From a virus (lineage: Duplodnaviria > Heunggongvirae > Uroviricota > Caudoviricetes), in the IMG/VR virus record IMGVR_UViG_2778260992_000001: a stretch of 64,000 nucleotides of DNA; one strand, written 5' to 3'. A model generated the notes under the pieces. That model was not told the DNA's origin. It saw only the letters and a list, made by a program, of their open reading frames with translations, and did not search any database. Position numbers and translations under genes: made by a program. This document shows positions 1 through 64,000 of the stretch, one piece after another (within the stretch, counting starts at the first letter, position 1; every line of letters begins with the position of its first letter).

Positions 1-97
1 TATTGACCTGGATACATTGGTAGCCGGTTTAAAACTGGGATAACGGAAATTTCGGCGGTTCCGGCGTAGAACCCCATATCAATTCTATGAGGTAACA

Positions 98-343
98 ATG
101 ACGATCACTATCTACGGACGAGATAACTGCTCATACTGCAAACGTGCGGTCGAGCTGGCGAAGCAACTAAAGGGACATGGCTACGGTGATTATGAGTACA
201 TCGACATCACCACTGCCGGTATCGACAAGGAAAAACTTAGTGAAATTGTTGGTAAACCGGTAGAGACTATCCCCCAGGTACTGATCGATGGCCAACCGAT
301 TGGCGGATACACAGAACTGGCTGCATACGTCAGCACCCTCTGA
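98..343 (+). CDS. glutaredoxin-like redoxin (NrdH / T4 NrdC type)
   Basis: 81 aa; CxxC redox motif (CSYC) near N-terminus; hairpin plus T-tract terminator immediately downstream. Confidence 0.8.
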   Translation: MTITIYGRDNCSYCKRAVELAKQLKGHGYGDYEYIDITTAGIDKEKLSEIVGKPVETIPQVLIDGQPIGGYTELAAYVSTL

Positions 344-349
344 TTTAAA

Positions 350-371
350 CGGCTCACAGGAGCCGTTTTTT
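350..371 (+). terminator. rho-independent terminator after glutaredoxin gene
   Basis: CGGCTC-acag-GAGCCG stem-loop followed by TTTTTT. Confidence 0.7.
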
Positions 372-424
372 ATTCCCACCAAACTCACTCCTGTTTCCCT
401 TAAAATTCAAAAAACAACGTCTAA

Positions 425-455
425 ATGATTCCATACCTACTATGTATGGAATCAT
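425..455. other. 12-bp perfect inverted repeat with 7-bp spacer (candidate recombinase core site)
   Basis: ATGATTCCATAC-ctactat-GTATGGAATCAT, about 100 bp upstream of the tyrosine recombinase gene. Confidence 0.4.
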
Positions 456-508
456 TACTGAAAATGAGTTACTTTTACTCTTGATCCTATAAGAATCTAT
501 GCCTAATA

Positions 509-528
509 TACTGTTTACTTATACAGTG
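509..528. promoter_or_regulatory. LexA (SOS) box-like site upstream of recombinase gene
   Basis: TACTGTTTACTTATACAGTG matches the CTGT-N8-ACAG consensus with an AT-rich spacer. Confidence 0.5.
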
Positions 529-554
529 AATCGGCGTAACTCGGTGATTGTCAT

Positions 555-1658
555 ATGAAAAATAGCTTTGACAGAGCGCGCGCTGCGGAGAACACCTCAA
601 AAGAGGCGATTGAGTATCTCGAAAGAGCATCTCAAATGCAGGCCGTTATGATCTCGCAGGTTAGCAATGACATGAGATTCTCGGACGCTTTCATGTTATT
701 CACTCGCTTATCTCTGCTGATAACCAGACGTCGGCCAGAGATCGCTGTTCATTGTATTTTGATACATGTTTTGCCGCACATTGCCGATGTAAAAGTAAGT
801 GACATTAATAGGTTCATGGTGAACCAGCTGGTCAACCCACTAATACTGGATGGCAAAATTGTTATGGGCCGCCGCGTTTTCTCTCTGATGAAGCAGTTCC
901 TTAGCTGGTGCGCCTTCCAGGGGATGATAGACGTGTCACCGTTAAACGATATGTCACTAAACAAAGTTGCCGGTGGCGCAAAGCCCACACCTCGCGAGCG
1001 GAAGCTGACCGACGCAGAGGTATGGGTGTTCTGGAATATATGGGACTACTTCAATGTGTGCGCTGGTACAAAATGGGCGGCCAGGCTGTGTCTTGTATCA
1101 GCAAGACGACCTGACGAAGTACTGCGGGCTAAAAAAAGTGAGTTCAATCTTAAGCGTGGGGTTTGGAATCAAGGCAAGAGAAACAAGTCAGCACGTGAGC
1201 ATTCGCTGCCTTTAAGCACATTGATGCGCACATGCATTGAAGAGTTGTTCGAATACGGTAAAGACAGCCAGTGGCTCGTGCCTTCGAATAAAAAAATCGG
1301 GAAAGACCTTCCTATGTCTAAAGTGGCAATAGCCCAGGCATTACGTCGTATTCTGGAACGACCAGAACTGATGGAGCTTGAGCCATTTACACCCCGAGAT
1401 TTGCGCCGTACTGCGCGTAGTTACTTCCCAGCATTAGGCATAAGCCAGGAGGTATCACGCAAAATCATGAACCACAGTCTTGAGGGGATAGATCGGGTCT
1501 ACGACCGGCACGATTATATGGACGAGATGCGAGACGCCTTAGAAAGTTTCTCGACGTACATCGCATCAATCGTAGAGCAACCGGATTTAGACGAAATTGA
1601 CCACAAATTCAAGGGAGATCGTCTATCAACAGAGCTTATTCGTGTAAATTTTTCATAG
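555..1658 (+). CDS. tyrosine site-specific recombinase (phage integrase family)
   Basis: C-terminal catalytic region PRDLRRTARSY ... RVYDRHDY typical of P4/CP4-57-type integrases; N-terminal region atypical. Confidence 0.7.
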   Translation: MKNSFDRARAAENTSKEAIEYLERASQMQAVMISQVSNDMRFSDAFMLFTRLSLLITRRRPEIAVHCILIHVLPHIADVKVSDINRFMVNQLVNPLILDGKIVMGRRVFSLMKQFLSWCAFQGMIDVSPLNDMSLNKVAGGAKPTPRERKLTDAEVWVFWNIWDYFNVCAGTKWAARLCLVSARRPDEVLRAKKSEFNLKRGVWNQGKRNKSAREHSLPLSTLMRTCIEELFEYGKDSQWLVPSNKKIGKDLPMSKVAIAQALRRILERPELMELEPFTPRDLRRTARSYFPALGISQEVSRKIMNHSLEGIDRVYDRHDYMDEMRDALESFSTYIASIVEQPDLDEIDHKFKGDRLSTELIRVNFS

Positions 1659-2039
1659 AGACTTTATGGCCTCAACAACCTTTTGTGATGCGCCTTTCTC
1701 TTTACCGAATCGCTCGTTATATGCAGCAAGAACCTGTTTTTCATCCTCGTTAAGAGGAGCGGTGCCTTCTTTGTATAAAAATGCTGCGAGTTCAGGTTGG
1801 CGTTCTTCCAGCACCATCATCATAAGACGACTTGGCTCAATACCCAGCGCCAGCGCCAGCGGACGAACCTTATCGATAGGCAAAGGAATTTTGCCACTTT
1901 TAATTAAAGAAAGGTTGTTGGCATTTTTATAACCAATAAGTCTGGCTATTTGGGCCTGACTCATAGGTGAGGATTCAATCAGCCCTGCGATAAAAGCAGC
2001 ATAGCGACTTTCTATAAATTCAATCTTGTTGTCAGACAT
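1653..2039 (-). CDS. XRE-family helix-turn-helix transcriptional regulator (candidate repressor)
   Basis: 128 aa; HTH segment SQAQIARLIGYKNANNLSLIKSGK; divergent from a small ORF. Confidence 0.65.
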   Translation of the reverse strand: MSDNKIEFIESRYAAFIAGLIESSPMSQAQIARLIGYKNANNLSLIKSGKIPLPIDKVRPLALALGIEPSRLMMMVLEERQPELAAFLYKEGTAPLNEDEKQVLAAYNERFGKEKGASQKVVEAIKSL

Positions 2040-2070
2040 TGTTACAACCTTTGCGCGTTTAATTCTCTCT

Positions 2071-2084
2071 GGTAAGTGCTTACC
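2071..2084. promoter_or_regulatory. perfect palindrome GGTAAGTGCTTACC in XRE regulator promoter region (class-2 operator family)
   Basis: About 30 bp upstream of the XRE start; same core recurs in about 12 other intergenic regions. Confidence 0.5.
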
Positions 2085-2290
2085 GATATTACATCAAAGG
2101 TTAGGGTTGTAAAGCTATTATCATTTTTTTCGGCAGGCACTTGTAAGACCGAGCAAAGGTCCATGCATGGAGAAAAACTAGCCCAAATTAGGTAAGAAAA
2201 TTAACTTGCATCTGATATGGATGTATTCAGTATTGATACATATTTTAGTAGTATTCCTTACCATAGTATAAGTTAGAATGGATTGATTGA

Positions 2291-2503
2291 ATGAAAACCA
2301 CTATTTCCAGCCTAATCGCTCTTGAGATCGGACACGTACAGAAATTAGCTGATGAGTGTGTAGCTGACATCCTCACCGATCTACCGAATGAGCAGATTCA
2401 GGTTGGTGTGAATGACACAACTGGCTTTATATTCGAACTTAACAACAAACGCTTCACGCTTCTCAATACCGGCTCCGGGTCTTTAGCCGTCAGAATCTGT
2501 TAA
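2291..2503 (+). CDS. hypothetical small protein (Cro-like position, divergent from XRE regulator)
   Basis: 70-aa ORF; position only, no recognisable motif. Confidence 0.4.
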   Translation: MKTTISSLIALEIGHVQKLADECVADILTDLPNEQIQVGVNDTTGFIFELNNKRFTLLNTGSGSLAVRIC

Positions 2504-2601
2504 CCCCTCTTCTCCCTGCGCGAATGGCTTAGTTCCCTGTTCGCGCAGTGCTACATTAAACACACTAGTAAATAATTTGTTTTCATAACAAAGGATTAGC
2601 C

Positions 2602-4710
2602 ATGTCTAAAAAACGTTCCATCAAAGAGGTTCAGGACTTCCGTGACAGTGTAAAACGAGTAGTCGCTCTCCTTTCAGGTAAAAACATCCCTGTTGCAGAA
2701 CGAGGGGACGACGCTTATGTACGCTATAACGATGATGGAGAGCCAATTCTCGTAAACATCCCATCAATCCCGGATAACGCAACACCGGCATTGATGAATG
2801 CTGTGCGCGGATTTCTCGATCATGAGGTTGCTCACATTTTGTTTACCGATATTCGTGTGTCCAACAAAATGAAAGAAAAAGGACGCGTTCCTTCCTGGTC
2901 GCTATGGAATGCCTTAGAAGACGTGTTCATCGAGCGAAAAATGGGTCAGGTCTTTAACGGAACAAGACGTAATCTGATGGCAACTCAGCGCCTTATAATC
3001 GAAAAAGTCTTTAAACCAAAGGCTTCAGAGGCTATTGCTTATTGTGGCAAAGATCAGCGCGCGCTTTTTCTAAACTTCTTTCTCTGTCCGGTTGTAAGAG
3101 CCTGGGATGGCCAAGCACCGTTCGTAGATTTCATGGATGAATATTGGCCTGTCATTGAGAAACCAATTTCATTATTAAAAGAACATGGTATCGATGTGGC
3201 CGTGCGTAACATGTCTTGCACCGAGGATTGTGTAAAGGTGGCTGCGACCATAGCTAAGATCCTCAAAGACACTGAAAGTGAAAGCAAAGGTAAGGAGTCA
3301 GCTCCGGGAAAAACTTCCGATCCTTCAGACGCTGACCAGACGGATGCCTCTGGAGAAAACAATGAAGACAACGAAGATCATGAGACACCCTCATTGTTAG
3401 ATAACCACAAATCTATCAAATCAGAATCACACAGTAACCACAAACATGATAATAACAACAGTGATGATTCAGATAATTCTGAATCATCAGAAACAATATT
3501 CGATGATACAGAAAATGATAAAGAGGTATCAGATTCTGATGCTTCTGATAACGCGGCGTCAGAATCATTAACCGCTGACCACGAAAAAAGAAAAACGACA
3601 GAAGACGGCTCTTCAGATATTCCAACTCCGTCAAAAATGAGTCTGGAAGAGGCTTTAGAGGAGCTGGATAGCATAGAAGATGAAGTCGGAGGCATGACAG
3701 AAGATGCTCTATCCGAAACGATTAAAAGCGAGTTAACAGAAAGCTCGAAAAGTGAATACAGGCCATACAATCGCTCATACGACTTCATCGGCTCGATTGA
3801 TCAGGCAGAAGCCCATATCAAACGGCTTATTAAAACATTCTCCGATATTGATTTAGGAGGATATCCAATCAGCCGCTATCGCATCGTTCCTGAAGGCAAC
3901 CAGCTCTTCGACAAATATATTGAAAAGCATCTTTCGTCAGGTGTTTCGTCGACGCTGGCAAAAGACCTGGAGCGAGCAATAGCAAGCAGAAACAGAGTTC
4001 AGTTTATACCGGGCCAGCGTCGGGGGCGCATTCATGGTTCTAGTATCTACAGATTAGCAATGAATGATGATCGCGTGTTTCGTAAAAAAGAAGAATCTAA
4101 AGCCGTTAATGCCTGTGTTCAACAAGTGATTGATTTATCAGGTTCAATGAGTGGTATAACGATACAATTGGCTCTTGCAAGTGCATATACCATCGCCGAT
4201 GCCCTTGATCGAATAAATGTTCCCAACATTATCACCGGCTTCACTACATTTGGTAGTCATATGGCGGCAGGAGAACTTAAGGCTGTCAAGTATGAGTTCT
4301 CTCGCTTTGAATCTTTAATGCTACCTATCATCAAAAATTGGAATGAAAAGGTAAATTCTCGCGAAGTTCGCTCACGTATGGGGTGCGTAGGCTACACATT
4401 CCCACTTCTTAATAACGTGGATGGTGAAAGCATAGCCAGCCTTGCATCGTTATTTTCCGGTCGCATGGAGGACAGGAAGATCATGCTTGTTCTGAGTGAT
4501 GGCGCGCCGTGGGCTGTTGGGAGAGGGTTTGACGCTCATTTGCGTTCGGTTGCGAAACAAATTGAAACGCAGACTGACATTGATTTGATGGCAATTGGCA
4601 TCATGACTGACGCACCGGAGAGATTTTACTCAAATCATGCCCTGGTAACGAGCGTTGATAGTCTTGGTTCATCTGTAGTTACTGAACTATCTCGTATCAT
4701 TTTGAAGTGA
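2602..4710 (+). CDS. CobT-like von Willebrand factor A (vWA) domain protein
   Basis: 702 aa; long acidic Ser/Asp/Glu-rich central region; C-terminal MIDAS motif DLSGSMSG; paired with downstream AAA+ ATPase. Confidence 0.7.
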   Translation: MSKKRSIKEVQDFRDSVKRVVALLSGKNIPVAERGDDAYVRYNDDGEPILVNIPSIPDNATPALMNAVRGFLDHEVAHILFTDIRVSNKMKEKGRVPSWSLWNALEDVFIERKMGQVFNGTRRNLMATQRLIIEKVFKPKASEAIAYCGKDQRALFLNFFLCPVVRAWDGQAPFVDFMDEYWPVIEKPISLLKEHGIDVAVRNMSCTEDCVKVAATIAKILKDTESESKGKESAPGKTSDPSDADQTDASGENNEDNEDHETPSLLDNHKSIKSESHSNHKHDNNNSDDSDNSESSETIFDDTENDKEVSDSDASDNAASESLTADHEKRKTTEDGSSDIPTPSKMSLEEALEELDSIEDEVGGMTEDALSETIKSELTESSKSEYRPYNRSYDFIGSIDQAEAHIKRLIKTFSDIDLGGYPISRYRIVPEGNQLFDKYIEKHLSSGVSSTLAKDLERAIASRNRVQFIPGQRRGRIHGSSIYRLAMNDDRVFRKKEESKAVNACVQQVIDLSGSMSGITIQLALASAYTIADALDRINVPNIITGFTTFGSHMAAGELKAVKYEFSRFESLMLPIIKNWNEKVNSREVRSRMGCVGYTFPLLNNVDGESIASLASLFSGRMEDRKIMLVLSDGAPWAVGRGFDAHLRSVAKQIETQTDIDLMAIGIMTDAPERFYSNHALVTSVDSLGSSVVTELSRIILK

Positions 4711-4805
4711 ATAAAACAGCCTTAATGATAAGTAACCACTTACGATAGTTAATGGTATATTTATATAAGAAGTTGAACGCTCATTAGAGAACAAAGGAAA
4801 AACGC

Positions 4806-6041
4806 ATGACGACTACTGCACTGCAAAATGAAAAAAATCATTCTGATTACCTTGTTTGCAAGTGGTGCGGAAAATCATTTCACTATTTTAAGTCCCATGT
4901 AGCCAATGGTAATTGCGAGGGCATTCCTGAGTCAGTAAAAGATGCCGATCCTGACACCGTACTGAAAATGTACACAACACAGTTTCCAGATGAGCCAACG
5001 CTATCGAAAAAGGCACTTGATGCAATTCAAGCTAAACGTGCCGAGCAAAAAAGCGAAATGGCCAAATCATCTGGCGTGACCAGTAGCCCAGGCTACACAG
5101 GCACAGTTGAGTACAAGACAGATCTGGTCGCAGCTCACGAACTGCTAAATGTAACGGTGAAAGAACTCGGAACAAAACGTGGGACGCCGCTCATGGTTAG
5201 CGTCAACGTCAATACGCCGTTTCCAGAGTTCGTTCCAGAAGTGAAGAAGGGATACGTATATGGCGACTTCGAACTGATCAAAGACATTTTCATGATGCTT
5301 GAACTTGGCATACCTGGCTATTTGTGGGGTCATGCAGGAACAGGCAAATCTTCATTGCCTACACAACTATGTGCTTTGCTCAATCGTCCGTTAATCCGTG
5401 CCCAACATACAGCATCAATGGAAGAGGCTCATGTTACGGGACAAATTCTGGCGCGTGATGGCTCTACGTATTTCGAGCCTGGCTTGCTTGCGCTCGCAAT
5501 GAAGCATGGCTGGGTTTACCTCGCGGATGAATACGACTTTGCGTTTCCACAGATTCTTGGCGTGTATCAGCCAGTGCTGGAAGGTGAAGCGTTGGTCATC
5601 AAAGAGGCGACTCCAGAATGGCGTCGCATTACTCCGCATGAACGGTTTGCTTTCATTGGCACTGGCAACACGAACGGATCTGGTGATGAAACCGGCTTGT
5701 ACCAGGGTACAAACATCCAGAACGCCGCGAACTTTTCGCGTTTTGGCATCGTTTCGAATGTGAAATACATGAGCAAAGAGGCAGAGATCAACATGTTGAT
5801 AAATGCCGGTATCGTGGATGAATACGCAGAAAAGATGGTTAAGTTTGCCGGTATCGTTCGCGATGGATACGAAGAACACCTTATCAGTCAGCCAATTGGC
5901 CCTCGTGAACTTTTGTTGTCGGCCAAGATTGGAATGATGCGAGGCGACTTTGTGACAGGTATTGAGCGTTCTTTCATTAACAAACTCCCTTCAGCTTCTG
6001 CGCAAGCGGCACGTGAAGTTGTTCAAAAAATATTTGGTTAA
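4806..6041 (+). CDS. CobS-like / MoxR-family AAA+ ATPase
   Basis: Walker A GHAGTGKS, Walker B-like VYLADEYD; partner of the vWA protein. Confidence 0.7.
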   Translation: MTTTALQNEKNHSDYLVCKWCGKSFHYFKSHVANGNCEGIPESVKDADPDTVLKMYTTQFPDEPTLSKKALDAIQAKRAEQKSEMAKSSGVTSSPGYTGTVEYKTDLVAAHELLNVTVKELGTKRGTPLMVSVNVNTPFPEFVPEVKKGYVYGDFELIKDIFMMLELGIPGYLWGHAGTGKSSLPTQLCALLNRPLIRAQHTASMEEAHVTGQILARDGSTYFEPGLLALAMKHGWVYLADEYDFAFPQILGVYQPVLEGEALVIKEATPEWRRITPHERFAFIGTGNTNGSGDETGLYQGTNIQNAANFSRFGIVSNVKYMSKEAEINMLINAGIVDEYAEKMVKFAGIVRDGYEEHLISQPIGPRELLLSAKIGMMRGDFVTGIERSFINKLPSASAQAAREVVQKIFG

Positions 6042-6221
6042 TCGTGCGTAAAGGATGTTTCGGCTCTCTTATCGCTGCTTCTGAAACTGGTAAGGCTTGT
6101 CTGGTGTGTCCAGACAAGCCCGATTGTCACCAATCAGCAAAAGAAGTTGCGATTTCGATGCATGGGAAGTTCGTAGGCTTCCCAAATGACAAAATCAAAA
6201 AAACCAGAAAGGTAAAAACAC

Positions 6222-9200
6222 ATGAAGGCACTGATGGTTCGAACTGACTTCTCACTTGGGGAGTCGGCTCTTAAAGCAGAAAACGCGGTGAAGATTGCCA
6301 GAGAAGCTGGCTACACCGCTGTAATTTCAGCAGATAGCATGAATATTGCGAGTGTTATTCCACTACAACGTGCCGCTGGTGACGACATGGCGGTTATTTG
6401 TGGTGTGAAACTAAACATCGTTGATGATCCCACATACGAGCACCGGGCTAAACTTGTTAAAGAATCTAAGGGATGTATGGAATCATTAGAGCGAGGACGT
6501 AACTACTCGTTTACCGCTCTAATTAAAAATGAGCAAGGATATCGCGACATCTGCGAACTAATGACGGTGGCCAACACACGAGAACAGTTCTACTTTGTAC
6601 CGCGTCTCTCGCTCGAACAGTTGGTTTCTACATATGCCAAAGGCAACATCATCCTGCTCACTTCCGACATCGGTAGCGTGTTCCAACGCAACGATTTTGC
6701 AAAAATCATAAGCACACTGATTACAGCGGGTGGAAAAGACAACTTCTATAGTGTGGTTTATCCGCACCCTACCCCATTCTACGACCAGATTAACGTCCGG
6801 GCGATGAAAGTCGCCAGCGCACTGAAAATAGAGCCAGTAGCGTTCTATCCCGCTTATTACGAATCGATCGACGATGCAGACATTAAAGACATTGCGCACA
6901 TGGTTATGAACAACATCAAAATCGACCAGCCGCATCGTCTGCGTATCCCCCACCAGCGAGATAACGCCGTCAATGGTCGCCGCCATCTCCTTGAGGCGCT
7001 TAAAGCCTTCTCCGTTCGCATGGATGTGCCGGTAACAGCTGCAATGGCCTCAACAACGCAGGATACCATTATCGATGCCTGCACATGGCGCTGGCATGAA
7101 TTGCCACCAGCACTGCCAAAGATGGCAGACGACGAGCCTGCAACGCTGATGAAACTGGCCGTTGCTGGGCTGCGTAAACGTCTTACCACAAAAGAGTTTG
7201 GCTACACACCACCGGCTTCTGAGAACAGGATTTATGTTGAACGGCTTAAGTACGAAATGGACACGCTTACTCGCCTGGGATTTTGTGGTTACTTCCTGAT
7301 GGTACGCGATCTGATGAATCACAGCCGTGAAGCTGGCATTCCTGTCGGGCCTGGTCGTGGCTCCTCCGCTGGCTCTCTGGTGGCATGGTGCATAGGTATA
7401 ACCAACGTCGATCCTATCCGTCACGGTCTTCTGTTTGAACGTTTCATCAACCCTGAGCGTCTCGACTTGCCGGATGCGGATTTGGACTTCAGCCAGGCAC
7501 GTCGCCATGAAGTGATCGAGTATCTGAATGAACGCTACGGCGAAGATTACGTTGCGGGTATTCCGAACTTCACATATCTGGGCGCAGCCTCTGCACTACG
7601 TGACACCGCTCGTATTTATGGTGTGGAGTCCGCAGATATGGCGGTATCAAAAGAACTGAAGAACGTCGAGGATGATAGCCTTCCACTGGAGGAGCTGCGC
7701 GAACAACTGGCAAGTCTCGACAAATACGCGACAAAATACCCTGATGCATTCAATGCAGCCTGCAAGTTACAAAGCCTTATGCGTGGCTTTGGTAGACATG
7801 CGGCAGGGATGATCGTAGCAGGTGTTCCTCTGACAGAACGTACACCGGTTGAGCGCCGTGGTGACGCGCGTTGTATCGCATTTGACAAGCGTTACTGCGA
7901 GGCTATGGGCCTAATTAAGCTGGACGTGCTTGGCCTGGCAACTCTCGATTTGCTCGATAGTGCAAAACGCTACATTAAAGAGAACACAGGTGAAGATATC
8001 AATCTTGATGCCATATCTCTTGAAGATCGCAAGGTGCTGGATGGTTTTGCTGCTGGGTACACTCAAGGTGTTTTCCAGCTTGAATCAGGCCCAATGCGCA
8101 AGCTGCTTAAAGATTTAGGTGGTGGAATTGAGCCAATGAGCTTTAAAACGGTCGTCGCTACGACTGCGCTCTTCCGGCCGGGGCCAATTCAGTCAGGCAT
8201 GTTGGATGACTATGTTTCTGTAGCCAAAGGCTTTATGACGCCGGAATCATTACACCCCGTTCTTGATGAGCTTACCGCAGAAACCAACGGTGTGATTCTC
8301 TATCAGGAGCAGACGATGAACGCGACCCGATTGCTTGCCGGCTTCACAATGGCTGAAGCTGACGGCGTTCGTAAAGCGATCGGCAAAAAAGATATGGAAA
8401 AAATGAAGAGCATGGGCGAGAAGTTCATCGTTCAGGCTCAAGCTGGCTGGATAGACGTTGAGCTGGAAGATGGCACTACACAGCGCATTCACCGTGCGGA
8501 ACATTTTAAATGCGAAGACGGAACTCTGAAAACTGTCGAAGAGGCACTTGAGCACGGCGCAAAACTACCTATAAACGCAGTACGCGTGACAGCGTCACAC
8601 CCAGGGCTATCAGAGATGAAAGCGAAGGAGATCTGGACCGCATTCGAAAAAAATGGTGCCTACCAGTTCAACAAATCACACTCTGTTGCTTACTCCTTAA
8701 TCAGTTATCAATCTATGTGGTTGAAAACTCATTATCCCGCAGAGTTTTTCGCTGCTGCTCTTACTATTCTTGGTGAAGATAAACACCAGGGGCTGGTTAA
8801 AGATGCGCTGACCTATGGCATTCGCGTATTGCCACCAGACGTTAATGTGTCATCTAACCGAATAGAGATCCGCACGCTTGAAGATGGCAGCCAGGTGCTG
8901 TTAGCGCCTTTCTCTGCTGTGAAGGGGTGTTCAGAGAATGGCTGCCAAGCCATCATGAGAGCGCGTGAAAAAGTTGGAGGTAAATTCGAGTCACTGGCGC
9001 AATTCGAAGAAGCTGTCGAGAAACGTGCCTGTAATAGTCGAGTACGCGAATCACTGCAAAAAGTAGGGGCGTTTGCATCCATTGAGCCTGGTAGTCTGCC
9101 AGCAACTGATCCAGAGCGTCTCCGCGACCAAGCAGAATTGATGGGAAACCTTGTCATAGACGCAGTTAAAGCCTCACGTCCGTTTGAAATGAACCCCAAA

Positions 9201-9740
9201 CGATCGGCTGAAATTAACGTGCTCATGACACGGATGGCGGCTGAAATGGGTTTAGGTGATGAACTAATCCGCCCCAGCATTGGTATTAAGCCGAAAATCA
9301 TGATCATTCTGGACAATGCGAACGGCAATGATGCTCGAACCGGTTACTTTATGGAGAACGGATACGACGATTTTAAGGCCAAGTTGCTGACGGCCGGAGA
9401 TTTGCGTATGGGCGATCTCTATGTCACAGGCGTTTGCAAGAAGGTTAAAGACAAAGAAAAAGACTACACCAAAGACGAGATCGGCCAGTTCACCGACTTT
9501 ATGCGTGAAGAGATCAATCTGGTGCGTCCGACCTATGTTCTGACGTGTGGTAGTCGGGCGACGTCGCTCTTCAACAACAAGAGCAAACCATCCGACCTGG
9601 TTGGACGCAAAGAGTATCTGCCAGAGCTGGATGTGACCGTTTTCTACGGCTTTAACCCGAATATTTTGTACTTTCGTCCAGAGGAAGGCGAGAAGCTGGA
9701 AGCAATTCTGGCAGAGGTAGCGGAGACTATTAGCAAATGA
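6222..9740 (+). CDS. dnaE: DNA polymerase III alpha-type (DnaE family) replicative polymerase
   Basis: 1172 aa; N-terminal PHP-like region; conserved GPGRGSSAGSLVAWCIGIT and LDLPDADLDF motifs of Pol III alpha. Confidence 0.9.
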   Translation: MKALMVRTDFSLGESALKAENAVKIAREAGYTAVISADSMNIASVIPLQRAAGDDMAVICGVKLNIVDDPTYEHRAKLVKESKGCMESLERGRNYSFTALIKNEQGYRDICELMTVANTREQFYFVPRLSLEQLVSTYAKGNIILLTSDIGSVFQRNDFAKIISTLITAGGKDNFYSVVYPHPTPFYDQINVRAMKVASALKIEPVAFYPAYYESIDDADIKDIAHMVMNNIKIDQPHRLRIPHQRDNAVNGRRHLLEALKAFSVRMDVPVTAAMASTTQDTIIDACTWRWHELPPALPKMADDEPATLMKLAVAGLRKRLTTKEFGYTPPASENRIYVERLKYEMDTLTRLGFCGYFLMVRDLMNHSREAGIPVGPGRGSSAGSLVAWCIGITNVDPIRHGLLFERFINPERLDLPDADLDFSQARRHEVIEYLNERYGEDYVAGIPNFTYLGAASALRDTARIYGVESADMAVSKELKNVEDDSLPLEELREQLASLDKYATKYPDAFNAACKLQSLMRGFGRHAAGMIVAGVPLTERTPVERRGDARCIAFDKRYCEAMGLIKLDVLGLATLDLLDSAKRYIKENTGEDINLDAISLEDRKVLDGFAAGYTQGVFQLESGPMRKLLKDLGGGIEPMSFKTVVATTALFRPGPIQSGMLDDYVSVAKGFMTPESLHPVLDELTAETNGVILYQEQTMNATRLLAGFTMAEADGVRKAIGKKDMEKMKSMGEKFIVQAQAGWIDVELEDGTTQRIHRAEHFKCEDGTLKTVEEALEHGAKLPINAVRVTASHPGLSEMKAKEIWTAFEKNGAYQFNKSHSVAYSLISYQSMWLKTHYPAEFFAAALTILGEDKHQGLVKDALTYGIRVLPPDVNVSSNRIEIRTLEDGSQVLLAPFSAVKGCSENGCQAIMRAREKVGGKFESLAQFEEAVEKRACNSRVRESLQKVGAFASIEPGSLPATDPERLRDQAELMGNLVIDAVKASRPFEMNPKRSAEINVLMTRMAAEMGLGDELIRPSIGIKPKIMIILDNANGNDARTGYFMENGYDDFKAKLLTAGDLRMGDLYVTGVCKKVKDKEKDYTKDEIGQFTDFMREEINLVRPTYVLTCGSRATSLFNNKSKPSDLVGRKEYLPELDVTVFYGFNPNILYFRPEEGEKLEAILAEVAETISK

Positions 9741-9874
9741 ACAAAGAGAACACCATAAAGGTGGTCAAAGAATTTATGGAAGTGAACAGATTGGCGATGT
9801 GAGACAGTATCGGCTGAAGCGTCAAACCAGAGTAACGCGATCCAACATTTTTAGTAAGAAAGTCGCTTAATTGT

Positions 9875-9898
9875 AAGGCTCGCTAAGTAGCGAGCCTT
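9875..9898. terminator. stem-loop between dnaE and the convergent AT-rich ORF
   Basis: AAGGCTCGCT-aagt-AGCGAGCCTT; weak T-tract. Confidence 0.45.
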
Positions 9899-9918
9899 AA
9901 TAGCAACAATAAGAGGAC

Positions 9919-10767
9919 TCAATATTTAACAAATATTTCATTAAGCCTAGGGTTAACTTGGTCGTATTTATCTATGTCGTCTTTTAAAACTGAATGACAT
10001 TTGACACCAATTTCAAATGCTATCAATATCGAATTTATATATTGATTATAGCATTCAATCAAAGATTTAATATCAGATGATAGTTGTATCAACCGTGGAT
10101 TGACTCTAAGAGCACTAATAACCTTATCATACTTGTTAAGCAACCCATTCAATTCATTAGCAAAATTATATGGATAACCATTTTGGTATGTATTTTCATC
10201 ATCAGCAGGACCTAAATAATCACCAATGCACTTAAGTTTATTCTTAATGAATACAGCATCTTCAGTGGCATCTATATCATTTTTCGTTAAGAAAAGTTCT
10301 ATCCACTTGTTCTTGTCCGACTCTTTCAAAAGGTTATTTTCTTTATCAAAAGTAATACAATAGCTATCACTTTTTTTCTCGTTGGAAATACTAATCATTT
10401 CCGCCAACTCGTCTTTACCTAAATGTTTCCAAAATATTACAGGGAGACCGTTGTCGTTTAGAAAAACGCGAACAATGACAATCGGATCATTAATACTTTG
10501 CCAATAAATTAAATTTTTAATAGGTACAGAAACTCTTAGTGAATCATCGATTTTTTTACTTGTTGTTTTAACTTGAACTCCAATAAACATACCTGTTGAA
10601 TGACAGTTGTCATCATAAATCTCAACCTGAGCATCCAACCCCATGTCAATATCAAGAATTCGGCAAGGCCATACAAATTTATTTGAAATCCAATATGCGA
10701 AATAAAACTCACCAGCATTTCCGTTAGCAACTCTTTCGATATATCTCATGCCCTGATCGTTTGCCAC
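9919..10767 (-). CDS. hypothetical protein, putative PD-(D/E)xK-type nuclease (DUF4365-like N-terminus)
   Basis: 282 aa; markedly AT-rich and on the opposite strand to all neighbours; N-terminal GNAGEF ... DIDMGLD ... QVEI ... VQVK pattern recalls DUF4365 from memory. Confidence 0.4.
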   Translation of the reverse strand: MANDQGMRYIERVANGNAGEFYFAYWISNKFVWPCRILDIDMGLDAQVEIYDDNCHSTGMFIGVQVKTTSKKIDDSLRVSVPIKNLIYWQSINDPIVIVRVFLNDNGLPVIFWKHLGKDELAEMISISNEKKSDSYCITFDKENNLLKESDKNKWIELFLTKNDIDATEDAVFIKNKLKCIGDYLGPADDENTYQNGYPYNFANELNGLLNKYDKVISALRVNPRLIQLSSDIKSLIECYNQYINSILIAFEIGVKCHSVLKDDIDKYDQVNPRLNEIFVKY

Positions 10768-10921
10768 TTCCGTATCCCTTGTTAAGTTATCACTGGAGCA
10801 CTTTAGAGAACACTTTGATAATTAACAAGTTGCAGCCTAGTGGATAGACAAAGGCTATTGTTTGATGTAACACCAGATAGTCATATAATTGATATATAGA
10901 AATAAGTAACAGGATACATTT

Positions 10922-11353
10922 ATGAACGCCGATATTTACGAGAAAATAATGTCTGATCTCGAGTTTGACCGAGACAATCTGGAAGACGTCTGGCGTAGAC
11001 AACCTCGCCTGTTGATGGAGTATGGTTCAAAGCTCGCCCATGCAGAAAGAAGTGTCGCAGAGGCAAAACTTAACCTTGAAGCTGTTGAAGCAAAGCTATA
11101 CGACACAGAGCGTAAGAACTTGAGTATGAACGGCATTAAGTTCAACGAATCTGTACTAGACGCTAAGGTTAAAACAAACCCACAGTATCTATCTAAACGG
11201 CAGAAGTTGGATGAAGCACGGCACATCGCAGACATATACAAACATGCTGTCGCCGCCTTTTCGCATCGCCGAGACATGATCGTTCAGGCGTCGAAGATGG
11301 CCATTGTTGAATTAGAGCGATTAGGCTCTGAACGCTTTATCACTCCCCGTTGA
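10922..11353 (+). CDS. hypothetical protein (possibly UvsY-like recombination mediator)
   Basis: 143 aa, helical; size and position next to SSB/recombinase genes; weak resemblance only. Confidence 0.3.
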   Translation: MNADIYEKIMSDLEFDRDNLEDVWRRQPRLLMEYGSKLAHAERSVAEAKLNLEAVEAKLYDTERKNLSMNGIKFNESVLDAKVKTNPQYLSKRQKLDEARHIADIYKHAVAAFSHRRDMIVQASKMAIVELERLGSERFITPR

Positions 11354-11357
11354 TTTT

Positions 11358-11388
11358 TGATAGATAATAAGTAAGTGCTGATCTATCA
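11358..11388. promoter_or_regulatory. class-2 palindrome TGATAGATAATAAGTAAGTGCTGATCTATCA
   Basis: Inverted repeat TGATAGAT/ATCTATCA around a TAAGTAAGTG core, upstream of the SSB gene. Confidence 0.45.
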
Positions 11389-11470
11389 TTTAGCAGCTCG
11401 AAAGAGTCACGAATGAACGAAAGCCCAACGCGCATAGCGCCATCGGCCAAATCACAACAAGGAGAAACAC

Positions 11471-12499
11471 ATGTCTAAGACATTACTTGATTTGCTTAAC
11501 AAAACTCGTGAAGACATTGCCGCCAAACGTGGTAACAACGTTGATCTGACTCGCTTAAAAGACGGCGTCAACTATATCCGCATCTTCCCGAATAAAGACG
11601 ACCCAAACGGTAAGTTCTTCCAGACTTTCGGTATGCACTACGTTAAGTATCAGAACGAGGAAGGTAAAGAAGCAACCAACGCTTATATTTGTGAGCAACA
11701 TACTCACGGTCGCGCTTGTCAGCTATGCGAAATGGTGATGGAAGGTCGCGCTCGTCACAAGGGTAACAAAGCAATGGAAGAACGCATCGGTCAAATGCGT
11801 GCCACTCCTCGCTACCTGGTCAACGGCATTCTTTCTGCTCGTGAGGATTTCGCAGATGCTGAGAAATGCCAGTTAATCGAGCTGCCGTCTACTGTATTCG
11901 ATGATATCTGCAAAGCAATCACCGAAGACATCGCTGATGATATCGGCAATCCACTGAGCAAAGAGGAAGGCTACGCATTCCTGATTAAACGTACTGGCTC
12001 TGGTCGCGATACCAAATATGACGTCTCGCCTAAGCGTAAAGTCTACAAAGGCGATATCGAAGATAAATTCTGGAACACCCAGCATGATCTGATCGCATAC
12101 GCAAATCAGGCTGATGAAACTCGTCTTCTGTCGACAGTTCGCACTATGGGTCGTCTGATTGGCATCGCTGCACCAACTGCCGCAGCATCTGCACCAGCAA
12201 TTTCCTCAACCGCGAAAACATCGGCTGCGGCACTACCTGGATTTGGCTCTGTCACTGGTCATACAGAAGGAGCGACGGCTGTAGCTACCGCTCATACCCC
12301 AGCTTCTGAACCAACCAGTCTGGTTGATGAAGAAATCCTCCGTGCCGTTGAAACTGAATTTAAACCAGAAGCAAGTTCCGCTGCCGTTGCCGTATCAGTC
12401 AAAGAGTCTGAAGCAGTCGCAGCGACATCTGTATCAGCCGCATCTGCGACGGAAGATGAAGGTCTGGATGATCTACTGAGAGAGCTCGACTCTCTGTAA
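11471..12499 (+). CDS. single-stranded DNA-binding protein, T4 gp32-like
   Basis: IRIFPNKDDPNGKF resembles gp32 IRFLPSKNDEQAPF; His/Cys zinc ligands (HTHGRACQLC); acidic C-terminal tail DDLLRELDSL. Confidence 0.7.
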   Translation: MSKTLLDLLNKTREDIAAKRGNNVDLTRLKDGVNYIRIFPNKDDPNGKFFQTFGMHYVKYQNEEGKEATNAYICEQHTHGRACQLCEMVMEGRARHKGNKAMEERIGQMRATPRYLVNGILSAREDFADAEKCQLIELPSTVFDDICKAITEDIADDIGNPLSKEEGYAFLIKRTGSGRDTKYDVSPKRKVYKGDIEDKFWNTQHDLIAYANQADETRLLSTVRTMGRLIGIAAPTAAASAPAISSTAKTSAAALPGFGSVTGHTEGATAVATAHTPASEPTSLVDEEILRAVETEFKPEASSAAVAVSVKESEAVAATSVSAASATEDEGLDDLLRELDSL

Positions 12500-12515
12500 T
12501 CCCATTACGTGACCA

Positions 12516-12544
12516 GTAAGGCGTCTACGGACGCCTTACTTTTT
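12516..12544 (+). terminator. rho-independent terminator after SSB gene
   Basis: GTAAGGCGTC-tac-GGACGCCTTAC followed by TTTTT. Confidence 0.65.
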
Positions 12545-12559
12545 GGAAGGAATGTACCG

Positions 12560-13504
12560 GTGAATTATCTCTTCGTAGATGGCAATAGCCTGGGTTATTA
12601 CCACCAACAATCTGACAAATTGCACAACGGCGAAATGGAAGTACAGGCTGCTTTCGGCTTTGTTAAGAACGTCCGTCGTTATGCCTCCATCCTCCATGCC
12701 AGACCTATGATTCTTTGGGATGGATTTAGTGACAAGCGTCGCGACTTTTACCCGGACTACAAAGCAAATCGCGACGACGATCCTGATATGAAAAAGATGA
12801 AGGAAGGCTTTGCTATCCAGAAGCCATACATCCTCAAAATGATGACCGCGCTTGGAGTTACCCAACTCATTGCAAAAGATGCAGAAGCGGATGATCTGGC
12901 CGGGCTGCTGGTATCCCGCATGGCACCGCAGCCAACCGTTGAACACATCTATCTGTTAACAGGCGATAGCGACTGGCTTCAGTTAGTTCGTGAAAACGTA
13001 AGCTGGGTAAGCCTGCGTGAAGACGCCAAAAACAAGCAGGTTAATTTTGAGCAATTTGCGGAGCTGACAGGATTCGCCACGCCTCGCGCATTTTTGGAAG
13101 CAAAAGCATTACAAGGCGATAACTCGGACAACATTAGCGGTGTTGGTGGCATTGGTGCTGGCGGTGCGAAAGAGCTGCTGCATGAATGGGGAAGTGTCGC
13201 AACGATGGTACGCGGCATCAACGACGGCTCAATCGTGGTTAATAAAGGGCGTCATAAGACCGCCTTCAACAAACTAGCGAAGAATGCCTTCAACGAGAAA
13301 ACAGGCTGTCGAATGCTCGAAGCGTTCAAGAGAAACATCACGCTAATGAACCTGATTGAGACGAAGTTTCCGCCTACCGAAATCGAAACAATCAAAGGCA
13401 ATCGTGACGTGAAAGCATTCGAGCAACTGTGCTACGAGCTGAATTTCCGTTCGTTCCTTGAAGACCTTGAAGTGTTTGTTCTTCCATTCGAAAGGTATTG
13501 CTAA
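12560..13504 (+). CDS. 5'-3' exonuclease / flap endonuclease (FEN, RNase H-like)
   Basis: YLFVDGNSLGYY and GDNSDNISGVGGIG motifs of Pol I-type 5' nuclease; start placed at GTG after the terminator with GGAAGG RBS (track ORF begins at 12509). Confidence 0.8.
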   Translation: MNYLFVDGNSLGYYHQQSDKLHNGEMEVQAAFGFVKNVRRYASILHARPMILWDGFSDKRRDFYPDYKANRDDDPDMKKMKEGFAIQKPYILKMMTALGVTQLIAKDAEADDLAGLLVSRMAPQPTVEHIYLLTGDSDWLQLVRENVSWVSLREDAKNKQVNFEQFAELTGFATPRAFLEAKALQGDNSDNISGVGGIGAGGAKELLHEWGSVATMVRGINDGSIVVNKGRHKTAFNKLAKNAFNEKTGCRMLEAFKRNITLMNLIETKFPPTEIETIKGNRDVKAFEQLCYELNFRSFLEDLEVFVLPFERYC

Positions 13505-13770
13505 TGCTTAAATCGCTTATTAATGGCGCTACAACCACCCCTGCCCAACTGGCAAAAGAGATTGTCTTTTATCACGGTGAGTACGCTGTCATCGCACTGC
13601 CGTCAATTCTAGGCGCTGCCGGAATGAAAGCGACAGATCGCGAGTTTGGATTAGTCAGCGAGCAGGTCGTAAAAATCCTCGCTCGTGTATCCAGACTTCT
13701 TAACCACGATGCGATTGTATTCGATGAATCCGCCGCTTTAAAACGAATCAACGAAACAAAAGGAGCCTGA
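13498..13770 (+). CDS. hypothetical protein
   Basis: 90-aa ORF between FEN and recombinase genes; no motif. Confidence 0.4.
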   Translation: MLMLKSLINGATTTPAQLAKEIVFYHGEYAVIALPSILGAAGMKATDREFGLVSEQVVKILARVSRLLNHDAIVFDESAALKRINETKGA

Positions 13771-13772
13771 TC

Positions 13773-14846
13773 ATGGCAAAAGGAAAATCCGCACTGGCAC
13801 TTGCTCTGAAAAAGAAAATCGGTAGCAACGACGAAATTCAGAAAGTAACTCATTGGATTGATACAGGCTTTCCACCGTTAAACAAAGCTATTTCTGGTCG
13901 TTACGATGGCGGCTTCCCATGTGGTCGTATCGTCGAAGTATTCGGTCCTCCAAGTGCAGGGAAAACGTTCCTTGCAACAGCAGCGATGATCTCCGCTCAA
14001 AAACAAGATGGTCTGGCGGTATTCCTCGATCATGAAAACAGTTTTGACGTTGGCCTGGCTGTAGCCAATGGCCTGAACGCAGATGAGGATGACGGTCAGT
14101 GGGTATACAAGCAGCCAGATACCTTCGAAGACTCTGTAGAGTTGATCGGCACAATACTTAAATTGGTTCGTGATGAAGAGCTTATCCCCGAATCAGCACC
14201 TATCTGTATCGTGGCTGACTCTCTTGCGTCTATGGTTCCGAACTCCAAAGCCGAGAAGTTCGAAAAGATGGCTGAAGGCACTGCCAAAGACAAAGATCAG
14301 CTAAACATGAACGACAATACGGCACTGGCTCGTGCGACGAGTGCGAACTTCCCTACTCTGGCTTTGTGGGCACGCAAATACAACGCCTGCATCATCTTCT
14401 TGAATCAGGTTCGCACAAAAATCGGTGTAATGTTTGGCGACCCTACTACGTCGCCAGGTGGAGATTCACCGAAGTTCTACGCTTCTGTACGTATCCGTCT
14501 TGGTGCATCGGTGATGAAGGATGGTAAAGAGAAGATCGGCCAGGACGTAGGCGCAGAATGCATCAAAAACAAAGTTGCACCACCGTATGGCAAATGCACC
14601 TGGAAATTCTACTTCGATCCTACTCGTGGCCTCGACGTTATCGAATCGCTCGTCGAGTACATGCTGGAAGAAGGATACCTGCCAAAGAACGCCAGCGGGC
14701 GAGTTGAAATTGGTGACAAGAAATACACCAAATCGCAGATCGTCGAGATGTATCGGGAGAAGCCACTGGCTGAAATCATTGCGGCTTTGCAGGCAATCGA
14801 CGACCGAAGAGCAAAAGACAACCCCACCGAGTCAGTAGAAGAGTAA
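13773..14846 (+). CDS. RecA/UvsX-family recombinase
   Basis: Walker A GPPSAGKT in RIVEVFGPPSAGKTFLA; RecA-like length and core. Confidence 0.75.
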   Translation: MAKGKSALALALKKKIGSNDEIQKVTHWIDTGFPPLNKAISGRYDGGFPCGRIVEVFGPPSAGKTFLATAAMISAQKQDGLAVFLDHENSFDVGLAVANGLNADEDDGQWVYKQPDTFEDSVELIGTILKLVRDEELIPESAPICIVADSLASMVPNSKAEKFEKMAEGTAKDKDQLNMNDNTALARATSANFPTLALWARKYNACIIFLNQVRTKIGVMFGDPTTSPGGDSPKFYASVRIRLGASVMKDGKEKIGQDVGAECIKNKVAPPYGKCTWKFYFDPTRGLDVIESLVEYMLEEGYLPKNASGRVEIGDKKYTKSQIVEMYREKPLAEIIAALQAIDDRRAKDNPTESVEE

Positions 14847-14851
14847 ACACA

Positions 14852-14876
14852 AGGCGTCCACAGGACGCCTTTTTTA
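14852..14876 (+). terminator. rho-independent terminator after recombinase gene
   Basis: AGGCGTCC-aca-GGACGCCT followed by TTTTT. Confidence 0.7.
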
Positions 14877-14890
14877 TCTCTTGAAAACAT

Positions 14891-14906
14891 ATAAGTACTT
14901 ACTTAT
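14891..14906. promoter_or_regulatory. class-2 palindrome ATAAGTACTTACTTAT
   Basis: Between terminator and next start codon. Confidence 0.45.
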
Positions 14907-14938
14907 TATTTTCGCATAACAACCACATTGGAAAACAC

Positions 14939-15139
14939 ATGATCAAAATCTATCTATTGGCAGTAGCCACAGGCCTTTCAGTGGCTCTCATCTACGGTTT
15001 ACTGGTTCCGTCGCTGATTTCTACCAAGAGTGATTTAGCCGTCATGTTTGGAGTTATCGTTGGTTTTGGTGCTCCTGTAATCGGTCTTATTGCTGGTCGT
15101 AAGTTTATCAACTCATTAATCAAAGCAAAGGGGAAATAA
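14939..15139 (+). CDS. small hydrophobic membrane protein (possible partner of SPFH protein)
   Basis: 66 aa, two hydrophobic helices; immediately upstream of SPFH gene. Confidence 0.5.
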   Translation: MIKIYLLAVATGLSVALIYGLLVPSLISTKSDLAVMFGVIVGFGAPVIGLIAGRKFINSLIKAKGK

Positions 15140-15142
15140 GTA

Positions 15143-15973
15143 ATGAAGAAAGGTTTACTTGCAGTTGCTCTGGCGGCTATTTGCACAATGGGTCTTACTG
15201 GCTGCGATCGCGTGGAGCCTGGATACGTTGGCATCAAAGTAAACAAATTAGGTGAAGACAAAGGGATTGGTGAAGTGGTTGGCGTTGGTCGCCAATGGAC
15301 AGGTCTTAACACCGAACTTTACGTATTCCCGACCTTCAAACAAATGAAGACCTACGACGAGCCGTTCACATTCCAGATGAGTGACGGTACTGCTATTGGT
15401 CACAAAATTGGCGTTGCGTATCTGGTTAATCGTGACAAGGTAACGACGGTGTTCCAGACCTATCGCAAAGGCGTAGACGATATCACCGAATCAGATCTGC
15501 GTCAGAAAATTGCCGACTCTCTAAACCGTTTGGCCAGCCGTATGACCACTGACTCATTTATCGACGGTGGTAAGGCACAATTGCTGGACAACGCACTGAA
15601 AGATATTCAGAAAGAGATGTCTCCGGTTGGTATTGAGGTACTGAGCCTGTCATGGGTTGGAAAGCCTGATTACCCAAAAACTGTCATTGAATCTATTAAC
15701 GCCAAAGTAACGGCTAACCAGCGTACTCTGCAACGTCAGCAGGAAGTTGAACAACGTAAAGCTGAGGCGAATATGCTACGTGAACAGGCTAATGGTGAAG
15801 CTGATGCTATCCGTGCTCGTGCGCAAGCAGAAGCAGACGCCATTCGTCTGCGCGGTGAAGCTCTGCGTCAAAACCCGAACGTTATGGAACTGGAAGCCAT
15901 CAATAAATGGAATGGCCAGTTACCGCAGTACATGACTCAAGGGGCTAACACTCCTTTCATTACAGTGAAATAA
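15143..15973 (+). CDS. SPFH/band-7 (prohibitin/HflC-like) domain lipoprotein
   Basis: Signal peptide with lipobox LTGC; band-7-like core and C-terminal coiled coil rich in A/E/R/Q. Confidence 0.6.
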   Translation: MKKGLLAVALAAICTMGLTGCDRVEPGYVGIKVNKLGEDKGIGEVVGVGRQWTGLNTELYVFPTFKQMKTYDEPFTFQMSDGTAIGHKIGVAYLVNRDKVTTVFQTYRKGVDDITESDLRQKIADSLNRLASRMTTDSFIDGGKAQLLDNALKDIQKEMSPVGIEVLSLSWVGKPDYPKTVIESINAKVTANQRTLQRQQEVEQRKAEANMLREQANGEADAIRARAQAEADAIRLRGEALRQNPNVMELEAINKWNGQLPQYMTQGANTPFITVK

Positions 15974-15989
15974 CTCCCCTAAAAAGTTC

Positions 15990-16015
15990 AGGCGTCCAGT
16001 TGGACGCCTTTTTTA
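15990..16015 (+). terminator. rho-independent terminator after SPFH gene
   Basis: AGGCGTCCA-gt-TGGACGCCT followed by TTTTTT. Confidence 0.7.
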
Positions 16016-16033
16016 TCGCAATTATCTTATTAA

Positions 16034-16048
16034 GAAAACAATTTGTTT
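16034..16048. promoter_or_regulatory. class-1 palindromic element GAAAACAATTTGTTT
   Basis: AAAACAA-N-TTGTTT inverted repeat about 20 bp upstream of start codon. Confidence 0.5.
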
Positions 16049-16064
16049 AAAAGGATAAGAAAAC

Positions 16065-16490
16065 ATGACAGCTATTAAGAAACTCTACGATGCCGCAAAC
16101 GTGGCTCTGGATGTTATTGATGATGAAGTAGCAAAAGGCTTTCCTGAACCTGATTGGGCGCATCAGCTACGAAACGCTATCGCAGAAATGACCCCACCAG
16201 ATCCACCCCCCGACGAGACAGACTGGCAGCGATTCATCCGTATGTACGCTCAGGAAATAGGTCCAACGCCAACGGCAGAGCAGGCAATGCTGCTGAAATA
16301 CTTCAAAGAGGCGGGAGAGGATTTACCAATTGATGACTCAGCATATTGGTTCCACTGCGCATGGCGTAAGTATGACGTGATATTCACACAAGGCATGGGA
16401 AGCAAAGATATGGTTGTGTGGCATCTACTCCATATAGACACAGCCGTTGACAGAGTTATTGAACAGTTTTTCCCTAAACAAGAAGATTGA
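16065..16490 (+). CDS. hypothetical protein
   Basis: 141-aa ORF with class-1 element upstream. Confidence 0.5.
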   Translation: MTAIKKLYDAANVALDVIDDEVAKGFPEPDWAHQLRNAIAEMTPPDPPPDETDWQRFIRMYAQEIGPTPTAEQAMLLKYFKEAGEDLPIDDSAYWFHCAWRKYDVIFTQGMGSKDMVVWHLLHIDTAVDRVIEQFFPKQED

Positions 16491-16545
16491 TCGCCTATTC
16501 ATAACTAACAAAATAAGTAAACACTAACCACAAAAGGAAAAACAC

Positions 16546-16821
16546 ATGAGAGTTTTAGTTCGAATCGTTACCAGCACTGTCTATGACGTGTTTCCGCTTT
16601 TTATGGTCAAAGCCGATGGCCTTAACGACGAAGAAACTGACGCGCTGATCCAGCGCATTCTCGTTGAATATACAGGTCATGACGCTGATTCAGTGATGGT
16701 TGATGATGATGGTGTTTGTTGGCATAACGGCAACTGTTGGTACGTAGAAGAGACTCAACAAATCAGTGATGAAGATGCCGCACATCTTGAGCGTATTTTA
16801 AGCATCAGCACTTTTGAGTGA
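16546..16821 (+). CDS. hypothetical acidic protein
   Basis: 91 aa, Asp/Glu-rich; conserved AAAGGAAAAACACATG initiation context. Confidence 0.5.
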   Translation: MRVLVRIVTSTVYDVFPLFMVKADGLNDEETDALIQRILVEYTGHDADSVMVDDDGVCWHNGNCWYVEETQQISDEDAAHLERILSISTFE

Positions 16822-17036
16822 GTTTACAGTAAAATTTATATAAGTTAGTATCTACCTATCATGAAGATTTTTATTGAATACTTGTTACTCATCGTGTCAA
16901 TAGCTTTTGTCATCGACTGCATTTTCACTGGTGTCATTCGTAAAGTCTTTTCCCCGGTGAACGAAGTAGTCATAAACGCTTTGGCTATCGTGCTCGTATT
17001 TAATTCAGCATTTGATGTAATCAAAGAGGTGGCAGC

Positions 17037-17372
17037 ATGAAGGCCATCCCATTCGCTCTGTTGTTCCTTTCTTCGATCGTTGTGGCCGACACCACTGTTT
17101 ATCAGTGTGAAATGTCTGTAGCCGACATTAAGAATGGCGCTTTTACCGACGTCATAAAAGCACCATATGGCGCGATGGTCGTAGACAGCGGCGACCAGTT
17201 CTATGTAGTGCGTGACGATCGAGTATTGTCATCCCCATATCTCACAAACCGTAATGGCAAATTAACCGGCGTAGGAGAAGACCACTTCGTATACAACAAA
17301 TACAAGGGCTTCTATGGCGTTCACGCTTCTCAGCAAAGCTACCTTTTCGATGACTGCAAGGAGGTTGGATAA
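17037..17372 (+). CDS. hypothetical secreted protein
   Basis: N-terminal signal peptide MKAIPFALLFLSSIVVA. Confidence 0.5.
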   Translation: MKAIPFALLFLSSIVVADTTVYQCEMSVADIKNGAFTDVIKAPYGAMVVDSGDQFYVVRDDRVLSSPYLTNRNGKLTGVGEDHFVYNKYKGFYGVHASQQSYLFDDCKEVG

Positions 17373-17584
17373 TGGCATTAACACTGGCAGGTCTGGAAAT
17401 CGAGAAAACAAGCGGCTACTGGCGTGCTAAGGGTTTCAAGCAGCCTGGCATTCTTGAGCGTCTGGAACGTGAAGATGGGTATATCGTCCACCAGCGGCGT
17501 GAATGGCGTATGTACGATCCAGAAACAGGAAAACTGACTACAAAAGCCGGAACACTTTGGGGTCTGTTAAAGAAAATACACTAA
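17372..17584 (+). CDS. hypothetical protein
   Basis: 70-aa ORF overlapping the previous stop. Confidence 0.4.
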   Translation: MALTLAGLEIEKTSGYWRAKGFKQPGILERLEREDGYIVHQRREWRMYDPETGKLTTKAGTLWGLLKKIH

Positions 17585-17593
17585 ATGCAAACT

Positions 17594-17615
17594 GACTGCG
17601 GCACGTGCCGCAGTC
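17594..17615. terminator. palindromic stem-loop GACTGCGGCACGTGCCGCAGTC
   Basis: Perfect palindrome right after the stop codon, before the iteron array. Confidence 0.5.
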
Positions 17616-17631
17616 ATATTTCATAGTCGTC

Positions 17632-18164
17632 ACCGCTGACAGCATACACAATCAATTACCGCTGATAGCATATCGAGAGTTTATCTCACCGCTCACAGCA
17701 TACTTTACTCGATTTTTTACCGCTGACAGCATACTTAAGACATTGCATGAATAATGTGTACCGGTATGGGTATAACCAGAACAAAATTACCGCTGGCAGC
17801 ATACGAAGGTCTGACATATACCATTAATTACCGCTGATAGCATATCCAAACAAAAATTCCTCAATAAAACACCGCTGACAGCATACGTTCTATCAGGGAG
17901 CAGCAGGCAATAAATGCCTTTCACTACAAGCAATCAGCGCAACGGCAATAGAATGTTAGTGAGCGCAAACCTATATGGAATGCACTCTTCGAGGTTAGTA
18001 ACCACTGGGGAGGTATGCCAGAGCATTGAGTGGTGATAGATGATTTACCGCTCACAGCATACGTTTATCTCACTATACCGCTGGTAGCATATCTTTAACC
18101 GTTCACAGCATACTTTTCAGAAAAATAGCCGCTGATAGCATACATTTCACCGCTGACAGCATAT
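17632..18164. repeat. incA-like iteron array (12 copies of ACCGCTGACAGCATAC and variants)
   Basis: 16-bp direct repeats at irregular 25-45 bp spacing downstream of repA, as in P1 incA. Confidence 0.8.
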
Positions 18165-19258
18165 CAAAGCAGTTTGAGACTATTGGAAAGGATCTCAATC
18201 ATCTTGATATTTTCAGGCGTCAAATTCTGCGAAAGTTCGGTTATCTTGTTGATAATGTTCTGTTTGGCATCAATTTCCCCAGCTTTCTCATCTGGTTTTT
18301 TGGGTTCGATGTCTTCAGGTTTTGGCGGTGCGACTTTGAGTTTTGGATTGCGGCTGTGAATCTGGATATAGATCGACCGCCCACGCTTAATCTCGCTGTA
18401 TTCGAGATAGCCCAAATCTTGGAGAGCTTTTAATCCGTTACGTATAGTCTGATTCTGCGAGCTGACATTCCTGCTACTCAAATTGAGTCGCGCACGCAAT
18501 CGAGCAAGCGATACCGGCGCAGGCTTGGTTGGAAGACTTTCGATGAAGGTGTACAGAGCCTGTGCTGTTTCTTTGCGTGGTAGCTTATTGATAACCTTTA
18601 ACTGCAAAAGAACCTTATGGTCAAAGCGATATAGTTCGGCCAGCTTCGGTTCTGCATAGAACACCACCGTATCTTTCTGCTCGTTGTAGTCCACGCTATT
18701 GATGAGGTGCACCATCAGAAGCGAGATCTTGTTAGAGCCGTCGACGTTCTTTTCTTCATACGTTCTCTGGAAAGACAGAGTTGTACGCATGATCTTCAAA
18801 AGACTGTTTGTAAGCCGGTCGCGGAGTGTTTTGCGGATCTGTGACGATGGATAGCCACAAAACTTCGCAAATTTCGTGATGCTTAACTCGACACGACCAT
18901 TAGGTTCGCCGTATTCTGCCAGCGAACGCACAACGCCCACCCACGTTTTGAAATCATGATCCATGTCCAGGCGAGGACCGGTTATCTTGATATCGGAATA
19001 GCCTTCAGAACGGGCTACTTCGAGCTGGACAAGCTCCTTTGAAGCATCGATCTCATTTGGCTTGTTACGTTTACTGTATTTTGTTCCCTTAAGCGTGGGG
19101 ACGAACAACCCCAGTCGCATCAACGCAATTGGTTGGACTGTATTGTTGCTATTAGGGACAAGTTCCCCTGTGTACAATTCAAGGGAACCTTCTTCAAAGT
19201 TGTCGATGTTATCTTCTACTTCTTTGTTATTTTTACCTTTTTTATTTTTTGTGGACAT
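18164..19258 (-). CDS. repA: plasmid replication initiator RepA (P1 RepA-like)
   Basis: Blocks NSNNTVQPIALMRLGLFVP, EGYSDIKITGPRLDMDHDFKTW, AQALYTFIESLP and IQIHSRNPKLK closely match P1 RepA as remembered; start set at MSTKNK because the upstream track extension runs over the iterons. Confidence 0.85.
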   Translation of the reverse strand: MSTKNKKGKNNKEVEDNIDNFEEGSLELYTGELVPNSNNTVQPIALMRLGLFVPTLKGTKYSKRNKPNEIDASKELVQLEVARSEGYSDIKITGPRLDMDHDFKTWVGVVRSLAEYGEPNGRVELSITKFAKFCGYPSSQIRKTLRDRLTNSLLKIMRTTLSFQRTYEEKNVDGSNKISLLMVHLINSVDYNEQKDTVVFYAEPKLAELYRFDHKVLLQLKVINKLPRKETAQALYTFIESLPTKPAPVSLARLRARLNLSSRNVSSQNQTIRNGLKALQDLGYLEYSEIKRGRSIYIQIHSRNPKLKVAPPKPEDIEPKKPDEKAGEIDAKQNIINKITELSQNLTPENIKMIEILSNSLKLL

Positions 19259-19278
19259 GTGGACACCTTTGTCATTCA

Positions 19279-19380
19279 ACCGCTGACAGCATACTTGATT
19301 TGCCGCTGACAGAATACCAAAAACAGTTGGCAGCATACGGTGAACCGCTGACAGACTATCAATTACCGCTGACAGCATAC
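19279..19380. repeat. origin iterons (about 5 copies of ACCGCTGACAGCATAC family) upstream of repA
   Basis: Same repeat as the downstream array, between repA start and the GATC cluster. Confidence 0.8.
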
Positions 19381-19420
19381 ATGAACATGGCTTCAGACCA
19401 GTCGTGGCGCGGCTTACAGC

Positions 19421-19495
19421 GATCGGGGATCTTATTTGATCTATACAAGGATCTATCTATGGATCTCTTTATTAGGATCTATCCTGTGGATATGT
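19421..19495. other. origin-associated GATC cluster (6 sites in about 60 bp) with DnaA-box-like TGTGGATAT
   Basis: Organisation DnaA box - GATC repeats - iterons - repA mirrors P1 oriR; a Dam methyltransferase is encoded in the window. Confidence 0.65.
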
Positions 19496-19579
19496 GAATA
19501 ATTAAAACAGGCATTTACTACCTTCGGCGCACCTGGTGGGTTATCGTTGCCTCGGCTAACAATCACAGAAAAATGACAT

Positions 19580-20224
19580 ATGGATCTAAAACGCACGCGC
19601 TGGGTTCGTCGTCTTGAAGACGGCTCCTACACTATCGAATCAAATTCCAACCTGAATAAGCAGAAGTTGCTTTGTGACATCTGCGGTATAGCGGCGAAGT
19701 GCCCGATCTACGAAACCAGAATTAAACTTGATAAGGCTGGTGTGAATTTTCATTTAAACAGTTGCATCAGGTACGTTCCATTACTCGCATTTCGTAAACC
19801 GATCATCGGATTGGATGCTCCCTACTTCAACACACTCCGTTCAGGTGTGACGTGGCGAGATCGTTTATCACCAGACAAGCTGATTTGCCTCGTATCCGCA
19901 GACACAGGGAAAATCATCCGTTTTGGGAAAGTAGACAAGGTTTACTCAGGCCCAGTAGACGAAATGTTGCGGAAACACAGCCGGTTTAATCATCTCTGTA
20001 TGGGTGGTGAGAAAATCGAGAAGGTAGAAGAAGTGATCCGCAAATCCTACGGACACTTTCTGACCAAAGATAGCCTGCTCACCGCAATCTACATCAGACA
20101 TGTAAAACGTGAGTTCGACCTCGAATACCACAGCGAAGAAGAGCTTAACCTTGTTGACCCACGTCCAAAAGCTGGCGTCATAAGCATAAACGCAGCGCGT
20201 AAAAAGCCCACTGACGCGCTGTAA
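19580..20224 (+). CDS. hypothetical protein
   Basis: 214-aa ORF adjacent to origin; Cys-rich N-terminus. Confidence 0.5.
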   Translation: MDLKRTRWVRRLEDGSYTIESNSNLNKQKLLCDICGIAAKCPIYETRIKLDKAGVNFHLNSCIRYVPLLAFRKPIIGLDAPYFNTLRSGVTWRDRLSPDKLICLVSADTGKIIRFGKVDKVYSGPVDEMLRKHSRFNHLCMGGEKIEKVEEVIRKSYGHFLTKDSLLTAIYIRHVKREFDLEYHSEEELNLVDPRPKAGVISINAARKKPTDAL

Positions 20225-20345
20225 CCCTCCAGATCGTATATTGGCGTAGATAGAATCTACGCCCCCTCAAAATAGCTCTCATAGCGTTCTACAGTGATCC
20301 TGTCTTATTTTTAGTCATACAGACAAGCAAAGTTGCGCCACGATA

Positions 20346-20366
20346 AATAGGTATATACTTACTTAT
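20346..20366. promoter_or_regulatory. class-2 palindrome AATAGGTATATACTTACTTAT
   Basis: Upstream of the sbcD-like gene. Confidence 0.4.
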
Positions 20367-20478
20367 AAATTTTGTATATTAAGGCGCTCGTTTCATTCCT
20401 AACATACCGTTATGCATAGTTGTTTACCTCCTCATTGCTCTTAGAATTTGTATCAAAATAACCACAAAGGAAAAATAC

Positions 20479-21564
20479 ATGACTTTGCCATACGGCGTCA
20501 TTTCTGACTGCCACTACCACAAATGGGATGCGTTCTCCACGACGAACGCTGAGGGGCTTAACTCCAGACTTGAAATACAGTTGGAAGCAACGAAAGAAGC
20601 AGCCATCGCCATGAAGAAGGCCGGTTGTAAGTACATGTTGGTTGCCGGTGATACATTTCACGTCCGAGGAACTGTGTCCCCTTCTGTTTTGCATTACGTA
20701 ACTGAAACGTACAAGTGGATTATCAACGAGCTTGATCTGACAGTAGTAATGCTGGCCGGTAATCACGATCTTGAAACCAACGATTCAGTATATAGCGCCA
20801 ACGCAGCAGCATCGCTGAGTTCTATCGGCGTGGTAATCGTATGTGGCAAGCGCCCACACTCAATAAAAATTGGTGATGTGACTGTCCACCTGATTAGCTG
20901 GCGTAACAATCATGCGGAACTTATCAGCGATCTGAAAGCATTACGTAAGAGCGTAGAAGGTGATAATCATGACGTTGTTATCCATACATCCATTAACAAA
21001 GCCATTCCAACAATGCCTGACGTCGGTATCGATGCGCAGGAGTTAAAGGATATCGGCTTTCGTCTCGTGCTTAGTGGGCATTACCACAACCACAAAGAGG
21101 TCATTCCTGGAGTTATCAGTGTCGGTGCACTGACTCATCAAAATTGGGGAGATGTTGGATCTCTGGCTGGCTACATGATCGTAAACCCGGACGGCAGTTT
21201 CAGTCACTACGAAACCAGTGCGCCTAAATTCATTAACCTGGAAGATGATGTTGCTGATGACCAAATTCGCGGCAACTACGTGCGTTTCCGCGCCGTAATT
21301 GAGAACGATGAAGAAGGCATTAAGTACCAGAACATCCTCAAAACAATGGGTGCAAAAGGTGTCGTGTGCAACTTCATCCGTAAGTCATCAATGATGGAAG
21401 GGACAGCCAGCACAACTGAAACCAGCAAAATCGATAGCCTAGGAGAGTCGGTATCTGCTTATTGCAAGATTGTCCACGATACTGACGGCGGATTTGATCT
21501 GAGCAAATTGGATATTTTGTGTCAGGAAATCCTCACCGAAGCGGAGAGTTCGGAGGCTGTGTGA
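20479..21564 (+). CDS. sbcD: SbcD/Mre11-like metallophosphoesterase nuclease (T4 gp47-like)
   Basis: Calcineurin-like phosphoesterase motifs GDTFH, GNHD, GHYH. Confidence 0.8.
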   Translation: MTLPYGVISDCHYHKWDAFSTTNAEGLNSRLEIQLEATKEAAIAMKKAGCKYMLVAGDTFHVRGTVSPSVLHYVTETYKWIINELDLTVVMLAGNHDLETNDSVYSANAAASLSSIGVVIVCGKRPHSIKIGDVTVHLISWRNNHAELISDLKALRKSVEGDNHDVVIHTSINKAIPTMPDVGIDAQELKDIGFRLVLSGHYHNHKEVIPGVISVGALTHQNWGDVGSLAGYMIVNPDGSFSHYETSAPKFINLEDDVADDQIRGNYVRFRAVIENDEEGIKYQNILKTMGAKGVVCNFIRKSSMMEGTASTTETSKIDSLGESVSAYCKIVHDTDGGFDLSKLDILCQEILTEAESSEAV

Positions 21565-21793
21565 AGCAAAGTCGTTATGGGAGCTTTCGAGACTTTGCCA
21601 TCACGATGAAAAGACTTGAACGAGGCCAGACGGTGATGTTTCACAAGCCCTACCCGCCACAAGGAAATCCCGTAGCGTTTTATCTTGGAAGGTTAACAAG
21701 AAAAGGCGTATTGAGGCGCAGATCCTTCCCGGCGCATACGGAGTTCAGATTGAAAGAAGGCCAAAAGCTAACACACGGTATCAGAGGTGTTAT

Positions 21794-23710
21794 ATGAAGT
21801 TTTTAAAGCTCCAGGTTGAGAATTTTATGGCTATCGCCAGCGCGGAGGTCGAGTTAGATCAGCGTGGTTTAGTGCTCATTCAGGGTGTTAATAGTGATGA
21901 TAGTTCCGCATCAAGTAATGGCTCTGGAAAGTCAACTCTAATGAATAGCCTGATGTGGTGTCTTTATGGCGAAACAGCTCATGGTGTGAAGGGTGACGAT
22001 GTGTTGTCTACCGACCATGAAAAGAACTGTCGTGTTGCAGTAACCATCGAGGATGAAGGCAAGAGATACGCAATCATTCGTCACCGTAAACACAAAGAGT
22101 TCAAAAATCGTCTTATCGTTCGTGGTGAAGATGGCGATATGACGAAAGGCAAAGATGCGCTGACGCAGGAGTTCGTCGAGCGTCTGATCGGTGCATCTAA
22201 AGAGGTTTTCATGGCTTCCATCTATGCGAGCCAAGAAGCTATGCCAGATTTACCTGGAATGTCCGACAAAAACCTCAAAACCATCGTAGAAGAAGCCGCT
22301 GGCGTTGACAGACTGACACGCGCCTACGCTATTGCTCGTGAGCGAGCTAATGCAGCTGCCGCACGTATGGATGTGGTTAAAACCAAATTGGAGTCGACAA
22401 TCTCGACCATTGAGGCAACACAGTCAGAAATTGAGTCCGCGAAAGCCTCCTCTGAATCATGGGAACAAGAGCGTTCTAAACGTTATGACGATGCCCTAGC
22501 TGGGCTGGCAAGTGCCGAAGTTGAGTTAACGGAAGTTGAACTTGAGATCCGCACTCTTCCCGAACAGATCCGTGATACCGAGAAGGCAATCGAAAGTGAG
22601 CGCAAAAAGTTAGCCTCAAAAGAAGAACATGATGCCAAGTTGCTCAAAGTGCGTGGTGCGATAACTGATATTCGGGCAAGCATCAAAGCTACAGAAAATA
22701 GTCAGGCTGATGCAATGAGCCGCGCGCGCAATTTTAAGACCAAAGCAGAAGAGGTTGGTACTAAAGTAGGATCACCATGCCCTACTTGTGGCAAAGCCTA
22801 CTGCGAAGAAGATCTATCAACGGTGAAGGAGAATTTCATTGAACAAGCACGTCAGGAAATTGGTCAGGCGAAGACACTTGCAGAGGCAATGGCTAAACAC
22901 AAAACGAATCTTGAGAAGGCGTTAAGCATTGAGTCTGCCCTTGTTAAAACGACACCTGATGTAACGGCTATCATTGCCCGGATTGAAGAGCTTACGAAAC
23001 AACTCTCATCTTTGCGTCATCGTGAGAAGGAGGTTGTTGCTATTGAGTCTCTTGTGACTCGTGCTCGTACTGAGGTCGATCGTATATCAAAAGAGATTAA
23101 TCCGTTTATTGCTCTTATCGCCAGACACGAAGATAACTTGGTATCCAGTAAGTCTACCTTCAAGTCCTTAAAAGATGAGTTGAAGGCTATTCAGGAACAA
23201 ACGTTGCTATTGGAAAAAGCTCGTCAGGTCTACTCTCCTGCCGGGGTGCGTTCTCATATTTTGACGTCTGTTACGCCTTTCCTGAATACACGCACTGCCG
23301 AGTATCTCAATACGTTGTCTGACGGGAATATTACTGCTGAGTGGTCGACGATGGATGTCACTAAAAAAGGTGAGTATCGCGACAAATTCAACATTAGTGT
23401 GCAGAAGAAAGGTTCAAGTAAGTCGTTCCAAACCCTCTCTGGTGGTGAGAAGCGGAAGGTTCGCATTGCGTGTTCTTTGGCATTGCAGGATCTGGTTAGT
23501 AACCGGGCGAGTAAAAACATCGATTTGTTTATCGGCGACGAAATTGACGATGCACTCGATACAGCCGGTCTTGAACGCCTCATGGGTATTCTGGAGTCCA
23601 AAGCTCGCGAGCGAGGTACTGTGCTGATTATCTCCCATAAAGAGATGAAGTCATGGTTCCGGGAAACTATTACGCTGGAAGTTAAAGAGGGGCGCAGCTA
23701 TGTCGTTTAA
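21794..23710 (+). CDS. sbcC: SbcC/Rad50-like ATPase (T4 gp46-like)
   Basis: N-terminal Walker A GSGKST; long coiled coil with central CxxC hook (CPTCGKAYC); C-terminal signature/Walker B region. Confidence 0.8.
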   Translation: MKFLKLQVENFMAIASAEVELDQRGLVLIQGVNSDDSSASSNGSGKSTLMNSLMWCLYGETAHGVKGDDVLSTDHEKNCRVAVTIEDEGKRYAIIRHRKHKEFKNRLIVRGEDGDMTKGKDALTQEFVERLIGASKEVFMASIYASQEAMPDLPGMSDKNLKTIVEEAAGVDRLTRAYAIARERANAAAARMDVVKTKLESTISTIEATQSEIESAKASSESWEQERSKRYDDALAGLASAEVELTEVELEIRTLPEQIRDTEKAIESERKKLASKEEHDAKLLKVRGAITDIRASIKATENSQADAMSRARNFKTKAEEVGTKVGSPCPTCGKAYCEEDLSTVKENFIEQARQEIGQAKTLAEAMAKHKTNLEKALSIESALVKTTPDVTAIIARIEELTKQLSSLRHREKEVVAIESLVTRARTEVDRISKEINPFIALIARHEDNLVSSKSTFKSLKDELKAIQEQTLLLEKARQVYSPAGVRSHILTSVTPFLNTRTAEYLNTLSDGNITAEWSTMDVTKKGEYRDKFNISVQKKGSSKSFQTLSGGEKRKVRIACSLALQDLVSNRASKNIDLFIGDEIDDALDTAGLERLMGILESKARERGTVLIISHKEMKSWFRETITLEVKEGRSYVV

Positions 23711-24443
23711 ATTAAGCCGCACGCAGTTTTTGCAGGTATTTGCAGTGATGCAGTCGATAAAACTGATCAATGGGCATACTTCCAATGGTGCGGCTCCACG
23801 TATTCTGTGGGGCAGCAACAATATTGACGGAGTACAATTCGCCGCGTTGCTTGGTCTAATATCCGAGACACCATTGATGCAAAGTTTGAAATCACTACCA
23901 CCTGGATGTATTGCGCCGATCCTGATTAATCCTTTTGTTGAGGGGGGATATCTTCCCAACGTCGGGCCTGGGTTTATTGCATCCCATGAAACTGAAGATC
24001 TTAACATTAATAGCGAAGGGTTCTTTGGGGGAATGGGTGCGCATCACTGTATGGCTTTCACGAACCTTATTCGACTTGCCAATAAGCGGGTGGATAGTTT
24101 GGCATCTCCAGGTGATGCTTTTACTGATTTCCTTATCCAAAGGAGGGATAAAAAGTACAGTGCGGACAAACTACAGTTTATTGGTAAGTATGGAGAAATG
24201 GTAGAAATCGAACTTCAGCTCCCTCATGTTTTAGCAAACGATAGTGCAGACAGTCGGAGGCTGTTGGGCATCATGCGTCATTTCATAGCAAGTGGCGTTA
24301 AACATGCCGTAGATAAACGTGTCACGCAGGAAAATGAGTATTCAGACTTTGCAAACTATCCCCAACCAACGTTGCAAACGGCAATAATAGCCAATTCGTT
24401 GGAGGCGAGATTATTGGAAAACCCTATATGGGGAACATGGTAA
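23700..24443 (+). CDS. hypothetical protein
   Basis: 247-aa ORF overlapping sbcC stop. Confidence 0.5.
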   Translation: MSFKLSRTQFLQVFAVMQSIKLINGHTSNGAAPRILWGSNNIDGVQFAALLGLISETPLMQSLKSLPPGCIAPILINPFVEGGYLPNVGPGFIASHETEDLNINSEGFFGGMGAHHCMAFTNLIRLANKRVDSLASPGDAFTDFLIQRRDKKYSADKLQFIGKYGEMVEIELQLPHVLANDSADSRRLLGIMRHFIASGVKHAVDKRVTQENEYSDFANYPQPTLQTAIIANSLEARLLENPIWGTW

Positions 24444-24452
24444 GGAGACTAT

Positions 24453-25022
24453 ATGAGTAAAAAAATCAGCGTAGTTGGTGTTGATCCCTCAATGAGTAAC
24501 TTTGGGCTTGCTGTGGGCACTTTAGACCTTGAAACGGACGAACTTGAGATTCACGGCCTTACTCTTGTTGAGACTAAAGCGGGGAGTAACAAAAAGACAG
24601 TTCGTGTGAACAGCGACGATCTGCGCCGTGCCAGTGAAATATGGCGTGTTGCGAAGCCAATCATTGATAAGGCAAATATGGTTTTTTGTGAGCTACCGGT
24701 TGGGAGCCAAAACTCTCGTTCGCAGACGTCTTACGGAATTTGTATCGGTGTACTTGCGTGTGTGGATAAGCCATTGATCCAGGTTACTCCAAACGAAATT
24801 AAGCATTTTGTCGGCAATAAACTTACTACATCGAAAGAAGAGATTATCCAGTGGGCTACGAAAAAACACCCTAAAGCACCGTGGCTGCGTCGTAAGCAAT
24901 CTGGACAGGATGTTCTCGTGAACAAAAACGAACATTTGGCTGATGCGGTGGCTGCCATCCATACCGGTATGCAAACGGATCAGTTCCGCCAGGTGCGCGA
25001 TGTTCTTAAGTCTCTCATTTGA
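24453..25022 (+). CDS. RuvC-like Holliday junction resolvase
   Basis: N-terminal VVGVDPSMSNFGLAV and C-terminal ADAVAAIHTG resemble RuvC/YqgF-fold resolvases. Confidence 0.65.
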   Translation: MSKKISVVGVDPSMSNFGLAVGTLDLETDELEIHGLTLVETKAGSNKKTVRVNSDDLRRASEIWRVAKPIIDKANMVFCELPVGSQNSRSQTSYGICIGVLACVDKPLIQVTPNEIKHFVGNKLTTSKEEIIQWATKKHPKAPWLRRKQSGQDVLVNKNEHLADAVAAIHTGMQTDQFRQVRDVLKSLI

Positions 25023-25028
25023 TTTCAT

Positions 25029-25050
25029 TGATAGGTAAGTGCTTATCTAT
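25029..25050. promoter_or_regulatory. class-2 palindrome TGATAGGTAAGTGCTTATCTAT
   Basis: Upstream of nrdA, followed by a GGGCCACTA/TAGTGGCCC hairpin. Confidence 0.45.
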
Positions 25051-25095
25051 TAACATGGGCCACTATATTTAGTGGCCCTCTTTATTTGGTGATAC

Positions 25096-27411
25096 ATGAT
25101 AAGCATCGTAAAACGTAACGGCCAAACAGAGCCGTTATCCGAAGAAAAATACAACCGCGTCGTAATGTATGGCGTAGAAGGCATTCGTGGTGTAAGCGCA
25201 TCCGCTGTAGCAATGGGAGCTGCGGCCAGCATTTTTGATGGGATTACCACCAGCCAGTTGCATGAGGCTTTGGTTAAATCTGCCGCTGATTTGATCTCAC
25301 CAGATGCACCAAATTACTCACAGGTGGCTGCCCGCCTGAACATTTTTAAAATCCGCAAAGATGCCTTCGGTCGTTACGACTATCCGAACTTCTACCAACA
25401 CATTGTCAAGAACGTTAACAAGGGCGTTTATGACAAGGATTTGCTGACACATTATTCGTTTGAAGAGATCGAAGAACTCGGCAATTACATTAAGCCTAAA
25501 CGTGACGATCTTTTTGGCTATGCAGCTACGGTGCAATTGCAAAGCAAATACCTCGTTCAAAACCGTGTTACTGGTGAGATTCATGAGGGGCCGCAACATA
25601 TCTATATGCTGGTAGGCATGTGTCTGTTCCAGAATTGGGAAGACGACTGCGCTGGCAAAACACGTATGGAGATGGTCAAAGGTTTCTATGACGTTACAAG
25701 TACGTTCAAACTGTCTCTGCCCACACCAATCATGGCCGGCGTCCGTACTCCAACCCGTCAGTTCTCCAGTTGTGTGCTGATTGAGTCTGGCGATAGTCTG
25801 AAAGGGATTAGCGCAGCTTCAGCCGCAATTATCGACTACGTTTCACGTCGTGCTGGAATTGGTATTGGTTTTGGCCGTATCCGTGCGCTGGGCAGTGAGA
25901 TCCGCAATGGTGAAGCCACCCATACCGGAGTTATTCCATTCCTGAAGCATTTCCAGACGGCTGTTAAATCTTGCTCGCAAGGTGGTGTCCGTGGTGGCGC
26001 AGCAACAGCGTTTTACCCGATTTGGCATCTTGAAGTTGAAAGTCTGCTGGTGGTGAAAAATAACCGTGGTATCGATGAAAACCGCGTTCGCCATCTTGAT
26101 TACGGTGTCATGAGTAACCGTCTGATGTACCGTCGACTCGTCAGAAGCGAGAACATCACTCTGTTCAGCCCGCATGATGTGCCTGATATGTACGAAGCCT
26201 TCTTCACAGACCAGGAGCTGTTTGAAAAGCTGTACCATAAATACGAAGCCGATGATTCAATTCGCAAGAAGTCAGTACCTGCCATTGAGCTGTTCTCATC
26301 TCTGATGCAGGAACGAGCGTCCACGGGCCGAATTTATATTGCGAACGTCGATCATATTAATGAGCATGGCGCTTTCATTCCTGCTCTTGCACCTGTTCGC
26401 CAGTCAAACCTGTGTATGGAGATCACCCTACCCACCCGTCCACTGGCATTTACCGACGACCCGAACGGTGAGATCGCGCTATGCACTTTATCCGCTTTTA
26501 ACCTCGGAGCCATCCGTTCACTGGAGTCTCTTAAAGAGGTGGCGTTCTATGCCGTTGCTGCACTGGATTCGTTACTGGATTATCAAGACTATCCGATGGA
26601 GGCAGCCGAAGTGCCTGCCAAAGCTCGTCGTAGCTTGGGAATTGGTGTAACCAACTTTGCTTATTACCTGGCAAAGAATGGCGTTCGTTATTCTGATACC
26701 GCTGGCAATAAACTGGTGCATGAAACGTTCGAAGCTATCCAGTATTACCTTCTTGATGCCAGCTGCCGACTTGCTGAAGCAAAAGGTGAGTGTGACTGGT
26801 TTGAGCAGACCAAGTACGCAATTGGTCAGTTGCCGATCGACCATTACCGTTCTTCATTAGACGAAAGTGGCGAAACCAACTTTGAGTTAAAGATGCCGTG
26901 GGAAGAACTGCGTGAACGTATTGCAAAATACGGCCTTCGCAACTCCACACTGACGGCACAAATGCCATGCGAGACTTCCAGCCAGATCACTAATTCCACC
27001 AACGGCATCGAACCGCCTCGTGGCCCGGTGTCGGTGAAATCTTCTAAGGACGGCATCGTTAAGATGGTCGTGCCTGAGTTTGAAAAACTGAAGGAACAGT
27101 ATGAATACCTGTGGGATATGCCGGACAACCGCGGCTATCTGACAAAGGTGGCGATCATCCAGAAGTTCTTTGACCAGGCTATTTCAGCCAATACCAACTA
27201 TGACCCTTCTCGCTTTGAAGGCGATAAAGTCCCAATGATGACGCTACTGTCAGATTTGCTTCTCGCCTACAAGATGGGAGTTAAAACGCTTTACTACCAC
27301 AACACCAGAGATGGGGCAGGAAAGCGTGATGACGACGAACCGCAGAATCCACTGACGCAAGCTGTAGCCGTCGAGCCAGAAGATGAGTGCGACGGAGCCT
27401 GCAAAATCTGA
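25096..27411 (+). CDS. nrdA: ribonucleoside-diphosphate reductase alpha subunit (class Ia)
   Basis: 771 aa; N-terminal ATP-cone (ISIVKRNGQTEPLSEEKYNRV); catalytic-core motifs and C-terminal Cys tail. Confidence 0.9.
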   Translation: MISIVKRNGQTEPLSEEKYNRVVMYGVEGIRGVSASAVAMGAAASIFDGITTSQLHEALVKSAADLISPDAPNYSQVAARLNIFKIRKDAFGRYDYPNFYQHIVKNVNKGVYDKDLLTHYSFEEIEELGNYIKPKRDDLFGYAATVQLQSKYLVQNRVTGEIHEGPQHIYMLVGMCLFQNWEDDCAGKTRMEMVKGFYDVTSTFKLSLPTPIMAGVRTPTRQFSSCVLIESGDSLKGISAASAAIIDYVSRRAGIGIGFGRIRALGSEIRNGEATHTGVIPFLKHFQTAVKSCSQGGVRGGAATAFYPIWHLEVESLLVVKNNRGIDENRVRHLDYGVMSNRLMYRRLVRSENITLFSPHDVPDMYEAFFTDQELFEKLYHKYEADDSIRKKSVPAIELFSSLMQERASTGRIYIANVDHINEHGAFIPALAPVRQSNLCMEITLPTRPLAFTDDPNGEIALCTLSAFNLGAIRSLESLKEVAFYAVAALDSLLDYQDYPMEAAEVPAKARRSLGIGVTNFAYYLAKNGVRYSDTAGNKLVHETFEAIQYYLLDASCRLAEAKGECDWFEQTKYAIGQLPIDHYRSSLDESGETNFELKMPWEELRERIAKYGLRNSTLTAQMPCETSSQITNSTNGIEPPRGPVSVKSSKDGIVKMVVPEFEKLKEQYEYLWDMPDNRGYLTKVAIIQKFFDQAISANTNYDPSRFEGDKVPMMTLLSDLLLAYKMGVKTLYYHNTRDGAGKRDDDEPQNPLTQAVAVEPEDECDGACKI

Positions 27412-27416
27412 CATAT

Positions 27417-27448
27417 GGTGGGGGGTATCCCCACCTTCTCTTTGATTT
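27417..27448 (+). terminator. hairpin with T-rich tail after nrdA
   Basis: GGTGGGG-ggtat-CCCCACC followed by TTCTCTTTGATTT. Confidence 0.55.
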
Positions 27449-27470
27449 GTAAGCCTTGTTTAAACAAATA

Positions 27471-27488
27471 AGATAACAACTTGTTTAA
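27471..27488. promoter_or_regulatory. class-1 palindromic element ATAACAACTTGTTTAAAC
   Basis: Upstream of nrdB; preceded by a second copy TTGTTTAAACAA. Confidence 0.5.
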
Positions 27489-27516
27489 ACACATCAAAAA
27501 GCAAAAGGAAAAACAC

Positions 27517-28659
27517 ATGTCATATTCAACGTTCCGTTTGGGTGCTAATGATGCAACCAAAGAGCCTATGTTCCTCGGACAATCTGTCAACGTGGCACGT
27601 TACGATCAGCAAAAATACCGTGATTTTGAAAAGTTGATTGAACGTCAATTGTCTTTCTTCTGGCGGCCGGAAGAAGTTGATATTTCGAGCGATCGTATCG
27701 ACTTCAACACGAAGCTGCGGGACCACGAACGTCACATTTTTCTGAGCAATCTCCGTTATCAAACGTTACTCGATTCAGTTCAGGGACGTAGCCCAAATGC
27801 AACGCTGCTGCCGCTTATCTCTATTCCTGAACTGGAAACGTGGGTTGAAACATGGTCTTTCTCTGAGACTATCCATAGCCGCAGCTACACCCACATTATT
27901 CGTGGCATGGTGGACGATCCGAGCATTGTTTTTGACGGTATTGTTACGGATGAAGAAATCATCAACCGAGCGATCAGTATCTCTGCTGAATATGACAGGC
28001 TTTATGGGATGACCTGCGAGCGCCAGTCGTTAGGTGAGAAAGAGTTTGAACGTCTGTACGTAAATGAATATGGCTGGGAGCCATACCCTTTGCACCGTCA
28101 GCTTTTCCGCACGTTGGTGTCCATTAATGCGCTTGAGGCGATCCGTTTCTATGTAAGTTTTGCATGTACGTTTGCCTTTGGCGAACGGAAGTTGCTTGAG
28201 GGTAACACCAAAATTATGCGCTTTATTGCCCGTGATGAAGCTCTGCATTGCGAAGGAACTGAACGCATGATCCGCTTCATGCGTACCGGTCGCGAAGGTT
28301 TATTGTGGAAAGAGATTGCTGCTGATGAAGAAAACGTCATTTACGACACCATGAAATCAGTCGCCGAACAAGAAATGAACTGGGCAGACTATCTCTTCAA
28401 AGACGGTTCGATGATTGGTTTAAACGCGGATATTCTGAAGACCTATGTAAAATACCGAACCAATCTGGCTATGAATCGTCTTGGCCTGAAGGCTTTATTT
28501 CCAGAAGTTACCACAGATCCGCTGGTCTGGATGAACAAGTGGTTGTTAACCGACACACTGCAAATTGCACCACAAGAGGCAGAGCAAAGCACATATCTGG
28601 TAGGTCAGATCGATTCTACCGTGGACAAGGCTTCTCTAAGCCAGTTTGCAGACCTGTAA
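27517..28659 (+). CDS. nrdB: ribonucleoside-diphosphate reductase beta subunit
   Basis: Ferritin-like diiron/tyrosyl-radical fold; start set at ATG after AAGGA RBS (track ORF begins at a TTG codon, 27481). Confidence 0.9.
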
Positions 28660-28736
28660 ACCGATACAAAGCATTATGTGGCCTGGCAACGCTGGGCCAC
28701 AATGGATCACAAGAATTAAGAAGGAACAAAACTAGC

Positions 28737-29606
28737 ATGAACTTTACCAAACTGACTGACCACCTGAAACTTGCCACCGATCGTCTCATTGGATTTAAGC
28801 CAGAACCATATGAGTTGCATGAAGGTCATGGTGTAGCTACTGAAAGTATTTACAAGATGGTCGATCAGTTTCATGAACTCTTCCAGCATCCGAGACGCGT
28901 TATGCCGACACCAGAGCTGCTTCGTCTCCGTGCAAGCCTGATTCATGAAGAAGCTGTAGTGGAAGGTATTCCAGCTGCAATGAATGGGGATATTGAGCAA
29001 CTGCTGGATGCAATGGCCGACTTTTTATACGTTGGTGTTGGTACGATGGTCGCCATCAAAGGTGGTATTTCTACCGGCATGACCTATTACACGCAGGAAC
29101 AGAGCATTGATCGCTTTATGCAGACAATTTTTGTGCCTGGTAACACTGTTTTCGATGATATGGCAATGCCATTTCAGGAAGCTCGTGAGGCGTCATGTAT
29201 GCTCGAAGAGCTGGCAGATAAACTTGAGAACAAGACTGTTAAGGATTCTGAGCTGATTCAGGAACTGCGCCGTGTCATGAACAAAATCTATGTGGCGTGC
29301 ATGATGACCTATCGACTGGCTGATTTCCTCGGTATCAATGTCGTCGAGCTGGTTGGCGAAATTCATCGGTCCAACATGACAAAATTATGGCCTGCAGATG
29401 CCGAAGAGCGTCGCCATGCTGTGGCCAACTGCAAATACGACTCTTCTGACCTGGGATTTCGCCATGCTGATGGCACCGATAAGATGATCGGTTTTCGAAT
29501 TTCCGATGGAAAAATTCTGAAGTCTCCAACCTATAGTGATGTCGATTTATCCTCCTTTGTTGAGCAAGCTAAAGCCTCAGCAATGTACGGAATGATCAAA
29601 AAATAA
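28737..29606 (+). CDS. putative MazG-like nucleoside triphosphate pyrophosphohydrolase (tandem domains)
   Basis: Two repeats of the EExxE ... D ... ELxD pattern (LIHEEAVVEGIP ... DIEQLLDAMADFLYV; CMLEELADKLE); upstream track extension overlaps nrdB and is rejected. Confidence 0.45.
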   Translation: MNFTKLTDHLKLATDRLIGFKPEPYELHEGHGVATESIYKMVDQFHELFQHPRRVMPTPELLRLRASLIHEEAVVEGIPAAMNGDIEQLLDAMADFLYVGVGTMVAIKGGISTGMTYYTQEQSIDRFMQTIFVPGNTVFDDMAMPFQEAREASCMLEELADKLENKTVKDSELIQELRRVMNKIYVACMMTYRLADFLGINVVELVGEIHRSNMTKLWPADAEERRHAVANCKYDSSDLGFRHADGTDKMIGFRISDGKILKSPTYSDVDLSSFVEQAKASAMYGMIKK

Positions 29607-29674
29607 TTGTAGGTAGTTATCTATCTATGTATATTGTGTCGGCGCGTTAAATTTCTGAAACAACTATCCGTTTT

Positions 29675-29700
29675 TGGTGGCCTATGGCCACCATTTTTTT
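29675..29700 (+). terminator. rho-independent terminator
   Basis: TGGTGGCC-tat-GGCCACCA followed by TTTTTTT. Confidence 0.7.
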
Positions 29701-29746
29701 ATCTATCTGGTCTTGTTCTCTCAATAAATGTAAACTCACACGATGA

Positions 29747-29764
29747 ATAAGTAATTACTTATCT
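29747..29764. promoter_or_regulatory. class-2 palindrome AATAAGTAATTACTTATC
   Basis: Perfect ATAAGTAATTACTTAT palindrome about 15 bp upstream of the thyA start. Confidence 0.45.
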
Positions 29765-29777
29765 TTGTGAGGTTTTT

Positions 29778-30881
29778 GTGTCACTCCTTTTGAATCGTGA
29801 GCATACGAACGGTCAGGTAACAAACGCATCGTATGCAAAAGTTATTGAGACGGTGCTTAAAAGCGGCGTGCAGGCTGATGATCGCACAGGCACTGGTACT
29901 TTAAGCACCTGCTACGTTCCCTCTTACTACATGCTTACTGGTGGGACTGTGCCGCTTATTTCTGGAAAGGCGGTAAATCTTAAGCCACTACTTGTCGAAC
30001 TTGAGTGGTATCTGAAAGGCACGGGTAACATCCAATTTCTCAAGGATAACGGCGTGAAGATTTGGGACGCATGGGCCGATGAGAATGGTGATTTGGGGCC
30101 GGTTTACGGCAAGCAGTGGCGTCGCTGGGAAGATACCCGCATCGTGAGCCATAGTGAGTATCTGAGCAAGATCGATACGTTCCGTGAACGCGGGTACAAA
30201 GTCGAGGGATACCTGGGTATCAGTGAAGATCGCGTAGTGCTGTCCCGTGAAATCGATCAGCTACAGCGTATTGTCGATACACTGCGCACGAACCCTACCG
30301 ATCGTCGCATCATGCTTAACGCATGGAACGTAGGCGAGCTTGAGGATATGAAACTGCCACCTTGCCACTTTGTCTTCTCTTTGTGGAGTCGTGAGCTTGA
30401 TTTTGAAACCCGTTTAACGATGGCAACTGACATTGGTCTTCAACACAGTCGCCTCGGTTACGAGTCTATCTACACCAAGATGCTATACGATCTGGAGATG
30501 GTCGGCAGTGTTACTGAAACTGAACTGGATGAACTTGGAATCCCCAAACGCATCCTCAACTCCTGCCTCGTACAGCGTAGCGTAGACACTTTTGTTGGTA
30601 TGCCATTCAATATTGCTGGTTATGGCATTCTCACTCATTTTCTCGCGAAGATTACGGGTCACATGGCCGGTGCCTTTGTGCATTTTGGCTTTGACGTGCA
30701 TTTGTACAATAACCACATGGAAAGTGTGTGTGAGCTAATGAAACGACAGGCTCCAGAGCATTCAGATCCGGTCGTTATTTTCCCTCATGAATGGTCTGAG
30801 CTGGATGATTTCAAATGGGACGATATTCTGATTCTTGGCTATGACCCTCTACCGTGGATCAAGGTTCCAGTGGCGGTGTGA
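29778..30881 (+). CDS. thyA: thymidylate synthase-family protein with a roughly 50-aa insertion
   Basis: DRTGTGT, LPPCHF (catalytic Cys) and QRSVD ... GMPFNIAGYG motifs; longer than canonical ThyA; GTG start. Confidence 0.8.
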   Translation: MSLLLNREHTNGQVTNASYAKVIETVLKSGVQADDRTGTGTLSTCYVPSYYMLTGGTVPLISGKAVNLKPLLVELEWYLKGTGNIQFLKDNGVKIWDAWADENGDLGPVYGKQWRRWEDTRIVSHSEYLSKIDTFRERGYKVEGYLGISEDRVVLSREIDQLQRIVDTLRTNPTDRRIMLNAWNVGELEDMKLPPCHFVFSLWSRELDFETRLTMATDIGLQHSRLGYESIYTKMLYDLEMVGSVTETELDELGIPKRILNSCLVQRSVDTFVGMPFNIAGYGILTHFLAKITGHMAGAFVHFGFDVHLYNNHMESVCELMKRQAPEHSDPVVIFPHEWSELDDFKWDDILILGYDPLPWIKVPVAV

Positions 30882-30882
30882 T

Positions 30883-31296
30883 ATGGCAAGAGGTATGTAT
30901 GTCTTATGCGAAATTGAAGGTGTGCTGGCAAATACCAGCCATCGTAAATCTGTATCTGACGCGGATGCAGGCCAGCTCATTGCCGGTGATGAACTCATTT
31001 TCCCCACCAGCCGTATGTTGCGTGGTTTTGCTCGCTCAGGGGCTGAAGTGGTGCTTATCAGTAGCCGCTCTGAAACTCTTGAAGCGCCCACTAAACGATG
31101 GCTGAAAGATTTTGGTGTTGATTACGACTGGCTTCATCTCGTACCGAATGGCATCAGTTATGAGAAGCATATTAAGCGCACATTAGCGGAGCATAAAGGC
31201 GATCTGCTTATCGCTGCGCTGGTGCACGATCCTCGACTCCGTGCCGCTTTAGCTGACTCTCATCATAGACCGGTCATCTATGAGGTGGGCAAATGA
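30883..31296 (+). CDS. hypothetical protein (possibly HAD-like phosphatase / nucleotidase)
   Basis: Start ATG overlaps thyA stop; CEIEGVL resembles a degenerate HAD motif I; weak. Confidence 0.35.
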   Translation: MARGMYVLCEIEGVLANTSHRKSVSDADAGQLIAGDELIFPTSRMLRGFARSGAEVVLISSRSETLEAPTKRWLKDFGVDYDWLHLVPNGISYEKHIKRTLAEHKGDLLIAALVHDPRLRAALADSHHRPVIYEVGK

Positions 31297-31769
31297 AGAT
31301 GATAGCTGCTGTTGGCCGTAATTATGAGATCGGTAGAGCGAACGAACTGCCCTGGCGTTGCTCTACCGATCTGAAGCTATTTAAGAGACTCACCAAAAAC
31401 GCCACTGTCGTTATGGGACGTAAAACGATGGAAAGTCTCAAACGCCCTCTTCCAGAGCGTCATAATCTCGTTTTGACGCGCTCTCATGGCTTTGTACCAA
31501 ATGGATTCTACCCTGCTGGTGTGGATGATGTGTTGCGATTACCAGAGCCTGTGTGGGTGATTGGCGGGGAACAAATTTACTCGCTATTCATGCCGCATGT
31601 TGAAGAGATTTGGCTCTCCCACATCGGCGTTGATGTACCAAACGCTGATGCATTCTTCCCGGCAAGCATGATGCGTAACTTAGGCTTTGTGCCTGTTGAA
31701 ACAGCTTATACCCAACGAGCCAGCGAGGAAGAGCCTGGCTTTTCGCAGATCGTATACAGAAGGTCGTAA
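31293..31769 (+). CDS. folA: dihydrofolate reductase
   Basis: MIAAVGRN ... LPW ... VMGRKT pattern of DHFR; 158 aa. Confidence 0.85.
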   Translation: MKMIAAVGRNYEIGRANELPWRCSTDLKLFKRLTKNATVVMGRKTMESLKRPLPERHNLVLTRSHGFVPNGFYPAGVDDVLRLPEPVWVIGGEQIYSLFMPHVEEIWLSHIGVDVPNADAFFPASMMRNLGFVPVETAYTQRASEEEPGFSQIVYRRS

Positions 31770-32413
31770 TGGATTACCGGATTGGGATCACTGGTGCTCA
31801 GGGCAGTGGGAAAACAACCCTGGCTAAATATATCGACAAACATTACGGAATCCCTTACGTGGATGCTGGTGTCGGAAGTTTGATGAGCCGCCTCGGTGTT
31901 CGAGTAGGTGAGTCTATGCCTCTATATGAGCGGCTTCAGATTCAAATGGAAATAGCAAAGCATATAGAGCTACTTACGCGTGGTGTTGAAGGCTTTGTTA
32001 TCGATCGTACACCTGCTGATGTTATGGCCTACACGTTGGATTTGGTCGGCCATACAAATGAAGAGCGGTGTATTGAGTTAGCCCTCGATATCGAAAAGTT
32101 TTGCCACAAAACTGCCATTTCAAACTTTAACGCCATTGCTGGCTTACGCCCGGGAGTCGCTCTCTCAGAGCGAGATTACTTGCGATCACAACGAGCATCA
32201 TTAGACCGTCTGTATGTTGCTCGTATTGATGCGTTGATGTGCGGGGAACTGACAAAAATTCACCTGCATCCGCAAAGGGGAGATCTGCAAACCTTCGTCG
32301 TTTCCAACCGATATCGCACGGTTGAAGCAAGAGCCAGATCAGTGATGAGAATGCTAGATAACGCTGTAGAAAAGATAGAAAACCGGTTCTGTGGCCGAGT
32401 GACCGTTCATTAG
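31769..32413 (+). CDS. P-loop NTPase, putative (deoxy)nucleotide kinase
   Basis: Walker A GITGAQGSGKTT; located in nucleotide-metabolism cluster. Confidence 0.55.
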   Translation: MDYRIGITGAQGSGKTTLAKYIDKHYGIPYVDAGVGSLMSRLGVRVGESMPLYERLQIQMEIAKHIELLTRGVEGFVIDRTPADVMAYTLDLVGHTNEERCIELALDIEKFCHKTAISNFNAIAGLRPGVALSERDYLRSQRASLDRLYVARIDALMCGELTKIHLHPQRGDLQTFVVSNRYRTVEARARSVMRMLDNAVEKIENRFCGRVTVH

Positions 32414-32474
32414 AAATTGTTCGCCTCTTCTACATTGCGACAATAAAACTCTCAAAATGGGTTAAGGATAAAAA

Positions 32475-32894
32475 ATGTTTAGTGAAATGTTGCTTGAAGA
32501 TGAACTGGATCGGAAAACAACAGAGGCTTTGATTCGTGTGGCGGACGAACATTCTCGGTCGTTTATGAGCGATCGAGAGGCTCGTCTGGCTATTCGTGCC
32601 ATATTCGAAACTGCGCAAGGGCTTGTTGGCGCACAAGTAGGTGAAGCCATTAACATCGCCATGTCTCAGTTCAGTGAAGGCAGTAAAAAGCCTCTGTTTC
32701 CTATGCATTTGATGCTGGCTGGTGGCACGGTGCTTTATATCTCTGTTTGTCTGGATAGCAACCAAATCAATATTCTCAACACTGCGTCAGGTAAGTGGAA
32801 AGATCCGATTGTCTGTGAAACCAGTGAAGAAACTTTGAAAAAAGCGGCTCAATTTGTACGTAGCGCACTACTTAAGGGCGCTAAGAAGTTGTAA
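32475..32894 (+). CDS. hypothetical protein
   Basis: 139-aa ORF. Confidence 0.45.
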   Translation: MFSEMLLEDELDRKTTEALIRVADEHSRSFMSDREARLAIRAIFETAQGLVGAQVGEAINIAMSQFSEGSKKPLFPMHLMLAGGTVLYISVCLDSNQINILNTASGKWKDPIVCETSEETLKKAAQFVRSALLKGAKKL

Positions 32895-32903
32895 GGAGTT
32901 CTG

Positions 32904-33461
32904 ATGACAACGATTGTTGCAGGCATCGATATCGAGTCTACGGGACTGGATTTCCTTGCTGGTCATAAAATTATTGAAATCGCAATTACCCGCTATGAAC
33001 TGGAGACACAGAGACATATTGATAGTCTGGAGATGCGTTTTAACCCTCGCAGAAACATAGATCCGAAAGCTCAAGCCGTTCATGGCATTTCATTGGAACA
33101 GCTCGCAGCTGAACCTTTGTTGTCAAATCATGCCAGCGAAATTGGCGCTTATATGGGGGCATGTAGTGCGTGGATTGCTCATAACGGCGAAGCGTTTGAT
33201 ATACCATTTATTCGGCACGAGTTTTCAGGGTATGGAGTAAGACTGCCAGACGTTCCTGTTATAGATACTATGTTATCGGGATTGTGGGCCACAGAAGACG
33301 GTAAACGTCCCCGCCTTGAAGAGTTGGCCTTCTCTCTTGGCTTTATATACGATCATGCCAAAGCACATAGTGCCTTATATGACACAAACTTAATGATGCA
33401 ATGCTTCTTTAAGGCACGTAATAAGTACGGATTTTTTAAATTACCCTCTGAAATTGTGTAA
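32904..33461 (+). CDS. DnaQ-like 3'-5' exonuclease (epsilon-type proofreading domain)
   Basis: Exo I motif AGIDIESTGLD and DEDDh-type downstream motifs (HNGEAFDIPF, HSALYD). Confidence 0.8.
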   Translation: MTTIVAGIDIESTGLDFLAGHKIIEIAITRYELETQRHIDSLEMRFNPRRNIDPKAQAVHGISLEQLAAEPLLSNHASEIGAYMGACSAWIAHNGEAFDIPFIRHEFSGYGVRLPDVPVIDTMLSGLWATEDGKRPRLEELAFSLGFIYDHAKAHSALYDTNLMMQCFFKARNKYGFFKLPSEIV

Positions 33462-33465
33462 AGCA

Positions 33466-33505
33466 AAAGCCTACTTTAAAGAGAGTTTAAAGTAGGCTTT
33501 CTTTT
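33466..33505 (+). terminator. rho-independent terminator after exonuclease gene
   Basis: AAAGCCTACTTTAAA-gagag-TTTAAAGTAGGCTTT then CTTTT. Confidence 0.65.
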
Positions 33506-33621
33506 AAAGAACAGTCGCCTTTCAATCATTTCCTGCCTGTATTTAATACTTTTCCGCCTGATAGGTTTAGTCAAAATATAGCCATCGAAACGCAAATGTA
33601 ACCAAACAGAAGGAGACTTAC

Positions 33622-34431
33622 ATGAGTTCGGTTGAAAATGTAATGACAAATGATGATCTGGACGAACTGACAGCTATGTTGCAATCACTTGATGAACCGG
33701 TAAAAAAAGCTGCACAGGTTGAGAATACTGATGATATTGACGATCTGCTTCTAGGCCTCGATGCTGGCGTAGCCATGAGTTCTGATGATGTTGCCGAAGA
33801 ACTGTTCAATGAAGAAAAAGCAGGTGATTTTAGCTCCGCTTTAAATGAGTTGGAGTTAGCGCATGAGCCTATAAACGTAATTAACGCTGAAAGTGGTGAA
33901 GCTGCCGAAAATGAGCCAGAACAGTTGGGGATCATTGAGGTTGAAGAGTGTGTTGAGGTTAATGATGAATTAAAAGTTCAACAGTCAAATGATAGCAATA
34001 CAAATAAAAAAGCTCGTGCTGCAAGAGGTCCTCGTTTTACTTTAAGTGATAAAGATGATTCGTTTTTCAATAAAGCAGGCTTAGAAAAAGATATTTTCTT
34101 AGACGCTTATGAAAACGCGCCTGTCAAAGCGAAGGATAAGATATTAAACCTTCTTAATTGGTTTAGCGGAGGTCCAGATATTAGTGTTTACACGGTAATT
34201 TCCATGAGACACCTTCTCACAGAAAAGAAGGCTACAAGTAATAGTATTAAGATTGCTTTAATGAGCAATCCAGAAAAACCGTATCCGCTTAACACTGCGT
34301 CAACTCAGGCTGGGCAAATGATGGCTGTATTTCCAGCTACAGGAATTGCCGTTAGAGACGGTGGAAATCTAACATTGAACGAAGAATCACCGATCGTTAA
34401 GAAGTTTGTCGCGGAGTACACTATTGGATGA
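33622..34431 (+). CDS. hypothetical protein with acidic N-terminal half
   Basis: 269 aa; Asp/Glu-rich N-terminus, basic middle. Confidence 0.5.
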   Translation: MSSVENVMTNDDLDELTAMLQSLDEPVKKAAQVENTDDIDDLLLGLDAGVAMSSDDVAEELFNEEKAGDFSSALNELELAHEPINVINAESGEAAENEPEQLGIIEVEECVEVNDELKVQQSNDSNTNKKARAARGPRFTLSDKDDSFFNKAGLEKDIFLDAYENAPVKAKDKILNLLNWFSGGPDISVYTVISMRHLLTEKKATSNSIKIALMSNPEKPYPLNTASTQAGQMMAVFPATGIAVRDGGNLTLNEESPIVKKFVAEYTIG

Positions 34432-34582
34432 CGTTCCCCTACTGAAAATAAAGCCCATAGAGAGCTTTATAGTGCTGGGTAAGCTAACCCATACCCAGCA
34501 CCACAAAAACGCGCCAGAGAGCTTCTTGTTCGCATTTCTGGCGCGTTTTATTTGATTGCCATACATAAAATCAAATGCAAAA

Positions 34583-34602
34583 ATAGGTAATCACTTACCT
34601 AT
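34583..34602. promoter_or_regulatory. class-2 palindrome ATAGGTAATCACTTACCTAT
   Basis: Perfect 8-bp arms ATAGGTAA/TTACCTAT with 4-bp spacer, just upstream of dam. Confidence 0.5.
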
Positions 34603-34613
34603 TGAGAAAGAAG

Positions 34614-35207
34614 ATGATTGCAGCCGAAAAAATCAAACAGCGAAAGCGCGACAACTCTCTTCGTGACCTCTGGAGAACACCTGATTGGCTGTTTTCTGCC
34701 ATTCAACGTTATCTTGGGGTGACATTTGATGTTGACGTTGCCTGCAACAAGGACAATGCAAAGCTGCCTAATTTCATAGGCGTTGAGCGTGATGCTTTGA
34801 AATCTGAATGGGGACAGCCAGGTACAATTGCCTTCCTCAATCCACCCTACTCCAAAATCTCCCCCTGGATTGATGCTGCTATACGTGAGCAGGCTCGCGG
34901 AGTTACAACAGTGATGCTAATTCCTCAATCCCTCGATACAAAGTGGTATGAGCGTGCAACAGAGTATGCGAATGAGACGATTATTCTGTCTGGTGGCCGC
35001 GTAGCGTTTGTCGAGCCTGACGTCAATTTGGGTCAGGTAGAAGTAAACATCAACCCCGGTGGCAGTATGCTCGTTGTTTTTCGAGGATTCTGTCAGGACG
35101 CTGGGCACTCTATAAGCAAGATCCCTTTGGACGTAATGAAAAGTCTGGGAGGGTATGATCCTGCGAATGTGGTCAGGAAAAAAAGACCATCAAAGAAGGC
35201 TGCTTAG
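34614..35207 (+). CDS. dam: phage-type DNA N6-adenine methyltransferase (Dam family)
   Basis: WRTPDWLF and NPPY motifs; start at ATG (track ORF begins at a TTG codon, 34602). Confidence 0.8.
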   Translation: MIAAEKIKQRKRDNSLRDLWRTPDWLFSAIQRYLGVTFDVDVACNKDNAKLPNFIGVERDALKSEWGQPGTIAFLNPPYSKISPWIDAAIREQARGVTTVMLIPQSLDTKWYERATEYANETIILSGGRVAFVEPDVNLGQVEVNINPGGSMLVVFRGFCQDAGHSISKIPLDVMKSLGGYDPANVVRKKRPSKKAA

Positions 35208-35392
35208 TTTGTTCTGGCGAGTGTAATTAACCTGCTTCTGTATATAAATAACTACATATTAATTATTAATATACGGAAGCAGGCTGTTTTGTATCAGAGA
35301 CTCCCAGACCTGAACACCACTACAGAATCCACTAGAACCCCTTCTCAGACGCTTTAAAATCGATTTTATGAACCACTTTAAGGAAAACTAAC

Positions 35393-35623
35393 ATGTCATA
35401 CCCGACCAATGTTGTTGCGCTCGTAGAGAGCGATTTTCTGGCTAAGGCTCGTGAAATGATGAAAGATCGCGAGCAGGCTTTCAACTTGTACGAATGGGCA
35501 ATTAAGTGCTTGCATCTTGGGGAGCATCGCGAACTTGTTGAACAGCTTTTAGGTGAGTTGATCAACGAGGTGTTTGCCTTGAATGTTCAACTACATGGTC
35601 GAGAAAATAACCAATCGAAATGA
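35393..35623 (+). CDS. hypothetical protein
   Basis: 76-aa ORF. Confidence 0.4.
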   Translation: MSYPTNVVALVESDFLAKAREMMKDREQAFNLYEWAIKCLHLGEHRELVEQLLGELINEVFALNVQLHGRENNQSK

Positions 35624-36204
35624 TAGATAAGTACAAACTATTCATAAGATGGATTGTAAGTGCTAAGATCTGATAGTTTCCAGTCGTAGACTGGAGACTC
35701 GACCTGATGGGTGGGGGTAAGCGTCACTGGCGTCAGGTTTAAAAAAGCTCACTACCAGCGTAGAACCGGTGCCGTTTAGGTGTCGGGGAAGGGGGAACCA
35801 AAGTGAGCGGAGACAAGGGTCACTTTATGATTGTCGAGTCTGGGATGTTTCGAGAGGTTGAATCCAGTACTCCCCTTCATAAAGTGTGGGAAGATCTCGG
35901 TTCTGGGGTGCTGTCATCCATAACTTCCCAAGTCTAAGCTGGCAGTAGACTTAGACCATAGCTTTTCAGGTTATGAAACGACCAGGTTGGTGAGGAATTT
36001 TATACTCACCTCCCTGGGAGAGTATTACCTGAAAAGACAACCTCTCACTTCGTTCGAGGTGAACTTCACTCACTTCGTTCGTTCAGTTCAGGTTTATAAA
36101 AACCTGTACTGGGAAGTAATTTGTTTATTTTAATAATTATTACACGCACGCGTGTGCGCACGCGCGAGGAAAAAATCGGCGCGGCGCTTGATTCAGGAGT
36201 TTAT

Positions 36205-36795
36205 ATGACGTCGAAGACACCAGCCCGGTCGCAAGCAAAAACTCGCAAAAAAGACAAAAACAAAAATTCTCCCCGCACCAATCCCACAACGCCTGTCGTA
36301 GAGTTCAATCCCCAGCTTAAAACCGTGAAAATCTTCAGTGATGGCTCTTGCCTTAAAAATCCGGGTGGCCCGGGCGGTTACGGTATAGTTCTCCAGTATC
36401 GTGGTGAGGAACGCGAGTTCTCAGATGGTTTTCATAGCACCACCAATAACCGCATGGAGATGATGGGGGCACTTATCGGGCTGGAGCGTTTGAAATATCC
36501 ATGCAACGTTATTTTGCACTCTGATAGCCAGTATCTGAAAAACGGCATGACACAGTGGATGAAATGGTGGAAACGCAATGGATGGATGACTTCTGACAAA
36601 AAACCGGTAAAGAATGTTGATCTGTGGAAGCGTCTGGATGAGGCCGCAAGTCGACATAATGTTCGCTGGAAGTGGGTTAAAGGTCACGCCGGGCATCGTG
36701 AAAATGAAATATGTGATCGACTCGCGAAGATCGCAGCTTTTTCCGCAGCAGATATGCCTCACAAGAAAGATATTGGTTTTGTTTATAACAAGTAG
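36205..36795 (+). CDS. rnhA: ribonuclease HI
   Basis: [20 protein letters not shown] ... HSDSQYL ... WVKGHAGH ... NEICDRLA motifs; start at ATG after CAGGAG RBS (track ORF starts upstream in a GC-rich palindrome). Confidence 0.85.
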
Positions 36796-36943
36796 TAAGT
36801 AAGTGTTTACCTATCATTTTAAATCATGTATCTTATCGGCGTCAGGATGACAATGTGTCGGTAAGACACAGTTCCAGGATGGAACGAGAAAGGCGGCTGG
36901 CAATCGCCAGCCGCAACTCTTTCTGACACTGGATGGAGTCCAC

Positions 36944-37438
36944 ATGGCACGTCAAACCTATTTCACTTCTGCAACTAAACGTCCTCGTTCTTTACGTCAA
37001 ATTTTGGCCGAATTATTTAGCGGTCGTGTTATGTCACGTCTTGATGAACTAGAGACTACCGTTCGGTTGCTGAATGAACGTTTAGATAATCAAGCGTCAG
37101 TTGTTGCGAACGTGGGGGCGATTGTTGCCTCTGGTTCTTCACGCGAAGCGAAAAGTACACGGCCTTTAGTGAAGGAGAAAAACAACAAGGACAGTTCGAA
37201 TGGAAAATTTTCAAAGAAAGAGGCTGAAACCAATGGCCTACGTTCTCATTATAGTTTCACTGGCGACGGTAGCCGTTCCAGCCGGCCAGAGCCTTTTGAT
37301 GCCGGATTCATCCATCACCACACCTTCGTCGACGACAATTACCACCACTCCAGTGGAGCGTCCTGTCACTCTGGATGGGATGGCGGTGGATGCGATACCT
37401 CAAGTTCATCCAGTTACTCAGGATCATGCTGTGACTAA
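36944..37438 (+). CDS. hypothetical protein (reading frame uncertain in the 3' half)
   Basis: N-terminal 70 aa look protein-like; distal part is low complexity and overlaps a better-looking ORF in another frame (37200..37451). Confidence 0.3.
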   Translation: MARQTYFTSATKRPRSLRQILAELFSGRVMSRLDELETTVRLLNERLDNQASVVANVGAIVASGSSREAKSTRPLVKEKNNKDSSNGKFSKKEAETNGLRSHYSFTGDGSRSSRPEPFDAGFIHHHTFVDDNYHHSSGASCHSGWDGGGCDTSSSSSYSGSCCD

Positions 37439-37447
37439 GGCGGTTGT

Positions 37448-37636
37448 ATGAACTGGTTTTCAAATCACTTTGGAAAAATTTGGCTGGCAATTCTTGCCCT
37501 CATGGCCGCCGGTTGGGTATCGAACATTATAAAACTTGTTTGCTCTGGCGATCTCCAGTTTCAGGCTGGCATGACCTTGGCTCGTGTAGTTGGGATTTTT
37601 GTTTTTCCAGTTGGTTCGGTACTTGGTTATTTCTGA
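37448..37636 (+). CDS. small hydrophobic membrane protein
   Basis: 62 aa, two predicted hydrophobic segments. Confidence 0.4.
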   Translation: MNWFSNHFGKIWLAILALMAAGWVSNIIKLVCSGDLQFQAGMTLARVVGIFVFPVGSVLGYF

Positions 37637-37690
37637 CGGCTGTTAGTGCATATGCATTGACCATCTCTGCGTAAGCAATTTATGTAATTA

Positions 37691-37707
37691 GAAAACAACT
37701 TGTTTTG
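37691..37707. promoter_or_regulatory. class-1 palindromic element GAAAACAACTTGTTTTG
   Basis: Perfect AAAACAA-c-TTGTTTT about 25 bp upstream of start codon. Confidence 0.5.
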
Positions 37708-37729
37708 ACAAATAATAAAAGGAAAACAC

Positions 37730-38155
37730 ATGTTAGGTTTCTTCAAAAAGAAAACTCGTAAAGCTGTTATCGAAGTCAAAAAAATGGAGAACCGTGATGC
37801 GGTTGAGGCCACCGTGTGGGGCGCGTACATGATCTCCTATGCCGACGGCACATGTGACGCAAAAGAAATTGCCATTCTTGAGAAGACAATTGCAGCTCTG
37901 CCTGCGTTTTCTCCGTTTGCTGGTGAAATTGCCCAAATGAGCGCCAATATCCGTGCTCGTTACGAAGCGTCCCCTCGTTCTGCTAATGCACAGGCTATTC
38001 GTGAGCTGTCTGATATTGCGGGTACTCCAGAGGCGGTCGATGTTCTGTGTCTGTGCCTTGATATTGCCGATCAGGACGGCATTGGTGAACAAGAAGAGCA
38101 GGCACTGAAAAAGATCGCCCAGGCGCTTCAGTTGTCACTGGATGCTTATCTCTAA
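37730..38155 (+). CDS. TerB-like domain protein
   Basis: 141 aa; helical, SYADGTCDAKEIAILEK and later Asp-rich segment resemble TerB; conserved initiation context. Confidence 0.5.
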   Translation: MLGFFKKKTRKAVIEVKKMENRDAVEATVWGAYMISYADGTCDAKEIAILEKTIAALPAFSPFAGEIAQMSANIRARYEASPRSANAQAIRELSDIAGTPEAVDVLCLCLDIADQDGIGEQEEQALKKIAQALQLSLDAYL

Positions 38156-38313
38156 TGCTTGAGAGATTCCGGCTTGTGATCGTCATTGCTCTTCTGGTGA
38201 TGGCGGTGTTGGTGGATTTTACGGGAAAGATGATGTCTGTCATTTCTGATGGCGTCCTCATTGGTTTGGCGATCTACTTCGCTTATCCGTTAGTTCGTAA
38301 AGCAAAGTGCTAA
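38155..38313 (+). CDS. small membrane protein (52 aa)
   Basis: ATG overlaps TerB-like stop; MLERFRLVIVIALLVMAVLV hydrophobic; below the track cutoff, translated by hand. Confidence 0.4.
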   Translation: MLERFRLVIVIALLVMAVLVDFTGKMMSVISDGVLIGLAIYFAYPLVRKAKC

Positions 38314-38316
38314 TGA

Positions 38317-38345
38317 CAAGGGCCAAATGGCCCTTGTGTTTCGTT
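38317..38345 (+). terminator. rho-independent terminator
   Basis: CAAGGGCC-aaat-GGCCCTTG followed by T-rich tail. Confidence 0.65.
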
Positions 38346-38419
38346 GACCGAAATAGAGAGTTTGCACCTTTACGTTTAGCTTGCTCCCCTTTTATGCCAC
38401 ATCACAATAAAGCCAATAA

Positions 38420-38434
38420 GAAAACAACTTGTTT
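38420..38434. promoter_or_regulatory. class-1 palindromic element GAAAACAACTTGTTT
   Basis: About 20 bp upstream of start codon. Confidence 0.5.
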
Positions 38435-38452
38435 AAGCATTAGGAAAAACAC

Positions 38453-39022
38453 ATGTGCAAGAAATGCAAAGCGATAGCTGATGAACAAAACGCCTTATTC
38501 GAAGAAATGGATGCTAATGAACTGGTCAAAATGTTAGCCATTCTTCGAGGAATAGAAGACGTTTCCATATTTGAGAGAGTGGTTACAGCACTTAATTTTG
38601 AGTCCACCTTTGAAGAGCCAACTCAGGTTGTAGCTTTAGCACATCATTTCGGTGTTCATTATCTTGCTGAAAAAGAGCGCGCTGATAAGTTGCAGGCGAC
38701 TTTGGATATGGTGAGCGAGACTCAACGAACTGATGACACTAACAAGAGTGAGGCGATTATTGCCAGCAAAGATCGTGAAATTGCTGGGCTTAAATCCTCT
38801 CTAACGATGTTGATGTCTGCGTTCAATCTTATGTCTTCTCAGGCGGGTTATAAAATGCCATCACTAAACAGCGATGATCCGATGGCCGTTCGTCAGCTTT
38901 TGGGAGCAATGGCCGACCAACTCGACGACACAAAGAGTCGGCTTGAAGACATGATGCGTGAGTTAAGCCATCGACATAACCTCGCAACACAGCCACACAA
39001 AGCCTTTCAAAGCTCTAATTGA
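38453..39022 (+). CDS. hypothetical protein
   Basis: 189-aa ORF, helical. Confidence 0.5.
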   Translation: MCKKCKAIADEQNALFEEMDANELVKMLAILRGIEDVSIFERVVTALNFESTFEEPTQVVALAHHFGVHYLAEKERADKLQATLDMVSETQRTDDTNKSEAIIASKDREIAGLKSSLTMLMSAFNLMSSQAGYKMPSLNSDDPMAVRQLLGAMADQLDDTKSRLEDMMRELSHRHNLATQPHKAFQSSN

Positions 39023-39077
39023 TCTGATATGGCCGCATGATCGGCCATATTGTGTTGATAAAAAACAAGGATGAAAA

Positions 39078-39359
39078 ATGGCATACGGTACAGGGATTTA
39101 CAACAATAAAGGAATTAACGTTACTGGCTTCCTTACTCCTATTTTTTTTCTTGATCGATTTACTGCGTCATCAGGCTCTAAGACGTACTCCAATCCGCCA
39201 CCGGGTAAATCGCTACATGCCGTGTGGTCATTGATGCCTCTTAACAACGACAACTACATTAATTTACCTGTTCCAACAGTTACTATTAATGGAAATACGG
39301 TTAGTTGGTCAAATTTATATACGGGGCTTGGTTCTTACATATACACATACTGGGGATAA
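39078..39359 (+). CDS. hypothetical protein (AT-rich cassette, gene 1)
   Basis: 93 aa; Gly/Asn/Thr/Tyr-rich. Confidence 0.4.
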   Translation: MAYGTGIYNNKGINVTGFLTPIFFLDRFTASSGSKTYSNPPPGKSLHAVWSLMPLNNDNYINLPVPTVTINGNTVSWSNLYTGLGSYIYTYWG

Positions 39360-39360
39360 T

Positions 39361-39976
39361 TATGTTCGGGATGTCAATTACTCAATCAGATGGAAGTTTG
39401 TGGATGAGTCCAGAATTTACTCCGCAAAATCTGATTAATAAAGGGACAATGTCTACATCTAAAGGTTCTGTTTTTCAAACATCAATCCCATCAAACAAAT
39501 CATGCTTTTTCTTCATAAAAAGCAGTAATAAGGCGAACATGATGTTTATTCATGAGCATAGTAACGGATACAATGCTCTCAGATTGCATCAGGTAAATGG
39601 TAGCCCCGGAACAATAACAGTTTATGCTTTTTCTGATATGGTGTTACCACATTCTGGCTATGGCATTGCCATGTATAACAGCGCAGGCGCAATGGTGTAT
39701 CACGGTGAGATGATGCCCCTTGATGCGAAACTTATCACTATTTCGGACCCTCAATTTACCATAGATGTGGGGTATCCGTGTGCGGTAATGCCTGCTATGG
39801 TTGGGGTTTATAACTATAGACGAACCGATTACGACAGACCTGTCTATGTAACTATGACCGGTGCAACTGGAAACCAAGTATATAACGGTCAATGGTATTC
39901 CGGTAATGTCACATGGGATATTAAGAAGATTTATACAAACAAAATCCTGGTTATAAATACCTCAAAGTATGATTAG
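39361..39976 (+). CDS. hypothetical protein (AT-rich cassette, gene 2)
   Basis: ATG two bases after upstream stop; beta-rich composition. Confidence 0.4.
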
Positions 39977-40079
39977 CAAATACCTTTATTTAAAGGATTG
40001 CCTGTTAATTTCTATTTAGCACCTTTTCATTTTTGAAATAATTGCACCATTAAACAAATCTTTTCTTAATGGTGCAATT

Positions 40080-41765
40080 ATGAATACAGCCCTTTCCATC
40101 ATCGACGATGCCAACTCAAACACTGCTATCGATTATCGTCAGGAAATGAACGTCATCCACGAAATTGTGGCCGAGTGCGAGAAGGAGATCGCCTTCATGT
40201 ATCAGGTTCACGACTTCGTTTATGGAGACGAACGCCACAACATGATTAATCGCCTGCTGCAACTGAACCACCGACCAGATGAAGAACGCTCACGTTTGAA
40301 TCGAGCTTGGCTGGATAAAGTCGATCTGGAATGGGTGAAACAGAATATTTGGGCCGAGTACTGGAGGAAGGTCACGGATATGACTAACGTTCTGCTGATC
40401 ATGCCAGCTTCCCGTCGCGACGAGTGGCGTGAGCAGTTTATCGAGGGTAAGCAGGAAGTCATCAAAACTGACAGAACCGGCTATCAGATGAAGGTAAAAG
40501 AGTTCGTTGGTGTACCGGAGTTCAAAGCAGAAACGGTCATACCCACGATGCTTAATTTGCTGAATGACAGGCACAAATATCTCTCTGAGCGCGTGTATGG
40601 CTTGTTTAAGGCGCTGAGTCCTGCGCACAAGACAAATAAGACAAACGGTTTCAGCGAACGTCTGATAATCGCTGACTGCATTTCTGATTTCTGGCGGGAC
40701 AGCGTTAGCGTGAACTATCGCAAAGAGGACTACATCGACGATCTGCGTGTCTTGCTTCATTTCTTCGCGCACAAAGAATTTATTACCATCAACCGCACTG
40801 CTGAGGTGCTATCAGCTGCGTATAGGGCAAACGACTGCCAGACCGGTGACTGGATGAACGTCGATGGAAATCTGATGCGCGTGAAGATGTTCAAGAACGG
40901 CAACGTTCACTTTGAAATACATCCTGACGTGGCCTGGAAGTTGAATGAGGTGCTGGCTTACAGTATGCCTGCTGCAATCCCCGCGCCATGCCGAACTGCG
41001 CCAAAAACACGGGCACCAAAGCAGTTCGGTTTAATCCAGAAGACGATCTCCGTGCCGGTTCGCACTGCGCTTCGTGACGGGCGATTGAGCAAAGACAAAG
41101 GCGTATGGTACTTCTCTGATTCAGCTCTCCAGAAGTCGCAGGTGGAAGAGCTTGAGCGCACACTGAGCTTCATTGGCGGCGTGCAGGAGAAAAAGCACTG
41201 GCAGTTCCCGTATGAGATCGGCCATACGCTAAATACGATTGTGGCTACCGGATTAATACCGGATACAAAATCACACCAGTTCTACCCTACCCCACGCTTG
41301 ATTGCTGAGTACGTTGCCAGAGCCACTGAATTGAAGCCTGGTGAGAAGCTGCTGGAGCCTCAAGCCGGACGTGGGGATCTTCTGGCCTATATTAACGCCG
41401 ATCTGGAAGATGTTACCTGCATAGAAATCGCACCTCTCTTCGCTGATATCCTGCGTGGAAAAGGGTATACGAACACGATTTGCTGCGACTTCATAAAGTG
41501 GTCTGAGGACAACGCAGGTTATCAGTTCGACAAAATCGTTATGAACCCGCCGTACTCGCTTGGTCGTCATAGAGAGCACACGATGGCTGCGCTGGGGCAT
41601 CTGAAAGTCGGCGGGCGTCTTGTAGCAGTATTGCCGGGCACTGCGCCAATACTGGACTGGATGACGATGGATAATTACGTTTATGCCAGAGGGAAGTCGT
41701 TTACCAACGAGTTTGAAGATACCGGGATCACAGTCAGCGTATACGTTTTCAAACGCGTTAAATGA
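40080..41765 (+). CDS. N6-adenine/N4-cytosine-type DNA methyltransferase with about 400-aa N-terminal domain of unknown function
   Basis: C-terminal motifs FYPTPRLIAEYV, LEPQAGRGDL (AdoMet) and NPPY (catalytic); large uncharacterised N-terminus. Confidence 0.6.
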   Translation: MNTALSIIDDANSNTAIDYRQEMNVIHEIVAECEKEIAFMYQVHDFVYGDERHNMINRLLQLNHRPDEERSRLNRAWLDKVDLEWVKQNIWAEYWRKVTDMTNVLLIMPASRRDEWREQFIEGKQEVIKTDRTGYQMKVKEFVGVPEFKAETVIPTMLNLLNDRHKYLSERVYGLFKALSPAHKTNKTNGFSERLIIADCISDFWRDSVSVNYRKEDYIDDLRVLLHFFAHKEFITINRTAEVLSAAYRANDCQTGDWMNVDGNLMRVKMFKNGNVHFEIHPDVAWKLNEVLAYSMPAAIPAPCRTAPKTRAPKQFGLIQKTISVPVRTALRDGRLSKDKGVWYFSDSALQKSQVEELERTLSFIGGVQEKKHWQFPYEIGHTLNTIVATGLIPDTKSHQFYPTPRLIAEYVARATELKPGEKLLEPQAGRGDLLAYINADLEDVTCIEIAPLFADILRGKGYTNTICCDFIKWSEDNAGYQFDKIVMNPPYSLGRHREHTMAALGHLKVGGRLVAVLPGTAPILDWMTMDNYVYARGKSFTNEFEDTGITVSVYVFKRVK

Positions 41766-41784
41766 TAGGTAAATACTTACTTAA
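41763..41784. promoter_or_regulatory. class-2 palindrome TGATAGGTAAATACTTACTTAA
   Basis: Right after methyltransferase stop, upstream of next gene. Confidence 0.4.
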
Positions 41785-41826
41785 TTTGTGTAAGAATGTA
41801 GTAACTAAACGAGAAGAGAAAAACAC

Positions 41827-42531
41827 ATGAGCAACCTCCAGTTAGAGCATTTTAACGTCACAGGCCGTTCTGATTTTCCTTTCAAGTTTACATTGAAAGG
41901 TTATGCAGAGGATGCGGTAGGCCAGATCATTATTGATAAAGGCATCGTTAAGTTTGAGGGGGATTTTGATGAATCCGCGAAAACATTCATAGACTTCGTT
42001 GCCAAACGTTGGAGCGAGCAATGGAAAAACCTGGAAAAGCGCGCCAATGAGTTTGATCGGTTCATGGATGCAATGGATACAGCAAAAGAGGCTCTTGATG
42101 CCGGGACTCCGTTAGATCTGGAGTCACTTTTCAACGGCGAAGTGGCCTCTGCGATGTTTGCCACCATGTTCGCGGGTGAGTTCGTCCGCAGCGGTGCCAA
42201 AAACTACCTTGAGCTGGATTACAACGTCCCTGCAATTGGCGATTTCGTCGTTACCATCCAACGCAAAGAAGGTAAGACGCCAGGTGAACGCGTCGCAGAG
42301 CTTGAGGCCGTTGTGGATCAGCGTAACGGAGAGTGTGACCGTTTGATCAACGAGCTTCATGCACTTCGGGAAGAAAGAATATGTGCGGGTAGCAAGACAC
42401 GTAATGCAGCGGATATCTACTTCCAGTTAGTTGAGGAATGCCAGATTCCACCAGGTGGCTCTCTTGTCGATTACGTCAGACATTTAATGGCGGAAGTTAA
42501 CTCCAGCCATAAAGATGGTGAGGTGCGCTGA
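41827..42531 (+). CDS. hypothetical protein
   Basis: 234-aa ORF; conserved initiation context. Confidence 0.5.
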   Translation: MSNLQLEHFNVTGRSDFPFKFTLKGYAEDAVGQIIIDKGIVKFEGDFDESAKTFIDFVAKRWSEQWKNLEKRANEFDRFMDAMDTAKEALDAGTPLDLESLFNGEVASAMFATMFAGEFVRSGAKNYLELDYNVPAIGDFVVTIQRKEGKTPGERVAELEAVVDQRNGECDRLINELHALREERICAGSKTRNAADIYFQLVEECQIPPGGSLVDYVRHLMAEVNSSHKDGEVR

Positions 42532-42911
42532 TGTTTGGCATTGACGCACAGCGTATAGCCGCTTTTGCAAAAAGCCCTCTTGATAATCCCTTGTCTCGTA
42601 GTGAGCAAATGGAGCTGGCAAGGCTTTTTCTTCACATTCAAAAACAGGCAGACATTTTCAATAACATGCCTAATCAACCTATTCTGGATGGTCACATCCA
42701 GATGGTCATTAACAGTCATGAGAAAGGCTGGGCTGCAATCGTCCCCTGCACAATTACATACAAGTTGGCGAAAGAGGTTCAAGAGTTTCGAAAAGCCAGT
42801 GTCGAATCGGAGTCTACCAAAGCCGCAATAAACACTCTTATTCGCATGGGGTTCACATGGACCGGTGGAGCCTACTGGCAAGCACCTCACCCCATTTTAT
42901 CCGGCAATTAG
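42531..42911 (+). CDS. hypothetical protein
   Basis: 126-aa ORF overlapping previous stop. Confidence 0.45.
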   Translation: MFGIDAQRIAAFAKSPLDNPLSRSEQMELARLFLHIQKQADIFNNMPNQPILDGHIQMVINSHEKGWAAIVPCTITYKLAKEVQEFRKASVESESTKAAINTLIRMGFTWTGGAYWQAPHPILSGN

Positions 42912-43030
42912 ACGCTACAAATCCTTCGGCATGAATAAATAAAGGCCATAAGTTGTGGCCTTAAATAAATTGTTTTCTACATTTTCTTATTTGTGAAAAT
43001 AACCACAACTAGAAAACAACGGAGTTAAGA

Positions 43031-43672
43031 ATGTCTAGTATTTCCGAAGCTCATATGTTCGCCGCTGGCGCTCATGGTGGCGTTGGTCAGAAAAGAAAAT
43101 ATACCGGCGAAGACTACATCAACCACCCGGTTGCTGTCCGAGAGATTGTTGCATTGCATGACGGAACCGTGGAGATGCAAATCGCGGCGCTTCTGCATGA
43201 TGTGGTCGAAGACACCCATGTAACCATAGAGATGGTTCGTGATCACTTCGGTGAGCGCGTAGCTGAAATGGTTCAGGCTCTGACCAACATTGCAAGGCCA
43301 GAAGACGGCAATCGAATACAGCGTTTCATCATCAATGTCCGGGAGCTGGAGCAAAATCTCGACATGCAGACGCGCATGATCAAGCTGGCTGACCTGCTCG
43401 ACAATACCTCTTCTATCGTGAGTCGCGATCCCGAGTTTTCAGCTGTCTACCTCGCAGAGAAAGAACTGATGCTGGACGTACTCTTTCACGGCAAAGAGAT
43501 TGGTGCCAATGCTGATGTTGTCGAGTACATGGAGAGGATAGGTATAGAACACCCGTTGCTATTAAGCGCAATGGCGAAAGTCACTGAAGGTATTGCGCTT
43601 CTGAAACCGGTACACATCAAACGTTATGAAAAACACAAATCGCTGATCTGGAGCGCGTGGGAGGCTGCATGA
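43031..43672 (+). CDS. HD-domain (p)ppGpp hydrolase (SpoT/Mesh1-like small alarmone hydrolase)
   Basis: YINHPVAVREIVAL ... AALLHDVVEDT ... FGERVAEMVQALT matches the SpoT-type HD hydrolase signature. Confidence 0.75.
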   Translation: MSSISEAHMFAAGAHGGVGQKRKYTGEDYINHPVAVREIVALHDGTVEMQIAALLHDVVEDTHVTIEMVRDHFGERVAEMVQALTNIARPEDGNRIQRFIINVRELEQNLDMQTRMIKLADLLDNTSSIVSRDPEFSAVYLAEKELMLDVLFHGKEIGANADVVEYMERIGIEHPLLLSAMAKVTEGIALLKPVHIKRYEKHKSLIWSAWEAA

Positions 43673-44211
43673 AGGTCGAAAAAATAGATGTTCTTTCCTT
43701 TGTGCTGACGGATCTGGAACGCCTCGATCCGGTTCGAGTGATGATTGAAAACTACGAACCTGGTAAGGGAAGAATCACCATCACCTGCTACGGAAAAGCG
43801 TGGACTGCGGCTTGGTTTGCTATGGGCGGTGATGATGTGCAGACGTTCATTAAGCGAGTTAGCAACGATTATCTAATCGACAATTTCGACCCTCAACTGC
43901 TAAGCACGGTCGACGATGACAACGATGCAAATCTGCTTTTCGTAAAGTCAGAAATCATAAAGTTACGAAGAGAGAGAGAAATAGACGCCGTACTGGCTCG
44001 CGAAATGTGGGACGAGGCGGAAAACGCCGATGACGTAAAAGAAAGCTGCTGTTGTTTCGGCGTCGGTAACAAACTGCTGAATCTCTTTGGTGATGATCCG
44101 TGGTATGCCGACTGGCCAACGGTACCAAACCCGAAATACCAGTATCTGGAACGCATTGTGAACGCGGTACGTGAAGGGCTGAAAGAGTTAGATAAGTTAG
44201 AGGCATCGTAA
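43669..44211 (+). CDS. hypothetical protein
   Basis: Start ATG overlaps upstream stop. Confidence 0.45.
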   Translation: MKVEKIDVLSFVLTDLERLDPVRVMIENYEPGKGRITITCYGKAWTAAWFAMGGDDVQTFIKRVSNDYLIDNFDPQLLSTVDDDNDANLLFVKSEIIKLRREREIDAVLAREMWDEAENADDVKESCCCFGVGNKLLNLFGDDPWYADWPTVPNPKYQYLERIVNAVREGLKELDKLEAS

Positions 44212-44624
44212 TGAGAGAGAAAATCAAGAACCCGGTCGTCGTATTGTATAAACGGGAAACCAGCGATTCTTATGCGGTATCCATCACTGATGGAAGCCAG
44301 AACATGCACGATGGTCTGCTAATGGCCTCCGTATCTCCTGATGATTCTGACTACCCTTTCGCCACTTTCGCTATGGTTGGTTACTACATGGCTGCCGAAA
44401 TTGAGAAGTTGCGTGTTGAGCTGGAGACCGTTAAACAGCGGGAAAAGGATCTGTTTATGGAAAATGTTCGACTTAAGTCAGGTATAGCAGGTCTGATACA
44501 CCTCGGTATTCGATATGCGGATGTCGAAGTCATGAAAATAGCTGGAGATGCCCAGCTTTCTACTCCCTGTACTGACAGCATCATAAACAGTATTGCATCA
44601 GGCGTTTTCACCAAAGAGGGTTAG
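44211..44624 (+). CDS. hypothetical protein
   Basis: 137-aa ORF. Confidence 0.45.
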   Translation: MREKIKNPVVVLYKRETSDSYAVSITDGSQNMHDGLLMASVSPDDSDYPFATFAMVGYYMAAEIEKLRVELETVKQREKDLFMENVRLKSGIAGLIHLGIRYADVEVMKIAGDAQLSTPCTDSIINSIASGVFTKEG

Positions 44625-44625
44625 C

Positions 44626-44814
44626 ATGATGAGAACAGTAGAAGTTCGCGCTGAAGATGTAATCCCAGGTGATGTGGTCATAACATCTAAAGGCAAACGA
44701 TGTGCGGTTAAATCTTTCTGGATGGAAGGTGACAAAGTGACTCTGTTCGGTACGGATGGTTCCGAAACGGATTATGACTACGACGAATTGCTTGTTGTTG
44801 AGAGAGCTGCCTAA
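44626..44814 (+). CDS. hypothetical small protein
   Basis: 62 aa; start chosen at MMRTVEV after upstream stop. Confidence 0.4.
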   Translation: MMRTVEVRAEDVIPGDVVITSKGKRCAVKSFWMEGDKVTLFGTDGSETDYDYDELLVVERAA

Positions 44815-45518
44815 TGACCACCTTTACCAAAGAACAGTTAATCTCCCATGCACGCGAAAGCGTTAGTTATCTGGAAAACTTGAAAGGACGTGTTAGCAAA
44901 GAAGGTGCGGACTGCAAAGTTGTTCTTGAGATGGTTGAACGAGATCTAGAACTGGCACGAATTGCACTGGCCTCGCTTGAGGCAAAACCAATAGGTGCAT
45001 TCCACATTGCAGAACAGCAAGTTGACGGCACAAGTGACTACCTCAAGGATGGAGAATGGCCTATTGATAATGGAATTATTGAGGTCTACGCCGCCCCACC
45101 CATTCCAGTAGTACCTGAAGAAAAACCAATGCCTAACCCTCTTAAAATGTACGCGGTCGATGCTGTTGCCGCTATTGCAGAGGTGAGAGGCTGGAACGCC
45201 TGTCGTGCCGCCATGCTTCAGAGTCAAGATAGTGGCATTAAGGATAGCTGGATAAGCTGTAGTGAGCGAATGCCTGTAATCGGCGAGCTAAATTGGAGAA
45301 CTGGTTTTCCTTTGCTGATTACGTGTGAGATCGGCGTTATACCAGCTTATTACGGCTTTGTGAGCGTTAATGGGGGTAAGCATTATGGTTTTATGGAAAG
45401 TTTTAAATACGGAGACGATCGCGGCGGCCATCCTCAAACTAATGAATATGGACTGATTAGCAACGTAACCCATTGGATGCCGCTACCAGAACCTCCGCAG
45501 GAGTCGCAGAGTGAATAA
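44814..45518 (+). CDS. hypothetical phage protein with DUF551-like C-terminus
   Basis: C-terminal WISCSERMP ... THWMPLPEPP resembles the DUF551 pattern from memory. Confidence 0.45.
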   Translation: MTTFTKEQLISHARESVSYLENLKGRVSKEGADCKVVLEMVERDLELARIALASLEAKPIGAFHIAEQQVDGTSDYLKDGEWPIDNGIIEVYAAPPIPVVPEEKPMPNPLKMYAVDAVAAIAEVRGWNACRAAMLQSQDSGIKDSWISCSERMPVIGELNWRTGFPLLITCEIGVIPAYYGFVSVNGGKHYGFMESFKYGDDRGGHPQTNEYGLISNVTHWMPLPEPPQESQSE

Positions 45519-45717
45519 AGCAGAGTTATTTCAGAAAATATCGGCTCTCGCGACTGAATGTCACGCTATAGCATCTGAGCTTGATGTTGGCGGTGAACGA
45601 ACCGAGATGTTCGAAATATACAGTGTGCTGCGCAATCTCTGTCGGCGTGGCTACGCTACTCAGGTAGGGCGAATGACTAACCCACTACTTTCATTCTGTG
45701 ATGAGGATGACGAATGA
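45511..45717 (+). CDS. hypothetical small protein
   Basis: 68-aa ORF, overlapping neighbours. Confidence 0.4.
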   Translation: MNKAELFQKISALATECHAIASELDVGGERTEMFEIYSVLRNLCRRGYATQVGRMTNPLLSFCDEDDE

Positions 45718-46097
45718 TGCATAAATCAGTAGCCGGTGAGCTTCAGAAGGAAGTCGATAATACCACTGATCTATTGGACGATATTTTAAGCATTCTCGCG
45801 CTGCTTGAGGCTGGCGATTGGTCAGAACATTGCACTAAAACAGAGCTAGGCGGTCGGCTTGAAAGAGAGATTACACGACTGATTAGCGATGCCCAAAATG
45901 ATTTGTCACCTGAGCATCTCCCCTGCGATGTAGTTCTTGTGCCAGGGATGAGGATACACGAAGGCGTCAGAACGAAAACATTATTAACCGCATTACAGAG
46001 AAGAGCCGAACTAAGCTCGCGGATAAAGTTGATGCCATCCAAAATATTTGATGTCGTCAAATTTACGCCATCGCAACATACTGAGAGAGATAAATGA
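45714..46097 (+). CDS. hypothetical protein
   Basis: 127-aa ORF. Confidence 0.4.
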   Translation: MMHKSVAGELQKEVDNTTDLLDDILSILALLEAGDWSEHCTKTELGGRLEREITRLISDAQNDLSPEHLPCDVVLVPGMRIHEGVRTKTLLTALQRRAELSSRIKLMPSKIFDVVKFTPSQHTERDK

Positions 46098-46720
46098 GCA
46101 CGGTAGCGAAAGATCTCACAGAAGATATTCTCAATGAAATTATTGCTGGTGCAAATACCTCGCTTGAGCAACTTCTTGCGTTAGCACTGAGAGCCGAACG
46201 TCGAGACAGAAATCGTTTTTATGAGCGATTACCAGGGAAGCGACCAGATAGATCGGATGAAGAAGGTTGCGATATAGACTACATGGAGCCTTCAGAGATT
46301 TATCAACTTGGTAAAGATGACGGCTGGAACGCTTATCACGATGCTGTGATGAAGTTGGATGAAAAAGTTAAACCTCTTTCTCGACCGGTAGATCACGGTT
46401 TCCGCGATAACTGCGAATGCTCTAGTTGCCAGACCACGGCCCGTATTTGTTCCGAATTGACAGATAAGTCCAGCCTAATCTACGAAGTTAATGTAGGCGG
46501 TAATACATGGGTCGAATGCACAAGAGCTGCATACGTAAGAGCAAAAGACAAGGGTGAATTAACCAGAGTTGTTACCCATCACCCAAATAATGAGCTTAAA
46601 GATCACCAGATTAGAGAACTGGTGAACGAGTTGCGGGATATTGCGGTTCAGTACCACGGAGCGCAGCAATTGCGGGAGAAAATTGCCAGAGCAGTGAACA
46701 ACTCAGTCCGTAAAAAATAA
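46094..46720 (+). CDS. hypothetical protein
   Basis: 208-aa ORF; hairpin GGCCCCAT ... ATGGGGCC downstream. Confidence 0.45.
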   Translation: MSTVAKDLTEDILNEIIAGANTSLEQLLALALRAERRDRNRFYERLPGKRPDRSDEEGCDIDYMEPSEIYQLGKDDGWNAYHDAVMKLDEKVKPLSRPVDHGFRDNCECSSCQTTARICSELTDKSSLIYEVNVGGNTWVECTRAAYVRAKDKGELTRVVTHHPNNELKDHQIRELVNELRDIAVQYHGAQQLREKIARAVNNSVRKK

Positions 46721-46825
46721 GCAATAGTACGATAAAGAGGCCCCATGCTCTTGATGGGGCCTGTAGCAACTAGCGTTATGGACGCTGGTTTACGTACTCA
46801 ATGATCGCTTTGATAATCGCGAACA

Positions 46826-47127
46826 TCGGCGGCACGATTTTGAACAGTAAGTTAACCATAACAGGCCTCACTTAGTTTTATCGCGCCTAGCTGCAAATAC
46901 CTTTGGGCTTGCCTTTGCAGTTGCAATATCTGTAGTCGCCAGATACTTACGGCACGATTTCGAGTTAAGGTAAGGTTTTAGAGTCACCAAAAACCTGGAC
47001 TTAAATCTTCTTTGAGAACAACGATGTTTGGTAAATGGTCATTATTACCTAGCATGACGGCTCAACGTTTCTTGATGAATCCAGTACATTCGGTTAATCT
47101 TAGCTCAGTCGCCAGATACTTATGGCT
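46826..47127. repeat. interleaved direct repeats (GTCGCCAGATACTTAYGGC x2; GGCACGATTTYGA x2), parS-like
   Basis: Contain TCGCCA hexamers and CGATTTCGA/CGATTTTGA, resembling P1 parS box B and box A as remembered. Confidence 0.35.
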
Positions 47128-47157
47128 CAGGAACAGAGGCGCAAACTCTGTTTCCTT

Positions 47158-47190
47158 TTAAAAAGCCCAGCCTAGTCAACTGGGCTTTTT
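47158..47190. terminator. bidirectional rho-independent terminator
   Basis: AAAAAGCCCAG-cctagtcaa-CTGGGCTTTTT. Confidence 0.7.
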
Positions 47191-47485
47191 AATGTCCGTT
47201 TTTAACCAAATGTACCCACAATACCGCAACATCAGTGTCTTGCGAATTAAGATAGGATTTATAGAGACTATGTGCAAGTGCATAACTTTGTGGATAACTC
47301 GTAAAGGAAAAAGTGGTTTCCGCGGACATTAGTTCAGACAAGGAGTCTGGGAAAGTCAATGGGAAGTAAAAATTTGTTAAAAATAACGTTTGTTGGAATT
47401 GTATATATTTATGCCTTTCAATAGTTAGCATCTTATTAACATCTTTTTTAAGAGATAGAGTTCAAAAATATATAGCTTCAACATA

Positions 47486-47505
47486 TACTGTATGCATATA
47501 CAGTA
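47486..47505. promoter_or_regulatory. LexA (SOS) box
   Basis: TACTGTATGCATATACAGTA, perfect CTGT-N8-ACAG palindrome 17 bp upstream of the umuD-like start. Confidence 0.75.
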
Positions 47506-47521
47506 TTAAGAGGCGAGTATT

Positions 47522-47911
47522 ATGGGCTTCCCTTCTCCTGCGGCGGATTATGCTGAGAGCCGTATTTCTCTTGATCAGCAGATAATTAGACATCCTTCAG
47601 CGACCTACTTCATGAGGGCAGCTGATAGTCATCATCGTGAGGGAATATTACAGGGTGCATTGCTGGTGGTCGATTCCTCACTTACCCCGGTTGATGGTTC
47701 TCTGCTTGTATGCGCTCTGGATGGGGAATATCGCGTAAAAAGATACCGGAAGTATCCACGTCAGCATCTGGAGGATTTAAGAACCGGTAAGAAGGAAGCA
47801 TTGCCAAAGGATGACGATGGATGCACGGGCAGCAATGCCGTGTTTGGTGTGATCACTCACATTATCAACGACGCAAGAAGTGGCGAGTTTGATGATTGTC
47901 CCGTGATGTAG
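47522..47911 (+). CDS. UmuD-prime-like SOS mutagenesis protein (P1 HumD-like; S24 LexA-type fold)
   Basis: GFPSPAADYAESRI ... HPSATYF ... VDGEYRVKR aligns with the UmuD C-terminal domain but lacks the N-terminal arm; 129 aa; LexA box upstream; no umuC partner adjacent. Confidence 0.7.
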   Translation: MGFPSPAADYAESRISLDQQIIRHPSATYFMRAADSHHREGILQGALLVVDSSLTPVDGSLLVCALDGEYRVKRYRKYPRQHLEDLRTGKKEALPKDDDGCTGSNAVFGVITHIINDARSGEFDDCPVM

Positions 47912-47923
47912 GAGAACTGATTA

Positions 47924-47948
47924 GGCGGTGCAATGCACCGCCTTTTTA
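47924..47948 (+). terminator. rho-independent terminator after umuD-like gene
   Basis: GGCGGTGC-aat-GCACCGCC followed by TTTTT. Confidence 0.65.
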
Positions 47949-49049
47949 TCACACTGCGCGGAATGCGATTTCGCCAGGTATTACTTCACCTTGCCAATAC
48001 ATTTGGGCAGCAACGCGATCTGCGAGGTCACGATAAATAGCCGTAAATTCGCTATCTGGACGACTAATAACGGTTGGTGTTCCGTTATCCAGATCTTCAC
48101 GAAGAGAGATATGAAGTGGCATTTGGCCTAACAACTGCGTGTTGTATTTCTCGGCCAGTTTCTGTGCGCCACCGGTGCCAAAAATTGGCTCGTGATGACC
48201 GCAGTTACTGCAAATATGCACACTCATGTTTTCAACGATACCCAGTACCGGCACTTCGACTTTTTCGAACATCACAATGCCTTTCTTCGCATCGATCAGC
48301 GCGATGTCTTGCGGCGTAGTTACCACAACCGCACCAGTTACAGGAATGTTCTGCGCCAGCGTCAACTGAATATCACCAGTGCCCGGCGGCATATCGAGAA
48401 CGAGATAGTCCAGATCAGGCCACAGTGTTTCCTGCAACATCTGCATCAGCGCCTTGCTGGCCATCGGTCCACGCCACACCATTGCATTGTCGTCGGTGAC
48501 CAGATAACCAATAGAGTTGGTTGCCAGGCCATGAGACATGATAGGTGCCATGTGAGTACCGTCAGGTGAGGTTGGACGTTGGTTTTCCGAGCCCAGCATG
48601 GTTGGAATTGATGGACCATAGATATCGGCATCCAAAATACCAACTTTCGCACCTTCAGCAGCCAACGCCAGTGCCAGGTTTACCGCCGTGGAGGATTTAC
48701 CCACGCCGCCCTTGCCTGAGCTGACGGCGATAATGTTCTTCACGCCATTAATGCCTGGTTGGTTTTTGACGCGCTTAAGCGTGGCAATGTTGTACGACAG
48801 CTTCCAGTCAATAGCCTTTGCGCCAGTGATACGGAGCAGATCACCACTACATTGCTCTTTCAGGTCTTCAAAAGGCTTATTCCACACGAAAGGCATGATT
48901 AGTTCGACATGCAGTGTGTCATCCATCAACGCAACATGGTGTAACGCTTTAAGCGTAGTCAGGTTGTGTTTCAGGGTTGGGTGCTGAAAATTAGCCAGCG
49001 TACCGGCTACCATTGCTCTCAGGGCATCCGGCGATTTGGACTCGCTCAT
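47949..49049 (-). CDS. mrp: iron-sulfur cluster carrier ATPase Mrp/ApbC (host-type)
   Basis: Near-identical to enterobacterial Mrp over its length as remembered (ALRAMVAGTLANFQHPTLKHNL ... SSGKGGVGKSS ... CSNCGHHEPIFG). Confidence 0.9.
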   Translation of the reverse strand: MSESKSPDALRAMVAGTLANFQHPTLKHNLTTLKALHHVALMDDTLHVELIMPFVWNKPFEDLKEQCSGDLLRITGAKAIDWKLSYNIATLKRVKNQPGINGVKNIIAVSSGKGGVGKSSTAVNLALALAAEGAKVGILDADIYGPSIPTMLGSENQRPTSPDGTHMAPIMSHGLATNSIGYLVTDDNAMVWRGPMASKALMQMLQETLWPDLDYLVLDMPPGTGDIQLTLAQNIPVTGAVVVTTPQDIALIDAKKGIVMFEKVEVPVLGIVENMSVHICSNCGHHEPIFGTGGAQKLAEKYNTQLLGQMPLHISLREDLDNGTPTVISRPDSEFTAIYRDLADRVAAQMYWQGEVIPGEIAFRAV

Positions 49050-49206
49050 CCCGTCTCCTTTATTTTAATTTGCGCAATTGTCGCCTTGTAGTGTACTCCA
49101 GCTACGACATTTAATCATTTATGAGAAATGCTGTTATCACATGGCAGACATAAGGCCATTTTGTTACTATCAAGCCCCTTTTCACTACAAAGAAGTAATG
49201 CCTACT

Positions 49207-51240
49207 ATGACCCAAGTCGCGAAGAAAATTCTGGTGACGTGCGCGCTGCCGTACGCTAACGGCTCAATCCACCTCGGCCATATGCTGGAGCACATCCAGG
49301 CTGATGTCTGGGTTCGTTACCAGCGAATGCGCGGCCACGAGGTTAATTTCATCTGTGCCGACGATGCCCACGGTACGCCGATCATGCTGAAAGCACAGCA
49401 GCTTGGTATCACACCGGAACAGATGATTGGCGAAATGAGTCAGGAACACCAGACTGATTTTGCAGGCTTTAACATCAGCTATGACAACTATCACTCGACG
49501 CACAGCGAAGAGAACCGTCAGTTGTCCGAGCTTATCTATACTCGCCTGAAAGAGAACGGTTTTATTAAAAACCGCACCATCTCTCAGCTGTACGATCCGG
49601 AAAAAGGCATGTTCCTGCCGGACCGTTTTGTGAAAGGCACCTGCCCGAAATGTAAAGCACCGGATCAATACGGCGATAACTGTGAAGTCTGCGGCGCTAC
49701 TTACAGCCCGACTGAACTGATCGAGCCGAAATCGGTAGTTTCTGGTGCTACGCCGGTAATGCGTGATTCCGAACACTTCTTCTTTGATCTGCCTTCTTTC
49801 AGCGAAATGTTGCAGGCATGGACCCGCAGCGGTGCGTTGCAGGAGCAGGTGGCAAACAAAATGCAGGAGTGGTTTGAATCTGGCCTGCAACAGTGGGATA
49901 TCTCCCGCGATGCGCCGTACTTCGGTTTTGAAATTCCGAACGCACCGGGCAAATATTTCTACGTCTGGCTGGACGCGCCGATTGGCTACATGGGTTCCTT
50001 CAAGAATCTGTGCGACAAACGCGGCGACACTACCAGCTTCGACGAATACTGGAAGAAAGACTCCACCGCCGAGCTGTACCACTTCATCGGTAAAGATATC
50101 GTTTACTTCCACAGCCTGTTCTGGCCTGCCATGCTGGAAGGCAGCAATTTCCGCAAGCCGACCAACCTGTTTGTTCATGGCTATGTGACGGTGAACGGTG
50201 CGAAGATGTCCAAGTCTCGCGGCACCTTTATTAAAGCCAGCACCTGGCTGAATCATTTTGACGCTGACAGCCTGCGTTACTACTACACTGCGAAACTCTC
50301 TTCGCGCATTGATGATATCGATCTCAACCTGGAGGATTTCGTTCAGCGCGTGAATGCCGATATCGTGAACAAAGTGGTTAACCTGGCCTCCCGTAATGCA
50401 GGCTTTATCAACAAGCGTTTTGACGGCGTGCTGGCAAGCGAACTGGCTGACCCGCAACTGTACAAAACCTTTACTGATGCTGCTGAAGTGATTGGTGAAG
50501 CATGGGAAAGCCGCGAATTTGGTAAAGCGATTCGTGAAATCATGGCGCTGGCTGATCTGGCTAACCGCTATGTCGATGAACAGGCTCCGTGGGTGGTGGC
50601 GAAGCAGGAAGGGCGCGATGCCGATCTGCAGGCGATTTGCTCTATGGGCATTAACCTGTTCCGCGTGCTGATGACGTACCTGAAACCGGTACTGCCGAAA
50701 CTGACTGAACGTGCAGAAGCATTCCTGAATACAGAACTGACCTGGGATGGTATCCAGCAACCGCTGCTGGGCCATAAAGTGAATCCGTTCAAGGCACTGT
50801 ATAACCGCATCGACATGAAGCAGGTTGAAGCACTGGTGGAAGCATCCAAAGAGGAAGTAAAAGCCGCTGCCGCGCCAGTAACTGGCCCACTGGCAGATGA
50901 TCCGATTCAGGAAACCATCACCTTTGACGACTTCGCCAAAGTTGACCTGCGCGTGGCTCTGATTGAAAACGCGGAGTTTGTCGAAGGTTCTGACAAACTG
51001 CTTCGCCTGACGCTGGATCTCGGTGGCGAAAAACGTAATGTCTTCTCCGGCATTCGTTCCGCTTATCCAGATCCACAGGCACTGATTGGTCGTCACACCA
51101 TTATGGTGGCCAACCTGGCTCCGCGTAAAATGCGCTTCGGTATCTCCGAAGGCATGGTGATGGCTGCTGGCCCCGGCGGGAAAGATATCTTCCTGTTAAG
51201 CCCGGATGCTGGTGCTAAACCAGGCCACCAGGTTAAGTAA
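49207..51240 (+). CDS. metG: methionyl-tRNA synthetase (host-type)
   Basis: [26 protein letters not shown] (HIGH) and KMSKS motifs; essentially the E. coli-type MetG sequence; start set at MTQVAKK, 43 codons inside the track ORF. Confidence 0.95.
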
Positions 51241-51323
51241 TTAAGCAACCATTCTTCACAATGCCCGGCAATACGCTGGGCATTTTCATTTAGACACAAT
51301 CCCTTCTGATTTACACATACCCT

Positions 51324-51338
51324 AAAACAATTTGTTTT
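51324..51338. promoter_or_regulatory. class-1 palindromic element AAAACAATTTGTTTT (first of a tandem pair)
   Basis: First element-type motif after the metG stop; second copy GAAAACAACTTGTTTT at about 51374-51389. Confidence 0.5.
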
Positions 51339-51401
51339 CTGCCTTTTGTTGATTGAGATAATAAACCACATAAGAAAACAACTTGTTTTGGAGTGGTTTA
51401 A

Positions 51402-51701
51402 ATGTTGAACATTACCCAAGCCTACCAGGTGGCATTGATCAGCTCATCTCATACATCAGAGGAAGATGCTCGCCGATTCATGATCGCAAGCAATGAGCTG
51501 GATTGGGTTTCACAAATTGAGTACGGTTGCATTGTCCACGCCGGGTTACAGGATGATGTCTGGAAAGACAACTTGCGTCGATATGGTATATCCGAGGGCG
51601 CGATTTCGAACATTCAGAAGGTACTTGATGTAGGCTTCGACTCTGTACATTTCGATTGTGGCGCACCGGTCGTTGAAGGGCTTGAGTGCTGGCAATGGTA
51701 A
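51402..51701 (+). CDS. hypothetical protein
   Basis: 99-aa ORF with class-1 elements upstream. Confidence 0.5.
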   Translation: MLNITQAYQVALISSSHTSEEDARRFMIASNELDWVSQIEYGCIVHAGLQDDVWKDNLRRYGISEGAISNIQKVLDVGFDSVHFDCGAPVVEGLECWQW

Positions 51702-51737
51702 TCCGGCAATCGCTTCATACTAGATAACGGAGAATTT

Positions 51738-51923
51738 ATGCTTAAAGAAGACTCATATCTACTAAAGGCGCTTGAAATGCGTGGCGTTGAACCTACAGTG
51801 AAAAACGCCCACGATATCTACCTTCAGTTTTCACCGGAGCTGAAACGGCTCATAAATCAATACGGGGTTAATGACTCAAGTGTTAAAGCGATGATAGATG
51901 ATGAATTAGACCATCTCATCTAA
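51738..51923 (+). CDS. hypothetical small protein
   Basis: 61-aa ORF. Confidence 0.4.
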   Translation: MLKEDSYLLKALEMRGVEPTVKNAHDIYLQFSPELKRLINQYGVNDSSVKAMIDDELDHLI

Positions 51924-52075
51924 TCGTTATCCTATGATAATGGTTTCACTTTGAGATTGTCATTTTTCATAGCCAAAGCTGATGTTTGTGGAAGGTGGAT
52001 TGATAAACGGATGCGTATTTAGGTTATACAAGTGAGAAAATTGATAATATATAAAAGCGATTTTTATGTGATGGA

Positions 52076-52645
52076 ATGGATGTGATGGAAACCCAGAACC
52101 AACAAACAAAACCTCTGAATAACATTTATGCGTGGATTCTAGCGTTCATGCCTTTCTTCTTTGGAGTATTGCCGGAAGAGTATACCAATTACGCTATTAT
52201 AATTGGGGGTGTAACTACCATCGGTTTGTTAGTAGCTGACAGAATGGCTCTATCGGAGTCTGGCTGTGAACCACCTTCAATTCTATGGGGGGTATTCCTC
52301 CTGCCTGTCTATCTCTGGAAGCGCGCGACTATTACAAAAGGCAGCAGAGTGCCATTTATCATAATCGTTGCGTCGCTGGCTTGGATTATCTTCATCGGCA
52401 TCCCACACAAGGACGAGGTTGCTCTTGAAGAAGCAGCCTGCCCTCTCGTGACAACTATTCTGAAAGAGAATAACGGTTCGACTGCACCAAAATGTATGAA
52501 GGTGACAATAGAGGACAAGGTGACGGATAAGTTCTATAGAGCAACGGCTACACTAGACAATGGTAATGACATTAACATTACTCTGGAACTTACCGGTGAC
52601 AGGAACTTCTACGTCCGTGTTCCAAATGTTTATCTGAACAACTAA
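52076..52645 (+). CDS. hypothetical membrane protein
   Basis: 189 aa; N-terminal hydrophobic helices, soluble C-terminal domain. Confidence 0.5.
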   Translation: MDVMETQNQQTKPLNNIYAWILAFMPFFFGVLPEEYTNYAIIIGGVTTIGLLVADRMALSESGCEPPSILWGVFLLPVYLWKRATITKGSRVPFIIIVASLAWIIFIGIPHKDEVALEEAACPLVTTILKENNGSTAPKCMKVTIEDKVTDKFYRATATLDNGNDINITLELTGDRNFYVRVPNVYLNN

Positions 52646-52759
52646 CGGTTGCAACTTATTGATAATGGCGGTCACAATTTGATTCTTTTCTATAAGAATC
52701 CGTTGATCGCCACTACTCCCCTTCCATACCTGCAATCATACCCTTAAATATCAATAGGT

Positions 52760-53560
52760 TATGGTTGTTTATACAAATAAGAAAACAACTAAATAACAGA
52801 TCAACGAAACGTCAACGCTTTCACCCGATTTGGTCTAAAAAATTGACGTTTTCACACATCACTTCTTATACCCGTAACTCTACGCAGCAGACAGCGCCAC
52901 AGCGTCCAATTTTCACCACAGACGACCCAACACACTACCAACAAAAACACACGCTCAAAATCGCTCCCGTTGCGTTACGCAACCATATAAACAACTTATT
53001 TTCAGGCATAACAAAACAACTAAATAACACACATGCCATTCCCAAAAACAACCAACCTCTTTATGGCAGGCTACCGAAAAGACCCACCTCTTCTCCCCAG
53101 GCTACCGGACAACCAACCTAACTTTCACAGGCAATCCGAAAACATTCATACGCGCGATACCCACGACACGCCATTACCCAAACAGCGAAGAAATACCAGA
53201 CTCACTGAAACCCCAACGAAGCCTGTTACCGCAAGGATTCTCTCAATCCCAAAAGACACGAAACAGAACAATCACGGGAAACGCCATTACCCAATACACG
53301 AATAACTACAAAAGCCTTTCAGGCACTCCAGACAAACAACTCAAACACAATAACGAAAGCAATCGCCCACCTGCCATTACTCCATACACGGAGAAGAACA
53401 ATCACCAAAACGACGAGAACACCCCATAGAAGAACCACCGCAAAACGAACGAAACCACATACACCGACAGAGAAAACAACACACCCAATTCACCAACAGA
53501 AATAGTCGCCGTATAGGACATTCTGGAAGGAGTGAGCATTAACGCCTATAGAGAGGTTGA
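52760..53560 (+). repeat. strongly strand-asymmetric A+C-rich, G/T-poor tract with degenerate internal repeats (candidate ncRNA or Rho-loading region)
   Basis: By eye about three-quarters or more A+C on the + strand over about 0.75 kb; repeated GCCATTACCCAA and AAAACAACTAAATAACA units; putative -35 TTGACG (52843-52848) and -10-like at 52866-52871; track ORFs here are low-complexity. Confidence 0.5.
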
Positions 53561-53618
53561 GACAGATAAAACACAACATGTATAGCGAAGAAGCCAGGTA
53601 TGTATAAGTGGGGATGGA

Positions 53619-53645
53619 AGGAGGGGTGTCGCCTCCTTTTTCGTA
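53619..53645 (+). terminator. rho-independent terminator closing the A+C-rich tract
   Basis: AGGAGG-ggtgtcg-CCTCCT followed by TTTTCGTATTT. Confidence 0.6.
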
Positions 53646-53699
53646 TTTATTCAACTCCTGATTTTATCCCCCGTAACACCCCTACGGTCAGCCTTCGGT

Positions 53700-53840
53700 C
53701 CATACAGGGGAAAGGCTGCATCCCGCTACAGAAACGGCTGGGTTGCCTTTGGGAACGGCTGGAGGTTTTCAGGGAAACGGTCGAGTTGCCTGTGTGGATT
53801 TCGGGAAAAGGCTCGATGCCGGTTCAGGAACGGTGGCGTA
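53700..53840. repeat. cluster of GRAAACGGC repeats (copy 1)
   Basis: GGGAAAGGCTG, AGAAACGGCTGG, GGGAACGGCTGG, GGGAAACGGTCG, GGGAAAAGGCTCG, GGAACGGTGG within about 140 bp. Confidence 0.55.
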
Positions 53841-54167
53841 CCGGTATAGCGAGAGGGAGAGTTGCGGCTACCCACCTGTAATGTGCGGGAAGAAGAGAGG
53901 CGCTCACGTAGGCGGACTTGCTTACCGCTGGATTCCCTCTGAATGCCCAGCTACAGCGTAATTGTGCCAGACAGCCAACGGGTCACAATCGATTTCAGTA
54001 GGTTTTTGGGGAGAGGATTACTCTGCCACCAGCCACTTTCGGCCACTAAATCAGAATAATGTAAAAAGTGTACTCGGTACTGAACCTGAAAACTCACTGC
54101 CAAAACCACATTCACCGGAACAAAATCCTTTTTCGCCTGTGCGTTATTGCGATAATAACACCATCAA

Positions 54168-54182
54168 GAAAACATGTTGTTT
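54168..54182. promoter_or_regulatory. class-1 element GAAAACATGTTGTTT with extended -10-like TGCGATAAT upstream
   Basis: CGATAAT-ACACCA-CAAGAAAACA block conserved with the 56.3 and 56.8 kb copies. Confidence 0.5.
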
Positions 54183-54194
54183 AAGGATTGCTTT

Positions 54195-54524
54195 ATGTTT
54201 ACAAATATCGACATCAACCAAATCAAGAAATTAACTCAAAAAGAGTTTGATCAGTTTTATGAGTTAGAAGGTTGGTCTTCCACTCTGATCAATTCAAGAT
54301 GGGTGCTGGAACTGATGACTCGTGATGACGCACCTGCTTTGATGATCAGCGACCTGGGTGAAGATGCTGACTTTATGGATATGAGCGAATTTTGTGTGGA
54401 CACATACAACCGCAGCCAGAAGTACTACTTCACATGCGATAGCGAAAATGACGTGATTTCTAAGGTCTATCTTCACCTCGTCCAGCATTGGGACGTTCAG
54501 GAGTTTCTTGAAGTATTCGAGTAA
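54195..54524 (+). CDS. hypothetical small acidic protein
   Basis: 109 aa, Asp/Glu-rich; start at ATG after AAGGA RBS. Confidence 0.5.
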   Translation: MFTNIDINQIKKLTQKEFDQFYELEGWSSTLINSRWVLELMTRDDAPALMISDLGEDADFMDMSEFCVDTYNRSQKYYFTCDSENDVISKVYLHLVQHWDVQEFLEVFE

Positions 54525-54650
54525 CCCCAACCAAAGCCAGCATTGCTGGCTTAATTTCTCTATAGCCGCAGGGAAGAACCTGCATATAGCTCATGCACCT
54601 GATCAATATGCTTTGTAGCCGTTTTCTTACTGGTATTATTTACGCCATTG

Positions 54651-54668
54651 AGAAAACAAGTTGTTTAC
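54651..54668. promoter_or_regulatory. class-1 palindromic element GAAAACAAGTTGTTTAC
   Basis: Upstream of the 54678 start. Confidence 0.5.
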
Positions 54669-54677
54669 GGAGTTGTG

Positions 54678-54989
54678 ATGAAAAAATCATTGGTTCTTGG
54701 TCTGGACAAAGACCAGAAGAGAAAAGAGAAGCCTGCGCTGGTTGCTCAATTAACTTTGCTGGACATCGTTGCCAATGGAACCTCTATTCGTCTGTTCCGT
54801 GAAACAGCGGTGTCTTTCGATAAAAACACCTTTACTCGTTATGTAATGAATGTTCGTCGCCAGCGTGGAAAAGGCTGGGTGGCATTTCAAAGAATGTGGC
54901 CGGAACATCAGCTCGAACTGGCTTTGATGGAAGTTAACCGCGTGGCCCAGCAAGAGATTCAGAGAGCATCAGTGATGGCAATAGCCTGA
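54678..54989 (+). CDS. hypothetical small basic protein
   Basis: 103 aa; start at ATG after GGAG (track ORF begins at a TTG codon, 54648). Confidence 0.5.
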   Translation: MKKSLVLGLDKDQKRKEKPALVAQLTLLDIVANGTSIRLFRETAVSFDKNTFTRYVMNVRRQRGKGWVAFQRMWPEHQLELALMEVNRVAQQEIQRASVMAIA

Positions 54990-55022
54990 TAATGTGCAAG
55001 TGGTAATTAGTCGACCGTACGA

Positions 55023-55050
55023 CAGCCCCGCCATCCTTACGGGGCTTTTT
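55023..55050 (+). terminator. rho-independent terminator
   Basis: AGCCCCG-ccatccttac-GGGGCT followed by TTTTTT. Confidence 0.65.
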
Positions 55051-55055
55051 TGTAT

Positions 55056-55071
55056 TGTAAGTACATACTTA
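55056..55071. promoter_or_regulatory. class-2 palindrome GTAAGTACATACTTAC
   Basis: Perfect 7-bp arms; between terminator and next gene. Confidence 0.45.
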
Positions 55072-55115
55072 CGATCATAGAATATAAAAATAACCAAAAC
55101 ACTACGGAGAGTGAA

Positions 55116-55511
55116 ATGACCGTTAAACGCGAAAAACTGACAGTTGATGTTTACTATGCCTCTGAAACCGCCGAAGGTAAGAATGTGGCAAAAATCACCG
55201 TTGTTACGTACAACACCGAAACTGGTGCCGAAGTCCAGGCCAGTACGATCGTGCGTAAAGGTGATGCCTCCGGCGGCGAGTACGCGACTCAATACCAGTC
55301 CATTCTCGATGCAACTGACCCGCTGCTGCTGAAAATCGAGAACTACTTCCGCCAGGTTAATGAAGAGGTGTTTGAAACCATGATGAATATGGTTAACACC
55401 GTATTCGCCTCCAGCCTGAATACCAACACTACCTGGATTGGTCAGTACGGCCTGCGCATTACCTCTGGCATTCCTGCCGACACCTTAATCCCTGAAAGCG
55501 TATTCGCTTAA
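55116..55511 (+). CDS. hypothetical protein
   Basis: 131 aa; start at ATG after GGAG RBS. Confidence 0.5.
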   Translation: MTVKREKLTVDVYYASETAEGKNVAKITVVTYNTETGAEVQASTIVRKGDASGGEYATQYQSILDATDPLLLKIENYFRQVNEEVFETMMNMVNTVFASSLNTNTTWIGQYGLRITSGIPADTLIPESVFA

Positions 55512-55520
55512 TCCTCTTTA

Positions 55521-55550
55521 AATGGCGCGTAAACCGCGCCATTTTATTAT
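55521..55550 (+). terminator. rho-independent terminator
   Basis: AATGGCGCG-taaac-CGCGCCATT followed by TTATTAT. Confidence 0.65.
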
Positions 55551-55557
55551 GCCCGAT

Positions 55558-55570
55558 AACAATTTGTTTT
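55558..55570. promoter_or_regulatory. class-1 palindromic element AACAATTTGTTTT
   Basis: Same AACAATTTGTTTTCTGCC block as at 51.3 kb. Confidence 0.5.
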
Positions 55571-55628
55571 CTGCCTTATCTGATTTGTGAAAATGATTTC
55601 ACTGAAGCAACTTAATAAGGAAACCATC

Positions 55629-56003
55629 ATGGGACTTGATATCTATATCGAGACGCAGCCTAAAAACGATCTGAATAACGAGGCATCCAGAAAGCAGGTT
55701 GCTTACTTCCGTAAGTTCAATGCGCTCGTTGGGTGGATGGAGCGCAACGTAGGTGAAGTCGAAAATTGTGAGCTTTTAGAATTAACGATGAATGACATTT
55801 GTTTTCTGAAGGCTCATTTGATGCACATAAACGAAAGTAATTGCGAAGAGTACTTGCCTACCCGGGAAGGTTTTTTCTTCGGCAGTCAGGAGTACGATGA
55901 AGGTTACTGGCATGATGTGGGGCAGTTGAAAGAGCTTGTGGAAGATCTGATTAAGAACCACGACTTTCACAATAACAGACTGACCTTCTGCGCCTGGTGG
56001 TAA
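55629..56003 (+). CDS. hypothetical small acidic protein
   Basis: 124 aa; start at ATG after AAGGA RBS (track ORF begins at GTG 55587). Confidence 0.5.
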   Translation: MGLDIYIETQPKNDLNNEASRKQVAYFRKFNALVGWMERNVGEVENCELLELTMNDICFLKAHLMHINESNCEEYLPTREGFFFGSQEYDEGYWHDVGQLKELVEDLIKNHDFHNNRLTFCAWW

Positions 56004-56154
56004 ATATGGGCGATTTCAAGAAACGCCTGAAGGAAAGAGCCGAGATGGTCAGAAAGCAAAACGCCTCTTCTGTCATCAGATACGCAAGGCAGTTTAGTCG
56101 CAACAACAAATCAGTTGAGGAAAAGATCCTTAGCGTAATCGGGCGATAATTATT

Positions 56155-56178
56155 AAGGCCACCAGCATTGGTGGTCTT
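56155..56178 (+). terminator. hairpin AAGGCCACCAGCATTGGTGGTCTT (repeat copy 1)
   Basis: Near-identical copy at 56625-56648; both followed by AAATGACT. Confidence 0.5.
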
Positions 56179-56304
56179 AAATGACTTTTAATAACCGAAG
56201 GTTAGTTTGAAACCTGGCTATCAACTTCCATAACCTTTCTTGTGTATTCAGCCTGTATTAACTTCTTTTATGCCTTATCTACACTGCGATAATTACACCA
56301 ACAA

Positions 56305-56319
56305 GAAAACAACATGTTT
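56305..56319. promoter_or_regulatory. class-1 element GAAAACAACATGTTT with upstream TGCGATAAT
   Basis: Conserved promoter block. Confidence 0.5.
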
Positions 56320-56338
56320 ACGCAGTTAGGATATGCTC

Positions 56339-56620
56339 ATGACTGATTTCACCATTACCCCTAAAGCACAAAATGTATTTCTTGAATCATGGCTGGACTT
56401 GCCGGAAACAGAACAGCAAGAAATGGATCATGTGGATTATGACGAGCAGGTAAGCACGCGATTCTTCCACTTTGAGGGATGCGTTTACGACATTGTCGAC
56501 TTCATGCGAGATGACCGCTTCCCTGAATGGCACGCAAGCTATCCACTAAACGCCTTTGCCATGCTGATGATCCGTGTGGATGATTCAGGGGATACCATCG
56601 ACATCGGTCTGCTCCACTAA
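56339..56620 (+). CDS. hypothetical small acidic protein
   Basis: 93 aa, strongly acidic (DLPETEQQEMDHVDYDEQ); start at second ATG with better RBS spacing. Confidence 0.5.
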   Translation: MTDFTITPKAQNVFLESWLDLPETEQQEMDHVDYDEQVSTRFFHFEGCVYDIVDFMRDDRFPEWHASYPLNAFAMLMIRVDDSGDTIDIGLLH

Positions 56621-56624
56621 AGGC

Positions 56625-56648
56625 TAAGGCCACCAGCATTGGTGGCCT
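56625..56648 (+). terminator. hairpin AAGGCCACCAGCATTGGTGGCCTT (repeat copy 2)
   Basis: Perfect stem; duplicate of the 56155 hairpin. Confidence 0.5.
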
Positions 56649-56789
56649 TAAATGACTATCTTGTTTCCCGCAGGCTAAAAACACCAACCTCTTACCTCCA
56701 GGCAACCGACAAACCCACCTGTTCCCGTCCGGCTACCGTAACTTTCCACTTTGACGCCTTATTCGTACAACGATAATTAACACCAACAA

Positions 56790-56803
56790 GAAAACAATTT
56801 GTT
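56790..56803. promoter_or_regulatory. class-1 element GAAAACAATTTGTT with upstream CGATAAT
   Basis: Conserved promoter block. Confidence 0.5.
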
Positions 56804-56824
56804 ATTTACGATAAGGAATTAATC

Positions 56825-57307
56825 ATGAATTTTATCGCTACTGTAAACGCACCCGCACATGGCAATATCGCTGTAACGTTCTCTGACATTGAAAAACGAG
56901 TACTTGGTGCATGGCGCGACAATGAGACGGTAGAACTGTCAGCACAAGAAAAATGCATTATTGCACGCGACATCATTGGCAATCGTCGTTACTCGCGGGT
57001 ATTTGAAAAAGCGTATGTGGTAAATTCTGGATTCGGAACGTTCGTCTTTCCGGTGCGCTCCGGGCGATTCTGCCAGTCCAAGCTGATTGAGTTCGCTACG
57101 CAGATTTCTGTCTGGATTAAAACTCAATCGTCGTTCAAATTTTCCGACGATGAAGCAGTATCGCAGGGGATGCGGATCGCCAACAATGCAATTAAATGCA
57201 AAAACATTACGTATACCGCTGGCGTTGATACATGGAAACTGTTTTGCGCTAACTTTATGCTGAATGTATACGCAAGCAACCGCATCCACATCCTTGATGG
57301 CGTGTAA
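56825..57307 (+). CDS. hypothetical protein
   Basis: 160-aa ORF; terminator hairpin GGGCC-agaaac-GGCCC downstream. Confidence 0.5.
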   Translation: MNFIATVNAPAHGNIAVTFSDIEKRVLGAWRDNETVELSAQEKCIIARDIIGNRRYSRVFEKAYVVNSGFGTFVFPVRSGRFCQSKLIEFATQISVWIKTQSSFKFSDDEAVSQGMRIANNAIKCKNITYTAGVDTWKLFCANFMLNVYASNRIHILDGV

Positions 57308-57314
57308 CTGAGAA

Positions 57315-57500
57315 GAGGGCCAGAAACGGCCCTTTCTCTATAGCCACCAGCTGCCGCAGGGAAATTTTCAGAAACGGCGAGGAACGTATTCATGAGCCGA
57401 CGGGAAACGGCCAGGATTTTTTCGGGAAACGGCTGCATTCGCCTTTATGTAGAAAAAACATCGGGAAGCTGGTGGAATCCAACCAGCGGTTGTCGGACAG
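57315..57500. repeat. cluster of GRAAACGGC repeats (copy 2)
   Basis: CAGAAACGGCCC, CAGAAACGGCGAGG, GGGAAACGGCCAGG, GGGAAACGGCTGC, GGGAAGCTGG; TTCTCTATAGCC also shared with the 54.55 kb region. Confidence 0.55.
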
Positions 57501-57894
57501 GTGAGCGGGGAAAATTATGATGACTTTCGTCACCTGAGACATCCAGATTTCTTTCGTAGCATAATCACATACGTGATTAAGTGGTGTGATTATGTGAAAA
57601 ATCACGCGCACATAATACGCGAGCGGATACAGAACAAAACAAAATGCCGATCCGCACCGACAAATAAACGCGGATCACATAGCAAGACTAAAAGCCAATG
57701 ATTAACCATACTCTATAGCGCAATATAACGCGTTTTAAGCGCGTTAATGTGTTAAGTAATGGGTATGTACTGGCAAGGATATAAAAGCGCGTCTATGGCG
57801 TTATTTTGGTGCTTATTTTTATGTTGTTGGAGTGAGTTAAAGACAATAAAAAACGCGCCATTGATGGCGCGTTATTGTGGAAGTATTGGAAACG

Positions 57895-57930
57895 AAAAAA
57901 GCGCCCATAGTGGGCGCTCGATTTTATTTA
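57895..57930 (-). terminator. terminator hairpin GCGCCCATAGTGGGCGC flanked by A- and T-tracts
   Basis: Perfect 7-bp stem; A6 upstream and T-rich downstream on + strand, so it can act for the minus-strand cassette; duplicate at 58397-58413; related ACGCGCCATTGATGGCGCGT hairpin at 57851-57872. Confidence 0.55.
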
Positions 57931-58154
57931 TGTAAACTGATTTCAAATCCCATTTCTACAAACGCTTTCAGCATTAAAAATATATCAGCGTCGTTCACGT
58001 CTGCTTTTTTTCGCTCCTGGTCGCTCAATAAGTCAATTTTGCGCGTCGTTTCATCTATAAGCTCGACTGCGCGCCCAGCGTAACCAGCGATCCCAGCGAT
58101 GCGATTAACATAATATTCGTTATGGACGTTAACGCCAGCGATAAGAACAAACAT
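57924..58154 (-). CDS. hypothetical small protein (cassette gene 3)
   Basis: 76-aa ORF, last gene of a minus-strand three-gene cassette. Confidence 0.4.
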   Translation of the reverse strand: MFVLIAGVNVHNEYYVNRIAGIAGYAGRAVELIDETTRKIDLLSDQERKKADVNDADIFLMLKAFVEMGFEISLHK

Positions 58155-58174
58155 GATTAAGCTCCTTAAAAAAA

Positions 58175-58378
58175 TTAAATAGAATTTTGAAGTTTTCCAA
58201 TTAATGCGCTTAAACGTAAGTATTCACGTTTGCGCTTGCAATCTCGCTTGCTGTTAAGCAAATCAGAAAACGTAAAATTTAATTGGTCGCGTTGCGCGAT
58301 TAAATCATCGATTAATTCTAGTTTATAAGCGCGATACTTTGCGCGATATTCCGCGCGGATCTTGTCATAGCTGACCAT
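58175..58378 (-). CDS. hypothetical small basic coiled-coil protein (cassette gene 2)
   Basis: 67 aa from MVSYDK with AAGGAG RBS; Lys/Arg-rich; track extension runs into the hairpin and is rejected. Confidence 0.4.
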   Translation of the reverse strand: MVSYDKIRAEYRAKYRAYKLELIDDLIAQRDQLNFTFSDLLNSKRDCKRKREYLRLSALIGKLQNSI

Positions 58379-58426
58379 TTTCAAAGCTCCTTTAAAGCGC
58401 CCATAGTGGGCGCTTGATTCCATTAA

Positions 58427-59077
58427 TTACGCTTTGAAAGCATCAGCTAAATAATTGTAGAAATCATTTTTAATGAAGCGATATTGCTGAGTACCAGCTT
58501 TCGCGCTCCCAGCTCCTTTGACTTTTTCAACAAGTCCAAGACGTTCGCAAAGATTGATCAACTGGTTGGCTTGAGTATAACCAGCGTCCAATTTAATTTC
58601 ACACGCTTTTTTAGCTTCATTCATTAAATCGAAAACAGCGCCATTAGTGAACGTGTCGATCTCGTCGTTAATCATATCGATTAAAGCGAATACACGAGAT
58701 CCAGACATATCAGCGATGGAATAAACGCATTTACCAGATTTAATTGATTTAACCAGATAAACCAGTTTTTCCAGAGAATAACTATTAGTCATTGCATCAC
58801 GGAAAAATACTTCTGGCGCTTGTTTGCTTGCTTTAATCGCATAGTAGAAAACAGAGCATAATTTTTCGTCTTCTACTGCGTTTACGACGTTGTTGATGAA
58901 GTAAGCAAGTTTAGTGGTCGCAGCTTGCATATTTGCTTTGTCTGCTTTAGTGTGCGTACCATTTTTATAATGTTCGTTATATGTTTGAGTTGCCAGATCT
59001 GCTTTTTCGCGCAGTTCATCGGATACAATGGAAGCAGCTTCAATGATGGATTTTTTAGAAATGATAATGTTAGCCAT
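58427..59077 (-). CDS. hypothetical protein (cassette gene 1), possible C-terminal winged-helix
   Basis: 216-aa ORF; sequence style (GCGCG-rich, AT-rich flanks) differs from neighbours. Confidence 0.5.
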   Translation of the reverse strand: MANIIISKKSIIEAASIVSDELREKADLATQTYNEHYKNGTHTKADKANMQAATTKLAYFINNVVNAVEDEKLCSVFYYAIKASKQAPEVFFRDAMTNSYSLEKLVYLVKSIKSGKCVYSIADMSGSRVFALIDMINDEIDTFTNGAVFDLMNEAKKACEIKLDAGYTQANQLINLCERLGLVEKVKGAGSAKAGTQQYRFIKNDFYNYLADAFKA

Positions 59078-59319
59078 GATAATTTTTCCTTATGTAAATT
59101 TAAAATTTATTGTCGTTAGCGTCTTCGCTTTCGACGAGTTCAATTATCGATATGCGAAAAAAGATTGCAAGTGTTTTTTTTAAATTTTTTGCAGGGATGA
59201 AAGTCCTAGAAATAAAAGCGAGATCGTCGAAGGTGTTCCCTAAATAAATAATCGATTGCGGCTTTAGACCTTATATATATTTAGGTTATTTGATTTGTAG
59301 ATATAAAGAAGTGATGTGA

Positions 59320-59350
59320 AAAATAATAACCGGACTTAGCCGGTTATTAA
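59320..59350 (-). terminator. terminator hairpin AATAACCGG-acttag-CCGGTTATT for minus-strand genes
   Basis: A-tract on + strand upstream gives a T-tract after the hairpin on the minus strand. Confidence 0.5.
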
Positions 59351-59360
59351 CCTTATAGAT

Positions 59361-59669
59361 TTATTGAACAGAATCTACAGCCTTACGATTGGTGTCAAAT
59401 AGCGCATCAACGAACTGTGCCGATGACTCGCTAGATTCGCAATCCAACATTGCCCGTTCTTCATTTGCCACTTTCTTACACAGTTCTACATTCTCACCTA
59501 TCGCTTTTCCTGCTTTTACGGCTGCCGAAAATTGATACATGCAAACTGATACATTCTGAGACGTTGAGCACACGTCATTCATCAGCGACTGAATGACAGG
59601 CTTATAGTCCATTGCATTTGCCGCAACTGAGCAAAGTAAAAATAATGGTGGTAACAATATCGATTTCAT
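59361..59669 (-). CDS. hypothetical secreted Cys-rich small protein
   Basis: Signal peptide MKSILLPPLFLLCSVAANA; four Cys in mature part. Confidence 0.5.
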   Translation of the reverse strand: MKSILLPPLFLLCSVAANAMDYKPVIQSLMNDVCSTSQNVSVCMYQFSAAVKAGKAIGENVELCKKVANEERAMLDCESSESSAQFVDALFDTNRKAVDSVQ

Positions 59670-59672
59670 AAC

Positions 59673-60197
59673 TCAAAAAGGCAAAATTCGTTCAACCCAA
59701 TCGAACAAAACAACTATTTTTCTACCGTTCTCGACACGTAGTGTAACCTGACAAGCATCTGCGCCTGCTGACACCCCCTCAATTTCACGGCCATCCGCCA
59801 TGTACACCCTTATAGATTTGTTTGCTTTGTAGGCTTGGTTGCAAATTGCAAAAAAATCGCGGCGTGATGGCCGATTATCGACATAATCAGGGTGAACTGT
59901 TAGTCGACCTTTGAAATCGTGAGCGATACTGTCAACCACACCTGATTCAATTGTACTAATGCGTTCAAGTGGGAGCCTTATACGATTTTCTTTGTCAAAA
60001 GGGGCTGGGCAAAGGTCAACTTTGTTACGAGATGGCATGAGGCCATAAACGTACATGCAAAACGCCTGGCCATCTTCGAGAGTGACCCTTACAGGAATTT
60101 GTTCTCTGCGCCAGAACATCAGTAGTTTTTCAACGTTAGTGTAATCTCGCGGCCAGAGTTCAGCTTGGATACCGTAGGTAATATCTTTGGTTGTCAT
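59673..60197 (-). CDS. hypothetical protein (weak tandem Rof/YaeO-like resemblance)
   Basis: Start set at MTTKDITYG to avoid overlap with upstream lipoprotein gene; resemblance is weak. Confidence 0.4.
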   Translation of the reverse strand: MTTKDITYGIQAELWPRDYTNVEKLLMFWRREQIPVRVTLEDGQAFCMYVYGLMPSRNKVDLCPAPFDKENRIRLPLERISTIESGVVDSIAHDFKGRLTVHPDYVDNRPSRRDFFAICNQAYKANKSIRVYMADGREIEGVSAGADACQVTLRVENGRKIVVLFDWVERILPF

Positions 60198-60201
60198 GTC
60201 A

Positions 60202-60666
60202 TCACAGAGTTGTTGGCAGAATGTCGATGTCACCAGAATTGCTGGTGAACACCCTGAACGCTTTTGTGTCTCCATTCTTCAGAGTCGTTTCTCGCTCTTG
60301 ACGAGCGGGGTTTAGAGCACATAAACCTGCACCTTCAAGAGATGCACCCACAATTAATTCTCCGGCATTTAAATGAAAAGTCGCTTTTTCGCCTGTAGCC
60401 AGTTTTGCGACAGTTTCGCCATTGATGAAAATGGAAGCATCACATCCAGCTCCTACAAAACCTGTGTCTCTCATTACCACCAACGTAGCTGGCGCTGCGC
60501 TTTGATACTTGAACACTTTGGCCTGCGGTGCTGGTTTGGCGTCATGGATTGATATTGGACGTGATTGGCACGCGGTAAGCATCAACACTGGTAACGTTAG
60601 TAGAGGGAGAAGCGAGTATTTCATGTTAGTTTTAGAACAGAAAGTGAACAGTATGGGAGACTTCAT
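60202..60666 (-). CDS. lipoprotein (DUF2846-like by pattern)
   Basis: Lipobox LTAC after hydrophobic signal; start may instead be the internal MKYSLL. Confidence 0.5.
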   Translation of the reverse strand: MKSPILFTFCSKTNMKYSLLPLLTLPVLMLTACQSRPISIHDAKPAPQAKVFKYQSAAPATLVVMRDTGFVGAGCDASIFINGETVAKLATGEKATFHLNAGELIVGASLEGAGLCALNPARQERETTLKNGDTKAFRVFTSNSGDIDILPTTL

Positions 60667-60692
60667 CTTTGTCTCCCTAATTGATAGCGTGA

Positions 60693-60971
60693 TTATTTTA
60701 ATCTGCTTAATAGCGTTTCAAGATCTTCCTTTGTCATATTAGAGTTCTCATAGATACGCATGATTTTCTCACGAGTCTTAGCGGAAGCCCCGACAGAAGA
60801 TATAACCTTGTCAAAGTCGGCCATTGTCAATTGTTCCAGAATGGTATTTATGACTTCAGCCTTAGACATTTTGATATTTTTTTCTTTTAGTTTCACTTGA
60901 AACTTTCCAAGTTTGTCATTGGCCTTATCAGACAATGCTACCTGACAGTAAGTTGTTTTCTTTTCACTCAT
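60693..60971 (-). CDS. hypothetical protein
   Basis: 92-aa ORF, Lys/Glu-rich. Confidence 0.4.
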   Translation of the reverse strand: MSEKKTTYCQVALSDKANDKLGKFQVKLKEKNIKMSKAEVINTILEQLTMADFDKVISSVGASAKTREKIMRIYENSNMTKEDLETLLSRLK

Positions 60972-60973
60972 AA

Positions 60974-62533
60974 CTAATCTCGTTTCAGAACTCCAAAATC
61001 GAATGCTCCATCAATAGGCAATACACCTTCTGCAAAGCCAGGTGTGGTGTCGATGATGTGTTTTCGCTCATAAGAGTGAGACAACAGGTATTTGTTGCTA
61101 ATGTCAATGAAATCAGTGATAAAACACACGTTTGCCTGATTTTTTTTGGCTCGTAAGCCACGACCGACACGCTGTCTCATTTCAACTTCTGCTTTCCCAC
61201 CACCAGCAAGAATGACCGCACCAACGCTTGGCACATCAACACCAACATCCAGAATAGTCGAGCCTATTAAAACATCTATTTCACCAGACGCTAAACTATT
61301 CAGCTTTGCTTGCCTTGTCGTCTGGTTAGATTCCCCATAGATGAAATCAACTTTAAGACCTGACTCCTTCATCATCTCCATCAGGATTTGCCCGTGGCGT
61401 TTAAGACGAACCAGAGTCATGCAGTTGAGTGAATGTTGCTTATAAAGCAATGCCTCGCGCACTATGGCCTCGTTACGTCCCAAATTATACACGATCCCCA
61501 ACTGATAAGCCTTTTGGTAGGCGGTGCTCATACCAACTCTAAAATTAAGGTGTTTGTTGGCAAGTTCCGCCTTGATTCTGACCTCGTCTGGCTTGTAAGC
61601 AACTTTATGATAAAGGAAGTACGGTTTTGCCAGAATGCCTCGATCAATCAGGTACTTTTCTGTGACTTTAATTTCAATTCGACCGGCCACAGCCATCAGA
61701 CGCATGTTGGCTTCTGTAGAATCCTTCATGAACGGCGTGGCCGTAAGCGCCAGACGATAGTCTGCGTTCACACATAATCTGGCAATGTCATAGAAATTAG
61801 AGCCTGAAGACTCATGCGCTTCTTCCAGAATAAGCAGAGACACACTTGAAAGGAAGCGTTTCACTAGCTCCCGACGTTTGAGGTGGTAGCTCTTTTTATC
61901 TGGTGTTGCATCGCGTGGTGGTTCTTCAAGGAAACTTGCCAGAGTTTGAACTGTAGCGACGTTGATATGTCGTGATACCTGGAACTCACCCGAGCCAATG
62001 ACTCCAACCTTTTGGTCTTTTAACCACGGTTCGCCATTTTCGGCGCGGTAGTCGATGGATCTCTGGAAGTTTTCGGCCATTTGAAACATCAGAACAGAGC
62101 GGGTTGTTAAAAATAATGTCATTCGACCGATACGTGCAGCTGCTTTGCAGGCAACGTTAGATTTCCCGCCACCAGTAGCGATCTGCGCAATCATCATTCC
62201 CTCTCGAACCAGTGTTTCCACAGTCTGATCCTGATATGCATAATCAGGATTGTATGGGAATGGGTTAACCGCCGGATTTGGTTTACCAAGCGCCGGGGCT
62301 TTGTCTTTGCGGATATGAACACATTTGATGCCCGCCTTGTTCAAGTTCGCCGCTACAGGCTTGGCAAAGCCAGCAGGGAACGAGTTTTTACTCCAGTTGA
62401 ACATCGTGCTTGTGCCCTTCCAGTCGCCAGTCTCGACTTCGTAGCTCAACATTTGCTGCACCAGTTGCTTTACCTTGTCATCTGCGCCAGAAATAAGCGC
62501 ATTTACTGCGTTAGATACAATCCGAACAGTCAT
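60974..62533 (-). CDS. superfamily-2 DNA helicase (DEAD/DEAH-like, type III restriction res-subunit-like core)
   Basis: Walker A ATGGGKS; motif II LILEEAHE; C-terminal helicase motifs. Confidence 0.7.
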   Translation of the reverse strand: MTVRIVSNAVNALISGADDKVKQLVQQMLSYEVETGDWKGTSTMFNWSKNSFPAGFAKPVAANLNKAGIKCVHIRKDKAPALGKPNPAVNPFPYNPDYAYQDQTVETLVREGMMIAQIATGGGKSNVACKAAARIGRMTLFLTTRSVLMFQMAENFQRSIDYRAENGEPWLKDQKVGVIGSGEFQVSRHINVATVQTLASFLEEPPRDATPDKKSYHLKRRELVKRFLSSVSLLILEEAHESSGSNFYDIARLCVNADYRLALTATPFMKDSTEANMRLMAVAGRIEIKVTEKYLIDRGILAKPYFLYHKVAYKPDEVRIKAELANKHLNFRVGMSTAYQKAYQLGIVYNLGRNEAIVREALLYKQHSLNCMTLVRLKRHGQILMEMMKESGLKVDFIYGESNQTTRQAKLNSLASGEIDVLIGSTILDVGVDVPSVGAVILAGGGKAEVEMRQRVGRGLRAKKNQANVCFITDFIDISNKYLLSHSYERKHIIDTTPGFAEGVLPIDGAFDFGVLKRD

Positions 62534-62575
62534 AAACCTCTTTCCTTAGTGCCTTTTGTATGTTATTTGGCTATT

Positions 62576-62601
62576 ATAATAAGTAAGTGATTACTTAGTG
62601 G
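62576..62601. promoter_or_regulatory. class-2 palindrome ATAATAAGTAAGTGATTACTTAGTGG in divergent promoter region
   Basis: Between helicase start (minus) and ParB-like start (plus). Confidence 0.45.
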
Positions 62602-63296
62602 ATTGTAGCAATAAAATGGATGTAAAAATCACGATTTTGCAGGTTGATGTTGCCAACCTTCGCCCGAATACCTGGAACACCAATTCGGTTGGTGCGCAGA
62701 ATTTTGAAAAACTGAAAGGTTCTATCGAAAAATTGGGCTTTTTTAAGCCAATTTTGGCTCGTGAACTTGAAGATGGATTTTTTGAAATCCTCGGCGGTGA
62801 ACATCGCTGGCGTGCTGCTATTGAGCAAGGAATTTCAACGGTTCCGGTGCTTTCTGTGGGCAAAATTAGCGATGTCGTAGCTAAACAGATGTCACTGGTG
62901 GACAACGAGCGATACGGTGAAGACGACCAAATCGCATTGCAACGCTTCATTGAAGAAATTCAGTCAGAACTTGACTATCAACTGTTTGAAATCGCTCCGT
63001 ATGACGACGAAATCTCGATGGTTTTAGCAAAAGAGGCGGCAATCGACCTTGAAGCACTGGAGGCGTTGTCTCGTGGTAGTGATGAGCCTGTCGATACCGA
63101 CAAACGAGAGAAAACCGAACGTGTGGGTGCGGAACATCAGACCATGCGCTTCAAAGTAACTTTCGATGCGTCAGATCGTGTTGCAGAAACCATAAAAAAC
63201 ATCATCAAAGAGCAGGCTATTAACACCGGTAATGAAATGGAGAACGCTGGTGAGGCTCTGGTGTGGCTGGTCGACTACTACAAGGAGCGTATGTAA
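62598..63296 (+). CDS. ParB-like nuclease-domain protein 1
   Basis: ParB/Srx-fold N-terminal motifs including GGEHRWRAA. Confidence 0.6.
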   Translation: MDCSNKMDVKITILQVDVANLRPNTWNTNSVGAQNFEKLKGSIEKLGFFKPILARELEDGFFEILGGEHRWRAAIEQGISTVPVLSVGKISDVVAKQMSLVDNERYGEDDQIALQRFIEEIQSELDYQLFEIAPYDDEISMVLAKEAAIDLEALEALSRGSDEPVDTDKREKTERVGAEHQTMRFKVTFDASDRVAETIKNIIKEQAINTGNEMENAGEALVWLVDYYKERM

Positions 63297-63964
63297 TGAC
63301 CAAAAAGTTTGAAATCGTATATCGCGACCCGGCAGATCTTATTCCCTATGAGATGAATGCCAAAAAGCATGATGAACAGCAGATCAGAGATCTGGCCGCA
63401 GCCATTAAAAAGCGCGGATTTGACCAGCCAATTACGGTCGATAAGAACGACGTAATTATTACTGGCCACGGCCGCCGTGAGGCTGCAATTTTTGCTGGAC
63501 TTGAGCGCGTACCGGTTATTGTTCGCGATGATCTCAGTGATGACGAGGTTCGTGCGAAGCGCCTTGAAGATAACCGACTTGCCAGCATTGATTACGATGC
63601 AATTAAGCTACAGAAAGAGCTTGAGTCGCTTGTTCTGGACGATATCGAGGTTTTCGGCTTTGAAGAGCGTGAGTTGAATGTTCTCGTTGGCAGTATGACA
63701 GAAGAAATGGACACCGACTCGCTAGTTATCGATCTTGGCGAAGAAACTAAACGACAGAAGGATGAACACACCGAGATCAGTCGTGAAGTTGCAGCGGAAG
63801 AAGTACGTGTTGTCGACGTATTGGGCTTTAAAACGCTCCCTGCTGGCTCTGCCATTGTTGTTGGTGATTTGCTTGCCCATATGGAAGAAATGACGGGAGA
63901 AAGCGGGGTAGACGCATTTGTGGCATATGCGGAGAAGATCTCTTCCGGGGAGATGGCTGCATGA
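63296..63964 (+). CDS. ParB-like nuclease-domain protein 2
   Basis: GHGRREAA ParB/Srx motif; ATG overlaps upstream stop with AAGGAG RBS. Confidence 0.6.
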   Translation: MTKKFEIVYRDPADLIPYEMNAKKHDEQQIRDLAAAIKKRGFDQPITVDKNDVIITGHGRREAAIFAGLERVPVIVRDDLSDDEVRAKRLEDNRLASIDYDAIKLQKELESLVLDDIEVFGFEERELNVLVGSMTEEMDTDSLVIDLGEETKRQKDEHTEISREVAAEEVRVVDVLGFKTLPAGSAIVVGDLLAHMEEMTGESGVDAFVAYAEKISSGEMAA

Positions 63965-64000
63965 GCAAATACATCATCAACGTATCGTTTCAGACACGCG

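Follow-up and report, generated by a model that had tools for sequence, protein, structure and literature searches.

The stretch of DNA analysed here, 64,000 nucleotides long and referred to as the window, belongs by sequence comparison to a known E. coli phage-plasmid of the SSU5/pSLy3 type that carries, as stable cargo, an intact second copy of metG, an essential host gene, together with mrp. The best explanation for this pair, to which we give a probability of about three in four, is that it is a cargo module providing a functional second methionyl-tRNA synthetase (MetRS) and Mrp, that it would act through dosage, and that a single capture was followed by overwriting of metG. Earlier publications already connect phage-plasmid metG cargo with the survival of antibiotics; the finding is real and not new. 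The exact boundaries and the mrp/metG mosaic described below leave the published basic picture unchanged and supply simple sequence markers.

Plasmid p1 of E. coli C6 (NZ_CP195946.1; complete, 110 kb) is collinear with window positions 75-58955 at 99.2-99.9% identity, the last segment (56625-58955) being lower at 97.7%. Shared segments of pSLy3, including those around the mrp-metG pair, are 97-98% identical to the window, phages Cyrano, CMS-2020a and PhiR41_1 show a 95-97% nucleotide match, and SSU5 matches patchily at 67-87%. The close relatives Cyrano and PhiR41_1 were deposited as phages. Annotation of a relative places a RepB family initiator at the position equivalent to 18164-19378, putting a plasmid replication module on the molecule. 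An Rfam scan of the whole window returned no family at the gathering score. Phage-plasmids of the pWPMR2 and pSLy3 group (bioRxiv 10.1101/2025.09.12.675607), found in Shigella sonnei and E. coli, share both the backbone family and the mrp-metG cargo with the window, the S. sonnei plasmids that carry the pair being ~109 kb; we see no difference of substance, and the window is another member, which over most of its length reaches 99.9% identity with NZ_CP195946.1. The backbone around the pair is also syntenic with SSU5 and pHCM2, reference members of the supergroup, across a DUF4942 methylase-like gene, an HD-domain gene, the repeated promoter cassettes and downstream small genes, but SSU5, unlike the window, has neither mrp-metG nor humD at the equivalent position.

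A sequence-only reading of this DNA had described a divergent mrp-metG pair embedded in element DNA. Open reading frames and full-length Pfam matches bear out an intact pair in this setting, arranged as follows.

47486-47505, plus strand: LexA (SOS) box-like palindrome TACTGTATGCATATACAGTA (CTGT-N8-ACAG) upstream of the humD-like gene, named by consensus resemblance only
47522-47911, plus strand: humD-like S24 peptidase gene, left neighbour, element DNA (Pfam Peptidase_S24, E 1.6e-9)
47923-47943, no strand assigned: G+C-rich hairpin then a T run, between convergent humD and mrp (terminator scan; 7 G-C pairs out of 9)
47949-49049, minus strand: mrp/apbC, Fe-S cluster carrier P-loop NTPase, 366 aa, intact (Pfam and alignment)
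49050-49206, no strand assigned: divergent mrp/metG intergenic region, 157 bp
49207-51240, plus strand: metG, methionyl-tRNA synthetase, 677 aa, intact (Pfam and alignment)
51260-51284, plus strand: hairpin resembling a terminator, 20 bp beyond the metG stop (terminator scan; 6 G-C pairs out of 10, then TTCATTT)
51321-51382, plus strand: 62-nt promoter/operator-like repeat cassette of family D1, with palindromes at 51325-51337 and 51376-51388
51402-51701, plus strand: DUF5983 gene, right neighbour, element DNA (Pfam PF19419, E 1.3e-11)

The open reading frame list began metG at a TTG codon (49078-51240, plus strand, 720 aa); we rejected this start for the ATG at 49207, which yields the 677-residue protein annotated in the closest records. 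MetG contains the tRNA-synt_1g domain (PF09334, residues 8-397, E 4.6e-166), Anticodon_3 (PF19303, residues 416-540) and the C-terminal tRNA_bind dimerisation domain (PF01588, residues 581-674), and alignment with the K-12 protein shows that it keeps HLGH (22-25), KMSKS (333-337) and the zinc residues C146, C149, C159 and C162. Mrp matches the NUBPL/ParA P-loop NTPase family (PF10609, residues 103-346, E 3.7e-102) and, in the corresponding alignment, keeps the deviant Walker A motif GKGGVGKS (112-119) and C280-x-x-C283. The near-chromosomal identity claimed for the pair holds for the proteins, with 670 of 677 MetG residues (99%) and 345 of 365 Mrp residues identical to K-12, but not for the DNA, which is 88.7% identical to K-12 overall (metG 94.5%, mrp 82.3%, spacer ~66%). 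Divergence on this scale means that the fragment was not recently copied from the host chromosome.

Comparison with the host chromosome, which had been proposed as a check, also located the edges of the pair: chromosomal homology is confined to 47953-51241 and ends exactly at both stop codons. Short-word BLAST of the flanks (47880-47960 and 51231-51330) against 80 enterobacterial loci gave zero matches. Because the flanks lack homology in these 80 loci, the terminators are untraceable to a donor; the hairpin at 47923-47943, probably a bidirectional terminator, has no homology in 80 enterobacterial chromosomes, and that at 51260-51284 has no chromosomal homology. On the left, the flank is confirmed as element DNA by the humD-like gene, whose product is labelled a HumD family protein in NZ_CP195946.1, and by the terminator that follows it. 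In NZ_CP122497.1 the humD-like gene adjoins other cargo and the pair is absent; the DUF5983 gene occurs in the same record. Tandem Repeats Finder also detects a repeat at the LexA box-like palindrome. The D1 cassette at 51321 is the right boundary of the module. It is one of five copies (42959, 51321, 54115, 55553 and 56252), and the homology of pSLy3 to window positions 47932-51393 stops just past it. Element palindromes had been placed on both flanks, on the left up to 47.2 kb. The palindrome AAACAANTTGTTT, with 14 occurrences in the window where 0.43 are expected, does lie just right of the pair (51325 and 51376) and is absent within it, but on the left no copy comes closer than 42963.

It had further been suggested, as an alternative, that the window spans an integration or assembly junction, which would mean an assembly chimera or integration into the chromosome at the mrp-metG locus. 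Only a GC step (0.50-0.52 within the pair versus 0.42-0.45 in the flanks) and the chromosomal nature of the two genes point that way, and we consider the suggestion practically negligible: 148 complete E. coli genomes have the whole 5.5 kb arrangement, with identical junctions, on circular plasmids 100-120 kb in size, identity of the DNA to the E. coli chromosome is only 88.7%, and yehE, yehF and other chromosomal neighbours are absent beside the pair. Of the complete E. coli genomes, ~4% have mrp-metG in a phage-plasmid context, which also occurs in records deposited as phages, and the pair therefore does not mark a junction of either kind. In PLSDB, ~185 plasmids carry it, including plasmids of E. 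albertii and Shigella, and it was also found in E. marmotae. Apart from very large chromosome-like replicons, the PLSDB occurrences are confined to Escherichia/Shigella elements.

Among relatives the slot is variable. SSU5 is without the pair, NZ_CP122497.1 fills the slot with other genes, and in pSLy3, p22AR0322A and pEC16-2 the neighbours differ while the pair is intact. Variable presence and terminator-like hairpins at both ends would suit a phage moron, as would the putative promoters suggested by -10-like blocks. The pair would be a long-established accessory, 'moron'-like cargo of the Escherichia/Shigella (pSLy3/pWPMR2-like) branch of the SSU5 supergroup.

Cargo of this kind could also be a neutral hitch-hiker, brought in by illegitimate recombination and serving no selected function. 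The region is hyper-variable, some relatives contain IS elements, and the element has no evident need of mrp. Both genes are nevertheless under strong purifying selection (dN/dS of 0.004-0.02 for metG and ~0.02 for mrp), and dN/dS is ~0.02 for both also between element copies, whose dS reaches 0.15. Furthermore, both open reading frames are intact in every element copy examined although the neighbours change, and the pair is retained in ~216 E. coli records. We therefore regard a hitch-hiker as very improbable.

The two genes of the module have different evolutionary histories, a point on which the sequence-only reading needs correcting. Synonymous divergence from K-12 is six-fold higher for mrp than for metG (dS 1.56 versus 0.27), against an mrp/metG dS ratio of ~1.6 on chromosomes. 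Neighbour-joining placed element metG inside Escherichia (100/100 bootstraps) and element mrp outside a monophyletic Escherichia (100/100). GC3 of element mrp is 0.526 versus 0.61-0.62 for chromosomal copies, and that of element metG 0.609 versus 0.625. The architecture of the spacer is the 'long' Citrobacter/Salmonella type and not that of E. coli, its Escherichia-like part being limited to 49160-49211 (90-94%). These results suggest that the pair is a mosaic, which may be new, with mrp and most of the spacer derived from outside crown Escherichia and metG from within Escherichia. Among GTDB species, represented by one genome each, no chromosome exceeds 95% protein or ~84% DNA identity to the element mrp. 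A search of 5.8 billion proteins for the mrp donor was uninformative because clusters at 90% lump element and chromosomal Mrp.

Unequal synonymous rates could in principle produce the same pattern: both genes would have been captured together, recently, from one crown-Escherichia donor, and mrp would merely have changed faster through relaxed codon selection and AT-biased amelioration. The lower GC3 of element mrp fits this account, as does its placement in the tree, where its branch, though long, is sister to Escherichia (98/100). The six-fold dS gap between adjacent genes, the non-E. coli spacer and the lack of any rise in mrp dN/dS (0.02) do not, and between element copies mrp is the slower gene (dS 0.069 versus 0.15 for metG), opposite to what faster change in mrp predicts. 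Together with a direct conversion tract in a sister element, these points leave a joint capture unlikely.

That tract is in p22AR0322A, whose mrp and spacer share 99.4% identity with the window but whose metG shares just 95.1%. Within its metG, nucleotides 451-1050 (600 bp) reach 99.7% identity with E. coli chromosomes; the tract is matched at 99% or more by 2083 records, nearly all of them chromosomes. In a maximum chi-square mosaic test of this gene, 0 of 300 permutations scored higher. Because the tract is so close to E. coli chromosomes, it argues for gene conversion, and it is the one clear case in our data. In the window's own metG, the sole possible tract is short (nucleotides 1653-1710, p ~0.02), and E. 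coli chromosomal metG is at most ~95% identical in DNA to the element gene.

A mosaic origin suggests that the cargo has been shaped by recombination with a host gene. The module would derive from a single capture, its source being the chromosome of an enterobacterium outside crown Escherichia. Its metG would later have been overwritten and would still be patched by recombination with host chromosomal metG, and mrp would have been spared, being too divergent (82% identity) to recombine. We lean somewhat towards the view that element metG and the essential chromosomal metG evolve in concert in this way, through an old non-crown capture and then repeated conversion by Escherichia hosts. If so, concerted evolution would explain why plasmid metG is unusually variable, and it would make phage-plasmids a possible shuttle of essential translation-gene alleles between strains and species.

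The sequence-only reading had the captured fragment bring its own intergenic region. This part stands insofar as two -10-like blocks are conserved, by alignment, in Escherichia, Citrobacter and Salmonella chromosomes: a putative element for metG (TGnTACTAT, 49162-49170, plus strand) and one for mrp (TACACT, 49090-49095, minus strand). Recent capture from the host chromosome does not stand. A sigma-70 consensus scan of the spacer gave no promoter-like site at the tool's threshold, and a literature search on the mrp-metG promoter found nothing relevant. Dardel et al. (1990) reportedly described, for E. coli, mrp and metG promoters that diverge and overlap; our reading of the spacer does not draw on this. 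Both genes are probably driven by their own divergent promoters of chromosomal type and closed by their own terminators; having both, they would be expressed in the plasmid state, independently of the repeated phage cassettes. In one relative, an IS insertion lies in the spacer of the pair; two others lie outside the pair.

The module would supply an Mrp/ApbC Fe-S carrier and a second MetRS, and the latter is best explained as fully functional and wild-type-like. All 7 of its differences from K-12 are also found in other chromosomal Escherichia MetRS, and none of the residues in the element copies is unique to them. Plasmid-borne duplicate aminoacyl-tRNA synthetases are known from mupA/IleRS2, a divergent enzyme that confers inhibitor resistance. 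Element metG is likewise a second synthetase gene on a mobile element, but resistance enzymes are divergent whereas the element MetRS is 99% identical to that of the host and has no private residues. An inhibitor-resistant, mupA-like synthetase was ruled out, every difference from K-12 being present in chromosomal Escherichia MetRS. Because MetRS has no element-specific residue, any effect would be one of dosage or expression, scaled by the copy number of the phage-plasmid.

An extra MetRS might instead serve mainly the phage, by charging Met-tRNA and fMet-tRNA in lytic growth or as a decoy or back-up against toxins and inhibitors of MetRS or Met-tRNA that come from the host or a competitor, whether as counter-defence or as mupA-like inhibitor resistance. 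In favour are the strong purifying selection and the many host-type paralogues of housekeeping genes on the element (dnaE, recA, nrdAB, thyA, dfrA51 and grxA), the latter suggesting a self-sufficiency strategy. We find this reading improbable. Without an element-specific residue there is no inhibitor-insensitive variant; the pair lies outside the repeated promoter/operator cassettes, with what appear to be chromosomal-type promoter blocks; SSU5 and other members of the family lack it and are nonetheless viable phages; and a search of the window for tRNA genes, including a tRNA-Met partner, found zero.

The expectation that a second metG copy alters phenotype draws its support from published work, which connects the extra gene with redundancy for the chromosomal one and with tolerance. 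In PMC12452169, which cites Tam et al. (medRxiv 10.1101/2024.10.27.24316207), the phage-plasmid metG of pWPMR2 is linked to a persister sub-population and antimicrobial persistence. In APEC O1, a plasmid copy of metG allows knock-down of chromosomal metG to be tolerated (Rousset et al., bioRxiv 10.1101/2020.05.25.114553). The APEC O1 gene is a near-identical, complementing second copy with SNVs relative to the chromosomal one, and the window likewise carries a second plasmid metG. Few of the PLSDB copies of E. coli metG are closer to K-12, and those are on Mb-scale or 365-kb records; the remainder, ~200 records, is ~90% identical to K-12 and sits on 60-120 kb plasmids, which suggests that the APEC O1 plasmid may belong to the window's family.

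Chromosomal high-persistence alleles concern the same gene and the same claimed class of phenotype, tolerance or persistence. These alleles (delta-ETIT, metG83/87 and a C-terminal frameshift) reduce MetRS function (PMC11004401). They are partial losses of function in a single chromosomal gene, whereas element metG is a wild-type-like extra copy: the sites concerned are wild type (ETIT 569-572, G263, S264 and the full C-terminus), and none of the four alleles checked in the window's MetRS is present, G263S/S264F, delta-ETIT(569-572) and the C-terminal frameshift all being absent. Because published high-persistence phenotypes reflect reduced MetRS function, the sequence gives no account of persistence through an extra copy.

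In epidemic Shigella and E. coli, an infectious element with a second copy of an essential translation enzyme is reported to yield sub-populations that tolerate antibiotics, and recognition of the module in genome scans has surveillance value for this reason. Element-type mrp offers a simple marker. Elements share at least 95% identity in this gene, no E. coli chromosome comes closer to it than 90%, and this gap separates plasmid from chromosomal copies: ~216 E. coli records have element-type mrp at 95% or more, and 5421 chromosomal copies fall at 80-90%, with no intermediates.

An intact, divergent mrp/apbC-metG pair lies inside element DNA, as the sequence-only reading had proposed; open reading frames, Pfam matches and collinearity with plasmids and phages confirm it. 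The features of the pair and its surroundings are:

47486-47505, LexA-box-like palindrome TACTGTATGCATATACAGTA (CTGT-N8-ACAG), about 17 bp upstream of the humD-like gene
47522-47911, humD-like S24 peptidase gene, left neighbour of the pair
47923-47943, terminator-like hairpin after mrp, common to the convergent humD-like gene (terminator scan)
47949-49049, minus strand, mrp/apbC, 366 aa, intact
49207 (ATG) to 51240, plus strand, metG, 677 aa, intact
51260-51284, terminator-like hairpin after metG (terminator scan)
42959-43020, 51321-51382, 54115-54176, 55553-55614 and 56252-56313, promoter/operator-like 62-nt cassettes, each directly upstream of a plus-strand ORF

The mechanical metG reading frame begins with TTG at 49078; the true start is the ATG at 49207, from which the closest public records annotate the canonical 677-aa protein. 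BLASTN against the K-12 locus aligned window 47953-51241 only, from stop codon to stop codon, and yehE and yehF, the K-12 chromosomal neighbours of the pair, are absent beside the element copy. In a short-word search, the 80-100 bp beside the pair had no match in 80 enterobacterial chromosomes. E. coli C6 has a circular plasmid of 109,926 bp that aligns at 99.8% with the entire length of a 5.5-kb query around the pair. Among 5,426 complete genomes of E. coli, 148 carry the whole 5.5 kb, flanks included; the plasmids concerned are about 100-120 kb in size. The pair had been read as either a captured fragment or an integration or assembly junction; these comparative data and the missing yehE and yehF exclude a chimera or junction, and a captured chromosomal-type module stands.

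Window 75-58955 is collinear with the C6 plasmid at 99.2-99.9% (lower, 97.7%, at 56625-58955); genes of that plasmid include those for a RepB initiator, DnaE, RecA, NrdAB, ThyA, DfrA51 and a tyrosine recombinase. The phage-deposited genomes Cyrano, CMS-2020a and PhiR41_1 match the same region at 95-97%, and Salmonella phage SSU5 matches it in patches. By these sequence comparisons, the window belongs to the pSLy3-like branch, from Escherichia and Shigella, of the SSU5 supergroup of phage-plasmids, a group that bioRxiv 10.1101/2025.09.12.675607 describes. Element-type mrp, at 95% identity or above, is found in 216 records from complete E. coli genomes, and the pair is present at 95-99% on about 185 PLSDB plasmids, among them E. 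albertii and Shigella plasmids, and was also found in E. marmotae. Annotation of NZ_CP195946.1 (68000-109926), the C6 plasmid record, shows further host-type housekeeping paralogues in window 1-41000: dnaE, recA, nrdA/nrdB, thymidylate synthase, dfrA51 (annotated as a trimethoprim-resistant DHFR), grxA and a frameshifted rnhA. GC drops sharply at 10001-11000, to 0.335 from about 0.45-0.49 in the surrounding DNA, and GC skew is negative there; the closest record has a DUF4365 gene in opposite orientation near this position, and the stretch may be a separately acquired insert.

The window has 14 sites of the cassette palindrome AAACAANTTGTTT, where 0.43 would be expected, and none of them falls inside the pair. 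Element-specific palindromes had been placed on both sides; they hold on the right, where cassette 51321-51382 adjoins the pair as one of five copies in that part of the element, and not on the left at 47.2 kb, the nearest leftward site being at 42963. SSU5 lacks mrp-metG, and in the E. coli relative NZ_CP122497.1 the slot between humD and the right cassette is filled by DUF4145, HTH and IS genes. In pSLy3, p22AR0322A and pEC16-2 the pair is intact and its left and/or right neighbours differ; pSLy3 homology to the window (47932-51393) begins within the left hairpin and stops just past the right cassette. Intact amid changing neighbours and absent from some relatives, the pair thus behaves like a self-contained unit in an accessory region prone to recombination. 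Junctions between modules of related elements coincide with the 62-nt cassettes, which may double as regulatory sites and recombination joints. The LexA-box-like palindrome suggests that the humD-like gene beside this cargo module could be under SOS control, and SOS control of humD in P1 offers a parallel. Further right, the closest plasmid record annotates no CDS over about 1.5 kb (~52650-54210); 30-31-nt direct repeats at 53045-53141 recur at 56677-56742, AT skew is strong (0.30) at 53-54 kb, and Rfam gave no match.

Pfam domains cover both proteins end to end: class I MetRS catalytic (E 4.6e-166), anticodon-binding and C-terminal tRNA-binding domains in MetRS, and the NUBPL/Mrp P-loop NTPase domain (E 3.7e-102) in Mrp. 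Alignment shows that MetRS retains HLGH (22-25), KMSKS (333-337) and all four zinc-knuckle cysteines, and Mrp its deviant Walker A box and CxxC. All seven MetRS differences from K-12 also occur in chromosomal MetRS of other Escherichia, so the element enzyme has no element-specific residue; an inhibitor-resistant MetRS was ruled out, element copies having no private residues. The four high-persistence lesions studied in PMC11004401 (delta-ETIT 569-572, G263S/S264F, S264F alone and a C-terminal frameshift) are all absent from element metG. Any phenotype must thus reflect dosage or expression and cannot be due to a changed enzyme. dN/dS is low (metG 0.004-0.02, mrp 0.013-0.06), also between element copies, indicating that purifying selection maintains both genes on the element; this, with intact genes across contexts, excludes a neutral hitch-hiker. 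A phage-centred role, in translation supply during lytic growth or in counter-defence, seems to us improbable.

Publications already describe the mrp-metG feature, and public records annotate it. The metG-carrying element pWPMR2, grouped with pSLy3 in the SSU5 supergroup, was found in E. coli CC131, CC23 and CC73 (bioRxiv 10.1101/2025.09.12.675607). As summarised in PMC12452169, Tam et al. (medRxiv 10.1101/2024.10.27.24316207) report that phage-plasmid metG expression yields a sub-population predisposed to acquire cephalosporin resistance. In APEC O1, knock-down of chromosomal metG is possible because an unreported plasmid holds an almost identical copy (Rousset et al., bioRxiv 10.1101/2020.05.25.114553); this amounts to functional evidence for the expression and activity of such a copy. 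Our survey of plasmid metG copies suggests that this plasmid may belong to the same phage-plasmid family as the window.

What remains of interest is the mosaic and gene-conversion history, and the co-retention of mrp with metG. The mosaic nature of the pair may be the new part. Near-chromosomal identity, as first claimed, holds for protein (670 of 677 MetRS and 345 of 365 Mrp residues as in K-12) and fails for DNA.

Divergence of the two genes
DNA identity to K-12: metG 94.5%; mrp 82.3%; spacer ~66%
dS, element vs K-12: metG 0.27; mrp 1.56
dS, K-12 vs E. albertii: metG 0.34; mrp 0.63
dS, K-12 vs Citrobacter werkmanii: metG 0.74; mrp 1.22
GC3, element vs chromosomes: metG 0.609 vs 0.625; mrp 0.526 vs 0.61-0.62
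Neighbour-joining (NJ) tree, metG: element within the Escherichia crown; a clade of Escherichia with the element in 100/100, a clade of Escherichia without it in none
NJ tree, mrp: Escherichia monophyletic without the element (100/100), which forms a long branch and is sister to the genus in 98/100

Across complete E. coli genomes mrp is cleanly bimodal (element at least 95%, chromosomal 80-90%), whereas element metG (95.1-100%) almost touches chromosomal metG (93.9-95.0%). Faster evolution of mrp in a non-mosaic pair is disfavoured, since mrp is the slower of the two genes when element copies are compared with one another (dS 0.07, against 0.15 for metG). The sister element p22AR0322A matches the window at 99.4% over mrp and spacer and at only 95.1% over metG. 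Within that metG, nt 451-1050 alone reaches 99.7% identity with alleles common on E. coli chromosomes. This 600-bp tract (2951-3550 of locus L088, NZ_CP195468.1) matches 2083 records at 99% or above, nearly all chromosomes, and no permutation of 300 exceeded the maximum chi-square mosaicism value, which indicates gene conversion between chromosome and phage-plasmid. The tract is also present at 100% in two further plasmids, NZ_CP031136.1 and NZ_JBSWAS010000002.1. In the window's own metG, the same test picked out no more than one short candidate, nt 1653-1710 (p ~0.02).

The simplest reading of the mosaic has three stages: a single, ancient capture of the pair from a lineage not belonging to crown Escherichia, replacement of metG by an Escherichia allele, and repeated patching of metG since then through gene conversion, with the chromosomal metG of the host as donor. 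On this reading, mrp is too divergent to recombine. In a record titled Enterobacter hormaechei B56 (L006, CP170191.1), mrp-metG has the same identities to the window as that of K-12 and clusters with K-12 in trees, which suggests a mislabelled or contaminated genome; mrp-metG of a 'Salmonella diarizonae' locus (L004, NZ_VXJV01000009.1) groups closer to Citrobacter than to S. enterica.

The 157-bp spacer is of the long Citrobacter/Salmonella type, and only its final 52 bp, beside metG, are Escherichia-like. TGnTACTAT (49162-49170, plus) and TACACT (49090-49095, minus) are among the spacer blocks that all enterobacterial chromosomes share, and are plausible -10 elements of metG and mrp, respectively; a generic sigma-70 scan called no promoter in the spacer, so these assignments stay inferential. 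In pCPF6-IncFIB (locus L092, NZ_CP075739.1), a transposase gene in the same orientation as metG lies inside the spacer (1627-3082, equivalent to window 49050-49206); this insertion would part the metG promoter from that of mrp and might alter how metG is expressed.

Follow-up and report, generated by a model that had tools for sequence, protein, structure and literature searches.

Predicted promoter-terminator cassettes sharing an operator-like site in the small-gene array of an SSU5-family phage-plasmid

The array of small genes described here is probably a series of self-contained cassettes which share a predicted promoter, a 17-bp operator-like site and a terminator, and which form part of a single element-wide regulon. 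The whole stretch of DNA analysed (64,000 nucleotides, hereafter the window) is an SSU5-family phage-plasmid, from the same group as pHCM2, pMT1 and the E. coli phage Cyrano. The window matched E. coli plasmids of about 110 kb at 97-99.5% identity, and also matched phages Cyrano, PhiR41_1 and SSU5. The element is non-mobilizable and has neither a relaxase nor an oriT. Ten plus-strand ORFs (o1 to o10) of 47-186 aa, in about seven transcription units, make up the array, which is flanked by a captured apbC-metG block on one side and by a convergent minus-strand block on the other. Nine of the ten (all but o8) matched PHROG families of unknown function. The array would appear to be the plastic far end of a long rightward block of replication and nucleotide-metabolism genes. 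The term plastic fits only part of it, half of the genes being conserved and syntenic. The original prediction described a hypervariable region of individually promoted, mostly acidic anti-defence genes; as an observation this was partly confirmed and holds in substance, and its interpretation was partly supported.

A 17-bp near-palindrome (GAAAACAAnTTGTTTAA) was located directly before the ribosome-binding site and after an extended -10 element (TGnGATAAT), and six units carry this module. With up to three mismatches allowed, the window contained 16 occurrences of the 17-mer GAAAACAAnTTGTTTTC, where 0.29 would be expected; for a shortened version there were 27 matches and an expectation of 3.5. 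Of the 16 sites, eight fall within the 6.2-kb array region, and 14 sit 6-62 nt upstream of a plus-strand start codon. The promoter element that had been attributed to each ORF is thus real, but it is not present on every ORF: the 17-mer lies upstream of o1, o4, o5, o7, o9 and o10, with one more site in a non-coding gap, and is lacking from o2, o3, o6 and o8. A TGn extended -10 was present in five of the six modules; a generic sigma-70 scan showed no enrichment (17 sites vs 16.7 expected). In some units, a second, inverted 17-mer covers the -35 region 51 bp upstream, and this 51-bp pairing was found in every full module of SSU5, pHCM2, pMS-37c, pJN2-26 and pMT1.

The full module of o1 (51323..51390, plus strand, as are all those that follow) comprises an inverted 17-mer over the -35 (51323-51339), the extended -10 TGAGATAAT (51354-51362) and a forward 17-mer (51374-51390). 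The o7-o8 module (55555..55594) has an inverted 17-mer over the -35 followed by TGTGAAAAT. The modules of o4 (54148..54184) and o9 (56285..56321) both consist of TGCGATAAT and a forward 17-mer, and that of o5 (54631..54668), which is kept in SSU5, pHCM2, pMS-37c and pJN2-26, of TGGTATTAT and a forward 17-mer. Upstream of o10 (56751..56806), a -35 (TTGACG) precedes GATAAT and a forward 17-mer. Ordinary predicted sigma-70-like promoters without the 17-mer were found for o3 (TGATAATAT, 52042-52050) and o6 (TTGTAA-17-TAGAAT, 55055..55083). At least six other genes in the window also have a 17-mer upstream. Among the other operons of the element that the site fronts are those of CobT-like, NrdB-like, TerB and HD-hydrolase genes, which would place the array in a single regulon spanning the element. 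The 17-mer is kept in Salmonella, Klebsiella, Enterobacter and Yersinia relatives, with 65 sites, whose flanks are conserved, across six elements from five genera.

Terminator-like sites were enriched (19 vs 8.4 +/- 3.2 expected), and strong hairpins close six units. Predicted hairpins of -11 to -18 kcal/mol, all on the plus strand, follow metG (51260..51284; -16.3 kcal/mol, then a U-rich tail), o4 (54534..54552; -11.4 kcal/mol), o5 (55024..55046, then a six-U run), o6 (55520..55544; -14.7 kcal/mol), o8 (56154..56179), o9 (56625..56650) and o10 (57310..57338; -16.5 kcal/mol). The first of these forms the left boundary of the array, and the last its right boundary, facing the convergent minus-strand genes. 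The hairpins after o8 and o9 are the two copies of a 33-bp repeat (D9) with 97% identity. The pairs o1-o2 and o7-o8 are each predicted to be co-transcribed. Duplication of promoter and terminator modules was borne out by this repeat and by families D1-D4 and D8, and the module, hairpin and repeat evidence together supports individually promoted, terminator-separated modular genes.

Two 30-nt repeats (ACCnACCT...CAGGCnACCG; 56677..56742, family D3) lie upstream of the o10 promoter and are kept at the same position in SSU5, pHCM2, pMS-37c, pJN2-26 and pMT1. The same family occurs at 53045-53141, within a gap (52646-54170) which contains no credible gene and is conserved, repeat-rich and non-coding. 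This gene-free gap had been missed in the original prediction. Its conserved stretch (52659..53867) is A/C-rich on the plus strand, with three iteron-like repeat sets, a 17-mer with a -10-like TAAATA at 52987-53026 and a hairpin at 53616-53642. The stretch has 67% identity to SSU5, pHCM2 and pMS-37c, is absent from pMT1 and had no Rfam match.

The array consists of a conserved core (o1, o5, o6, o9 and o10) interleaved with accessory cargo (o2, o3, o4, o7 and o8). The core genes keep their synteny across E. coli, Salmonella, Klebsiella and Enterobacter, and Yersinia pestis pMT1 still has o9 and o10. The o1 product (51402-51701, plus strand as for all ten genes; 99 aa, pI 4.4) has a DUF5983 C-terminal domain (PF19419, E 1.3e-11) and is 45-48% identical in other genera (dN/dS 0.19). 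The corresponding identity for o5 (54678-54989; 103 aa, pI 10.5) is 63-64%, and o6 (55116-55511; 131 aa, pI 4.6) exists as divergent alleles (36-54% identity). Family-wide identities, pMT1 included, are 77-80% for o9 (56339-56620; 93 aa, pI 4.1; dN/dS 0.08-0.14), which is deleted in some E. coli relatives, and 68-82% for o10 (56825-57307; 160 aa, pI 9.2; dN/dS 0.12-0.20). All five genes with cross-genus orthologues showed purifying selection or saturated synonymous sites, and the pattern for o9 and o10 is that of functions conserved within the family, not of cargo in an arms race.

The accessory genes were variably present among 11 relatives. The o2 gene (51738-51923; 61 aa, pI 4.9) occurs only in some E. 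coli relatives; its gp5.9 match was below threshold (17 bits vs a cut-off of 24.5) and spanned 17 residues. The slot of o3 (52085-52645; 186 aa) holds other genes in Cyrano and PhiR41_1, and its hydrophobic N-terminal half makes the o3 product appear to be a membrane protein. An orphan, o4 (54195-54524; 109 aa, pI 4.2), is confined to E. coli phage-plasmids (nine clusters only). The o7 gene (55629-56003; 124 aa, pI 4.75) is an accessory cassette from a broad family on mobile elements, with which o8 (56006-56149; 47 aa, pI 11) travels; o7 was found in 344 of about 811 related plasmids, including most from Escherichia and a third from Klebsiella, but none from Salmonella or Yersinia. The predicted hypervariability consequently applies to the accessory genes, which come and go, and not to the syntenic core. 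Two relatives illustrate the turnover. Plasmid pEc2-51408 lacks the 471-bp o9 cassette, with the deletion junction inside the repeated 33-bp terminator, and plasmid 'elppa10' has Klebsiella-type o6 and o9 alleles without o7-o8, while o5 and o10, flanking the swapped stretch, are 100% identical to the window. The repeated regulatory units also supply short homologies at which loss, gain and replacement of cassettes take place.

From the sequence we infer the promoter activity, the repressor and any anti-defence activity of the products. In order, each unit comprises a predicted intrinsic terminator hairpin, in some cases an inverted 17-mer lying across the -35, a predicted extended -10 promoter for the host sigma-70, a forward 17-mer at about +5 to +21, a Shine-Dalgarno sequence and the start codon. 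The position of the 17-mer suggests a repressor operator, most likely for an element-encoded dimeric DNA-binding protein, and the regulon would be off during plasmid life and jointly switched on upon induction or infection. No protein could be assigned as the repressor, and the control region of an XRE-type protein expressed in lysogeny (1653-2039) has different repeats. It is improbable that the 17-mer is instead an activator site or a phase-specific ('middle') promoter element, through which an element-encoded factor fires promoters with weak -35 regions. The -35 regions are indeed poor, the upstream copy is centred near -38, a class II activator position, and the genes are silent without induction; however, the best-conserved and commonest copy lies downstream of the -10, which is typical of repressors and unusual for activators, and extended -10 promoters function without a -35 or an activator. 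Quite improbable, too, is action of the 17-mer at the RNA level, where the neighbouring FljA-family protein would bind it within 5' untranslated regions as a translational operator. The gene for this protein (59673-60197, minus strand), 2.4 kb downstream of the array, is conserved in all relatives including pMT1, and its product has a full-length Flag1_repress match (PF03614, E 1.5e-84) and a weak Hfq-like match. FljA-type proteins act post-transcriptionally (PMC2652032), known relatives blocking fliC mRNA translation, and the downstream site class falls after the predicted transcription start and ahead of the ribosome-binding site. Yet the sites of the upstream class match those of the downstream class exactly when reverse-complemented. 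An asymmetric site is thus used in either orientation, which would give two different RNA sequences and argues for recognition as double-stranded DNA. The upstream copies also lie outside the transcript of the gene that they precede, and the possible hairpin, as read from the sequence, would be weak and rich in A-U, with no more than six pairs closing a short loop.

Phage morons carry their own promoter and terminator and are slotted between conserved genes. Array genes resemble them in this respect, but it is very improbable that the cassettes are morons in the classical sense, which the resident plasmid would express as lysogenic-conversion genes to the benefit of the host. In LF82, moron status was given to two genes (PMC9928086), the one that occupies the o2-o3 slot in Cyrano and the orthologue of o8, which is expressed in the plasmid state, and o3 has a predicted promoter without the control site. 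Most array genes, in contrast, are unexpressed in the plasmid state of Cyrano, a close relative in which the array region is silent (S1 Table of PMC9928086). In LB, the orthologues of the six genes with 17-mer promoters were at or near the detection floor (mean log2 3.25, floor 2.32) and array genes without the 17-mer had a mean log2 of 5.24 (Mann-Whitney p = 0.048, n = 6 vs 3), a contrast built on nine genes, with silence in LB common to most genes of the element and not 17-mer-specific. This silence is compatible with regulated lytic or early genes, and the control site of the 17-mer genes also precedes replication and nucleotide-metabolism genes. It is possible but unlikely that the array is an anti-defence or host-takeover island in which most acidic products would be DNA mimics or inhibitors of restriction, CRISPR, BREX or similar systems. 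Small, individually expressed and partly variable genes do end an early-type block, E. coli islands encode proteins of the o1 family (DUF5983) downstream of CbtA toxins (PMC10790755), and unrecognised anti-defence genes are to be expected because the SSU5 group has almost no recognised ones (bioRxiv 10.1101/2025.09.12.675607). Comparison of the ten products with Pfam and PADLOC models, however, gave no match to Ocr, ArdA, KlcA, anti-CRISPR or other anti-defence families. The products are numerically mostly acidic, as had been claimed, but not distinctively so: the pI was below 5.3 for seven of the ten, compared with 35% of the remaining small ORFs of the window (Fisher p = 0.07), and the D+E fraction was 0.14 vs 0.11 (p = 0.15). 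The D+E fractions of the array products span 0.10-0.22, below that of Ocr at about 0.29. Acidity is highest in o9, a core product with dN/dS of about 0.1 that is maintained even in the degenerate pMT1, which is unlike arms-race cargo, and in an Enterobacter relative the same region is occupied by a defence gene, that of Uzume (UzuA). The one positive pointer to an anti-defence role is genomic context, namely the neighbours of o7 homologues described below and this Uzume gene in the Enterobacter relative, and the product functions are probably mixed. The array is nevertheless a reasonable place in which to seek new anti-defence genes.

As self-contained cassettes, the units are closest to the PeSL cassettes (promoter-early stem-loops) in the hyperplastic regions of T4-type phages (PMC2839356, PMC4122927). 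Both combine a small composite sigma-70-type promoter with a terminator stem-loop (here predicted from sequence), occur in many copies, cluster among small ORFs that are non-essential and of unknown function, and mark the borders of the insertions, deletions and replacements that distinguish close relatives. The host of the cassettes is here a temperate siphovirus living as a plasmid, rather than a virulent T4-like myovirus; half of the genes flanked are conserved across genera; and regulation is implied by the conserved 17-bp operator-like site in the unit, which is often paired with an inverted copy 51 bp away. The C1 operators of phage P1 and the KorB/KorA sites of IncP plasmids are dispersed single-operator regulons of plasmid-like elements. 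They likewise place a short conserved site at many promoters, overlapping the -35 or start site, and tie many operons to one switch, but the 17-mer is unrelated to them in sequence. The anti-defence islands in the leading regions of conjugative plasmids (ArdA, KlcA/ArdB, ArdC, PsiB, SSB) are also small, spaced, same-strand, early-acting gene arrays, and o7 homologues are found inside them. Unlike these islands, the element here cannot be mobilized, the hallmark anti-defence genes are absent, and the promoters are ordinary double-stranded extended -10 promoters.

A structural comparison with the folds of Neisseria DMP12 and E. coli YfbM (DUF1877) applies to o7 only. The o7 model was confident (pLDDT 93.7), and its fold is related to YfbM and, weakly, to the DNA mimic DMP12. 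The sharp conserved motifs (MGLD.Y, GYFRKxN and LPTxEGFFFGSxxYD) suggest a defined pocket or interface, not a charge-pattern mimic. Among the ten products, o7 is, on circumstantial support, the strongest candidate for a role in counter-defence or establishment. Its homologues in conjugative elements adjoin ArdA, or KlcA/ArdB and an ArdC-like protease, a context seen in two of the eight neighbourhoods examined; three others were replication modules of large lytic phages.

The window is an SSU5-like temperate phage-plasmid, as its annotated relatives are. Salmonella Typhi pHCM2, Yersinia pestis pMT1 and many resistance-gene carriers from E. coli and Klebsiella belong to this type. Such elements are clinically important, and to our knowledge their regulation is essentially undescribed. 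The left part of the window carries a glutaredoxin gene, an integrase gene and an XRE-type repressor candidate. There follow a long plus-strand replication and nucleotide-metabolism block, an array of small ORFs (51300-57500), a convergent minus-strand block, and ParB-like and packaging genes. The array is flanked by phage replication and packaging genes. The array region was 97-99.5% identical to E. coli plasmids of approximately 110 kb, matched the E. coli phages Cyrano, PhiR41_1 and CMS-2020a over 77-85%, and was never found on E. coli chromosomes. Relatives were typed as non-mobilizable in 694 of 723 and in 783 of 811 records.

The array comprises ten plus-strand ORFs of 47-186 aa, designated o1 (51402-51701), o2 (51738-51923), o3 (52085-52645), o4 (54195-54524), o5 (54678-54989), o6 (55116-55511), o7 (55629-56003), o8 (56006-56149), o9 (56339-56620) and o10 (56825-57307). 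Full-length matches to PHROG families of unknown function were obtained for nine of the ten. The best-supported interpretation of the array is a set of co-regulated, recombination-prone cassettes of mixed, unknown function. The original prediction, of a hypervariable anti-defence region made of individually promoted, mostly acidic genes, was right in large part as an observation; the anti-defence interpretation is a reasonable, if thinly supported, hypothesis.

Presence, absence and synteny were compared across 11 relatives, and the region was not conserved and syntenic in all of them. Five ORFs formed a syntenic core in SSU5, pHCM2, Enterobacter pMS-37c and Klebsiella pJN2-26, with amino acid identities of 45-48% (o1), 63-64% (o5), 36-54% (o6), 77-80% (o9) and 68-82% (o10); Y. 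pestis pMT1 also retained o9 and o10. The core genes were under purifying selection, with dN/dS values of 0.08-0.14 for o9, 0.12-0.20 for o10 and 0.19 for o1, while synonymous sites were saturated for o5 and o6. The accessory genes metG, o2, o3, o4, o7 and o8 were absent from these four elements and from pMT1. The predicted turnover was thus observed, but not uniform hypervariability. Variation among the E. coli elements was extensive: the o2-o3 slot was occupied by other genes in Cyrano and PhiR41_1, o2-o3 were missing from pCPE35, and o9 was missing from PhiR41_1 and pEc2-51408. The deletion in pEc2-51408 corresponded exactly to the 471 bp between two copies of a 33-bp terminator repeat. In the related element 'elppa10', o5 and o10 were 100% identical to their counterparts in the window, but the alleles of o6 and o9 between them were of the Klebsiella type and o7-o8 were absent. 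The conserved o9-to-m3 segment was present in 811 plasmids, and o7 in 344 (196 from Escherichia, 119 from Klebsiella, none from Salmonella or Yersinia, and a few Gram-positive plasmids at approximately 30% identity).

The E. coli plasmid NZ_CP083480.1 (locus L030, 2826-5244) was a mosaic. It shared o4, o5 and o10 with the window at 100% identity, o6 and o9 were of the Klebsiella type (36% and 78% identity), o7-o8 were absent, and an extra 141-nt ORF followed o9. This pattern indicates that a block was recently replaced between conserved regulatory units. In Enterobacter hormaechei pMS-37c (locus L020, 3545-4381), a GIY-YIG protein matched PADLOC UzuA, of the Uzume defence system, over its full length (E 6e-58). 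As its gene sits in the equivalent region, just past the o1 orthologue, this plastic region can carry defence cargo. Immediately left of the array, the apbC-metG pair (47953-51241) shared approximately 88.5% identity with the E. coli chromosomal locus, which was matched in every one of the 5,426 genomes searched, and the similarity ended at the metG stop codon. This pair is a captured host segment encoding a full methionyl-tRNA synthetase, carried only by the E. coli lineage of these phage-plasmids; 47900-51260 was 100% identical in NZ_CP195946.1, a 109,926-bp plasmid of E. coli strain C6.

The 'class-1 promoter element' described earlier proved to be a real and highly non-random motif, the near-palindromic 17-mer GAAAACAAnTTGTTTTC, with 16 sites in the window (up to 3 mismatches allowed) against 0.29 expected. 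Eight of the 16 were located in the array, which is 10% of the window length, and 14 lay 6-62 nt upstream of a plus-strand start codon. Alignment of 65 sites from six elements and five genera revealed a conserved module: a terminator hairpin, in some cases an inverted 17-mer that extends into a TTGTTTTCTGCC -35 region, 13 nt, TGnGATAAT, approximately 12 nt (ACACCAACAA), the downstream 17-mer GAAAACAAnTTGTTTAA, a Shine-Dalgarno sequence and ATG. The TGn of the extended -10 was present in five of the six array modules, and the two copies of the 17-mer, when both were present, were always 51 bp apart. A generic sigma-70 scan showed no enrichment, so the case for promoters depends on the conserved module and not on the scan.

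Modules were found upstream of o1, o4, o5, o7, o9 and o10, and none at the other four ORFs. Among these, o2 begins 36 nt past o1 and o8 begins 2 nt past o7, the predicted promoter of o6 is an ordinary TTGTAA-17-TAGAAT, and a TGATAATAT box lies upstream of o3. Hairpins of -11 to -18 kcal/mol followed metG, o4, o5, o6, o8, o9 and o10, and terminator-like sites were enriched (19 versus 8.4 +/- 3.2). TGnGATAAT boxes, whose activity is predicted from their sequence, occurred 20-110 nt past the hairpins. The proposed architecture of promoters and terminators was therefore upheld, but not the assignment of one of each to every ORF, there being six promoter modules and six terminators for ten ORFs. 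The duplication of modules was confirmed by the repeat families D1-D4, D8 and D9. A permissive Rfam search of 51000-58200 returned nothing but a suhB match at chance level, located outside the array.

The upstream-class sites (TTAAACAAnTTGTTTTC) and the downstream-class sites were exact reverse complements of each other, and so represent one slightly asymmetric site used in both orientations, with its better half always facing the core promoter. The two orientations point to a dimer that recognises the site as double-stranded DNA. Of the two copies, the downstream one spans approximately +5 to +21 and the upstream one lies over the -35, which are classical repressor positions; from these positions, the 17-mer is most likely a repressor operator. 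The same site preceded genes at 2602 (CobT-like), 16065 (141-aa product), 27517 (NrdB-like), 37730 (TerB-family), 38453 (189-aa product) and 43031 (HD hydrolase), so the array would share control with replication-side genes. Dispersed-operator regulons of the P1 C1-like or KorB-like kind likewise repeat a single conserved site across many promoters, where it overlaps the -35 or the start site. A family-wide operator would offer a handle on the plasmid-to-lytic switch. The searchable phage-plasmid literature contained no description of the 17-mer motif or of the array.

None of the candidate binders, namely an XRE-type protein (1653-2039), a FljA-like protein (59673-60197) and two downstream ParB-like proteins, could be linked to the 17-mer. 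The 128-aa XRE-type protein, encoded on the minus strand, is the orthologue of CYRAN_45, a 'putative repressor' expressed in lysogeny. Its gene and a 70-aa gene form a divergent pair (1653-2503), with GGTAAG/CTTACC repeats that differ from the 17-mer within the 250-bp spacer, and this pair is probably the immunity switch. The FljA-like protein, encoded on the minus strand 2.4 kb downstream of the array, is a full-length member of PF03614 ('repressor of phase-1 flagellin', E 1.5e-84). It also had a weak Hfq-like match and was kept in every relative examined, including pMT1. As known FljA relatives act on mRNA (PMC2652032), this protein might instead recognise the 17-mer in transcripts, but the presence of the 17-mer in both orientations argues against such a reading. 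The motif also recalls the sites of the translational repressor RegA of T4; a RegA query sequence had no match in the window.

Expression in the plasmid state was assessed from public RNA-seq data of strain LF82 grown in LB (PMC9928086). This strain carries Cyrano, a relative and not the plasmid of the window, with array proteins 94-100% identical to those of the window. The Cyrano orthologues behind 17-mer promoters had a mean log2 expression of 3.25, against a floor of 2.32, and the three array genes lacking the 17-mer had a mean of 5.24 (p = 0.048, n = 6 versus 3). The orthologues of o1, o4, o5, o7 and o9 were within approximately 1.2 log2 units of the floor, and that of o10 was approximately 2.2 log2 units above it. 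This fits with repression of the 17-mer genes in the plasmid state, although the difference is small and nearly every gene of the element was at the detection floor in LB anyway. In the Cyrano array, raised expression was confined to o8 and the gene in the o2-o3 slot, and both are listed as 'morons' (PMC9928086). Like morons, the array cassettes have their own predicted promoter and terminator and are slotted between conserved genes, but, unlike morons, which are expressed while the rest of the prophage is silent, most of the array genes were not expressed in the Cyrano data. The o8 orthologue was approximately 6-fold above the local background with o7 at the floor, implying either a promoter internal to the unit or a stable RNA of its own.

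Among described architectures, the PeSL cassettes of T4-type phages come closest. They are composite promoter/terminator units which are concentrated in hyperplastic regions and mediate modular shuffling (PMC2839356, PMC4122927). As judged from sequence, the array likewise has compact intergenic units of a sigma-70-type promoter and a terminator stem-loop, and similar units are repeated among small ORFs of unknown function. In the handful of junctions examined, indels and replacements ended inside units, as in the o9 deletion within the 33-bp terminator repeat, and alleles were swapped between relatives between identical o5 and o10 genes. In contrast to PeSLs, which belong to T4-type virulent myoviruses with unregulated strong early promoters, the array is in a temperate phage-plasmid, its promoters bear an operator-like palindrome and several of the framed genes are conserved. 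These findings extend the PeSL concept to a temperate element, without overturning current ideas, and supply testable candidates; the cassette boundaries explain the entry of cargo, including the Uzume defence gene of one relative. The anti-defence islands of conjugative leading regions adjoin oriT and a relaxase, unlike the array, which also had none of their hallmark genes ArdA, KlcA, PsiB and SSB; only o7 homologues sit in such islands elsewhere.

Array products had no match to Pfam, PADLOC or NCBIfam defence and anti-defence models, and all ten had no match to the Ocr and ArdA Pfam models at E values up to 0.1. The sole family assignment was DUF5983, for o1; members of this family are known to be encoded next to CbtA toxins, on the downstream side (PMC10790755). 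PDB sequence searches with o4, o5, o6, o7, o9 and o10 gave nothing credible. A multicystatin match of o4 had no aligned stretch that passed on its own, and a match of o2 to T7 gp5.9 was below threshold and covered 17 residues only. The products were mostly acidic as predicted (pI below 5.3 in seven of the ten), but not distinctively so (35% of the other small ORFs of the window, p = 0.07), and the charge difference from these ORFs was not significant. Taking a pI of about 4 or below and an Asp plus Glu content of roughly a quarter or more as indicative of a DNA mimic, the nearest were o9 (pI 4.1, 0.22) and o4 (pI 4.2, 0.20), the others being lower. The o4 gene is an orphan of E. coli phage-plasmids. 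At identities of at least 67%, o9 is confined to SSU5-type elements; its profile recovered 83 remote relatives of 90-100 aa, a family with no link to Pfam or PDB, and a single-protein scan for the loci of this family gave no match. The o9 structure model was of low confidence (pLDDT 68.7; the remaining four models scored approximately 40), and was for this reason left out of the fold search.

The o7 family was broad (78 clusters, down to approximately 30% identity), with the invariant motifs MGLD.Y, GYFRKxN and LPTxEGFFFGSxxYD. The o7 model was confident (pLDDT 93.7, pTM 0.84), and Foldseek matched it to no solved structure at E < 0.001. Ten uncharacterised viral proteins matched the model, several being jumbo-phage proteins. 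The genomic surroundings of o7 homologues were examined at eight loci. Two were in conjugative elements, beside ArdA or beside KlcA/ArdB and an ArdC-like protease, three were arrays of small spaced genes and three were replication modules of large lytic phages. Such guilt by association is suggestive at most. In other genomes, the small genes that follow o7 homologues were unrelated to o8, and o8 was rejected as a partner of the family. From ten anonymous ORFs, a short list worth testing would be o7 first, followed by o4 and o9.

Screens find almost no known anti-defence genes in SSU5-type phage-plasmids; a 2025 survey of the group reported only Rad, in 16-22% of Escherichia/Shigella elements and in none from Salmonella. 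It is conceivable, but on balance improbable, that the array supplies these elements with their missing counter-defence locus, with o7 a new inhibitor family, the units a temperate counterpart of PeSLs and a 1.2-kb gene-free block possibly a lytic origin. If true, o7 would found a widespread family, with a DMP12/YfbM-like fold, whose members inhibit restriction or defence and are common to phage-plasmids, conjugative leading regions and large lytic phages. The operator-bearing terminator-promoter units would then both co-regulate and shuffle counter-defence genes, and the iteron-rich 1.2-kb block could be a lytic origin with its firing coupled to the regulon.

This gene-free block (52659-53867) lies inside the array region. 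It is strongly A/C-rich on the plus strand (GC skew -0.105 and AT skew +0.18 in the bin 52001-54000) and had no match in Rfam. The block was absent from pMT1 and was 67% identical to SSU5, pHCM2 and Enterobacter relatives, against 59-63% nucleotide identity in the neighbouring coding genes, and its indels between relatives were not multiples of three. It contains a conserved inverted repeat, AAACGTCAA...TTGACGTTT (about 52810-52850), three 30-nt repeats (53045-53141), several GCCATTACCCAATACACGGAGAAGAAC-type boxes and G-rich GGGAAA(A/C)GGC boxes (53700-53850), and may serve as a lytic origin or as some other hub for protein binding. Two repeat families of the block also bracket o10: 30-nt ACCnACCT...CAGGCTACCG repeats upstream (56677-56742), kept there in five relatives including pMT1, and GGGAAACGG-type boxes downstream (57350-57440). 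The repeats common to the block and to the flanks of o10 suggest a shared DNA-binding factor.

Follow-up and report, generated by a model that had tools for sequence, protein, structure and literature searches.

What function might several hundred base pairs of strongly A+C-rich DNA serve in a phage-plasmid? The question is raised by a stretch of 64,000 nucleotides from a Caudoviricetes record (IMG/VR IMGVR_UViG_2778260992_000001), here called the window, the source of which is an SSU5/pHCM2-like phage-plasmid. Clinical Enterobacteriaceae commonly harbour SSU5/pHCM2-type phage-plasmids, whose cargo includes dfrA genes, R-M systems and toxins. The A+C-rich tract, some 0.65–0.8 kb long, sits inside a 1.5-kb gap without genes, flanked on one side by variable cargo (metG, apbC) and on the other The region of the tract is undescribed in the literature that we searched, and under every reading considered here the element was previously unannotated.

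The dominance of A and C in the initial annotation, which placed the tract at 52,760–53,645, is borne out by base counts over that interval (38.4% A, 29.0% C, 15.5% G and 17.2% T; A+C 67%). Its extent held for the A/C-rich core; the last part, 53,511–53,645, is not A/C-rich. Between 52,860 and 53,500 the values are 39.6% A, 33.7% C, 12.5% G and 14.2% T (A+C 73%), the core as delimited in Table 1 has a C/G ratio of 2.6, and the A/C segment with the top score is 52,914–53,502. In a sliding-window check, A+C in 600-bp windows averaged 50.2% (s.d. 3.2) and reached its maximum of 74% from 52,897, more than 7 s.d. from the mean. With 500-bp windows the tract reaches 74.8% A+C versus 59.8% elsewhere in the window, and the highest values in 589 kb of unrelated DNA were 71.6% and then 66%; the tract is the most extreme 500–600 bp of the window and lies above all of this 0.59 Mb. 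A G-poor zone extends from about 52,705, which is 60 nt past the upstream stop codon, to about 53,530. Across 52,764–53,533, 693 consecutive 78-nt windows have C/G of at least 1.5, whereas the next-longest run of this kind on either strand of the window comprises at most 140 windows and is five-fold shorter. The rut-like, C-rich and G-poor profile suggested at the outset is thus confirmed as the strongest C>G stretch of the window on either strand, and YC dinucleotides number 14 per 100 nt in the tract versus 9.9 in the window.

Table 1 Features of the gene-free gap, with positions in the window
Feature	Position	Strand	Description
M1	52,657–52,720	+	First conserved module, directly after the variable cargo; from alignments
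G-poor C/T/A-rich linker	52,705–52,771	+	Poorly conserved (0.46–0.64); C-rich in all lineages
M2	52,772–52,880	+	Highly conserved; identity 0.83–0.91 among four lineages
Core A+C-rich tract	52,881–53,510	+	73% A+C; non-coding; predicted unstructured
AAGAAAACAAnTAAATAACA box, copy 2	53,008–53,029	+	231 nt past copy 1; copies 95% identical
Tandem 31-nt units (three)	53,046–53,137	+	Each ends CAGGC(T/A)A(C/T)C; absent from the repeats of the initial annotation
GCCATT(A/C)C copies	53,035–53,401	+	At 53,035, 53,170, 53,283 and 53,373; 3–5 copies in every lineage
Variable linker	53,511–53,600		Balanced composition; lineage-specific deletions; identity 0.12–0.43, gaps 21–33 nt
M4	53,603–53,665	+	Conserved GTATAAG, purine-rich arm, (T/A)TCGC loop and pyrimidine-rich arm; hairpin 53,617–53,642
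M5	53,700–53,860	+	G-rich array of six GG(G)AA(A)(A/C)GG(C/T) motifs, spacing about 21–32 bp

The open reading frames in the tract had been regarded as low-complexity artefacts, and the comparison with relatives agrees: none keeps its position or its reading frame, and one relative has no ORF of at least 50 amino acids. Start codons (ATG, GTG or TTG) number 3 in 628 nt versus 7.1 expected, and a search of public contigs for the spurious tract ORF returned one short, uninformative contig. We therefore rejected a coding or degraded gene, given the lack of a conserved ORF, the frame-breaking indels among relatives (1, 2, 11, 14 and 23 nt) and the absence of Pfam or other protein-family matches. 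A plus-strand transcript would be largely free of structure, as had been supposed, with a predicted minimum free energy of −0.115 kcal/mol/nt versus −0.283 ± 0.031 in pieces taken from the rest of the window; neither strand of the tract shows structure beyond shuffled sequences (z = −1.2 for plus and +1.0 for minus). The Hfq-type AAN richness that had been pointed out proved to be an effect of composition alone (z −0.1 to −0.6 versus shuffles), with (ARN)3, (ARN)4 and (AAN)4 observed 5, 1 and 0 times versus 5.4, 1.2 and 0.4 expected. CsrA-type GGA likewise occurs at chance in the tract (4 observed, 4.2 expected), with essentially no hairpins. The covariance models of Rfam 15, run over 51,000–55,500, gave two chance-level matches (E 1.3 and 2.7), both far under gathering scores and both outside the tract.

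The tract is embedded in a series of modules. M1, with a mean pairwise identity of 0.82–0.88 across four lineages, contains nested inverted repeats, TGGCGGTCA (52,666–52,674) and TGATCGCCA (52,704–52,712), around an inner hairpin at TATAAG; the sequence of the inner stem varies by lineage while its pairing is kept, with G:U pairs on the plus strand only. M2 contains copy 1 of the AAGAAAACAAnTAAATAACA box (52,777–52,798), two direct TCAACG repeats (52,801–52,817), an A-tract, and TTGACG (52,843–52,848) separated by an 18-nt spacer from TATACC (52,867–52,872). The degenerate repeats that had been proposed are real, in the form of four GCCATT(A/C)C copies and the two ATAAsAAAACAACTAAATAACA boxes starting at 52,777 and 53,008, both of which relatives possess. 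The best-conserved block of the tract, 53,351–53,420, holds an invariant 17-mer, GCCATTACTCCATACAC (53,373–53,389), and the tandem-unit segment 53,050–53,100 is 0.80–0.86 identical among lineages. Wherever one of M1, M2 and the tract is present, so are the other two.

Conservation in relatives is evident in both composition and sequence islands. At 67–72% identity, the composition is kept in nine of nine sampled lineages (513–589 bp, about 33% C and 12–17% G), and again in all 14 further loci, which were located through a motif outside the tract. The islands are 0.8–0.97 identical versus 0.33–0.51 at fourfold sites of the neighbouring genes, where synonymous sites are near saturation, and conservation of the tract exceeds that of the adjacent proteins. 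These comparisons indicate that the tract is maintained by purifying selection. In the tract, G and T are conserved no better than A and C. The gap is carried by about 840 PLSDB plasmids from six enterobacterial genera, and the element is found in 243 of 5,426 complete E. coli genomes. Homology across lineages begins exactly where the variable cargo ends. SSU5/pHCM2-type phage-plasmids have here a conserved non-coding boundary element of 1.5 kb, with the tract at its core.

Expression at the locus can be read from RNA-seq of the LF82/Cyrano lysogen, for which per-ORF FPKM values are available under lysogen conditions (S1 Table; PMC9928086). The initial annotation had considered a sponge RNA; as an abundant RNA it finds no support there, with 0 FPKM in overnight LB and about 0–14 under the remaining conditions for the ORF over 52,765–53,121 (PMC9928086). 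The upstream plus-strand gene CYRAN_102 reaches 50–64 FPKM in LB and about 590 in B6, and CYRAN_103, which starts 111 nt downstream on the same strand, is listed with 0 and about 2 FPKM, taking the published values at face value (PMC9928086). No intrinsic terminator is predicted between the two genes. The loss of RNA signal in Cyrano falls upstream of the tract or at its first positions, and might therefore need no more than M1 and the first C-rich linker. Genes downstream are expressed in lysogens without expression of the tract, and must therefore have a promoter of their own.

The signals proposed at the two ends of the tract fared differently. A sigma70-like promoter had been placed at its start, where the sequence around 52,765–52,795 is not conserved; a scan of 51,900–54,400 for −35/−10 hexamers at a spacing of 16–18 nt, requiring A at −11 and T at −7, yielded no plus-strand site, and the plus-strand scan was equally empty in three related loci (L006, L007 and L002). 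The sole conserved candidate, TTGACG-18-TATACC in M2, has C at −7 and fails the scan in all lineages tested, and neither strand yielded a convincing promoter. For M2, conceivable roles are those of an imperfect promoter, of an operator region and of a minus-strand hairpin; its TGACGT...ACATCA hairpin folds better on the minus strand. The hairpin and T-tract reported at the end of the tract are present in this window, where M4 forms a predicted 10-pair stem that looks like an intrinsic terminator of this lineage, but a conserved terminator is not supported. The M4 hairpin is predicted in all lineages (ΔG −9 to −19.5 kcal/mol), with a U-rich tail in the E. coli and Klebsiella lineages only; most SSU5/pHCM2/Enterobacter-type sequences have just 2–4 U within the 10-nt tail. 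Eleven consensus pairs include two with changes on both sides and many G:U pairs; if the structure is real, this pairing therefore favours a plus-strand RNA.

How might an untranslated, G-poor stretch at such a boundary be used? Rut sites, for example in lambda tR1, are C-rich, G-poor and unstructured; Rho likes pyrimidines, and in E. coli Rho silences foreign and prophage DNA. The tract shows three of the features of a rut site, namely C>G over at least 70–80 nt, little predicted structure and no translation. We tentatively favour, at somewhat less than even odds, a cis-acting Rho-entry (rut-type) barrier or leader. RNA polymerase moving rightward across the tract would produce a transcript several hundred nucleotides long that is untranslated, devoid of structure, rich in C and poor in G, which would be a preferred loading substrate for the host termination factor Rho. 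This oversized rut-type zone would stop or attenuate transcription arriving from the frequently exchanged, lysogen-expressed cargo or, alternatively, from a weak or regulated start in M2, with the M4 hairpin as a possible pause or end point. The downstream regulatory arrays and the small-gene operon would thereby be shielded from uncontrolled read-through. Here we infer Rho as the factor, the plus strand as the relevant strand and insulation or attenuation as the selected function. Set against an abundant sponge RNA, a long Rho landing zone is the most likely interpretation.

Several features count against Rho. The tract is six to eight times longer than any rut site requires, and depletion of T alongside G is not needed. 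In Klebsiella lineages the nearest upstream genes point away from the tract, and yet it is wholly kept. Conserved islands (GCCATTAC three to five times, CAGGCTACC three times, and 53,351–53,420) are unexpected for a purely compositional signal; the Rho model alone leaves them unexplained, and they may be binding sites of a factor that modulates the barrier. Compared with lambda tR1 rutA/rutB, the tract would similarly give a C-rich, G-poor, unstructured and untranslated sense RNA followed by a hairpin or pause region, and it is similarly placed between transcription units of a temperate phage. It differs in its length (about 630–770 nt versus about 70–100 nt), in being U-depleted and carrying conserved repeated motifs, and in that its Rho role is a prediction. 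Rho-sensitive 5′ leaders (rho, mgtA, corA and rpoS), in which factors or sRNAs modulate premature termination, are also long untranslated leaders before an operon, and the repeats of the tract could be sites for a factor that switches termination off. Unlike those leaders, the tract precedes genes that are expressed without it, and Rfam recognised no riboswitch or sRNA site.

A rather unlikely alternative to Rho entry is that the locus works as DNA, as a platform for nucleoprotein assembly. It could be an origin of lytic replication plus an accessory site, a site for partition or packaging, or a large operator region. Its short-motif arrays would bind a phage protein, and the A+C/G+T asymmetry would matter for events at the DNA level, such as loading of helicase or primase on a hairpin-free displaced strand, or priming of replication by an R-loop of the unstructured transcript. 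Such a platform would suit the largest gene-free region of the replicon, with the tract silent as RNA in lysogens, M1, M2 and tract constantly together and tandem units that each span three helical turns, in a phage that encodes replisome proteins of its own (DnaE, DnaB-like helicase, primase, ligase and RNase H) and no assigned lytic origin. M5 points the same way, because its six motifs have conserved cores and divergent spacers without an RNA structure signal (z −0.3 and +0.4 for the two strands versus shuffles). Throughout the 108.6-kb replicon, strict GGG(N)AAYGGC is confined to three places, the tract (minus strand), M5 and a second cluster (57,402/57,424), and about none would be expected in the gap. 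This link between tract and M5 is strongly enriched by a regular expression that was, however, designed after the data had been seen; in an unbiased k-mer test (k = 12, two mismatches) it is modest, the fraction at or above the observed value being 0.007–0.04 in three lineages, and in Klebsiella it is absent. M5 shares the conserved gap of the tract, and kinship of their motifs is tentative. The motif copies in the tract are irregularly spaced (40–137 bp), and its G+C content of 45% means that it is not an easily melted unwinding element. Nor is there a global switch of GC or keto skew at the gap, or a canonical G4 (G-quadruplex), Z-DNA-type alternation, H-DNA or long purine/pyrimidine tract in a motif scan. 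The replication genes are about 45 kb distant, the RepA iterons of the replicon have a different, unrelated sequence, and searches of PHROGs (for function), Pfam, NCBIfam and PADLOC gave no matches for the neighbouring small proteins and hence no candidate binding protein. Iteron origins (P1 oriR/incA, P4 ori/crr, SPP1 oriL/oriR) resemble M5, rather than the tract, in having motifs about two helical turns apart, conserved cores with variable spacers and a second cluster, here 3.6 kb off; the M5 motifs differ from the RepA iterons, and the gap is without an adjacent initiator gene or an AT-rich unwinding element. R-loop origins (ColE1 RNA II, T4 oriF/oriG, the T7 primary origin) share a promoter-like element followed by several hundred non-coding base pairs, and the replicon has its own RNase H, but the RNA of the tract would be G-poor, whereas G-rich RNA favours stable R-loops.

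The remaining readings are less probable still. One, which we consider improbable, is a trans-acting long non-coding RNA of about 765 nt, starting near 52,880 and ending with the hairpin (53,642), that would be made upon induction and would titrate Rho or another host single-strand RNA binder (S1, Csp proteins or PNPase), favouring phage transcription. The conserved TTGACG-18-TATACC and its upstream A-tract directly precede the core, this lineage has an end hairpin with a T-run whose M4 pairing favours the plus strand, the composition is ideal for Rho binding, and silence in lysogens is compatible with a lytic-phase promoter. That promoter candidate nevertheless departs from consensus in every lineage, SSU5, pHCM2 and Enterobacter lineages lack the U-tail, neither the Hfq nor the CsrA class of motif is enriched, M2 is without the palindromes found near the prophage repressor gene, and an untranslated, unstructured RNA would itself be prone to quick termination and degradation. 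CrcZ/CrcY (Hfq/Crc, A-rich AANAANAA) and CsrB/RsmZ (GGA loops) resemble the candidate RNA of the tract in being non-coding, in their length of several hundred nucleotides and in the repetition of short motifs, but in the tract ARN/AAN and GGA are at chance, stem-loops are absent and lysogens do not express it. We see as a similarly long shot a post-induction A/C RNA of about 0.75 kb that is either a Rho sponge or a long R-loop lytic origin. The sponge would provide antitermination in trans for long, one-direction phage operons; in the R-loop, the displaced strand would load phage helicase and primase; and in both, the GCCATTAC and GGGAAACGGC motif arrays would be control sites. A minus-strand product, a leftward G/U-rich RNA ending at hairpins in M2 or near 52,950, is very unlikely. 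The M2 hairpin UGAUGU-GUGAAA-ACGUCA followed by U6 scores as a minus-strand terminator, as does GCGCUUCUGAGCGU followed by GUCUGUUUUU in relatives, but these hairpins are weak and restricted to certain lineages, scans on the right-hand side of the tract showed no minus-strand promoter and none is conserved there, the neighbouring genes are all on the plus strand, the minus strand has no structure beyond shuffles, and LF82 shows essentially no RNA signal at the locus. Most improbable, and already disfavoured, is a degraded gene or functionless spacer of odd composition. Such a spacer would account for 53,141–53,365, which is merely 0.49–0.54 identical between distant lineages, and for a substitution spectrum that resembles saturation; this spectrum is uninformative about selection on composition because it equals saturation for the tract's own composition. 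Against it stand the extreme composition held in all lineages despite synonymous saturation, the conserved islands, the lack of protein-family homology and the sheer number of plasmids and E. coli genomes that carry the element.

If the tract is a Rho insulator, the mobile element could accept arbitrary transcribed cargo while its own lytic and lysogenic control stays undisturbed, and the tract would serve as a portable transcription barrier already optimised by nature. Should it turn out to be a Rho-titrating RNA or an R-loop origin, it would represent a novel type of phage device.

Several smaller proposals were rejected. The operators beside the prophage repressor gene (GGTAAG-N2-CTTACC) are absent from M1 and M2, and GTATAAG, with 6 copies in 64 kb, is not enriched as a phage-wide promoter element would be. 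Specific RNA–RNA pairing between the tract and M5 is no better than with shuffled M5. An invertible segment between CTTATAC and GTATAAG was discarded, its orientation being identical in all relatives. Truncated copies of the element on large Klebsiella plasmids are remnants carried with an R-M/DUF262 island.

The plus strand of 52,760–53,645 had been described as rich in A and C and poor in G and T, and this asymmetry is marked: the core (52,860–53,500) consists of 39.6% A, 33.7% C, 12.5% G and 14.2% T, and the GC skew falls to -0.57 and the AT skew rises to +0.66. Across the window, the A+C content of 600-bp segments averages 50.2% (s.d. 3.2) and peaks at 74% in the segment starting at 52,897. 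Over 500 bp, the tract reaches 74.8% A+C. The rest of the window reaches 59.8% at most, and in an arbitrary 589-kb sample of unrelated DNA scanned in 500-bp windows the highest value is 71.6% and the next 66%. The sole unrelated locus of similar asymmetry is on a Patescibacteria MAG contig (L112, ~4,379; 71.6% A+C or G+T per 500 bp). The A/C richness runs to about 53,510, and the interval first assigned to it ends with 135 bp of a different character.

The 1,051 bp around the tract match 243 of 5,426 complete Escherichia coli genomes at 80–99% identity (three of them more weakly), all on plasmids of about 110 kb and none on chromosomes, and no annotation lies under these matches. The same DNA is present in Escherichia phages Cyrano (a prophage-plasmid of E. 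coli LF82), CMS-2020a and PhiR41_1, and Salmonella phage SSU5 and Klebsiella phage-plasmids carry the region at about 70% identity. PLSDB holds it in 839 plasmids, nearly all non-mobilizable, from Klebsiella (431), Escherichia (224), Enterobacter (90), Salmonella (49, including pHCM2 of S. Typhi), Citrobacter (25) and Cronobacter (9); the nine plasmids whose annotation was examined all type as IncFIB. The window is therefore a piece of an SSU5/pHCM2-type phage-plasmid.

The tract lies just downstream of metG. The gene-free gap around it measures about 1.5 kb, more than any other in the 108.6-kb replicon. Alignment of nine lineages, and later of 36 non-redundant sequences from IMG/VR and GTDB, divided the gap into modules. 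Homology between lineages begins abruptly at about 52,657 and runs on into conserved small plus-strand genes.

Layout of the gap around the A/C-rich tract (window coordinates)
Feature	Position	Description
M1	52,657–52,720	nested inverted repeats
Linker	between M1 and M2	C-rich
M2	52,772–52,880	highly conserved; TCAACG/GTTGAC repeats, TTGACG-18-TATACC
A/C-rich tract	52,881–53,510	
Variable linker	53,511–53,600	
M4	53,603–53,665	GTATAAG and hairpin
M5	53,700–53,860	G-rich repeat array
Variable stretch	downstream of M5	
Palindrome GTTATTGCGATAATAAC	54,143–54,159	directly before first gene after gap

The region upstream of the gap (49,078–52,645, and loci L002–L009 in the relatives) is a hot spot of exchange. 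There, E. coli types have metG, apbC, an S24 peptidase gene and small ORFs; Salmonella and Enterobacter have DUF1380 with other small genes, ydfZ and LprI-like genes being among the content of the non-E. coli types; and Klebsiella has a type I R-M/DUF262 island in the opposite orientation. A methionyl-tRNA synthetase gene borne on a phage-plasmid is notable in itself. In large Klebsiella plasmids that are not phage-plasmids (L130 and L131; IncFIB/IncHI1B, 150–270 kb), a truncated copy comprises M1, M2 and the tract's first ~200 bp (match 5,001–5,455). It travels together with the R-M/DUF262 island and is evidence for recombination at the cargo/backbone boundary. At the other end of the gap, GTTATTGCGATAATAAC resembles an operator at the small-gene operon's own promoter; the E. 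coli, L002–L004 and Klebsiella lineages keep it, those of the SSU5/pHCM2 type do not.

Every lineage has an A/C-rich segment of 513–589 bp at the same place (C 33–35%, G 12–17%), at only 67–73% identity to the window. Searching by an M2 motif that lies outside the tract yielded 14 further loci with M1, and all 14 have a downstream A/C-rich tract (64–74% A+C) with two to five copies of GCCATTMC. In comparisons of the window with the SSU5, pHCM2 and Klebsiella lineages, proteins of the neighbouring genes are only 38–87% identical and their fourfold-degenerate sites 33–51% identical, near saturation. Against this background, identity of 0.72–0.97 in M1, M2, 52,922–52,970, 53,050–53,100, 53,351–53,420 and 53,427–53,510 indicates that the gap is more strongly constrained than the adjacent genes. 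Within 53,141–53,365 the sequence drifts and the composition is kept.

The tract is non-coding. As the initial annotation held, the ORFs in it are artefacts: none keeps a constant position or frame, one relative lacks any of at least 50 aa, and indels among relatives measure 1, 2, 3, 11, 12, 14, 23 and 24 nt. They arise because stop codons are scarce (one per 45 codons) on a strand poor in T and G. Pfam searches of these ORFs and an Rfam search of the tract region gave no match. Neither strand of the tract folds beyond shuffled sequence, and the plus-strand transcript is predicted to be as unstructured as had been proposed (-0.115 kcal/mol/nt, five s.d. weaker than other window pieces).

The ends of the tract are less clear-cut. 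At the sigma70-like promoter placed at its start, a promoter scan gave no match and the sequence is not conserved. The TTGACG-18-TATACC of M2 is conserved, yet it carries C at -7 and does not pass the scan in any lineage tested, and its bases can also form a predicted small hairpin with a U-run on the minus strand; the start and direction of transcription are thus only putative. The hairpin and T-tract described at the far end (53,617–53,642) are present in the window, and the hairpin is predicted in all lineages (ΔG -9 to -19.5 kcal/mol), but the E. coli and Klebsiella lineages alone have the U-rich tail. The loop, (T/A)TCGC, is conserved and two pairs are changed on both sides; most pairs are G:C or G:U, a pairing that works on the plus strand only. 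The M4 hairpin is therefore conserved, its role as a terminator not clearly so.

The degenerate repeats seen in the tract are real (four copies of GCCATT(A/C)C, two of a 22-nt A-rich box), and three tandem 31-nt units lie there as well. GCCATTAC is invariant, at three to five copies per lineage, far over composition expectation; on the minus strand it reads GTAATGGC, mostly inside GGGTAATGGC, and this minus-strand form is similar to the repeat of M5, GGGAA(A)CGGC or GGGAAAAGGC. Four more M5-type copies lie at 57,323–57,440, behind the small-gene operon, and the strict pattern GGG(N)AAYGGC, written after the data had been seen, matches in the whole replicon only the tract, M5 and this cluster. 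An unbiased k-mer test of the tract against the reverse complement of M5 reached modest significance in three lineages and none in Klebsiella, and predicted RNA–RNA pairing between the tract and M5 was no better than with shuffled M5. In M5, conserved cores, diverging spacers, a spacing of ~21–32 bp and the absence of an RNA-structure signal suggest an array for protein binding to DNA. Two plus-strand clusters of (C/T)(A/G)G(G)AAACGGC(N)G, six copies at 53,700–53,860 and four at 57,318–57,440, flank the small-gene operon (54,174–57,307); they look like paired protein-binding arrays, comparable to ori/crr or operator pairs.

With regard to transcription, the C-rich, G-poor profile likened to a Rho-loading (rut) RNA was borne out: C/G is 2.6 in the tract, and 78-nt windows with C/G of at least 1.5 run unbroken over 52,764–53,533, five times the longest other run on either strand. 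The suggested Hfq-type richness was not, as ARN and AAN runs occur at the frequency of same-composition shuffles; GGA motifs show no excess over such shuffles either. An abundant form of the proposed long non-coding RNA is contradicted for lysogens by RNA-seq of LF82 (PMC9928086, S1 Table; values given as log2(FPKM+5)). There, the Cyrano gene CYRAN_103 (window 52,765–53,121) is at 0 FPKM, the floor, in overnight LB and at ~0–14 FPKM in all other samples, and the preceding same-strand gene CYRAN_102, ending 111 nt before it, is at 50–64 FPKM in LB and ~590 FPKM at 6 h. No canonical intrinsic terminator is predicted between the two in Cyrano, and the presumed plus-strand RNA would therefore be removed by means not involving a classical terminator at the entrance of the G-poor zone.

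It is firm that the composition is extreme and under selection, that the plus-strand RNA, predicted to be unable to fold, is ideal for Rho, and that the tract is untranslated, sits at the cargo/backbone junction and is silent in lysogens despite strong same-strand transcription upstream. The reading that best unites composition, lack of translation, position and silence is a cis-acting Rho-entry barrier or leader, which we put forward tentatively as the leading candidate: Rho would enter in cis, at the junction, on untranslated, unfolded C-rich plus-strand RNA. The weak points of such a barrier are the length of the tract, the T depletion, for which it does not account, the conserved motifs, its retention in lineages with cargo that at present points away from it, and the RNA being already gone at the entrance. 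A DNA-level platform, for instance an origin plus accessory site, or a large array of the operator or partition type, would account for the motif arrays and the silence, but leaves the strand asymmetry without a clear reason; we regard it as unlikely, if the next to consider.

A trans-acting RNA of the lytic phase, which includes the Rho sponge of the initial annotation, is improbable, about as much so as an explanation of some other kind. An RNA from the minus strand is less probable again, and a functionless spacer the least probable. Neither annotation nor Rfam nor the literature searched gave a description of the element. A Rho-type barrier would be of a known kind, but unusually large, conserved and motif-bearing; the element itself is real, is both constrained and widespread, and lends itself to testing, its mechanism being read from sequence.

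Elsewhere in the replicon, the plus strand has more G than C along almost the whole length and nearly all genes run in the same direction. The window holds 14 Chi sites (GCTGGTGG), a density near that of the E. coli chromosome and well over chance. The gap motifs were rejected as RepA iterons, which have a different sequence (ACCGCTGACAGCATA): 16 copies in 21-bp phase form two clusters (17,626–18,163 and 19,273–19,379) around repA, a gene placed approximately from a near-identical plasmid, and are presumably the origin and copy-control arrays of the IncFIB(pHCM2) plasmid. They also differ from, and were rejected as, the palindromes adjoining the repressor gene. In Cyrano (L158, 14,600–14,810), between the repressor gene CYRAN_45 and CYRAN_46, the palindrome GGTAAGTGCTTACC and further GGTAAG/CTTACC half-sites lie beside a GTATAAG -10-like element, with the window equivalent near 2,100–2,300; these are probably the operators of the repressor and the early lytic promoter. 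In lysogens, the putative repressor CYRAN_45 is expressed at 10 times the prophage background and CYRAN_43, a hypothetical protein beside the integrase, at 723 times (PMC9928086, S1 Table). Past the small-gene operon, the intergenic region between convergent genes (57,540–57,780) has inverted repeats of the ATAATCACA/TGTGATTAT type as well as AT-rich stretches, and may serve as a further regulatory region or as an origin.
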